From an uncultured archaeon (GTDB lineage: Archaea; Iainarchaeota; Iainarchaeia; Iainarchaeales; CSSED10-239), in the NCBI GenBank assembly GCA_964591795.1, contig CAZQEL010000010.1, positions 1 to 28,390 of the forward strand: a DNA stretch of 28,390 nt, given 5' to 3'. The notes below the pieces were generated by a model, which was given only the letters and a program-made list of their open reading frames with translations, searched no databases and was not told the DNA's origin. The position numbers and the translations under genes were made by a program. Positions 1 to 28,390 of the stretch are shown here, one piece after another; positions within the stretch are counted from its first letter, which is position 1, and every line of letters begins with the position of its first letter.

Positions 1-384
1 AAATCAGAAACATCTAGTGACCCTCGTAGGATCACTAGGGCTCATATTAATTAATATAAGAAACATAATATATATAAATATGTTGTTTTTCATTTTGAAT
101 ATATATACAAATATAATATTAAGTTAAGTATATTGAATAAATATATATAACTCTTTTAGATAAAATAGCTTGGTTTATAGTAAATATTATTGCTTGGCCT
201 TTTATTTTACTTAGAAATGTATTTATTTATTATCTTTTAGTAATACTAATATTTGTTTCTAGTTTTGGTATATTTTGTTTAATTGATAAGTTTAAGACTT
301 TTGAAAAATTATTAGGCATGTTATTTAGTAAATAACAGGATATGTTGGATAGTTCTATTTAAATTATTTTTAAAATATAAATTA

Positions 385-669
385 CTATAAATTAATTTTA
401 TTTTTATTTTTATTTTTATTAGTAGCATCTTTTATTTTAATCATTGGAATACCTATTTCTCTAGTAAAAATAGAAATATGAGATAATTTAGTGCCATTTT
501 CTATAATAATACTTTTAACATCATATAATTTAGGTAGTATATCTAAAGTTATTTTCTTAACTACTATAACTTTATTTTTAATATTTTTATTTAAATCTTC
601 CTTTGATAAAATTAATATAACTTCATTTTTTATTTTTCCAGGTGATAATATATCATTCAAAGTCATCAC
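385..669 (-). CDS. stand-alone PEP-utilising-enzyme mobile (swivelling phosphohistidine) domain protein
   Basis: 94-aa ORF. NGTKLSHISIFTREIGIPMI matches the GGxTSHAAIxARExGIP phosphohistidine signature of PEP synthase/PPDK/Enzyme I mobile domains. The C-terminal NKNKNKNK tail is encoded by a tandem hexamer repeat near 390-420. Confidence 0.6.
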   Translation of the reverse strand: MMTLNDILSPGKIKNEVILILSKEDLNKNIKNKVIVVKKITLDILPKLYDVKSIIIENGTKLSHISIFTREIGIPMIKIKDATNKNKNKNKINL

Positions 670-968
670 CTAATATACTGAAACGGTTTTTAAATTAGGA
701 ACTTTATTTCAAAATACTCTATATTTCCTAAGTAATTGATAAACAATTACTATTAAATTTCCAAAAATTCATTTAGTTTTAGTATATTAATATTTATTGG
801 AGTAATAGAAAAATTATAATAATTAGGCTTAATCTTTTTCTTGGATAGCTACCCCTCCGAAAATAATATATTAATCAAAATAGTTAATATATACTATAAT
901 AGTTGATATTTTATTAAAAAATAAATAATATCGAAAGATAATGAGTTAAATTAGAAAGTGGTTTAAAG

Positions 969-1814
969 ATGAATGAAATTAAAGTTTTAGATGCAAAAAT
1001 ATCTTTTTATAAACAAAAAGATGGCGATTATATTTCACTTACAGATATTTCAAAATATAAAAATACAAAAACAACTGGTTTAGTTATATCACATTGGATG
1101 AGTACTAAATATACTATCGAATTTATGGGATTATGGGAAAAAATGCATTATTCTAATTTTAATGTTACGGAATTAAGTAATATTAAAAATTAAGCAGGTT
1201 CAAATGGATTTATTCTTTCTAGTAAAAATTGGATTAATAGAACAGAAGCTATAGGTATTATTTCAAAAGCTGGAAGATATGGTGGAACATATGCTCATAA
1301 AGATATAGCTTTTGAATTTGCATCTTGGATTTATCCTGAATTTAAATTATATTTAATTAAAGAATTTCAAAGATTAAAATTAAATGAAAATAAACAATTT
1401 AACTTAGAATGGAATGTTAAAAGACAATTAACCAAAATTAATTATTTAATTCACACAGATGCAATTAAAAATAAATTAATTCCTATGAAATTAACAATAA
1501 AACAAAAAAATAAAATATATTCTAATGAAGCAGATATTTTAAATATGAATTTATTTGGAGTAACTGCAAAAGAATGGAGAAATAAAAATAAAGGTAAAAT
1601 AGGAAATATTAGAGATTATGCAAATATATCTCAATTAGTTTGTTTATCAAATCTTGAAAATATAAATGCTTTATTAATTAATGAAAATATGAGTCAGTTA
1701 AAAAGATTATCAAAATTAAATACTATTGCGATTTATCAAATGAATTTATTAATAAAATCAAATCATTTAGTTAGTATAAATAAAAAGGTTAAAAGAATAA
1801 TAACAAATATTTAA
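969..1814 (+). pseudogene. KilA-N domain DNA-binding protein interrupted by a single in-frame TAA (1191-1193)
   Basis: ORFs 969-1193 and 1485-1814 are in the same frame, and my translation of 1194-1484 has no stop and no Met. The joined product carries the KilA-N core (DYISLTDISKY...GRYGGTYAHKDIAFEFASWIYPEFKLYLIKEFQRLK). The stop falls where, from memory, homologues have E/Q before the AGSN motif, which fits a GAA/CAA to TAA point change. Confidence 0.7.
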
Positions 1815-1908
1815 AACTTTTTTAAAAATAGTGTTATTTGATGGATATATTGGTCAATTAAAAAGAAAGTATATAAAAAACAGAGATACATATAACCCAA
1901 AAAAAGGA

Positions 1909-1980
1909 AGCCTCTAGAGGGATTTGAACCCTCGACCTACAGTTTACAAGACTGCCGCTCTGCCACTGAGCTATAGAGGC
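1909..1980 (-). tRNA. tRNA-Thr (anticodon UGU), no encoded CCA
   Basis: Minus-strand sequence GCCTCTA-TA-GCTC-AGTGGCA-GAGC-G-GCAGT-CTTGTAA-ACTGT-AGGTC-GAGGG-TTCAAAT-CCCTC-TAGAGGC-T folds into a canonical cloverleaf. The anticodon loop CTTGTAA gives TGT. Confidence 0.9.
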
Positions 1981-2100
1981 TAATTATATTTTTCTGATTT
2001 CTTTTAAAAACAATAAAAGCAGACTATATATAAATATTATATAACTAAAACTTTAAAAACGTAATGCTTTTTATTTTTCTAATATTATAGTTTAAACCTT

Positions 2101-2532
2101 TTAGAAAGGCAATTTTATTAAATCAATTAAATTATATCTTATAGCCATTAACACAATGAATGCAAGTAAAATTAGTACTGCAAGTAAAGAAATTAAATCA
2201 CTTATCTTTATTTTTCTATGTGGTTTTAATGATATTTCTTTTTTAATAATTGGTGTTTCTTTTTTAGTTTTTTTTGTTCTAATGTTTTTATCAATAACTT
2301 TTGCATTATTTGAAGGTTTTTTTTTATAGGTCATTTTTTGACCATATATTTGTTCGTATTTCTCAACATAATTTGGTTCTAGTATGCCGTGTGTTTGGTT
2401 ATAGTGAGTAATATTCTCTTTAATTTCATCAAGTACATAGTTATTTTGTAAGAGTATATCTGTTATTTCAATGTCTGATAGTCTTTTATTCTTTAAGTTG
2501 TTTATTATTTCAATTAATTTGTCATCTATCAT
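2101..2532 (-). CDS. hypothetical tail-anchored membrane protein (last gene of the ABC operon)
   Basis: 143-aa ORF with a Lys-rich linker and one C-terminal TM helix (LISLLAVLILLAFIVLMAI). It is co-directional with and 75 nt downstream of the permease gene. No recognisable domain. Confidence 0.45.
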   Translation of the reverse strand: MIDDKLIEIINNLKNKRLSDIEITDILLQNNYVLDEIKENITHYNQTHGILEPNYVEKYEQIYGQKMTYKKKPSNNAKVIDKNIRTKKTKKETPIIKKEISLKPHRKIKISDLISLLAVLILLAFIVLMAIRYNLIDLIKLPF

Positions 2533-2607
2533 GTTTACTCTTTTTATATTTAATAATTATAAATATTAAAACAATAATAAATATAAATATATCTAATATT
2601 GTGTAAT

Positions 2608-3840
2608 TTAGATTGTTTTTCTTAATGCATCAACAATATTCATTTTAGCTGCTTTTTTAGAAGGTAAAAATCCAGCTAAGAAACCAACGATAAGTGAAAC
2701 ACCAATGGCAAGTAAAATAATTTTTCCAGAAACAATTACCATTAGTGTAATGGCTCCTTGACTTTCAACATAATATTCAATAGATTTACCTATTAAAATA
2801 CCAAGTCCTAGCCCGACAAGGCCACCAAATAAAGATAAAATCATTGATTCTGATATAAATATAAAATTAATATCCTCTCTTCTAGCACCTAGAGATTTTA
2901 ATATGCCAATTTCTTTTGTTCTTTCAATAACAGAGGTGTATATAGAGTTCATAATTCCAATACTTGCAACAATAATTGAAATTAATCCAATTGAAACTAA
3001 AATTGTTTGTAAAAGACCTAATACTGATTTTATCATAGTTAGAACTTGTGTTGCTGTAATTATAAAAAATTTGTCTTTACCATATTCTTTTTCTAGTCTT
3101 TTTTGAATTTTATTTTTAATAAGTAATGGATCATATTCTGGTTTTACACTTGCATATATTTGATCAACAGTGTCTTCTATATCAAATATAGCCTGTCCAC
3201 TTTTGTTTGTAATATATGCTTGAGAATCATCTTGTAAGTTTCCAATTGGTTCTAATATTCCAATAACTTTAAATTCTATAGCTTGAATTTTAATTTTTTG
3301 TCCAACTCTAATTGGTTTTTTAAATAAATTATCTGCAAGATAGGGTCCTAGTATTATATTATTTCCTTCAGTTCCTTGTAAGCTTTTACCTTCCCTTAGT
3401 CCAATATTCATAATACCGAAGGTTTTGTCTGCAAGTTTTGGATCCAGCATTATTACAAACTGATATTTTTCTTCAGTTTTGTATTCTAGTTTTGCAGTTC
3501 TAAATGAAAAGCCGATAACGTAGTCTACTTCGTTTATTTTTCTAATTATATCCAGGTCATGTTGCGTTACTTGGATATTTTCTGAAGTCCTACCAATGCT
3601 TTGAGTTGGGCCACTTTTAAAACTAATTGGAAATATAAAAATAGTATTTATTCCCATGCTTGTGAAAGTGTCTTCAACATAGTTTACAAGTCCATCACTT
3701 ATTAAAAAAATAGAAACAATTGTTGCAATTCCAATTACAACAGCTATAATTGTTAAAATTGATCTTAGTTTTCTTCTAAATATACTTTTAATTGTTAAAT
3801 CAATTAAATGTTTATATTTTTGAGTGTTCATATTTTCCAA
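2608..3840 (-). CDS. ABC transporter permease, FtsX/MacB family
   Basis: 410 aa. N-terminal TM helix after an RRKLRS motif, a large extracytoplasmic MacB-like domain and a C-terminal FtsX 3-TM bundle (ERTKEIGILKSLGARREDI ... LPSKKAAKMNIVDALR). Confidence 0.85.
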   Translation of the reverse strand: MENMNTQKYKHLIDLTIKSIFRRKLRSILTIIAVVIGIATIVSIFLISDGLVNYVEDTFTSMGINTIFIFPISFKSGPTQSIGRTSENIQVTQHDLDIIRKINEVDYVIGFSFRTAKLEYKTEEKYQFVIMLDPKLADKTFGIMNIGLREGKSLQGTEGNNIILGPYLADNLFKKPIRVGQKIKIQAIEFKVIGILEPIGNLQDDSQAYITNKSGQAIFDIEDTVDQIYASVKPEYDPLLIKNKIQKRLEKEYGKDKFFIITATQVLTMIKSVLGLLQTILVSIGLISIIVASIGIMNSIYTSVIERTKEIGILKSLGARREDINFIFISESMILSLFGGLVGLGLGILIGKSIEYYVESQGAITLMVIVSGKIILLAIGVSLIVGFLAGFLPSKKAAKMNIVDALRKTI

Positions 3841-3878
3841 AAAAGTTTATTTTAATTTAAAAAAAAAAAAGAAAAAAA

Positions 3879-5120
3879 TTATTTTCTTTTAAATATACCA
3901 ATTATTACTCTATATGCTGGTTTAATTAGAATTTTAATTAACCATCTTAAAAGTAAAATGAAAACAGCAAGGCCTAAAATAAATCCAATTATTCCAAAAA
4001 TAGACATTATGGCATTGTTAACTCCTTTTCCATTTGTTGAAAAATCAGTTTCTACTGTAATTGTTTGAGTTATTTTTTGTTCTTTTAAAGTATTGTCTTT
4101 GTAGAATAAATTAACTGTGATTGTACTTTCTTTTGCATCGATATTAGTTGTATTTAATGTGATGTCTATAGTATCATAGTTGTTTTTTTCAATAGATCCA
4201 ATAAATTCTTGTGTGCTTTTAATATTAGTTCCTTCTATTGTAACATATGAAACCTCAGTATCAACATTTCCAATGTTGTATATCTCTAATGATATTTTTT
4301 CTTCATTATTTGGTTTTATTTTAAAATTTGTTCCTACATTTGTAATGTTTAGTATCATTTTTGGTTGGTCAATTATTTTTATTCCAATATTTCTAGTCAA
4401 ATTATAGTTTCTATCAACATCTGAATAATTAATTGTAATTGGTAATGTATAACTTGATGTTGTTACAACTTTTGATACATTTATTTTGAATATAATTTGT
4501 TTTTCTTCGCCAACATTTATTTTTTCTAAATATTGAGTTTTAAGATCTATTACTTTAATAATTTCATCAACTGAATCATCTACTGTTATGAAAATATCTT
4601 TAGCGTCTTTCTTACCTAAGTTTTTAAGAGTTAATACAAATTGAGAATCATTACCAATACTTGCTTCTTGTATTTCTGAAGATATCACATCAACAATTGC
4701 AGATTGTCCTTTAATATCAATTATGTATTTTTTAATATTGTATATTGACACACCATCTCTTTTGTATCTAAATTCAAGATCATATGTGCCTGTAACAACA
4801 TCACTGTTAGTTTTTAATTTATATTTAATTATTTTTGTTTGGTACGGTTCAAGAACAGGTATTTTTCCTTCATTTTCTGAAATTAAAATAAAAGGATATT
4901 CTGTTTCTAAAAAGTAATCTATATTTTTTGCAGCAGTATTACTTTCGTTTGTTAATTGAATCCATATTTCAAATTCTTCACCAGATATAACTGGTGTTGG
5001 ATTATAATTATAAGTATCTGCATTTAAGTTAATTATATCATAGTTTGTTGTTGCTGCATATATTGGAGTTATAATCAATAATAATGCAATTATTCCTAAT
5101 AAAACTGTTTTTAAATTCAT
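3879..5120 (-). CDS. secreted, C-terminally anchored beta-rich repeat protein (CARDB / COG1361 S-layer-like domains)
   Basis: 413 aa. Signal peptide MNLKTVLLGIIALLLIITPIYA, about three ~100-aa beta-sandwich-like repeats and a C-terminal TM anchor plus basic tail. It sits between the two FtsX permease genes, a known archaeal arrangement (recalled, not searched). Confidence 0.55.
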   Translation of the reverse strand: MNLKTVLLGIIALLLIITPIYAATTNYDIINLNADTYNYNPTPVISGEEFEIWIQLTNESNTAAKNIDYFLETEYPFILISENEGKIPVLEPYQTKIIKYKLKTNSDVVTGTYDLEFRYKRDGVSIYNIKKYIIDIKGQSAIVDVISSEIQEASIGNDSQFVLTLKNLGKKDAKDIFITVDDSVDEIIKVIDLKTQYLEKINVGEEKQIIFKINVSKVVTTSSYTLPITINYSDVDRNYNLTRNIGIKIIDQPKMILNITNVGTNFKIKPNNEEKISLEIYNIGNVDTEVSYVTIEGTNIKSTQEFIGSIEKNNYDTIDITLNTTNIDAKESTITVNLFYKDNTLKEQKITQTITVETDFSTNGKGVNNAIMSIFGIIGFILGLAVFILLLRWLIKILIKPAYRVIIGIFKRK

Positions 5121-5260
5121 TTTGTTTTCACCTTTAATTTATTCTTGTTATTTTTAAATTTTTATTATAATTTAAATTTTTTTTAAAAGTATAGTTTGTT
5201 TATTGTATACTTTAATAAATGCTTTTTGTTTTTTATATGTTCATATTTTGTAGGTATAAT

Positions 5261-6451
5261 TTATTCTTCTCTTAATGAGTCTATTGCTTGTTGTTTTGAT
5301 GCTTGATATGCTGGAAGTAAACCAGCTAACAAACCAAGTGTAAATGAAAATCCTAATGCAATTATTATTATTGTTGCACTATATGATACAATAATATTTG
5401 TTCCTAATAGATTTCCAATAATATTAACTATAAAAGAAATTAAAAAGCCACCTATTGTACCAATTATTCCTCCAATTAGTCCAATAATACCAGCTTCAAG
5501 TAAAAATATTTTTAAAATATCTTTTTGCTTTGCTCCAATTGCTTTCATAATACCAATTTCTTTTTTTCTTTCTAAAACTGAAGTATACATTGAATTAAGT
5601 ACTCCAATTCCACCAACTAATAAAGAAATTGCTGCAATTCCTATTACTACCATAGATATTACATTTAATGTGCTATCTCTGTCTTCTGCAGCTTTAGTTG
5701 GAGTTGTTACTACAAAATCATCATCTTTTCTTGCACTTTCAAGTTTTATTGCTATTTTTTTACCAGTATCATCCATATTAGCATTATCTTTTATTACAAC
5801 TAATATTGTATCTACTGTTGTGTCACTTGAATCTGTAATTTCTCTTAAATTTTTAATTGATATATAAATTATTCTATCAGCGTTTTTGTTACCTGTGTCT
5901 TTTAATATTCCAACAACTTTGTAATTTTTATTATTTATTTTTATAGTATCTTGTAGTTTTACTTTTTTTCCATAAAATTGATCACTATTAAATAAATCAT
6001 ATCCTATTACAATTTCACTTGCACTATCTGAATCAATGAATTTTCCTTTTAAAAGTTCTTGTCCTTCTTGTTTTAAGATATCTGCATAATGTTTAGTTCC
6101 ATATGATTTTAATGTTGTAAATTTTTCTTTTCTTGAAAATTCTGATAACGAACTTGAACTTAAATATCCTGTTGCAAAATTTACTTCAGATACTTTTTCA
6201 ACATCTTTTATATCATCTGAACTTAAACCGATTGAAGAACTTTGTCCAAATTGTGTATATTTAGAAGATATTGTAATTTTTTGAGCTCCTGTTTTTGAAA
6301 ATTCATTAGCTATTCCAGTTTTTAATCCTTCAGAAAGTGACATTAATGAAACAATTGCAATAACACCTACAATTATACCTATTATTGTTAAATAACTTCT
6401 TAGTTTTCTTCTTCTAAGATTCATTACTACAAATCTGAATAATTGTTTCAT
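5261..6451 (-). CDS. ABC transporter permease, FtsX/MacB family
   Basis: 396 aa. RRRKLRS N-terminal TM, extracytoplasmic domain and an FtsX C-terminal module (ERKKEIGIMKAIGAKQKDI ... LPAYQASKQQAIDSLRE). It overlaps the ATPase gene by 4 nt, suggesting translational coupling. Confidence 0.85.
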   Translation of the reverse strand: MKQLFRFVVMNLRRRKLRSYLTIIGIIVGVIAIVSLMSLSEGLKTGIANEFSKTGAQKITISSKYTQFGQSSSIGLSSDDIKDVEKVSEVNFATGYLSSSSLSEFSRKEKFTTLKSYGTKHYADILKQEGQELLKGKFIDSDSASEIVIGYDLFNSDQFYGKKVKLQDTIKINNKNYKVVGILKDTGNKNADRIIYISIKNLREITDSSDTTVDTILVVIKDNANMDDTGKKIAIKLESARKDDDFVVTTPTKAAEDRDSTLNVISMVVIGIAAISLLVGGIGVLNSMYTSVLERKKEIGIMKAIGAKQKDILKIFLLEAGIIGLIGGIIGTIGGFLISFIVNIIGNLLGTNIIVSYSATIIIIALGFSFTLGLLAGLLPAYQASKQQAIDSLREE

Positions 6452-7152
6452 TTTTTTTCTTTATTTATTTTATCTTCAATTATTTTTCCGTCTTTTAGTG
6501 TAATTATTCTTTTAGCGTTTATTGCTATATTTTTATCATGAGTAATAATAATTATTGTTTTTCCTGATTTGTTTAGTTTTTTAAATAAATCAATTATTTC
6601 TTTTGAAGATTTAGAATCAAGTGCTCCAGTTGGTTCGTCACCTAGTATTATTTCTGGGTCATTTGCAAGTGATCTTGCGATTGCAACTCTTTGTTGTTGA
6701 CCACCTGATAATTCTGTTGGTTTATGGTTAAGTCTATCTTTAAGCCCAACAATATCTAAAAGATTAGTACAACGTTTATTGTATATATTTTCATTTTCTT
6801 CATCTTGAAAAAGAACAGGAAGACGTACATTTTCAAAAGCTGATAATGTGTTTATAAGATTAAAGTCTTGAAAAACAAAACCAATTGTTTTACCTCTTAA
6901 TTCTGCTAATTGATCTTCAGTGTAATTATTAAGTTTACTTTTGTTTATTGAAATTTCACCTTTAGTTGGAAGATCAAGTGCACCTATTAAATGCATCATT
7001 GTTGATTTACCAGAACCAGATGCACCCATGATTGCAACAAATTCTTTTGAGAATATTTGAAGGGATACATTATTAACTGCTTTAACTTCAACTTCACCCA
7101 TTTTGTATATTTTAGATACGTTTTTTAATTCTACAATAGGTTTTTCAATCAT
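6448..7152 (-). CDS. ABC transporter ATP-binding protein (MacB/LolD-like)
   Basis: Walker A GASGSGKST, ABC signature LSGGQQQRVAIARSL, Walker B IILGDEPTGALD and H-loop ITHD. Confidence 0.95.
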   Translation of the reverse strand: MIEKPIVELKNVSKIYKMGEVEVKAVNNVSLQIFSKEFVAIMGASGSGKSTMMHLIGALDLPTKGEISINKSKLNNYTEDQLAELRGKTIGFVFQDFNLINTLSAFENVRLPVLFQDEENENIYNKRCTNLLDIVGLKDRLNHKPTELSGGQQQRVAIARSLANDPEIILGDEPTGALDSKSSKEIIDLFKKLNKSGKTIIIITHDKNIAINAKRIITLKDGKIIEDKINKEKK

Positions 7153-7182
7153 GTTTAGTCTTTCTTTTAATTATAAAAATAG

Positions 7183-7200
7183 TATATATATATATATATA
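7183..7200. repeat. (TA)9 dinucleotide microsatellite in a divergent promoter region
   Basis: tatatatatatatatata lies between the divergently transcribed ABC ATPase and MscS genes. Confidence 0.8.
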
Positions 7201-7277
7201 TTATTGAGTATATATCCATATAAATATTTTGGTATAATATATATTAGTAAATACAAATTTAAAATTAAAAATGTGAT

Positions 7278-8342
7278 ATGATTATGGTTGAATTTATGTT
7301 ATTTGGAAATACTTTAGTAAATTATTTATGGTTTATTTTATTTGTTGTTATTGGTTTTGTTGTTGGAAGTATTGTTGTTTATTTTAGTAAACATGTGTTA
7401 CATAAATTAACAAAATATACTAAAACTAAAGTTGATGATATAATTTCAAATATTTTATCAAAACCTTTACCATTAAAAATTGTAATTATAACAATATTTT
7501 TCAATATTGGTTTTAACTATTTAATAGTATCTGTTTGGTGGACTAAATTTATTAAAGAAGTTTCTTTTTTAGTTTATGTTTTTGCAATTACTTTGTTTAT
7601 TATTAAATTTTGTATTGGTTTAATTGAAGAATATTTAGAAGTTTATGCTCAAAAAACAGATTCTAAGTATGATGATCAATTAATTCCTTTATTAAAATCA
7701 TTAATTAAAATTATATTTTTTATAATAGCAATACTATTAATTATTTCAAATTTTGGATATAATATAAGTGCTTTACTTGCAGGATTAGGTATTGGTGGTC
7801 TTGCTGTAGCTATGGCATCTAAAGATATTGTTGAAAATTTTTTAGCTGGTATTGTTATTTTTGTTGAAAAACCTTTTAAAATAACTGATATTTTAAAAAC
7901 TTCTGATGGTGTTGGAATTGTTGAAGAAATTGGAATTAGATCTACAAAAATAAGAACTTTTGATAATACCTTAGTTGTAATTCCAAATAGAAATGTATCT
8001 TCAAATTCAGTTGAAAATATTTCTGCAAGAAGAGCAAGAAAACAAAATTTTTCAATAGGTTTAGTTTATTTAACTTCAGTTAAAAAAATGGAAGATGCAA
8101 AAAAAATAATTATTAATATTTTTAAAAGTAATAAAGATATTGAACAAGATTCTTTTATAGTTTCATTTGAATCATTTGGAGATTATTCTTTAAATATTAG
8201 GGTTATGTATTGGATTTCAGAAATGGATTATTTTAAATATCTTAAAGTAAGAGATCATGTGAATATGACTATTAAAAAAGAATTTGAAAAAGCAAAAATT
8301 GAGATGGCATTCCCAACACAAACAGTTGAAATTAGTAAATAG
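7278..8342 (+). CDS. small-conductance mechanosensitive channel (MscS family)
   Basis: N-terminal TM helices followed by the MscS core GLGIGGLAVAMASKDIVENFLAGIVIFVEKPFKITDIL...GIVEEIGIRSTKIRTFDNTLVVIPNRNVSSNSVENIS. The start could instead be the ATG at 7293. Confidence 0.85.
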   Translation: MIMVEFMLFGNTLVNYLWFILFVVIGFVVGSIVVYFSKHVLHKLTKYTKTKVDDIISNILSKPLPLKIVIITIFFNIGFNYLIVSVWWTKFIKEVSFLVYVFAITLFIIKFCIGLIEEYLEVYAQKTDSKYDDQLIPLLKSLIKIIFFIIAILLIISNFGYNISALLAGLGIGGLAVAMASKDIVENFLAGIVIFVEKPFKITDILKTSDGVGIVEEIGIRSTKIRTFDNTLVVIPNRNVSSNSVENISARRARKQNFSIGLVYLTSVKKMEDAKKIIINIFKSNKDIEQDSFIVSFESFGDYSLNIRVMYWISEMDYFKYLKVRDHVNMTIKKEFEKAKIEMAFPTQTVEISK

Positions 8343-8358
8343 TTTTGGTTTTTAAAAT

Positions 8359-8973
8359 ATGGTTAGTAATATTACACCTGAACAGGAATTTTCAGATCCT
8401 AATTACTTTTATACTGAAGAAGAATCTGAAAGATATAACAATAGCTCAGGAATGAGAAATACACAGGAGCAGTTAACTAAAATTGCTCTTGATTTATCTA
8501 CTTCTATTTCAAGCATTAAAACTATTGATATTTTAGATGTTGGGTGTGGAACTGGTTTTTCACTTGAATATTTAATTTTTTTAGGATATTTGAATCTTAA
8601 GGGAATTGATCCTTCAAAAGAAATGGTGAAGATTGCAAAAAATAAAAAATTAAAAGTAAAGCTTGGTGGTTTTAAAGATTTATCCAAAATTACTGAAAAA
8701 TATGATTTAATAATATCAATTTCTGCACTTCAATGGATACTTTCAAACAAACAAGATATTGAAATTAAAAATATTATAAAGAAAGTAGGTAAGGAATTTA
8801 AAAGACTTTTAAAAAAACCAGGTTTTGCAATTATTCAATTTTATCCTGAAAAACCCGATATTTTTAAAACCATTATATCTTCTTTTAATCGTTGTGAACT
8901 TAAAGCAAGTGCTTACATATATAATTCTGATTCTTTGAAAAAAAGAAAATTTTTCATAATTTTAGAAAACTAA
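8359..8973 (+). CDS. class I SAM-dependent methyltransferase, Bud23/WBSCR22-like (putative SSU rRNA m7G methyltransferase)
   Basis: N-terminal PE..F....FYTEEESERYNNSS resembles the Bud23 PEIFYNDSEAHKYTGS block. Other matches are SAM motif I ILDVGCGTGFS, ISISALQWI, QFYPEKPD and the C-terminal KKRKFFIILE, which parallel yeast Bud23 as I recall it. Confidence 0.7.
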   Translation: MVSNITPEQEFSDPNYFYTEEESERYNNSSGMRNTQEQLTKIALDLSTSISSIKTIDILDVGCGTGFSLEYLIFLGYLNLKGIDPSKEMVKIAKNKKLKVKLGGFKDLSKITEKYDLIISISALQWILSNKQDIEIKNIIKKVGKEFKRLLKKPGFAIIQFYPEKPDIFKTIISSFNRCELKASAYIYNSDSLKKRKFFIILEN

Positions 8974-9062
8974 TTTTTAAGAGAAATGTTTTTAAACGTA
9001 ATATACAATATATAATAGTAATTGTTATAATATAATATTTTTAATATATTTAAGGTTTTAAA

Positions 9063-9842
9063 ATGAACGATAAATTTAGACATTATAATTTTAAATCATT
9101 ATCCAGTAAGAATAAAAAATTTATTTTATATTCGTTTTTGTTTATTTTAGTTGTAGGTGTTTTTGGATTTGTTTTTTTCCTTCAACCTAAATTATATACA
9201 CCTGAAATTATGATGGTTTCTGGTACTGAATATATTTCCGGTGAGCAAGGTCAGGTTATTGTAAGACTTGAAGATGCTACTAGTAAGTCAATAACTGATG
9301 CGAATTGTTGGTTAACTCTTTTATTTCCAGATAAATCTTTATTTCTAATTGATATTCCAATGGTTTCAACAAGTATGCCTGGTAACTATTATCATCAATT
9401 TATAACTCCAATGGTAAACGGAATTTATGAAGAATATATTAAATGTACAATTCCTGATTTTGAGAATACAACTAAAATTTTAAATATTTCAAACTCTTTT
9501 CACGTATCTCCAGGATTAAATTTAATTGTTCAGTTAACTACTCTTCAAAAAGAACATTATGATGATTTAGTTGCAAGATTAAATTCATTGGATGCAAATG
9601 TTAAATCTCAATTTTATTTAATTGATAACAAATTTTATGATTTACAAACATATCTTGATGAAAATGTTATGGGTGAAATTAATAATCTTAATACTAATGT
9701 TGTTGATGTTAATGATTCTTTAAATAATTCAATCAATAATGTGAATAGAAGATTAAATAGCACAATGGAAAATAATTTTGATGAGTTTTATAACAGATTC
9801 AAAGATAGTTATGATGCTATGGCTAATATCTTCGGTGAATAG
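9063..9842 (+). CDS. hypothetical membrane-anchored protein with an Asn-rich coiled-coil C-terminus
   Basis: 259 aa. N-terminal TM (FILYSFLFILVVGVFGFVFFL), a beta-rich extracytoplasmic region, then heptad-like LNxxVxxxN repeats. No recognisable domain. Confidence 0.5.
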   Translation: MNDKFRHYNFKSLSSKNKKFILYSFLFILVVGVFGFVFFLQPKLYTPEIMMVSGTEYISGEQGQVIVRLEDATSKSITDANCWLTLLFPDKSLFLIDIPMVSTSMPGNYYHQFITPMVNGIYEEYIKCTIPDFENTTKILNISNSFHVSPGLNLIVQLTTLQKEHYDDLVARLNSLDANVKSQFYLIDNKFYDLQTYLDENVMGEINNLNTNVVDVNDSLNNSINNVNRRLNSTMENNFDEFYNRFKDSYDAMANIFGE

Positions 9843-10062
9843 TAATTATTAATTATATTTAATTAATTTAAAAAGCTTGAATTTAAGTCTAAATTCATTA
9901 TAATTAAAGATATATATTTAGAAAATATGTATTTACCTCCATTTTATTTAACAATTGAACGAATTAAATGATTTTTACTTAAATTAAGTTATTTATCAAG
10001 TTTTTATAAATATTTCTATACTTATATTATATATTATAAACTATATTAATGAGAAAACACAT

Positions 10063-12927
10063 ATGTACGATTATAAAGATTTTGAAAAAAAATGGCAAAC
10101 TAAGTGGCAAGAAGAAAAAGTTGGTGAGGCTAATTTAGATTCATCTAAACCAAAATTTTTTTTAATATGGGCATATTTAACTGTTTCTGGTTTTCATCAT
10201 GTAGGTCATATGAGAGGTTATTCTTATGCTGATGCTATTTGTAGATTTAAAAGAATGAATGGATTTAATGTACTTCTTTCAGCAGGAGGACATGCTTCTG
10301 GAAACGGAGCAGTTTCAAAATCCTTAAAAGTTAAACAAAAGGATATTGAAACAATTAATTATTATAAAGAAAAAGGATTAACTGATAGAGATTTAGAACA
10401 AATAGAAACTCCAGAAGGGTTTGTTAATTTCTTTTCTAAAATGTATGTAAGGGATTATAATTCTTATGGTTATTTAGGTGATTTTAGAAGATTTACAGTT
10501 ACAACAAACAAAGATTATCAAAAATTTATTGAATGGCAATTTAAAAAACTTAAAGAAAAAGATTTGTTAATTCAAAAGCCTTATTTTGCAACTGCCTGTG
10601 TTAATTGTGGTCCAGTTGCAGTAGATCCTTCTGAAATGGATTTATCAAAGGGTGGTAATGCTGAAAAACAAGAGTTTACAATTATTAAATTAAAATTTGA
10701 AAAAGAAAATCAATTTATTTTAGTTGCAACTTTAAGACCTGAAACAGTTTATGGTCAAACAAATATTTGGTTGTCAACAGATGAAGAATATGTTAAGATT
10801 AAGAAAGATAATGAAGTTTGGATTGCATCAATTGATTTTTATGAAAAAATAAAATATCAAATAGATGGATTATCTTTATTACCTGAAAAAATAAAAGGAG
10901 AAGCTATTTTAGGGAAATTTGTAACTCCTCCAATAATAAATAGAAAAATAATTATTTTACCATCCTCTTTTTGTGATCCAAAGATAGGCACAGGAATTGT
11001 AACTTCAGTTCCATCAGATGCACCTTCAGATTATATAGGGCTTTATGATCTTCAAAATTCAAAAGAGGTCTGTGAAAACTATTCTTTAGATTATAATTTT
11101 ATTAAAGATATTAAATTAATACCAATTATTAAATCAAAAGATTTTGGTGAATTTCCTGCAGTTGAAATTTGTAAAAAAATGAATATTACTTCTCAAAACA
11201 ATTCAGAAAAGCTTAAAGAAGCTAAAAAGGAAGTTTACAAAAAAGGATATCATACAGGAGTTATGATTGATACCTGTGAAGAATATTCTGGTCTTAAAGT
11301 AGAGGTTGCAAAGGATAAAATAAAACAAAGAATGATTGATGAGTCAATTGCATTTGTATTCTATGATCTATCAGAAGAAGTTATTTGTAGATGTGGCTCT
11401 CCTGTTGTAATAAAAAGAATAGATGATCAGTGGTTTGTTAAATATTCAGATAAAGATTTAACTGAAAAAACAATTAATTATGTAAAAAACATGTTGATCT
11501 TACCTGAGTCATTTAAGAAAAATTTACCTAATGTTTTAAATTGGTTTGATGATCGGGCTTGTGCTCGTCAAGGTACATGGCTTGGAACTAAACTTCCTTT
11601 TGATAAGAGTTATACAATTGAGCCTATTTCAGATAGTACTTTATATCCTATATACTATCTTGTTAGTATTTATGTTAATGAAGGAAAAATAAAATTAGAG
11701 CAATTAACAGAAGAATTTTTTGATTATGTTTTCTTAGGAAAAGGAAATCCTTTAGATATTTCAAAAAACAATTCTATGGATATTAATTTAATTGAAAAAA
11801 TTAGAAAAGATGTTTTATACTGGTATCCTTTAGATATAAATTTAGGTGGTAAAGAACATCAAACTGTTCATTTCCCAACATTTTTAATGAACCATATAGG
11901 AATATTAGAACCTAGCTTTTATCCAAAAGGAATTTTTGTAAATTGGTGGGTAACTGCAAGTGGTGGTAAAATATCTAAATCAAAAGGTGGAGCTTCAAGT
12001 ATTGGTTCTGAGGCTGATAAATATTCTATTGATGCAATTAGATTATTTTATGCAAACATTGCAAGTCCATTTATAGATATTACCTTTGAAAAAGATGATC
12101 TTAAGACTTATAAACAAAGACTTGAAAGAATTTTTGCATTTATTGAAAATACGATTAACTCTAATGATTTAGTTGAACAAGATAATAATGAACTTGATCG
12201 TTGGTTTGAATCTAAATTTAATTTAAGAATTGAAAATATTATTAAAAATATGGATAAAATTGAGTTTAAAGCAGCAACTGATGAGATTTATTTTAATTTA
12301 CATAATGATTTTTCTTGGTATCTTAGAAGAGGGGGTATAAATAAAGCTCTTGTTAATACTATTTTAAAAAAATGGATTTTAACAATGGGTCTTTTTACTC
12401 CACACATGGCTGAAGAATTAAATAGTTTAGTTGGAGTTATTTCTTTAGTAATTAAGCAAGATTTTCCTAAAGTTGATATTGAAAAAATAAATTTATCTTT
12501 AGATAATAAAGAAAAAGATGTTGAAAAGTTAATTTCAGATCTAAGAAATGTAATTAAACTTTCAGGACTTGAAAAACCAAGTAAAGTTACTTTATTTATT
12601 TCTCCTTCTTGGAAATATTTGTTTTATCAAGAAGTTATTTCTGATTTAGATACTACTCGTAATGTTGGACAATTAATATCTAAATATCTAGTTAAGTATT
12701 CTAAGAATAAAGAAGAAGTTTCAAAAACAATTATAAAACTTGTAAAACAACCACTTTTAAAAGAAACAATTAAGTCTCAAGAAAAAGATTTAATTTTCTT
12801 AAATTCTATTTTGAAATTTTTAGAAGAAAGTTTAGATGTTTCAGTTGAAATAATCAATGCAGACAATAGTGTTGTAGAAAAAGCAAAAAAGGCATCTCCA
12901 AATAAAATCGGATTTTTAGTTGAGTAG
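10063..12927 (+). CDS. leuS: leucyl-tRNA synthetase, archaeal/eukaryal type
   Basis: 954 aa. HIGH motif (FHHVGH), KMSKS motif (KISKSKGG), a CP1 editing domain region and a long archaeal-type C-terminal extension. Confidence 0.95.
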   Translation: MYDYKDFEKKWQTKWQEEKVGEANLDSSKPKFFLIWAYLTVSGFHHVGHMRGYSYADAICRFKRMNGFNVLLSAGGHASGNGAVSKSLKVKQKDIETINYYKEKGLTDRDLEQIETPEGFVNFFSKMYVRDYNSYGYLGDFRRFTVTTNKDYQKFIEWQFKKLKEKDLLIQKPYFATACVNCGPVAVDPSEMDLSKGGNAEKQEFTIIKLKFEKENQFILVATLRPETVYGQTNIWLSTDEEYVKIKKDNEVWIASIDFYEKIKYQIDGLSLLPEKIKGEAILGKFVTPPIINRKIIILPSSFCDPKIGTGIVTSVPSDAPSDYIGLYDLQNSKEVCENYSLDYNFIKDIKLIPIIKSKDFGEFPAVEICKKMNITSQNNSEKLKEAKKEVYKKGYHTGVMIDTCEEYSGLKVEVAKDKIKQRMIDESIAFVFYDLSEEVICRCGSPVVIKRIDDQWFVKYSDKDLTEKTINYVKNMLILPESFKKNLPNVLNWFDDRACARQGTWLGTKLPFDKSYTIEPISDSTLYPIYYLVSIYVNEGKIKLEQLTEEFFDYVFLGKGNPLDISKNNSMDINLIEKIRKDVLYWYPLDINLGGKEHQTVHFPTFLMNHIGILEPSFYPKGIFVNWWVTASGGKISKSKGGASSIGSEADKYSIDAIRLFYANIASPFIDITFEKDDLKTYKQRLERIFAFIENTINSNDLVEQDNNELDRWFESKFNLRIENIIKNMDKIEFKAATDEIYFNLHNDFSWYLRRGGINKALVNTILKKWILTMGLFTPHMAEELNSLVGVISLVIKQDFPKVDIEKINLSLDNKEKDVEKLISDLRNVIKLSGLEKPSKVTLFISPSWKYLFYQEVISDLDTTRNVGQLISKYLVKYSKNKEEVSKTIIKLVKQPLLKETIKSQEKDLIFLNSILKFLEESLDVSVEIINADNSVVEKAKKASPNKIGFLVE

Positions 12928-14321
12928 TGATTATTATTAATAGTAGTTTTTCTAAAGAATATTCTCAATTAATTAAAGAGTATACTTCAAATATAAATAT
13001 AGCTTATAATTTATCTAAAAAATATTATAAAGATATATATGTGTTTGATAATATTCCTTTAGTTGAATATTCATTAAAAATAGCAACTAAACTTGTTAAT
13101 TATGATGAGCATATTATTGTTTCTGCAATTCTTTATAATCCCTATAAATATGGTCTTGATCTTAAATTAAATGGATTTTTAAAAAATGTACGTAAAATAA
13201 CAAAAGATTATTATTTTCTTAATTTTTATGAAATATCTCATAATAAAAATATTGATTCTAAAACCATTAAAAATATGGTTGTTCAATCTTTTTTTAAAAT
13301 AGAATCAGTTATTTTGTTATTTGGAGAGGCGCTTGTTATTTATGATTATTTTCCAAAAATTAAGAATGATGCCTATAAAAAAAGATTTCTAGATATTTTA
13401 GAATTTACAATTTTACCTTTGACCTATCAATTAGGCATGACAAATTTTAAAGAAGAAATACTTGAAAAATTAACTTATTTAAAATATAAAAAAAAATATA
13501 AGTATATTTGTGATTATTTTAAAAAGAATTATCCTTCTAAAAATTTAAAAATTATTAAAGATATTATTATTGATTATTTAAAATCAAATAATCAAAAACC
13601 GAATAACTATTATTATAGATATAAAAGTCTAGGTAGTTTTTATCAAAAAATTTATGTTAAACAAGAAAAGCAAAATTTTGAAGATGTCTTAGATATATAT
13701 GCATTAAGGTTAATTTATGTAACAAAGAAAGAATGTTATGAAGTCTTAAATTTAATTAAAGATAATTTTGATGTTATTGAAAATAGTTCAACTAAAATAA
13801 GGGATTTTATAAAACATCCAAAAGAAAATGGATATAGTTCTATTCATTTAAATATAATTTTAAATGATTTTCCTGTAGAAATACAAATAAGAACAATTGA
13901 TATGCATAATAATGCTGAGTTTGGAGTTTCTGCTCATTTTCATTATAAAAATATTGAGTTTTCTGAAAAAGATAAACGTTTAGTTACTTTTTTAAAGAAA
14001 AAAACTTTGCTTGAAAAACCCAAAGATAAAACTTATAAGGATCATGTAATGGTTTATACTCAAACAGGTGAAAGCATATTAGTGCCTAAAAAATCAACTA
14101 TTTTTGATTTTGCATTTTATCTTCATTCTGATTTTGCAAAGTTTTATGATTATGCAATTATAAATAGAGAAATTGTTGTAGATAAGAACTATCTTTTAAA
14201 AAATGGAGATAAAATAAAGATTATAAGATCTAAAGAAATTACTTTGAAAAAAGAATTTTTAAATTTTATTTTTGTTAAAAAAAATAAGAAAAAATTTGCA
14301 CTTCTTTTAAAAAATATTTAA
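12927..14321 (+). CDS. RelA/SpoT homologue: degenerate HD domain + (p)ppGpp synthetase domain + TGS domain
   Basis: The GTG start overlaps the leuS TAG by 1 nt. Synthetase motifs are YRYKSLGSFYQKI, DIYALRLIY, KIRDFIKHPKENGYSSIH and EIQIRTIDMHNNAEFGVSAHFHYK (compare RelSeq GRPKHIYSIYRKM / DLIAIRCV / GYQSIH / [24 protein letters not shown]). TGS domain: VMVYTQTGESILVPKKSTIFDFAFYLHSDFAKF...NGDKIKII. In the N-terminal HD region the His-Asp pair is replaced (AILYNPYKYG where LHDVVEDT is expected). Confidence 0.8.
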   Translation: MIIINSSFSKEYSQLIKEYTSNINIAYNLSKKYYKDIYVFDNIPLVEYSLKIATKLVNYDEHIIVSAILYNPYKYGLDLKLNGFLKNVRKITKDYYFLNFYEISHNKNIDSKTIKNMVVQSFFKIESVILLFGEALVIYDYFPKIKNDAYKKRFLDILEFTILPLTYQLGMTNFKEEILEKLTYLKYKKKYKYICDYFKKNYPSKNLKIIKDIIIDYLKSNNQKPNNYYYRYKSLGSFYQKIYVKQEKQNFEDVLDIYALRLIYVTKKECYEVLNLIKDNFDVIENSSTKIRDFIKHPKENGYSSIHLNIILNDFPVEIQIRTIDMHNNAEFGVSAHFHYKNIEFSEKDKRLVTFLKKKTLLEKPKDKTYKDHVMVYTQTGESILVPKKSTIFDFAFYLHSDFAKFYDYAIINREIVVDKNYLLKNGDKIKIIRSKEITLKKEFLNFIFVKKNKKKFALLLKNI

Positions 14322-14390
14322 TTTATTAAGTAAATTTTTTTATGAATTAAATTGTAAAAAAAAGAATTTGTTTTTTTAAATAAAGTTAAT

Positions 14391-14414
14391 CTAAGGATTT
14401 GTTTTTATCCTTAG
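14391..14414. terminator. hairpin between convergent genes (CTAAGGAT-ttgttttt-ATCCTTAG), preceded by T-runs
   Basis: A perfect 8-bp inverted repeat lies in the 111-nt spacer between the convergent RSH and GTPase genes. Oligo-T tracts at about 14345-14351 and 14371-14377 fit archaeal termination signals. Confidence 0.35.
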
Positions 14415-14432
14415 GTGTTGATTTTAGTAATT

Positions 14433-15632
14433 TTACTTTCCAGAAATTATTTCAATACAATCATTGTTTTTTAATGGATGATCTTTACCAAGAAGCATTT
14501 TTGTTTTAACATCAATGGCTTTGATAAAATTTTTTCCAAAGTCAGTATGAAGTTTGAATGCAAAGTCAATTGCTTTTGTGCCAGGAGGCATTAAAAAACA
14601 ATCTGGAAGAACATTTCCTTCTTTGTCAGCAAGTCCTTTTGTTCCACCTGGGTAAATTGCTATATATTTTAAAACTTTAAAAACTACATTGTCTAATACA
14701 GCTTGAACTCCAGTTTCATTGTATTTATCTAAAATATTAGTTTTAATGAAATTAAGTGCATGCTTTTGTTTATCTGATAAATCTTCTTTTAATATTTTGA
14801 ATTTATTGTCTCCTGGTAAGTAATCAATTACTTTTATTTTATCAGCTGCTTTTAGGGCAAACTCTGATTCTGCTGAACATGCTATTATTGTCATTTTAGG
14901 AAATTCTTGTTTTATTCTTTCAATATTTTCTTTTGCAAAAGGAAGATCTATTTTGTTTGCTGCAATAATTATTGGTTTTGATAGATTTCTTATTTTTCTA
15001 GTAAATGCCCATAATTCATCATCAGTCCATTCAACTATATTTTTTTCAATTAAATTGTTTTCTTTAAGTGCTAAAAATATTTCTTCTTCTTTAGAACCTA
15101 ATGTTGCATAAAGATATTCTTCTAATACTCTTAATGTTTTTTGTTTTTGAACTCTTTGAACTGTTCCTATTTTTACAAAGTTTCTTTTAAATATTCCATA
15201 TAACCATTTTTCAACTTCATCAAGTAGGAATTTAATCTCTAATGATGGGTTATAACTTCCGGCTTTTACGGATTTACCTTCTTCATCTGTACTTCCTGAG
15301 GCATCTATTACTTGAATTAAAGCATCAGCTTGATTTAGATCGGTAAGGAACTTATTTCCAAGACCTCTTCCTTCTGAAGCTCCAGGAACAAGCCCTGCTA
15401 CATCGATAACGTCCACTGGTAAATATCTTATATGTTCCTTGCAATATCCTGATCTTGGATTACATTGTGTATTAAAGAAAGTATCCACACAATTGTTTCT
15501 TACAAATCCAACTCCTTTGTTAGGGTCTATGGTTGTAAATGGATAATTCGCTGATTCAGCGTCCATTAAAGTTAAAGCTCTAAAAAAAGTTGTTTTACCA
15601 ACGTTTGGTTTACCTACAATTCCTATTAACAT
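14433..15632 (-). CDS. Obg-family GTPase, archaeal YchF/OLA1/DRG-like, with C-terminal TGS domain
   Basis: G1 GKPNVGKTT, G3 DVAGLV, G4 NKID. C-terminal TGS-like segment GTKAIDFAFKLHTDFGKNFIKAIDV...NNDCIEIISGK. Confidence 0.85.
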   Translation of the reverse strand: MLIGIVGKPNVGKTTFFRALTLMDAESANYPFTTIDPNKGVGFVRNNCVDTFFNTQCNPRSGYCKEHIRYLPVDVIDVAGLVPGASEGRGLGNKFLTDLNQADALIQVIDASGSTDEEGKSVKAGSYNPSLEIKFLLDEVEKWLYGIFKRNFVKIGTVQRVQKQKTLRVLEEYLYATLGSKEEEIFLALKENNLIEKNIVEWTDDELWAFTRKIRNLSKPIIIAANKIDLPFAKENIERIKQEFPKMTIIACSAESEFALKAADKIKVIDYLPGDNKFKILKEDLSDKQKHALNFIKTNILDKYNETGVQAVLDNVVFKVLKYIAIYPGGTKGLADKEGNVLPDCFLMPPGTKAIDFAFKLHTDFGKNFIKAIDVKTKMLLGKDHPLKNNDCIEIISGK

Positions 15633-15670
15633 AATTTTTCACATATATATTAGTGTACTAAATATTTTTA

Positions 15671-16504
15671 TTATAACCTTTTATTTTTTTCAATGTAAAG
15701 TTCTACAAAAGATATACAAAATAAAATTAATGGCACCCATCCTATAAAAACGAGTACTGGTATATTATATATCATGTAGTGCATGAAAGGAATATTTGTA
15801 TACATCCATTCAAATGAAAAAATATTAATTACTTCGTGAGTTATAATTAAAAAAAAGGAGGTTAGAAGTATTGTGTATATAATTAGTTTTGATTTAATTA
15901 ATCTTAAAATTATTGGTATCTTATATTCAAGCAAAAGAGAATCTGCAAATAACCAAATTGCTAAGAATGGAAATAACATTGTGTAATTTGTTCCAAGTAC
16001 TCCAAAGAATATATAATTTATGAGTGGAATTATTAAAAATATAAATCCTATTGTTTGTAGATATTTTTTTAATTTTTTATTTGGTTTGTAATTTTTATAA
16101 ACTGTTTTATCAATATAATTTTCAAATATTTTGTATGTTCCATAAACTAAAAGTATAAAACAAAAATTAATTATTGTATATAGTGTTATCCAGTTAATTA
16201 TAGAATATCCATTCCATGACCATATGTTAAATAATAATACTCCATAAAAGTAATCTACAACAATAGCTGAAAACAAAGCTCCAATTATAAAAAAATAGGT
16301 ACTTTTTATTTTTTTAAAGTTAAATAACATATCAATAACTGATTCTTTTCTAATTTTATAATTAATAAAATCAATAATTATTAAATAACCAAGACAATAC
16401 CACACGTAAAACCTGGGATATTTAAGAATAGCTGATAAGTATATGCTAAAAAGAAGTAATATAAGTCCAAAAATTCCAAGTATTTTATGTTTTATAATAT
16501 TCAT
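15671..16504 (-). CDS. hypothetical polytopic membrane protein
   Basis: 277 aa with about 8 hydrophobic helices. No recognisable motif. Confidence 0.5.
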   Translation of the reverse strand: MNIIKHKILGIFGLILLLFSIYLSAILKYPRFYVWYCLGYLIIIDFINYKIRKESVIDMLFNFKKIKSTYFFIIGALFSAIVVDYFYGVLLFNIWSWNGYSIINWITLYTIINFCFILLVYGTYKIFENYIDKTVYKNYKPNKKLKKYLQTIGFIFLIIPLINYIFFGVLGTNYTMLFPFLAIWLFADSLLLEYKIPIILRLIKSKLIIYTILLTSFFLIITHEVINIFSFEWMYTNIPFMHYMIYNIPVLVFIGWVPLILFCISFVELYIEKNKRL

Positions 16505-16632
16505 ATTTTTTCTTTTAATTTAATGTTGTTTTTATAAAAAAGATAGTTTTAAATTACATTTATATTTATATATAAATAGATATATTTATAATTAAATGTA
16601 TTAAATTAATAAACATATTTAATAAAATATTT

Positions 16633-17004
16633 ATGGTTAAATTAAATTTTTTAAAAGCAAAGGTTTCAATAATTGTTTATGTAATTGTATTTGTATTAAT
16701 ACTTGTAGCTGGAATTTTAAATTTTGCTTTTAATAGGCCTTCAAAATTTTCAGATAATCAAGATTTAGCAATAACTGCGTGTACAAATATTTGTAATCTT
16801 TCAATTGCAAAAGGTATTAGTTTAGTTGAAGGACCTTGTCTTTCTCAAGAAATTGTAAAGGGTTGGGCTTGTGATGTTGTAAATGTTCCAAAAATAAGTA
16901 TAATTGATAATAATCCTAATAATCAATGTGAGAGTTATGTTAAAAAAAAGGTTCGTCATTTTGTTGAAGTAACTCAAAGTTGTGAGCTTGTTTTAGCTAA
17001 ATAA
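16633..17004 (+). CDS. hypothetical membrane-anchored Cys-rich small protein
   Basis: 123 aa. N-terminal TM/signal anchor followed by a domain with 7 Cys (CTNIC...C...C...C...C). Confidence 0.45.
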   Translation: MVKLNFLKAKVSIIVYVIVFVLILVAGILNFAFNRPSKFSDNQDLAITACTNICNLSIAKGISLVEGPCLSQEIVKGWACDVVNVPKISIIDNNPNNQCESYVKKKVRHFVEVTQSCELVLAK

Positions 17005-17297
17005 TTTTAGATTATTAATTTTTTTAAAATGTGATTTTTTAAGTAAATTTTTCTAAGTATTTTTTAAAGACAACTCTATTAAATAAAGTTTATTTTAAGT
17101 GTTTTATACTTAATAAATAGATTATAGGGTTTTAATTTAACTTTGCTATATAAAATAACCTTCTTTTTCCCAATTTTTAAAAATCCCTTAGGAAAAAAAC
17201 AATCTCTTTAAATACTTGCCTGTCTACTAAATTATATTACCCACTAGGAGTTTTTTCTTAGTGAGATTGACCGTTTACATTTAGTATTAACGGAATG

Positions 17298-17373
17298 AAA
17301 AAAGTAGGAAAGCTTTTTTATAATAAGTAAGCAAGTTTATTATTTGTTTAAAAGAAAATGATTCTTAAATTTT
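17298..17373 (+). other. 5' arm of the pre-23S rRNA processing stem
   Basis: aaaaaagtaggaaa (17298-17311) is perfectly complementary to tttcctactttttt (20394-20407). Further complementary blocks (gctttttt/aaaagagc, taagcaa/ttgctta, tttgtttaaaag/ctttaaaacaaa, cttaaattt/aaatttaag) extend the helix to the mature ends. Confidence 0.75.
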
Positions 17374-20335
17374 AGCTAAACCAATTAGTGGATAACTTGG
17401 CTTGTGTACTGATGAAAGACGTGGCAAGCTGCGATAAGCTTGGGGTAGGTGCATGCAACCTTTGATCCCAAGATCTCTGAATTATTCACTTAACGAAAGT
17501 TAGGTGAAGGGAAAACCCAGGGAATTGAAGCATCTTAGTACCTGGAGGAAAAGAAAACAATAGTGATTCTGTGAATAGAGTTGATCGAAAGCAGAAGAGA
17601 ATAAACCGAATTTCCTATAGTAATGTGGGAGACATGTGGGGTGATGGCTCAGTTACTTCTTATATATTTAAATCGAGGCGTTCTGGAAAGAACTACCATA
17701 GAGGGTGATAGTCCCGTAGATATAAAATATCTGAGAAGATTGCTGATGTCCTAGAGTACTGCGCGTTGGATATCGCGTAGAAATACAGCTGGCATTTACA
17801 GCTAATTCTAAATATAACACAAGACCGATAGTGAACGAGTACTGCGAAGGAATGTTGAAAAGATCCCTTGACGGGGAGTTAAAAGCACTTGAAACTAATT
17901 GGTGACAGCGCGGGTATGGCTTAAAAGGAATGAGAGTAATTTATAAGTGATAAAAGGTAACTTTTAAAACGCGAATTACTTGAACAGGGTCATACTGTCC
18001 GTCACGAAGCACGGGCGAGGGAGTTAGTTTGTGTGGCAAGACAAAGCGATTAAGTCGTGGTGTCGTAGGGAAACCAATTTGCCGCAAAATTTTGAGGGCT
18101 AAGGTATTAACTGTGCCTTTAGTCACATAAACTAGACCCGAAACCAGGTGATCAACTCCTGAGCTTGATGAAGCCAATCAACTGATTGGTGGAGGTCATA
18201 AGCGCTACTAGTCTAACTGTTCGTGTGACTTGGGAGTGGGACTGATAAGGTTATCGAACCTGGTGATAGCGGGCTCCTACCGAAATAACTCTAAGGTTAG
18301 CATAGATGGAGAATAATAACGGGGTAGAGCTACTGATTAGAAAGTACTGGAGAGAAATTTCCACCTTTCTTGTTAAACTCCGAATCTGTTATTTTCGCAG
18401 AAGTCTAGAGTAGGGGACGGGGGGTAAGCCTCTGTTCCAAAAGGGAAAAAACCCAAACTATGATTAAGGCCCTTAAGTACAAACTAAGTGTAAATTCGAA
18501 AAGAGTAATTTCCCTAATACAATTGGGAGGTTGGCTTAGAAGCAGCCATCCTTTAAAGAGTGCGTAATAGCTCACCAATCTAGGATAGATGCCCTGAAAA
18601 TTAACTGGGCTAAATTGACCACCGATATCGTAGAGCACATACACATGTGATCTGGTAGGTAGGTGATTTGGTAGAGTAGAAGCTAGGCTGTGAAGTCTTG
18701 TGGATCTGCCAAATATATGGATCCTCGCGATAGTAACATCAAAGAAAAGTGAGAATCTTTTCCGTCGAAGGGGCAAGGGTTCCTTAGCACTAATTATTAG
18801 CTAAGGGTAAGTCGATCCTAAGTTATTTCGTAATTCGAAAATAACGAAAGGGAAACAGGTTCATATTCCTGTACTAAAAAAACACGTGTGGTAACGCAAG
18901 TATTATTTTTGACAGCTTTGGCAAGGTGGAGTGTGCTTATCTGCACATCTAAATATTATAAACCTTTGGAGAACTATAATAGTGAGAAGAAGGTTAAAGA
19001 TATGAATGGGAGAAATCTTCCATTAAGGCCAAGGTTCCGTGAAAAGAGAATAATTCAGTGTTTTTTTAATCGTACCAAGAACCGAGAAAGGTGTCCCTAG
19101 CTGAGTAGGCTAAGACGTAATAGGAGAATTAAGTTAAGGGAATTCGGCAATTTAGCCCTGTATCTTAGGTATAAGGGGTGCTTACGGTTGTGTAAACTGT
19201 AAGTCTTAGTCACAAGGACTGTCCGACTGTTTATCAAAAACACAGGTGACTGCTAGCCTGAAAAGGTGTGTATAGTCACTGACTTCTGCTCACTGCTAGT
19301 ACGTGAACGTCAGGTTCAACTGATCTAAGCGCTGGTAAAGAGCGGGCCTAACTCTGAGGCTCTCATGGTAGCGTAATACCTTGCCGATTAAATGTCGGCT
19401 TGCACCAAGGAAGTAACGAGATCGTCACTGTCCCTAACTTTAACTTAGTGAACTTGCTTAGCGTGGTGAATAAGCCACGGACAACCAATGGGAGGATAAG
19501 ACCCCACGGAGGTTTACCACAGTCTGGTGTTGTTGTATTATTTCTACTATAGAGCGTAGATGGGAGTCGCTTATGCTGTTTTCGCTAGGGAACAGATAGA
19601 CACCAATGTAACACCATCTAGTAGAAAAAATACGACTTACGTCTATTTGACGGACATCACTTGATCGGGTGGTTGGACTGGGGCGGTACGCCCCTGAAAA
19701 GATATCAGGGGCGTCCAAAGGTCTGCTCAGGCTGGTCAGAAATCAGCCGTAGAGGACAAGACCAAAAGCAGGCTTGACAATGTTCCTAAAAGCACGGAAC
19801 GTTGGAAGGAAACTTGGGTCTAGCGAACGCTAGTGTCCCTATTTATGGGGGCCTAGTCTGACAGTGAACTTACCCTGGGGGTAACTGGGTTGTCGCGGGT
19901 AAGAGTCCACATCGACCCCGCGGTTTGCTACCTCGCTGTCGGCTTACGGCATCCTGGCTGTGCACAAGCAGCCAAGGGTGGAGGTGTTCACTCATTAAAG
20001 CCGTACATTAGCTGGGTTAAGAACGTTGCGAGACAGTTTGGTTCCTATCTATTGGTTGTGTAGGTTGTTTGAAGGTAAGATCCGTTTAGTACGAGAGGAA
20101 CGATGGGTCGCAGTCTCTGGTGTGTGGGTTGTCTGACAAGGCATAGCCCAGTAGCTACGCTGTATTCGATAAGTACTGAAAGCATCTAAGTACGAAGCGA
20201 ACCCTAAAACGAGACAGCCATTCTTGCAGAAATGCGAGACGAGAACTCCGGAAGAAGACCGGTTTGATAGGTTAGAAGTATAAGACGCGAGCCTTCGGGC
20301 GAGTTTTTAAGCTTTCTAATACTAATGGTTCGAGT
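17374..20335 (+). rRNA. rrl: 23S (LSU) rRNA, archaeal type; ends approximate to about 10 nt
   Basis: 5' domain GATGAAAGACGTGGCAAGCTGCGATAAGC, GTPase-centre and sarcin-ricin (AGTACGAGAGGAAC, about 20089) regions, and peptidyl-transferase/A-loop sequences (GGTGTTCACTCATTAAAG, GACAGTTTGGTTCCTATC). Helix 1 pairing of ccaattagt (17381) with actaatgg (20321). At about 2.96 kb there is no sign of a large intron. Confidence 0.95.
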
Positions 20336-20407
20336 AAATTTAAGATTTCTTTAAAACAAATTTTAGTTTGCTTATAACATTTAAAAGAGCTATTTCCTAC
20401 TTTTTTT
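20336..20407 (+). other. 3' arm of the pre-23S rRNA processing stem
   Basis: Complementary to 17298-17373 (see the 5' arm). It is followed by a T10 run at 20415-20424 that could act as an archaeal oligo-T terminator. Confidence 0.75.
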
Positions 20408-20551
20408 ATTACTATTTTTTTTTTGATATTTAATTTTTAAGGTTAGACATCAATATGTTTAATTAGTAATAGAATATTTTTTTATGTGGCCTTAGCGATA
20501 ACTAGATTTAATTTTTTTAAGTAAACTTTTTTTAAATATATATATTATAAA

Positions 20552-20860
20552 TTAAAAGCTTTCTGATCCTTTTCCCATAAAATCAATCAGACCAAATTTA
20601 AACCTATTAGTATCTTTATTATAATCAATAATTATTACATTATTAGGTGCTTTGTCAATGTTTACTCTACTTAACTTACTTATGTTGTTAAGTTCTTCTT
20701 TAAGTTCAGCGTAAGCTATATTTATTTTGTTACGAAAAGAATTAGTATCAATACCTTTTAATTTTTTAACAAAAGACTCTTGAAATCTATTTGTGGTGCT
20801 ACTACGATCTAAATATACCTTAAGATCACTAACACTAATTGATGGAATTATTCTTTCCAT
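20552..20860 (-). CDS. small kinase-like (Bud32/RIO/APH-like C-lobe) protein, possibly a truncated remnant
   Basis: 102 aa. NIDKAPNNVIII resembles the HGDLxxxN catalytic loop and GLIDFMG resembles the DFG motif. The frame stays open 52 codons upstream to a TAA at 21017-21019 without any ATG, and that stretch looks like the hinge region (NNYYIMERI). Confidence 0.35.
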   Translation of the reverse strand: MERIIPSISVSDLKVYLDRSSTTNRFQESFVKKLKGIDTNSFRNKINIAYAELKEELNNISKLSRVNIDKAPNNVIIIDYNKDTNRFKFGLIDFMGKGSESF

Positions 20861-21042
20861 AATATAATAGTTATTTTTAATTTGTTTATAATCTACAATA
20901 TCGGCAAGTAATACTTCTGAATGTTTTAATTTTAGATTGATTAATTTTTTTTTAAAGAAAGTTGCTGTTTTTTTTGTATTTTTTTTATAATCATAATATT
21001 CTGTATGGTTATTTATTTAAAAATTAAAAAAAAGATTTTCAT

Positions 21043-21789
21043 TTAAGAAAATCTTTGTGATTTAACAAATAATGTTAGTGCATTTAAAATATATAATGTA
21101 ATAACAAGCATGAATATTTCATTTACAATTATTGCTGCTATTGTATTATATGTGAAAATTAAAAAATAAATGTTATCAATTAGTAAATAAAATATAAAAT
21201 ATATTACAAATATTAATATTAAAAATCCAATTGTATGCCAAAACTTTTTTCTTAAAAATAATCTTGATTTTTTAATTGCTTCTTTAACATTCATATTAAA
21301 AAGCCCAAGATTAATATTTGCAATTGTAAATATTAGTATTAAATATATTATAAGTATTGCCAATAATATCATTAAAATAACTGTGATTACATTTATGTAA
21401 GAACTTAAAACCATAAATATTAACATAAAAACAATTGTTATAATAAATGCTAATATAGAAAATTTAAAACTTTTACAAAATCCTTTTATAAAAGATAATT
21501 TTCTTTTATTTTCAGTATTTGAAATAACTGTTGTTAAGTATGATAATAATAATAAAGTTCCAAACATTGCAAGTAATAGACCTAAAAAATTCCATCCTAG
21601 TGTGTGTATGATGTACTCAGGGTAGTTAATTAAAGATATATCTGTCATATCAATTTTTTCTGATATTGTACTTGTATAATTAAGTACAAAGAATGTGTAT
21701 GCTGTAAATATTGCATAAACTATAAATGTGTATAATAACTCTATTTTTTTTTTGAAAATGTTAAATCCATTAAATATACTTTTAATCAT
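21043..21789 (-). CDS. hypothetical polytopic membrane protein
   Basis: 248 aa with about 6 TM helices. No recognisable motif. Confidence 0.5.
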   Translation of the reverse strand: MIKSIFNGFNIFKKKIELLYTFIVYAIFTAYTFFVLNYTSTISEKIDMTDISLINYPEYIIHTLGWNFLGLLLAMFGTLLLLSYLTTVISNTENKRKLSFIKGFCKSFKFSILAFIITIVFMLIFMVLSSYINVITVILMILLAILIIYLILIFTIANINLGLFNMNVKEAIKKSRLFLRKKFWHTIGFLILIFVIYFIFYLLIDNIYFLIFTYNTIAAIIVNEIFMLVITLYILNALTLFVKSQRFS

Positions 21790-21805
21790 ATTTTAATCAC
21801 CAAAT

Positions 21806-22294
21806 CTATCTTTTAACAGCTAATGTTATTCTTTTTGAATAAACTAAATCTTGAATATAATAATCAACATCAAAACTATATGTACCTTCAAAAAAATCCT
21901 TTGAAGAATCATATCTCACATCACAAGTAACTATTCTTTTGTTTCCTTTAGCAACTTTTGGTATAATTACTTTAGAAGGATGAATATCCTTTGAATCTGG
22001 ACAATAAATAATAAATGAGTTTTCAACACTTTTTATTTTAACTTCTAAGTTATCAAGATCGTTTTCAGTGTTGTTTTTAAGTGTAATTTCAAGTAATGTG
22101 TTTTCTTTTTCTGAAAGAATAAGTGGACTATCTTTAAATTTTAAATTAATATTATCTTTTTGTAAAAATTCAGACCAGTTAATCAAAGTTGTTAAATAAC
22201 CTAAAACTGCAATAACTATAATTATACCAACAACTATCCATATAGTTTTATTTTTAAAAAAATCTAAATATCTATTTTCTTTATAAAGACTCAT
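21806..22294 (-). CDS. hypothetical membrane-anchored beta-sandwich-like protein
   Basis: 162 aa. N-terminal TM (IWIVVGIIIVIAVLGYL) followed by a beta-rich domain. It lies 16 nt upstream of the 21043-21789 gene, so probably the same operon. Confidence 0.45.
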   Translation of the reverse strand: MSLYKENRYLDFFKNKTIWIVVGIIIVIAVLGYLTTLINWSEFLQKDNINLKFKDSPLILSEKENTLLEITLKNNTENDLDNLEVKIKSVENSFIIYCPDSKDIHPSKVIIPKVAKGNKRIVTCDVRYDSSKDFFEGTYSFDVDYYIQDLVYSKRITLAVKR

Positions 22295-22399
22295 AATATC
22301 ACTTTATAATATTTTATATATCATATATTATAAATATGTTTTGTTTTATATATTTATTGTATTATATTATTTATATATATAGAAAAAGAAGGTATTTTT

Positions 22400-22987
22400 A
22401 TGGAAGATGAAATTAAATTTTTAAGTTTACCTGATGTTATTAAATATACAATTGTTTATTTAGACAAAAAAGACTATGAATCACTTCATATGATTGAAAA
22501 TAGAGCTTTAGAACAAGCAATTACTGATTATAATAAGGATTTTTCAGAAGTTTGTGTAATGATTTATGGTTTAAGAAAATTAATATCTAAAAAACATATT
22601 TTTGAAACAGAAGAATGGACAGCTTATCAAAAAAGAATAATTGAAAATCTAAATTTATCTTTAACTAATTATAGAGATGAAGATTTAAGTAAATTTAATA
22701 ATTTTATTAAAGATACTATGGCAATTATAAAAGATGCTGATCGAAAGTTAGGGCGTTATGTTAGTGTTGTTATTGAAGATGGAAGAATAAAACTTGCATC
22801 TACTGCTTATGCTTATGGACTTTCTGCTGCTCAAGCATCAGATCTATTATCTATTTCAAAAAAACAGTTAATGGCATATGTTGGTATTACTAAAATGCCT
22901 GATGAAGATAAACAATTTAAAAGTATAGGTGAAAGAGTTCATTTATTAGATGTTATGTCAGGGGTTAATGCAGGTGATAATAAATGA
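22400..22987 (+). CDS. hypothetical protein with C-terminal HTH (UPF0175/COG2886-antitoxin-like segment)
   Basis: 195 aa. The C-terminal RIKLASTAYAYGLSAAQASDLLSISKKQLMAYVGITK resembles the HTH of UPF0175-type antitoxins that pair with DUF3368 PIN proteins. Its stop overlaps the next start (ATGA at 22984). Confidence 0.45.
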   Translation: MEDEIKFLSLPDVIKYTIVYLDKKDYESLHMIENRALEQAITDYNKDFSEVCVMIYGLRKLISKKHIFETEEWTAYQKRIIENLNLSLTNYRDEDLSKFNNFIKDTMAIIKDADRKLGRYVSVVIEDGRIKLASTAYAYGLSAAQASDLLSISKKQLMAYVGITKMPDEDKQFKSIGERVHLLDVMSGVNAGDNK

Positions 22988-23652
22988 AAATTGTATTTGA
23001 TTCTGGTGTAATTATTAGTTTTTCAGAAACTTGTTTTTTATCTTTGTTTAAGGATATAAAGGAAGTTATTGGTGAATTTATTATAACTAAAAATGTACAT
23101 TTTGAGTGTGTAGGTAAAGTAAAGCATGTTATGAGATTTAAATTAAGTTCTGTTAAAATAGAAAAAGAAATAAATTCACATGTTTTTGATGTTTATAAAA
23201 GTGATAAACAGCTTGATGAAGCCACAAACAAAATAATGTATCTTACAAATAATATGTTTTTCGTAAGAGGAAAACCTCTTAAAATAATTCAAATTGGTGA
23301 AGCTGAATCTTTAGCTCTTTTAGGATTAACTGATGCGTCTTATTTAGCAGTTGATGAAAGAACCACAAGAATGTTAGTAGAGCAACCTCATTCATTAATT
23401 GAAATTTTTAAAAGGAAATATAAAACTAATAAAGTTAATTTTGATGAACAAAAATACATTAAATTTGTTGAACTGATAGGAAATGTAAATGCTATAAGAT
23501 CAGTGGATCTTTTGTTTTTTGCATTTAAAAAAAATTTATTATCAAATGTGTTTAATGATAAAGAAAGTTTAAAAGGTGCACTTTATGCTATGAAGTTTAA
23601 AGGTTGTAGTGTTTCTTTTGAGGAAATTAATGAATTAATTGATAGTTTATGA
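22984..23652 (+). CDS. PIN-like domain protein (DUF3368/COG2405-like), extended (222 aa)
   Basis: Acidic PIN signature blocks KIVFDSGVII (N-terminal Asp), IGEAESLALL and LAVDERTTRML. About 90 extra C-terminal residues relative to a minimal PIN. 4-nt overlaps with both neighbouring genes. Confidence 0.55.
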   Translation: MKIVFDSGVIISFSETCFLSLFKDIKEVIGEFIITKNVHFECVGKVKHVMRFKLSSVKIEKEINSHVFDVYKSDKQLDEATNKIMYLTNNMFFVRGKPLKIIQIGEAESLALLGLTDASYLAVDERTTRMLVEQPHSLIEIFKRKYKTNKVNFDEQKYIKFVELIGNVNAIRSVDLLFFAFKKNLLSNVFNDKESLKGALYAMKFKGCSVSFEEINELIDSL

Positions 23653-24383
23653 AGATTGTTAAAAAAAACGAAACATATTTTTTAAATTTTGAAAATAATT
23701 CAGAAAAAAAAGAGCTTGATTTATTTGTAAATAAATTTTTGGATATAAAAAACAAATCAAACTCATCCTTTGTTCTTTCTTTAAAAGATATTAAATCAAT
23801 TGATAAGAAAGTTATTGAAAAATCTCCAAATAAAGATCTTGTTAAAAATAAAATTGCAAAACTCTTAAATGATAAAAACTTAACTTTTCAAGATAAGGTT
23901 GAAGGTAATTTTGAAAAATTATTAAATAAAAACGATTTAGTTATTTTTAAAGAAATGATTGAGGATAAAGAAATTGAGTTATTTAAGCTTTCTTCTAAAT
24001 ATAAAAAAGGTGTTTATCAATTATCTTTACATAAATCTAATCTTTCAACTGAAGATTATAGTTTGTTTAAAAGTAATAAATATATTATTTTAAAAAAAAC
24101 TGATGATGCTAGACGTTTTTCTAAGGAATTTAAAGAAATAATAAAATCAGGAGAGGTTATTGGTATTAAATCTTTTGATGGAAATTATTATGTTATTTAT
24201 AAAACTATTTTTGATGAAATTAAACAAAAATTATATTTATTAAATTTAAATAGTGCTTTTTCAATTGATTTTTTAGAATCAAGATTAAGTTATTCAAAAG
24301 AACTGTTAAAATTTGTTATTGAAATTCTTAAAGATGAAGTGAAAATTATTGAAAAAAGAAAAGAAAGTTACGAGTTTATTTAA
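23649..24383 (+). CDS. hypothetical protein, probable winged-helix repeats
   Basis: 244 aa, translationally coupled to the PIN gene (ATGA overlap). The C-terminus ELLKFVIEILKDEVKIIEKRKESYEFI is winged-helix-like. No confident family assignment. Confidence 0.4.
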   Translation: MKIVKKNETYFLNFENNSEKKELDLFVNKFLDIKNKSNSSFVLSLKDIKSIDKKVIEKSPNKDLVKNKIAKLLNDKNLTFQDKVEGNFEKLLNKNDLVIFKEMIEDKEIELFKLSSKYKKGVYQLSLHKSNLSTEDYSLFKSNKYIILKKTDDARRFSKEFKEIIKSGEVIGIKSFDGNYYVIYKTIFDEIKQKLYLLNLNSAFSIDFLESRLSYSKELLKFVIEILKDEVKIIEKRKESYEFI

Positions 24384-24406
24384 AAAAATAAAAGGGTTGT
24401 TAAATT

Positions 24407-24604
24407 ATGGATGTTTTTACAATTATTTTGGTTGTTTTTGTAATTATTTTTTTTTTAGGTAATTTATTGTTATCCTATGTACTTGTTAAAAAAAAGAGTT
24501 CTTTTAATTATTCATCAAATGATGCTAAACTTGATATTTTAAATTCAAAAATTGATGTGTTAAATAAAAGAATTTCAATGCTTGAAGAAGAAAAAAGAAA
24601 ATAA
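24407..24604 (+). CDS. small membrane protein (1 TM + short coiled coil)
   Basis: 65 aa. N-terminal TM VFTIILVVFVIIFFLGNLLLSYVLV followed by a heptad-like tail. Confidence 0.4.
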   Translation: MDVFTIILVVFVIIFFLGNLLLSYVLVKKKSSFNYSSNDAKLDILNSKIDVLNKRISMLEEEKRK

Positions 24605-24626
24605 TTATCTATTTTTTTATAATTTT

Positions 24627-24687
24627 GGCTCAGCCCGCCCATCTATCATCATATTTAAGTCAGCAGGTGTTCAATATCATCATTGCC
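24627..24687 (-). ncRNA. archaeal C/D box sRNA (dual guide)
   Basis: The minus strand reads GGCA-ATGATGA(C box, 24683-24677)-TATTGAACACCTG(13 nt)-CTGA(D', 24663-24660)-CTTAAAT-ATGATGA(C', 24652-24646)-TAGATGGGCGGG(12 nt)-CTGA(D, 24633-24630)-GCC. It has a GGC/GCC terminal stem, canonical box sequences and spacing, and is a GC-richer island in an AT-rich spacer. Confidence 0.85.
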
Positions 24688-24754
24688 TAATATATTAATG
24701 GTTGGATCTGTTTTAAAAGATACCCTTTTAATACTATCTTTATATAATACAATT

Positions 24755-25426
24755 ATGAACCTATCTTTGATTGCAGAACAGTTTGTGAAAGATATTAATT
24801 CAAAAAATATTGTAGCTATAGCTTCTTTTGATAATGATCTTGAACTAATTACTAAAATTATAGATTTTTCAAAAAAAGAAAATAAAGAACCTTTTTTTGT
24901 ACCAATAAATGTTAAACAATCAAAATTAATTCATTCGTTAAAGCAGAAAATAGTTTCTTTAAATGATAAAGAAATCGATGCTGCCATTGAAATTGCTAAT
25001 CAAGTGGATTATTATAATAATTTTGTAAAACTTAAAACAAATTCTTTTATAAGAGATAAAATGATATCTCAATCAGCTTTAAAGTTGTTTGTTATAGTTG
25101 ATTCTAAAAATTATGTTCCTGAAATAAATTCTGATGTTTGTGTTGAAATATCCACCTTTGCATGGCAGAGAACTATTATTCATCTTCAAAGTTTTGGTTT
25201 TGCTCAGGCAATTTATGATACAAAGTCTGAATTTATAAAAAGTGAAATAGGGCATTATCTAGTTAAAATTAAACTTGATAAAAACATAACTTTAGATGAT
25301 TTTGAGTATTCCATTAGAAATATTCCTGGTGTTTTAGAGTCAGGGGTTTTTTTAGGTCTTGCTGATTCTATATATATTTATGATTCTGAAAAAGATTCAC
25401 TTTCTGTTAGAAAAAGAGAAGATTAA
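24755..25426 (+). CDS. ribose-5-phosphate isomerase A-like protein with degenerate active-site motifs
   Basis: The C-terminus IRNIPGVLESGVFLGLADSIYIY matches the RpiA IPGVVEnGlF...a motif, and VIVDSKN and VCVEI blocks also align. GLGTGST is replaced by AIASFDN and the DGADE block by EIANQ. I chose the ATG at 24755 because the TTG at 24683 lies inside the C box of the C/D sRNA. Confidence 0.6.
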   Translation: MNLSLIAEQFVKDINSKNIVAIASFDNDLELITKIIDFSKKENKEPFFVPINVKQSKLIHSLKQKIVSLNDKEIDAAIEIANQVDYYNNFVKLKTNSFIRDKMISQSALKLFVIVDSKNYVPEINSDVCVEISTFAWQRTIIHLQSFGFAQAIYDTKSEFIKSEIGHYLVKIKLDKNITLDDFEYSIRNIPGVLESGVFLGLADSIYIYDSEKDSLSVRKRED

Positions 25427-25537
25427 GGATTAATTTGTTCTTTTTTTTTAAAATCAATATATATATAAATAAAATGTTTCATAATTATTAATATAGTAAA
25501 ATCTTTTTTTCTATATAAATAAAAACAACATATATTT

Positions 25538-25610
25538 GCCTCGGTGGCTTAGTGGTTAAAGCGCCAGACTCATAATCTGGAGACCGCCAGTCCAAATCTG
25601 GCTCGAGGCA
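25538..25610 (+). tRNA. tRNA with CAU anticodon (elongator Met or Ile2), no encoded CCA, unusual T-loop
   Basis: GCCTCGG-TG-GCTT-AGTGGTTA-AAGC-G-CCAGA-CTCATAA-TCTGG-AGACC-GCCAG-TCCAAAT-CTGGC-TCGAGGC-A forms a full cloverleaf with anticodon CAT at 25571-25573. It lacks the A1:U72 pair and the three G:C anticodon-stem pairs of archaeal initiators. A TATA-like tatataaa sits at 25512-25519, about 25 nt upstream. Confidence 0.85.
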
Positions 25611-26410
25611 CTTTTATTCTTTCTATTGAATCCTTTAAAGTATGGGTTTTAGAGCACGATTTCTGTAAACAGTATAAGAAAGATTTAATTAATAAAATAC
25701 CTGTTATTTTCCAAAAACATACGTATACTTTTATTGAGTTGTCAGAGTACATACTAAAGAACATAAACAAGATAAAAGAAAGAAGATACACTGTTATTCT
25801 TGTATCCTTACTATTGAAATACTTGCAAGAAAAACATAATGTATCTGAAACAGCTATCTTACCTATAAGGAAACTACTTACTTTTTCTAGTCCTTCAAAG
25901 CAAGACATATATGTTCCTACTGATTCTGAAGTACAATCTACACTTTCCAAATTATCAGCTACAAACCAATTAATGTACTTAGTGTACTTAGTGTCGGGTA
26001 TAAGGAAGGTAGAAGGAAATTATCTTTTAGAGAATATTCCTAATTTAAAATGTCAAAAGTTTGATGGGTTTGTTAAAATATCAATGAACTATTTAAGAAA
26101 GAATAAAAAATCTTACTTTGCTTACTTACCGTTAGATGTTTACAGTAAGTTGTTAGCAAACTACAAACAATTATCAGTAAGTTCATTAGAGAACGATATA
26201 AAAAAAAAGAAACTCATACCTATAAAATATTGTAGGAAGTGGTTCTATACTAAGTGCATTGAGTTAGGAATTCCAGAATCTATTGCTGATTATTATCAAG
26301 GAAGAATAGGTAATTCAGTAGGTAATAATCATTATTTAAGTAGACAAATGTTGGCGGATAAGAATTATGTTAAAATAGTTAGTTATTTTAATTGTTTTAT
26401 ACTTAAATAA
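25553..26410 (+). CDS. tyrosine recombinase, SSV-type integrase C-terminal fragment (Int(C)) reading out of the tRNA gene
   Basis: Catalytic-domain motifs are LVSGIRKVEG (box I Arg), YCRKWFYT (box II Arg) and GNNHYL (Tyr nucleophile). The frame is open from 25553, inside the tRNA, to 26410. My translation upstream of the TTG at 25739 gives 62 sense codons with no ATG and no stop; the first in-frame ATG is at codon ~80 of the listed ORF. Confidence 0.65.
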   Translation, partial: WLKRQTHNLETASPNLARGTFILSIESFKVWVLEHDFCKQYKKDLINKIPVIFQKHTYTFIELSEYILKNINKIKERRYTVILVSLLLKYLQEKHNVSETAILPIRKLLTFSSPSKQDIYVPTDSEVQSTLSKLSATNQLMYLVYLVSGIRKVEGNYLLENIPNLKCQKFDGFVKISMNYLRKNKKSYFAYLPLDVYSKLLANYKQLSVSSLENDIKKKKLIPIKYCRKWFYTKCIELGIPESIADYYQGRIGNSVGNNHYLSRQMLADKNYVKIVSYFNCFILK

Positions 26411-26444
26411 TATTTATTTAAATAAAAATTTAGATGTATTTATT

Positions 26445-27713
26445 ATGAATATAGATGATTTAAAAGGATTATTATTGTATTTTGGTTTTTCAATAGGTTT
26501 AGGTGTTGGTATAGTTAAAAGTAGTTGGGGTTGGTTTTTTTTTATATTTTTAGGACCTGTAATTTTATTTTATATTATTGAAAAAGTGGTGAAAAATTAT
26601 AATCAAAGTTTGTTAAAAATAAAAGAAGATAAAACTATAAATACTATTAAACGTGAACTTAAACAAATTAAGACTAAAATAACTAAATTTAAAAAATCTA
26701 AACATAATAACTTATTAAAAAAATTTGTAAAAAACTTAGATTATGAAATGTCTCAAGAACTAACTTGGTTAGCTTACAAAAATGCAATTTATAATGATGA
26801 TTATGAATTTTTGAAATTTAGAGAATTAATAAATTCTAATAAAAAAATAACTTTTTTTGGATTTGAAGAGGCATATAATAAATATTATGAAATAGCATAT
26901 GAATTCATATCATTAAAAGAAACCATAAAAGAAAATTATTCAGAACTAAATAAATTAGAAATAGAAAAATTATATATAGATGAAATAGAAAAATCAAATA
27001 TTTTTGATTATAATCCAAAATATTTTGATAAATTAAAAGATTTATTAAAATTTAAAGGATTTAAATTTACAGAAGGAGAATTAGTTTATTTAATAATCTT
27101 AGAAAAAGGTGTATTTGCTAATACTAATTTTAATAAATATCTCTCTAAAAATGCAAATACTTTAGACGGATACATTTTAAATTTTATAAGTTATAATTAT
27201 GAATATGATAATGTAGATATAGAAAAATTAATTTTATTTTTAAAGAAAAATAAAATTACAATAAAAAAGGAAGAATTAATAGAAAAAATTGAAAATATAA
27301 GAGAGAAACAAGAATTAAAAAATTTTGAAAATAAAATAAATGAATCTAATTTCATAAATATTTCAGATATAGATAAAATGTCAGGATATGATTTTGAATC
27401 TTTTTTAGTTAAATTATATAAAAAAATGGGTTATTCTGTTCAACAAACACCTTTATCTAATGATCAAGGCGGAGATTTAGTTGTTGAAAAATTAGGTGTT
27501 AGATATGTTGTTCAAGCAAAAAGATATAATACTTCTATTAGTAATTCTGCAGTTCAGCAAGTTGTTGCTTCAATAAAATACTATAATGCAGATAAAGGAA
27601 TATTAATTACAAATTCAATATTTACAAAATCTTCGATTAATCTTGCAGATTCAAATAAAATTGAATTAATAGATAGAGATGAATTAAAATATTTGATTAG
27701 AAAATATTTTTAA
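26445..27713 (+). CDS. membrane-anchored Mrr-like (PD-(D/E)xK) restriction endonuclease domain protein
   Basis: 422 aa. Two N-terminal TM helices, a long Lys/Glu-rich helical middle region, and a C-terminal Mrr_cat pattern MSGYDFESFLVKLYKKMGYSV...NDQGGDLVVEK...VVQAKRY...AVQQVVASIKYYNADKGILITNSIFTKSS. Confidence 0.7.
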   Translation: MNIDDLKGLLLYFGFSIGLGVGIVKSSWGWFFFIFLGPVILFYIIEKVVKNYNQSLLKIKEDKTINTIKRELKQIKTKITKFKKSKHNNLLKKFVKNLDYEMSQELTWLAYKNAIYNDDYEFLKFRELINSNKKITFFGFEEAYNKYYEIAYEFISLKETIKENYSELNKLEIEKLYIDEIEKSNIFDYNPKYFDKLKDLLKFKGFKFTEGELVYLIILEKGVFANTNFNKYLSKNANTLDGYILNFISYNYEYDNVDIEKLILFLKKNKITIKKEELIEKIENIREKQELKNFENKINESNFINISDIDKMSGYDFESFLVKLYKKMGYSVQQTPLSNDQGGDLVVEKLGVRYVVQAKRYNTSISNSAVQQVVASIKYYNADKGILITNSIFTKSSINLADSNKIELIDRDELKYLIRKYF

Positions 27714-27745
27714 TATTTCTAAATTAATTTAGGGGAGAATTAGAT

Positions 27746-28372
27746 ATGGTATTTAATAAAAAAACCACTACGATTGTAAAAGTATATGGGTATGTTATAT
27801 TAAGTATAATTGTAGTTGCAATGATTATTGGAATTATAAGTGTAGCTTCAGATTCATCTGAAAATAATATAAATAAAATTAAAAATATTGAACTAGATAC
27901 AACTCAACCTAATACATTAAAAGAAATAAAAAACATATCTAACTTCACACTCAAAGATATAGAACAAAACTTATTTGATGGAAATTTGACTGCTATTCAA
28001 AGACAAGCTATTTATAAAAAACACATTGAAAATAAATATATTAAATTATATGGTGTCATTAATGGATTAGATATAGATTCTAAAAATAATTATTATGTTA
28101 CTATTACTACATTTTACAAATCTGAATTTGCAAACTTAAATGATGATCTAAATACATTAAAAATATTAGATCCAAGAGTTAAAATTTATTTAAGTGATGA
28201 ATTTGTGAAAAATAATAATTTGACAAAATACAATATAGGTAATGAAATAGAAGTTATTGGGTATTTACAATGGGATAATTGGATAGATTGTTGTGGCCAG
28301 TTTGAAAATAGTTTTATAACAAGTCCTTTAAAGTTTATTTTAACTAATGGTTATATTTTAAATATAAAATAA
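27746..28372 (+). CDS. membrane-anchored protein with probable OB-fold (tRNA_anti-like) ectodomain
   Basis: 208 aa. N-terminal TM (VYGYVILSIIVVAMIIGIISV). The segment LKDIEQNLFDGNLTAIQRQAIYKKHIENKYIKLYGVINGLD...VTITT resembles the tRNA_anti-like OB-fold family seen in small anchored proteins. Weak assignment, from memory. Confidence 0.4.
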   Translation: MVFNKKTTTIVKVYGYVILSIIVVAMIIGIISVASDSSENNINKIKNIELDTTQPNTLKEIKNISNFTLKDIEQNLFDGNLTAIQRQAIYKKHIENKYIKLYGVINGLDIDSKNNYYVTITTFYKSEFANLNDDLNTLKILDPRVKIYLSDEFVKNNNLTKYNIGNEIEVIGYLQWDNWIDCCGQFENSFITSPLKFILTNGYILNIK

Positions 28373-28390
28373 GAAACATTATTTTTTGGA

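Follow-up and report, generated by a model that had tools for sequence, protein, structure and literature searches.

The 61-nt minus-strand locus upstream of rpiA in a 28,390-bp stretch of archaeal DNA (the window) is, with very little doubt, a real and conserved gene for a dual-guide C/D box sRNA, because its anatomy, deep conservation, stem covariation and promoter-like element all agree. The best explanation of the locus as a whole, which we hold to be probable, is an archaeal C/D sRNA that is transcribed as a unit of its own and whose D′ guide would be directed to U19985 of the 23S rRNA and whose D guide would most likely be directed to C1402 (E. coli numbering) of the 16S rRNA. The architecture is that of a standard archaeal C/D sRNA, and the L7Ae/Nop5/fibrillarin mechanism by which it would act is textbook and is carried over here by analogy. 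[quoted passage not shown]

Anatomy, annotation status and genomic setting

Read along the minus strand, positions 24687-24627 are GGC-A-AUGAUGA-UAUUGAACACCUG-CUGA-CUUAAAU-AUGAUGA-UAGAUGGGCGGG-CUGA-GCC, and direct reading bore out, element by element and coordinate by coordinate, the minus-strand dual-guide C/D sRNA of the original prediction (Table 1). The RNA has a RUGAUGA C box near its 5′ end and a CUGA D box near its 3′ end, internal D′ and C′ boxes with a short k-loop (7-nt linker), a terminal stem that joins the C and D boxes (helix I of the kink-turn) and two spacers of about 12 nt (typically 10–13 nt in this class; here 12 nt for the D guide and 13 nt for the D′ guide), and its D′ guide is complementary to rRNA with the target nucleotide opposite the fifth position upstream of D′. 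A regular expression for the full C/guide/D′/linker/C′/guide/D pattern returned a single match over both strands of the window.

Table 1. Coordinates of the sRNA, its neighbours and its 23S target within the window
Feature	Position	Strand	Remarks
C/D box sRNA gene	24627..24687	−	61 nt, stem 5′ arm to 3′ arm; read directly
Terminal stem 5′ arm GGC	24687-24685	−	pairs with 24627-24629
Unpaired A between stem and C box	24684	−	
C box AUGAUGA (DNA ATGATGA)	24683-24677	−	invariant in 20 aligned homologues
D′ guide, 13 nt (DNA TATTGAACACCTG, RNA UAUUGAACACCUG)	24676-24664	−	positions 2-10 pair with 23S 19982-19990
D′ box CUGA	24663-24660	−	invariant in alignment
D′-C′ linker CUUAAAU (DNA CTTAAAT), 7 nt	24659-24653	−	loop of internal k-loop
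C′ box AUGAUGA	24652-24646	−	RUGAUGA in relatives
D guide, 12 nt (DNA TAGATGGGCGGG, RNA UAGAUGGGCGGG)	24645-24634	−	probable target 16S CCGCCCGUC, N+5 on C1402 equivalent
D box CUGA	24633-24630	−	invariant in alignment
Terminal stem 3′ arm GCC	24629-24627	−	covaries with 5′ arm
TATA-like box TTTTAAAA	24711..24718	−	putative archaeal promoter; 23 nt upstream of first stem nucleotide
rpiA (ribose-5-phosphate isomerase A)	24755..25426	+	Pfam PF06026; divergent neighbour; corrected start ATG 24755
23S rRNA gene	17363..20345	+	substrate RNA; Rfam RF02540, 2466 bits, full length
23S target of D′ guide, AGGUGUUCA	19982..19990	+	helix 92/A-loop; by complementarity; predicted 2′-O-methylation at U19985

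At Rfam gathering thresholds the window contains a full-length archaeal 23S rRNA and two tRNAs only, and there is no match at the sRNA locus. At permissive thresholds the minus strand scores against sR1 (RF01152; 28.5 bits, E 3e-5, gathering score 45) and snoPyro_CD (RF00095; 25.5 bits, gathering score 45), with further sub-threshold matches to the archaeal C/D families sR2, sR17, sR44 and sR3 (gathering scores across the set 36–45 bits), and the alignments that run end to end over 24627/8-24687 are to archaeal C/D families only, all of them sub-threshold. The scores fall short because the sR1 and snoPyro_CD families are defined by their own guide sequences; the sRNA is of the same structural class and lies outside those sequence families. 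With such scores a standard pipeline would therefore leave the sRNA unannotated, as it had been described.

The spacer that holds the sRNA is 150 nt long, and the sRNA is oriented towards a 65-aa ORF (convergent) and away from rpiA (divergent). The suspicion that a TTG start for rpiA at 24683 is wrong proved justified, as every RpiA homologue, at 220–227 aa, begins its alignment at M25 of the 247-aa ORF, which corresponds to ATG 24755, and has nothing to match the 24 extra codons that follow from the TTG. With rpiA beginning at ATG 24755 the sRNA therefore overlaps neither of its neighbours, and it lies 67 nt from the true rpiA start. RpiA homologues at 50–71% identity come from contigs of DPANN-type archaea on which the gene order is kept, down to a nearby unlinked 23S rRNA gene.

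Conservation, stem covariation and a promoter-like element in relatives

We scanned one genome per species (185,579 species) with a pattern that fixed only the boxes, GAACA (D′ guide positions 5–9) and GGGCGG (D guide positions 2–7). With the guides relaxed in this way the scan returned 16 genomes, all with the same dual guide: the complete genome of Ca. Forterrea multitransposorum (CP045477.1), a Diapherotrite (PMC5905446), and MAGs of DPANN-type archaea that go under the labels Ca. Iainarchaeum, ‘ainarchaeum’ or ‘archaeon’. Syntenic homologues of the sRNA occur in 16 species-representative genomes and in metagenome contigs, and at every syntenic locus fetched via RpiA homologues the sRNA is found immediately upstream of rpiA, in the opposite orientation. 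A search with a relaxed regular expression turned up no other C/D sRNA, either in the window or in 267 kb of relatives' loci.

The boxes hold up in these relatives, with C, D′ and D invariant in 20 aligned copies and the C′ box keeping UGAUGA in all, its first base being A or G. Equally fixed are the guide cores: that of the D′ guide, GAACACCUG, is invariant and is preceded by U in 19 of the 20 copies, and that of the D guide, AUGGGCGGG, does not change in any homologue. What varies is the 5′ 3–5 nt of each spacer and the D′-C′ linker, which is 3–9 nt long and free to change in sequence. Spacer lengths range from 13 to 15 nt for D′, slightly above the canonical 12 nt, and from 12 to 13 nt for D.

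The terminal stem occurs as GGC/GCC, UAGC/GCUA, UACAC/GUGUA or AGACA/UGUCU, the last of which extends to 7–13 bp in some copies. Its inner three pairs are paired in 20 of 20 homologues, with two to three pair types each, and every change is double-sided. The resulting covariation score of 0.762 compares with 0.232 ± 0.041 in shuffles, none of which (0/500) reaches it, and with values of ≤0.156 in slid-register controls. These compensatory changes are a signal at the level of RNA.

Upstream of the stem, at a distance of 15–24 nt (mostly 20–23 nt), nearly all of the 24 copies examined carry a TTTWWAWA-type octamer, in the form TTTTAAAA, TTTATATA, TTTAAATA or TTTATAAA, which has been kept although the surrounding spacer has diverged. 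Most copies also have T-runs 3′ of the stem's 3′ arm. Octamer and T-runs together form the arrangement expected of an independent archaeal transcription unit, which suggests that the sRNA may be transcribed from a promoter of its own.

Some features of the locus could be read as those of a place without an RNA gene, where the boxes have come together by chance or serve, at the level of DNA or as antisense, as a regulatory element upstream of rpiA: the motif lies within the 150-nt spacer ahead of that gene, it overlaps the longest possible rpiA ORF, and its single-sequence fold has no extra stability over shuffled sequences (z = −0.23). However, a stable fold beyond the short stem is not expected of C/D sRNAs, the true rpiA start is 67 nt off, and the full pattern arose in 0 of 2000 dinucleotide-preserving shuffles. 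A chance or DNA-level origin also has to contend with the compensatory changes in the terminal stem and with G+C-rich guide cores that are perfectly conserved in a genome of 25% G+C (the figure for the window) while the adjoining spacer has diverged. We regard it as extremely improbable.

The D′ guide and the 23S A-loop

Counted from box D′, positions 2–10 of the D′ guide (UCCACAAGU, 3′ to 5′) match 23S 19982-19990 in an unbroken run of nine Watson-Crick pairs, and the A-loop is the guide's best site in the 23S rRNA both by match and by duplex energy (−14.1 kcal/mol; next best −12.3 kcal/mol). The nucleotide opposite the fifth guide position (N+5) is U19985. In the Rfam LSU_rRNA_archaea alignment UGUUC (19985-19989) is the loop of helix 92, within the consensus hairpin cgGGc-UGUUC-gCCcg, so U19985 is the first loop nucleotide and the equivalent of E. 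coli U2552. The original prediction had matched this guide to the A-loop at the U2552 equivalent, and the match stands: nowhere else in the organism's own 23S rRNA does the guide fit as well, and guide and target are both invariant in the lineage. We consider it highly likely that the D′ guide targets this nucleotide, for which methylation is predicted.

Helix 92 itself differs in this lineage from the archaeal consensus, with a G·A loop-closing pair in place of C-G and a different stem (GGAGG…ACUCA), and its sequence is identical in every relative whose 23S rRNA was examined. The C at position 4 of the D′ guide pairs with G19984, a base peculiar to this lineage, and could not pair with the C of the archaeal consensus; the guide therefore fits the lineage's own A-loop. 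Position 1 of the D′ guide is an invariant, unpaired G.

The D guide and its probable 16S target

The complement of the D guide is CCCGCCCAUCUA, as the original prediction gave it. Against the universal 16S sequence ACACACCGCCCGUCAA the guide forms a duplex of −19.9 kcal/mol in which positions 2–10 are paired (8–9 bp, one of them G·U) and position 5 stands opposite C1402, with a U·G wobble at G1405 (position 8) and a mismatch at position 1. In the clade with the AGACA/UGUCU stem position 10 of the guide is A, which gives 8 bp with 16S rRNA and −16.2 kcal/mol. The best site for the D guide in the 23S rRNA, at −15.0 kcal/mol and with three G·U pairs including the target position, is weaker than the 16S site, and there is no convincing site for it in the organism's own 23S rRNA. 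The 16S segment CCGCCCGUC does not differ between E. coli and seven aligned archaea, among them the DPANN archaeon N. equitans (PMC4644070 supplement). We infer the target of the D guide from this universal conservation rather than from a 16S rRNA of the lineage itself, and on that footing the C1402 equivalent is its likely target. No SSU rRNA lies in the 23 fetched loci, of which those other than L001-L007 were scanned with Rfam. In the window plus 267 kb of relatives' loci, L001-L007 included, the eight-base complement of the D guide with wobble allowed, CCGCCC[AG][UC], occurs only antisense to the sRNA gene itself, apart from an isolated CCGCCCAT in L007.

It is also conceivable that the sRNA is genuine and its D′ guide acts on U2552, but that the D guide has a target different from 16S C1402, be it a tRNA beyond those scanned, another 16S site or a non-coding RNA containing CCCGCCCAU, or that it has no methylation target and is a structural or chaperone arm only. 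The core AUGGGCGGG would pair perfectly with CCCGCCCAU, positions 1 and 8 included, whereas with 16S rRNA position 1 is mismatched and position 8 is a wobble that never switches to C in 16 species. In addition, the RNAs scanned comprise the 23S rRNA and four tRNA species, with 16S, 5S, RNase P and SRP RNA outside that scan, and many archaeal guides have no predicted target, ‘NP’ entries being frequent (PMC4644070 supplement). However, the D′ guide also has an invariant G at position 1 that is unpaired, so conservation of this position in the D guide is no evidence of pairing. The 16S site, moreover, is universally conserved, is a known site of ribose methylation in Bacteria and Eukarya, and is a predicted guide target in Pyrobaculum and Thermoproteus. 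Among the tRNAs (Met, Glu, Val and Thr) we found no site for the D guide; the syntenic tRNA-Met, a segment of which weakly resembles the target, was rejected for an internal mismatch and because that segment varies among relatives while the guide is fixed. A target other than 16S C1402 is, in our view, unlikely.

Another candidate target lies beside that of the D′ guide. If the D guide were directed to the 3′ strand of 23S helix 92 (the equivalent of E. coli C2558, C19991 in the window), both guides would act on one hairpin, and it is true that the canonical archaeal sequence there, UUCGCCCAU, pairs with the D guide through seven Watson-Crick and two G·U pairs (−15.3 kcal/mol), that Pyrobaculum and Thermoproteus 23S rRNAs have GCCCGCCCAUUAAAG at this place, and that, as a passage in PMC7994747 has it, the paired guides of archaeal sRNAs often aim at neighbouring rRNA sites. 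Helix 92 of this lineage, in contrast, reads UUCACUCAU, with a mismatch at position 4 and a G·U pair at position 6 flanking the target nucleotide, and this 23S sequence is invariant in all relatives examined. The duplex with the organism's own 23S rRNA is weak (−6.9 kcal/mol), on which account this strand was rejected as a D target. The footprints of the D and D′ guides would also overlap, and both guides would therefore be unable to bind one rRNA molecule simultaneously. Such a helix-92 target is very improbable.

Predicted mechanism and comparison with known guides

By analogy with characterised archaeal C/D RNPs the sRNA would form two folded motifs, a C/D kink-turn at its ends, shut by the covarying stem, and a C′/D′ k-loop in its interior. 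Each of these two motifs would bind L7Ae and recruit Nop5-fibrillarin, each spacer would pair with rRNA over about guide positions 2–10, and fibrillarin would then add a 2′-O-methyl group to the nucleotide opposite guide position 5, counted upstream from box D′ or D. Under the D′ guide the methylated nucleotide would be 23S U19985, which opens the loop of helix 92 (the A-loop) and is the equivalent of E. coli Um2552, and under the D guide it would most likely be the decoding-centre equivalent of 16S C1402. A tblastn search with M. jannaschii fibrillarin (PDB 1FBN) gave no match in the window or in the relatives' loci, and the best 120 matches listed in a protein-database search are mostly from Methanococcales, with none from this lineage among them. 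Fibrillarin is found in >90% of archaeal taxa, and fibrillarin and Nop5 are among the archaeal single-copy markers (PMC8481954, PMC9258230); we assume fibrillarin, Nop5 and L7Ae to be present because they are near-universal in archaea (PMC8481954, PMC9258230).

For genomes annotated mostly as hypothetical proteins, the locus adds a well-supported non-coding RNA gene and a corrected rpiA start. It also offers, for comparison, C/D guides from a DPANN lineage that is mesophilic and lies outside Nanoarchaeum, and a case in which a guide is seen to track a lineage-specific change in the A-loop helix. In bacteria the methylations at the two sites are made by stand-alone enzymes, RlmE for Um2552 and RsmI for Cm1402. 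It is a tentative idea, to which we give a rather low likelihood, that one deeply conserved sRNA couples A-loop Um2552 with P-site Cm1402, two ribose methylations shared across domains, and replaces both RlmE and RsmI, and that it may be among the very few C/D guides kept in this lineage, a near-minimal core of RNA-guided rRNA methylation. If the 16S target and the absence of RlmE and RsmI were both true, the locus would show which ribose methylations stay as genome and sRNA repertoire shrink, and would bear on which rRNA modifications are indispensable.

The sRNA is like the archaeal box C/D sRNAs (Sulfolobus sR1-sR29, Pyrococcus sR1-sR46) in its length of about 60 nt, its RUGAUGA and CUGA ends, its internal C′/D′ boxes, its two spacers of about 12 nt, its short terminal stem and its rRNA complementarity under the N+5 rule. 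It differs from them in D′ spacers of 13–15 nt, in a best Rfam score of 28.5 against 45 bits, and in its host, a mesophilic, reduced-genome DPANN archaeon of 25% G+C. A non-exhaustive literature search found no report of C/D sRNAs in Diapherotrites/Iainarchaeota.

The idea of an RNA guide in place of FtsJ has been put forward before. Five of the seven archaea surveyed by Dennis et al. (2015) are predicted to methylate the U2552 equivalent under the direction of a guide, P. abyssi sR25 has the same predicted role, and the yeast A-loop guide is snR52 (Um2921); in halophiles, and probably in Methanococcus, there is an RlmE-type protein or no guide at the U2552 site, halophiles having an RlmE homologue instead of a guide (PMC4644070, PMC2584109). 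Like the D′ guide, these guides would give an RNA-guided route to the near-universal Um2552, and all of them are assigned to the nucleotide that opens the helix-92 loop. In contrast to them, the guide described here is adapted to the lineage's own helix 92 (AGGUGUUCA, where the consensus is GGCUGUUCG) and is partnered on the same RNA by a guide assigned to the small subunit.

At the C1402 site E. coli has m4Cm and yeast 18S rRNA has Cm1638, also given as Cm1638/1639 (PMC2584109, Table 4). Among archaeal guides, P. calidifontis sR25 and T. tenax sR35 have the predicted target ‘16S C1389*’, starred in the source (PMC4644070), and alignment position 1389 + 13 gives E. coli 1402, so that these two sRNAs have the same predicted P-site nucleotide of the decoding centre as the D guide. 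They differ from it in that the target here is deduced from universal 16S rRNA and its duplex includes the U·G1405 wobble. Finally, for M. kandleri sR114 no target of the D′ guide is listed (PMC4644070), its boxes are degenerate and its other guide targets 16S rRNA near position 900, but that D′ guide, GUGAUGGGCGGA, has the identical 9-nt core GAUGGGCGG, including the U opposite G1405 (PMC4644070 supplement).

Likeness of the D guide to other RNAs

The D′ guide of Methanopyrus kandleri sR114, GUGAUGGGCGGA (supplement of PMC4644070), has a 9-nt core identical to that of the D guide of the C/D box sRNA divergent from rpiA, and both guides carry a U opposite 16S G1405 (E. coli numbering). The pairing partner of the M. 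kandleri guide would be 16S 1399–1409; the PMC4644070 supplement gives no target for it at this site.

The complement of the D guide, CCCGCCCAU (window 24634–24645), is also similar to the canonical archaeal 3′ strand of 23S helix 92, UUCGCCCAU (–15.3 kcal/mol), and matches GCCCGCCCAUUAAAG in the 23S rRNA of Pyrobaculum and Thermoproteus. The lineage's own helix 92 has diverged from the canonical 3′ strand, with a pairing energy to the D guide of –6.9 kcal/mol, and the likeness may be a coincidence or a remnant of an older target. A G·A pair closes the loop of this helix in place of the C-G of the archaeal consensus and is marked as non-canonical by the Rfam alignment; the hairpin sequence is unchanged in every relative's locus in which 23S was seen (L001, L003, L004, L006, L012 and L023).

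Coordinates of features in the window
Feature	Position	Remarks
RelA/SpoT (PF04607) + TGS domain ORF	12927–14321	directly after leucyl-tRNA synthetase
23S helix 92 (A-loop hairpin)	19981–19994	GGAGG-UGUUC-ACUCA
Over-extended 5′ part of long rpiA ORF	24683–24754	begins TTG 24683
tRNA-Met (CAU)	25538–25611	syntenic copies in L004, L006, L008, L010, L014, L017–L022
Archaeal-type integrase (PF16795) + Mrr-like restriction endonuclease	25739–27713	directly after tRNA-Met

The rpiA start

The original prediction doubted the TTG start of ORF 24683–25426, the long rpiA ORF, and rightly so, as homologues favour ATG 24755. In the database the gene is called at 242 aa. The long ORF is 19–24 codons too long, and its extra part reaches into the promoter region of the sRNA.

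Neighbouring genes

The 23S rRNA gene (17363–20345) is solitary: no 16S or 5S gene lies inside the 28-kb window or adjoins 23S in the relatives, and the rRNA genes are therefore unlinked in this lineage. To our knowledge, alarmone-synthetase-like proteins such as the RelA/SpoT-type ORF are uncommon in archaea.

Because PAP2 and Na+/H+ exchanger genes occupy the position after tRNA-Met in relatives, the integrase and endonuclease found there suggest that an element has integrated at this tRNA gene in the genome to which the window belongs. In the window tRNA-Met and its syntenic copies the T-loop is UCCAAAU or UCCGAAU, and position 55, almost universally a U, is C, whereas the other relatives' loci L001, L003, L009, L012 and L013 have the usual UUCAAAU.

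What the first reader, a model, noticed from the sequence alone, without database searches (positions are those of the whole stretch)
25538..26410. Start-less integrase frame running out of a tRNA gene: SSV-type partitioned integrase marking an integrated element in a DPANN-like archaeon
The tyrosine-recombinase frame (box I R in SGIRK, box II R in YCRKW, Tyr in NNHY) has no in-frame ATG for roughly its first 140 codons. It nevertheless stays open for 62 codons upstream of the TTG listed in the ORF track, back to a TAG at 25550-25552 inside the D-arm of tRNA(CAU). In a genome this AT-rich, stop codons are frequent, so a stop-free run of that length is unlikely by chance. It is known that SSV1-type archaeal integrases carry attP inside their own gene. 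Integration into a tRNA gene splits int into Int(N) and Int(C), with Int(C) abutting the att copy that reconstitutes the tRNA 3' part. The layout here matches Int(C)-attL. By inference, everything to the right (from 25611 to beyond 28390) is an integrated virus or plasmid, and its Int(N)+attR end lies outside the window. Integrated elements and viruses of DPANN archaea are poorly characterised. By eye, not computed, the integrase segment also looks less AT-rich than its neighbours.
Basis: partly seen in the sequence, partly recalled or inferred. Interest (0 to 1): 0.7.

Follow-up and report, generated by a model that had tools for sequence, protein, structure and literature searches.

The report
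Split integrase marking an integrated element
The start-less integrase frame that runs out of the tRNA-Met gene is the larger half of a self-splitting ("suicidal", SSV-type) archaeal integrase, marking the left end of a mobile element in a DPANN archaeon; the mechanism is well known but has so far been described only from heat-loving archaea.

Summary
Frame 25553-26410 is open for 285 codons from a TAG inside tRNA-Met(CAU). It has no ATG before codon 141 and carries a PF16795 SSV-type catalytic domain with the R..KxxR..Y tetrad. Homologues conserve the protein upstream of the listed TTG, beginning just after the att (window 25552-25622), which runs 11 nt past the tRNA.

The missing half was found. 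A contig from the same metagenome assembly (L016) has an ATG-started 88-aa Int(N) ORF. It reads into a 71-nt stretch identical to window 25552-25622 and is followed by host genes. Joining the two gives an uninterrupted 337-aa integrase.

A syntenic relative (L002: RpiA, tRNA-Met, Int(C)) has both ends on one contig. These are perfect 89-nt repeats 8,983 bp apart, with Int(N) reading into attR. A more distant family member sits intact, with a tRNA-like stretch in frame, on a ~4.77-kb circular plasmid.

The host is a DPANN archaeon: LeuRS is closest to "Candidatus ainarchaeum", overall GC is about 22%, and 23S GC is 43.5%. All cultured relatives come from (hyper)thermophiles at 34% identity or less.

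Verdict: a new member of a known kind, of moderate interest. The cargo is largely unknown, so virus versus plasmid is undecided.

The parts
25538..25611 (+). Intact tRNA-Met(CAU) gene, the integration target. Its part from position 15 to the 3' end lies within the att repeat.
   Evidence: ARAGORN; Rfam RF00005, 69.6 bits.
25552..25622 (.). attL core: 71 nt identical to the attR copy on contig L016 (3954-4024). It runs from the tRNA D-loop to 11 nt past the tRNA 3' end.
   Evidence: Longest exact match and blastn, 100% over 71 nt. The flanks diverge immediately on both sides.
25553..26410 (+). Int(C): start-less 285-codon C-terminal part of a split SSV-type/suicidal tyrosine integrase. The first 23 codons (WLKRQTHNLETASPNLARGTFIL) are encoded by att.
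   Evidence: Translation; start-codon map; homologue alignment A1; identical 23-aa peptide in Int(N) P0082.
25910..26383 (+). Catalytic domain (PF16795) with R151 (26003-26005), K225 (26225-26227), R228 (26234-26236) and Y261 (26333-26335).
   Evidence: Pfam E=9e-28; alignment to SSV1 Int structures 3VCF/4DKS/3UXU; invariant columns; coordinates.
25623..28390 (.). Left 2.8 kb of the integrated element, cut off by the contig end.
   Evidence: Inferred from the att position and from the complete 8,983-bp element at the same site in L002.
26445..27713 (+). Cargo gene: 422-aa protein with a hydrophobic N-terminal segment (read from the sequence) and a C-terminal Mrr-type restriction-endonuclease domain (defence-like).
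   Evidence: Pfam Mrr_cat E=1e-30; PADLOC matches to the ZorD nuclease part and mREase_IV.
27746..28372 (+). Cargo gene: 208-aa protein with a hydrophobic N-terminal segment (read from the sequence) and unknown function.
   Evidence: ORF list; nothing significant in Pfam, and no match in PHROGs, NCBIfam or PADLOC.
24683..25426 (+). Host left flank: ribose-5-phosphate isomerase A. It is not part of the element but serves as the synteny anchor with L002.
   Evidence: Pfam Rib_5-P_isom_A; same gene order in L002; blastn synteny.

Best explanation
Window 25553-26410 is Int(C), the larger, catalytic fragment of an SSV-type ('suicidal', type I archaeal) tyrosine integrase.

Inferred mechanism: a circular element carried an intact ~337-aa int gene with attP inside its own reading frame. 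attP is a 71-nt copy of tRNA-Met(CAU) from the D-loop to the 3' end plus 11 nt. The integrase recombined attP with the chromosomal tRNA gene. This restored an intact tRNA at the left junction and cut int in two. Int(C), with no start codon, now abuts the tRNA (attL, in the window). Int(N), 75 codons including the att-encoded ones, has an ATG start and a probable ribbon-helix-helix N-terminus. It reads into the second att copy at the far end (attR, on contig L016), which is followed by host genes. The element is at least 6.7 kb, with 2.8 kb in the window. Its visible cargo is an Mrr-type nuclease and proteins of unknown function. By analogy with characterised suicidal integrases, excision should need an intact integrase supplied in trans, from a free copy, a related element or a tandem junction.

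Shown here: the anatomy, both junctions, the in-frame reconstitution, the complete layout in a syntenic relative, and an intact gene on a circular plasmid in a more distant family member.

Inferred: that L016 is the physical right end of this same insertion, that the enzyme is active, and the excision route.
For: Catalytic domain PF16795 E=9e-28. The R..KxxR..Y tetrad is invariant and is the published SSV-type signature (PMC5861418).

The open frame begins at the first base triplet inside the att, and its upstream stop, TAG, overlaps the att boundary. Protein conservation upstream of the TTG.

L016: Int(N) ORF 3799-4065 with an ATG start; exact 71-nt match of window 25552-25622 to L016 3954-4024; host genes to the right. 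It comes from the same ENA assembly ERZ27316756 as L017, which equals window 24295-26422 at 99.8%. Joining L016:3799-4024 to window:25623-26410 gives a 337-aa uninterrupted ORF.

L002/L005/L021+L023: same locus (RpiA, tRNA-Met), perfect 89-nt direct repeats 8,983 bp apart, and a 96-aa Int(N) reading into attR with the same peptide QTHNLETASPNL.

Twelve Int(N) ORFs share a conserved N-terminus followed by peptides that look like translated tRNA 3' parts of several different kinds. About a dozen Int(C) ORF calls begin with similar peptides; for L006-L008 and L011 the overlap with tRNA-Thr is seen in the DNA.

L025/L026 are circular ~4.77-kb contigs with an intact 344-aa int containing a tRNA T-arm-like stretch in frame.
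Against: attR is not on the window's contig. The link to L016 rests on 71 nt of identity and on a shared assembly, not on physical continuity. There is no overlap between the window end and the L016 start.

The ENA contig L017 breaks just after Int(C). This may mean several cargo variants share this int in the sample, so L016 could belong to a sister element or strain.

No empty attB and no free attP form of this particular element was found. No viral or plasmid hallmark is recognisable in its cargo. Activity is untested.
Confidence: 0.88

Rival explanations
1. An immobile relic. Int(C) is a leftover pseudogene from an old insertion whose remainder has been lost or scrambled, and L016 is the right end of a different, related insertion in another strain.
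For: The contig ends 2 kb after Int(C). The ENA assembly breaks right after Int(C). L007 (671-kb Iainarchaeum contig) has an Int(C) at tRNA-Thr with no att copy or Int(N) within 10 kb. Different elements do occupy the same tRNA-Met in one sample (L020 vs L021).
Against: Int(C) has no stop or frameshift in 285 codons, and all catalytic residues are intact. The attR copy is 71/71 identical, including 11 element- or site-specific nt after the tRNA that differ in L002, L020 and L022. Int(N) is intact with an ATG start, and the join is in frame.
Confidence: 0.08
2. A conventional integrase that stays intact after integration. Its att lies outside the gene (pNOB8-, SNJ2- or phage-like), it is translated from TTG at 25739 or 25814 as annotated (198 aa), and the upstream open frame is fortuitous.
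For: Gene callers start it at internal TTG or ATG codons (P0001 is 198 aa). tRNA-adjacent intact integrases are the common case in bacteria.
Against: Conservation extends 40 codons upstream of the TTG, with invariant K55. The tetrad is KxxR, not HxxR or YxxR. Int(N) ORFs reading into the same att exist. The reconstituted ORF is colinear with intact 344-aa family members and with pT26-2 Int. P(no stop) is 0.009-0.02.
Confidence: 0.03

Closest known systems
pT26-2-family suicidal integrases of Thermococcales plasmids (Int-pT26-2; Badel et al. 2019/2020, PMC6972569, PMC7253208)
   Same: - Widest match among the four plasmid records hit: tblastn covers query residues 27-276.
- attP inside the int ORF, made of a tRNA 3' part and translated as part of the protein.
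- int is split on integration.
- The N-terminus of pT26-2 Int (GKTRVHLYLDAEVVGGLKAEGFSLSALANKLLKE) aligns with the RHH-like motif of the DPANN Int(N) (hhalign E=0.003) and is followed by a tRNA-derived peptide.
- The paper describes variable tRNA targets, tandem insertions and hybrid junctions; both tandem and alternative occupancy are seen here.
   Different: - Only 26.7% identity.
- The hosts are hyperthermophilic Thermococcales, whereas this host is an AT-rich DPANN archaeon with 43.5% GC 23S rRNA.
- att is 71-89 nt here, against the 40-50 bp quoted for suicidal integrases.
- No cargo is shared with the L002 or L016 elements.
SSV1/SSV2 integrase (Fuselloviridae, Sulfolobales): type I archaeal integrase, PDB 3VCF/4DKS/3UXU
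   Same: - PF16795 catalytic domain.
- R..KxxR..Y tetrad.
- attP within int.
- tRNA gene target.
- Similar lengths of the intact protein: 337 aa when reconstituted here, 336 aa in SSV7 (SSV7_D336).

   Different: - 28-34% identity, over the catalytic domain only.
- The SSV7 Int N-terminus shows no similarity to the DPANN Int(N) profile.
- No fusellovirus genes were recognised in the cargo: the Pfam and PHROGs scans found none.
pNOB8-type and SNJ2-type archaeal integrases (type II: att outside the gene)
   Same: Tyrosine recombinases of archaeal mobile elements that target tRNA genes.
   Different: In those families the gene stays intact after integration and the tetrad is R..YxxR..Y or R..HxxR..Y. 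Here the gene is split and the tetrad is KxxR.

Membership tests
SSV-type / 'suicidal' (type I) archaeal tyrosine integrases | Catalytic domain of the Phage_integr_3 family (PF16795) | tested here: met
   E=8.9e-28, 97.7 bits against a cutoff of 27, aa 120-277, covering profile positions 2-160 of 161. phmmer to SSV1 Int structures gives E~1e-8.
SSV-type / 'suicidal' (type I) archaeal tyrosine integrases | Active-site tetrad R..KxxR..Y (Lys in place of the usual His) | tested here: met
   R151, K225-Y-C-R228 and Y261 are invariant in alignment A1 and aligned to SSV1 Int. The signature is as stated in PMC5861418.
SSV-type / 'suicidal' (type I) archaeal tyrosine integrases | att lies inside the int reading frame, so integration splits int into Int(N) and Int(C), each abutting one att copy | tested here: met
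   Window attL 25552-25622 equals L016 attR 3954-4024. Int(N) reads into attR, and the join gives a 337-aa ORF. The same layout is found on a single contig in the syntenic relative L002. Caveat: the window and L016 are separate contigs.
SSV-type / 'suicidal' (type I) archaeal tyrosine integrases | Target is the 3' part of a tRNA gene, and the tRNA is restored at one junction | tested here: met
   Intact tRNA-Met(CAU). att covers tRNA positions 15-73 plus 11 nt. Relatives sit in the same way at tRNA-Thr(GGT).
SSV-type / 'suicidal' (type I) archaeal tyrosine integrases | A free circular form carries the intact gene with attP in frame | tested here: inconclusive
   This was found for a more distant family member: L025 and L026 have terminal overlaps equal to the assembly k-mer, giving ~4.77-kb circles with an intact 344-aa int that contains a T-arm-like stretch. 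It was not found for the window's own element.
SSV-type / 'suicidal' (type I) archaeal tyrosine integrases | The full-length protein alone catalyses integration and excision at att; the fragments are inactive or poorly active | not testable with these tools
   Known for SSV1/2, pTN3 and pT26-2 from the literature.
pT26-2 integrase family (Thermococcales) | Close sequence relationship or clade membership with Int-pT26-2 | tested here: inconclusive
   tblastn gives 26.7% identity over 88% of the query, E=1e-13. The N-terminal motif similarity is weak (hhalign E=0.003, probability 10%). No phylogeny was made.
pT26-2 integrase family (Thermococcales) | Hosts are hyperthermophilic Euryarchaeota | tested here: not met
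   The nearest named LeuRS relatives are 'Candidatus ainarchaeum sp.' at 63%, then Woesearchaeota/Nanoarchaeota at ~50%. Related loci come from Iainarchaeum MAGs. 23S GC is 43.5%.
pNOB8-/SNJ2-/phage-type integrases (att outside the gene) | The gene remains intact, with its own start codon, after integration | tested here: not met
   There is no start codon for the conserved first 62 codons. The N-terminal part is encoded at the other junction.

The most novel reading that the evidence does not exclude
Suicidal (self-splitting) integrases are not a speciality of hyperthermophiles. A sizeable, previously undescribed clade (at least 75 protein clusters here) circulates in AT-rich, apparently non-thermophilic DPANN archaea of the Iainarchaeota / 'ainarchaeum' type. 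In this clade a compact RHH-att-catalytic module is shared by elements with unrelated cargo, which compete for the same tRNA-Met and tRNA-Thr genes within single populations, including tandem arrays and a 4.8-kb free plasmid. The window would be one documented insertion of this clade, giving a handle for finding DPANN mobile elements and a candidate integration tool for these uncultivated or co-cultured organisms.
Probability: 0.45. Interest if true: 0.55.

Novelty: new member of a known kind. Interest (0 to 1): 0.5.

Why it matters
The 2021 review of archaeal tyrosine recombinases and the 2020 'suicidal integrases' paper both present gene-splitting integrases as a feature of hyperthermophilic archaea: Sulfolobales, Thermococcales and relatives. 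Neither of those two papers mentions DPANN or a mesophilic host for them, and no paper in the held library uses 'SSV-type' together with a DPANN name.

This locus and its relatives show the same mechanism in DPANN archaea with about 22% GC. That widens the host and temperature range of the mechanism. It also gives an easy signature for delimiting integrated elements in DPANN MAGs: a start-less PF16795 frame running out of a tRNA, plus an RHH-like mini-ORF running into a tRNA 3' half. Current annotation misses this signature, calling truncated 165-265-aa 'integrases' and unnamed 73-136-aa ORFs.

It does not reveal a new mechanism.

Tried and rejected
- **Extending the contig:** impossible, because the window is the full 28,390-bp contig. 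Exact-protein look-ups of the two cargo genes found nothing.
- **att repeat or Int(N) inside the window:** none found.
- **IMG/VR scan with the family alignment:** no relative found.
- **JGI metagenome scan for the window-specific att end:** 0 hits. The second scan, with the tRNA-Met 3' half, gave 6 hits. Five show attL or attR junctions of inserted elements and one is cut off by a contig end. No empty attB or free attP was seen.
- **Reaching the tRNA-Met site in closer relatives of the host through LeuRS homologues:** not feasible, because the site lies 12.6 kb from LeuRS and the flank limit is 10 kb.
- **Cargo function on L016 and in the window:** only the Mrr nuclease domain and weak, sub-threshold HTH matches in the 184-aa L016 protein were found. 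There were no capsid, packaging or replication hits, so virus versus plasmid remains open.
- **RHH fold of Int(N):** only sub-threshold signals. Pfam CcdA scored 17.7-20.8 bits against a cutoff of 22.4. The PDB profile hit to CcdA had E=0.057. The AF2 model has mean pLDDT 65 with two helices after an extended N-terminal segment that DSSP does not call a strand. Seven of the ten best Foldseek hits are proteins I know as RHH-fold DNA binders, but all ten have E>1.
- **Bacterial promoter/terminator scan:** uninformative for an archaeon.
- **Wu, Liu & Ni 2024 (Nat Microbiol, DPANN viruses and MGEs):** could not be read, so prior description there cannot be excluded.

Full report
**1. The observation**

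The window is an AT-rich (~22% GC) archaeal contig. It carries an archaeal 23S rRNA gene (17363-20345) and two tRNA genes. tRNA-Met(CAT) lies at 25538-25611 on the + strand.

The frame entered at 25553 is open for 285 codons, up to the TAA at 26408-26410. The preceding stop is the TAG at 25550-25552, inside the tRNA D-arm. In-frame start codons are TTG at codons 63, 88 and 91. The first ATG is codon 141.

Stop-free runs of 62 or more codons make up 1.3% of all stop-to-stop runs in the window. Shuffles give P=0.009 for the 62 upstream codons and P=0.023 for the 42 AT-rich codons after the tRNA.

The frame matches Pfam PF16795 ('Archaeal phage integrase') at aa 120-277 with E=9e-28. It also matches the solved catalytic domain of the SSV1 integrase with E~1e-8. 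R151, K225, R228 and Y261 are invariant among 26 homologues. Together they form the R..KxxR..Y tetrad that the literature gives as the SSV-type signature (PMC5861418).

The GC remark is only weakly true: 27.2% for Int(C), against 19.5% for the rest of the element and 22-24% for host DNA.

**2. Is the upstream frame coding?**

Seventy-five other protein clusters are homologous, and all carry PF16795. In the alignment, conservation begins at about residue 24 of the window frame (ILSIESFKVW, against the consensus ISLxDWK). That is directly after the tRNA-encoded part. It includes invariant K55 and nearly invariant Y41 and Y58, all upstream of the TTG at codon 63.

Gene calls for the homologues start at scattered internal codons, giving lengths of 165-265 aa. 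About a dozen begin with peptides that look like translated tRNA T-arm and acceptor sequences, such as MVERNLGKVEVAGSIPAR, MGSNPILC and MVRTRSGVQIPSGA. At the DNA level, relatives in Iainarchaeum and 'ainarchaeum' MAGs start inside tRNA-Thr(GGT) genes.

This rules out a short intact integrase that starts at the listed TTG.

**3. A complete example at the same locus**

L002 is a 110-kb ENA contig. The same element also occurs in GTDB MAG contig L005 and in JGI contigs. L002 is syntenic with the window: 23S rRNA, then RpiA, then tRNA-Met(CAT), then Int(C) at 75% identity.

A perfect 89-nt direct repeat is found at 9812-9900 and again at 18795-18883, a spacing of 8,983 bp. It starts in the anticodon arm of the tRNA and runs 43 nt beyond the tRNA.

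A 96-aa ORF with a TTG start (18606-18896) reads in frame into the second copy. There it encodes the same peptide, QTHNLETASPNLVRG, that the Int(C) frame encodes at the first copy. Joining the two gives a 349-aa integrase.

The cargo includes a DUF5906 primase-helicase, a VRR_NUC nuclease, a SLFN/AlbA_2 protein and an HTH protein. Host genes resume after attR.

**4. The other end of the window's own element**

A search with an Int(N)/att chimera returned 12 short ORFs (73-136 aa). They share a conserved N-terminus (RIEINLDKHTYDYLKSKKINISKMVRQLLKVALFSGS), followed by a variable linker and then peptides that look like translated tRNA 3' parts of several different kinds.

One of these, P0082 (88 aa, ATG start), contains WLKRQTHNLETASPNLARGTFIL. 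This is identical to the first 23 codons of the window frame.

Its contig is L016 (12,768 bp). L016 shares an exact 71-nt stretch with the window: window 25552-25622 equals L016 3954-4024. The flanks diverge immediately on both sides. To the left of this stretch L016 carries genes with no significant family match (530, 307, 119 and 184 aa; the last has only weak HTH matches below Pfam's cut-offs). To the right are ordinary host genes: PAP2, radical SAM, a Na/H exchanger, a P-type ATPase and SerRS.

L016 comes from ENA assembly ERZ27316756. The same assembly also contains the window's attL junction, as L017, which equals window 24295-26422 at 99.8%.

Joining L016:3799-4024 to window:25623-26410 gives an uninterrupted 337-aa ORF with an ATG start. 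That is almost the same length as the 336-aa integrase of SSV7.

The two contigs do not overlap, so the element is at least 6.7 kb with a gap of unknown size. It remains an inference that both junctions belong to one insertion.

**5. Family behaviour**

- *A hot spot.* A JGI scan with the tRNA-Met 3' half found six places. Five carry an inserted element: L018 and L021 (attL) and L023 (attR) belong to the L002 element, L020 has the identical host flank but a different Int(C), and L022 is another host with another Int(C). The sixth, L019, breaks off inside att at a contig end, so its occupancy is unknown. All five use the same reading frame through att.
- *A tandem array.* L028 shows a tandem array at tRNA-Thr(GGT): Int(C), cargo, Int(N), a diverged att, then a second Int(C). 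This is the situation modelled for pT26-2-type integrases.
- *A free circular form.* L025 (4,897 bp, k127) and L026 (4,895 bp, k119) have terminal overlaps equal to the assembly k-mer, so they are ~4.77-kb circles. They encode a D5_N/DUF5906 primase and an intact 344-aa integrase. This integrase has the same order of parts: an RHH-like N-terminus, a GC-rich T-arm-like stretch in frame, then PF16795.

Free, integrated and tandem states are thus all represented in the family.

**6. The N-terminal domain**

Int(N) gives only sub-threshold matches to the RHH antitoxin CcdA: Pfam 17.7-20.8 bits against a cutoff of 22.4, and a PDB profile hit with E=0.057. The AF2 model shows two helices (14-22 and 27-44) after an extended N-terminal segment, with pLDDT ~85 over residues 11-40; DSSP calls no strand in the monomer. 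Of its ten best Foldseek hits, seven (NikR, RelB, CdbA in two forms, VapB, CopG, ParD2) are proteins I know as RHH-fold DNA binders, but none is significant.

The pT26-2 integrase N-terminus aligns weakly to the same motif (hhalign E=0.003). The SSV7 integrase N-terminus does not. An RHH-like dimerisation or DNA-binding head is therefore likely but not established. In this respect the architecture is closer to pT26-2 than to SSV1.

**7. Host and known relatives**

The window's LeuRS is 63% identical to proteins named 'Candidatus ainarchaeum sp.' and ~50% identical to Woesearchaeota and Nanoarchaeota proteins. Related integrase loci lie in Iainarchaeum and 'ainarchaeum' MAGs.

The 23S rRNA has 43.5% GC. 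By the established correlation between rRNA GC content and growth temperature, this argues against a hyperthermophile; that step is an inference.

Among deposited viruses and plasmids, every match comes from genera that are, to my knowledge, thermophilic or hyperthermophilic (the records themselves give no growth temperatures). Identity is 25-35% in the rows listed and below 60% in all 73 records. The matches are Sulfolobus SSVs, the Archaeoglobus pleomorphic provirus, Aeropyrum viruses, Thermococcus pT26-2, a Pyrococcus plasmid, a 6,970-bp Sulfolobus islandicus plasmid and a 5,740-bp Saccharolobus solfataricus P2 plasmid.

The review literature describes suicidal integrases as a trait of hyperthermophilic archaea and does not mention DPANN. 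Full-text searches found no paper combining SSV-type integrases with DPANN. One relevant paper, Wu et al. 2024, could not be read.

**8. Verdict**

Window 25553-26410 is the Int(C) half of a suicidal integrase at attL. Everything from about 25623 to the contig end is the left part of an integrated element whose Int(N)-attR end lies on another contig.

The mechanism is a known one. The new points are the host lineage and habitat, the longer att (71-89 nt), and the evidence that elements with different cargo share this integrase module and compete for one tRNA gene.

I rate it a new member of a known kind, with interest about 0.5.

Noticed in passing
window 12927-14321 (+): A 464-aa protein with RelA_SpoT (E=1e-29) and TGS domains lies directly after LeuRS. 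To my knowledge, a (p)ppGpp-synthetase-like gene is unusual in an archaeon, let alone a reduced DPANN genome.
   Followed up: no
window 17363-20345 (+): A full-length archaeal 23S rRNA gene stands alone. No 16S or 5S gene is present anywhere in the 28-kb contig, so the rRNA genes are unlinked.
   Followed up: no
L028 2194-11070 (JGI Ga0172371_10009210): Tandem array at tRNA-Thr(GGT): attL-Int(C) (199-aa call), 7 kb of cargo, an 86-aa Int(N), a second att copy only 85% identical, then immediately a second Int(C) (263 aa). This is a possible hybrid-integrase junction like those modelled for pT26-2.
   Followed up: partly
L020 vs L021 (JGI sample Ga0268276): The host flank and tRNA-Met are identical, but the Int(C) sequences behind them differ. 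Two different elements therefore occupy the same site in one population.
   Followed up: partly
L025 1-4897 and L026 1-4895: Circular ~4.77-kb plasmid-like contigs (36% GC), recovered from several metagenomes, that carry only a D5_N/DUF5906 primase, an intact 344-aa suicidal-type integrase and a few small ORFs.
   Followed up: partly
P0028, P0029, P0035, P0041, P0042, P0048, P0053 (loci L001, L015): A subgroup of 314-335-aa homologues has a different N-terminus (IVNNIYIN motif). For the two whose DNA was read (P0035 in L001, P0028 in L015), the first 300-330 nt hold no GC-rich, tRNA-like stretch. Their att site, and whether they split on integration, is unknown.
   Followed up: partly
window 26445-27713 vs L002 12619-14001: The Mrr-type nuclease in the window and the VRR_NUC nuclease in the L002 element share a 42-aa N-terminal segment (47.6% identity), although their nuclease domains differ. 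This may be a common membrane or targeting module on swapped effectors.
   Followed up: no
P0060: A 310-aa family member is deposited as a hypothetical protein of 'Elusimicrobia bacterium GWA2_38_7', on a 5.6-kb contig. This is probably a mis-binned archaeal contig.
   Followed up: no
L007 9932-20828 (Candidatus Iainarchaeum, 671-kb contig): An Int(C) runs out of tRNA-Thr(GGT), but no att copy or Int(N) lies within the next 10 kb. Either the element is larger or this is an orphan relic.
   Followed up: partly
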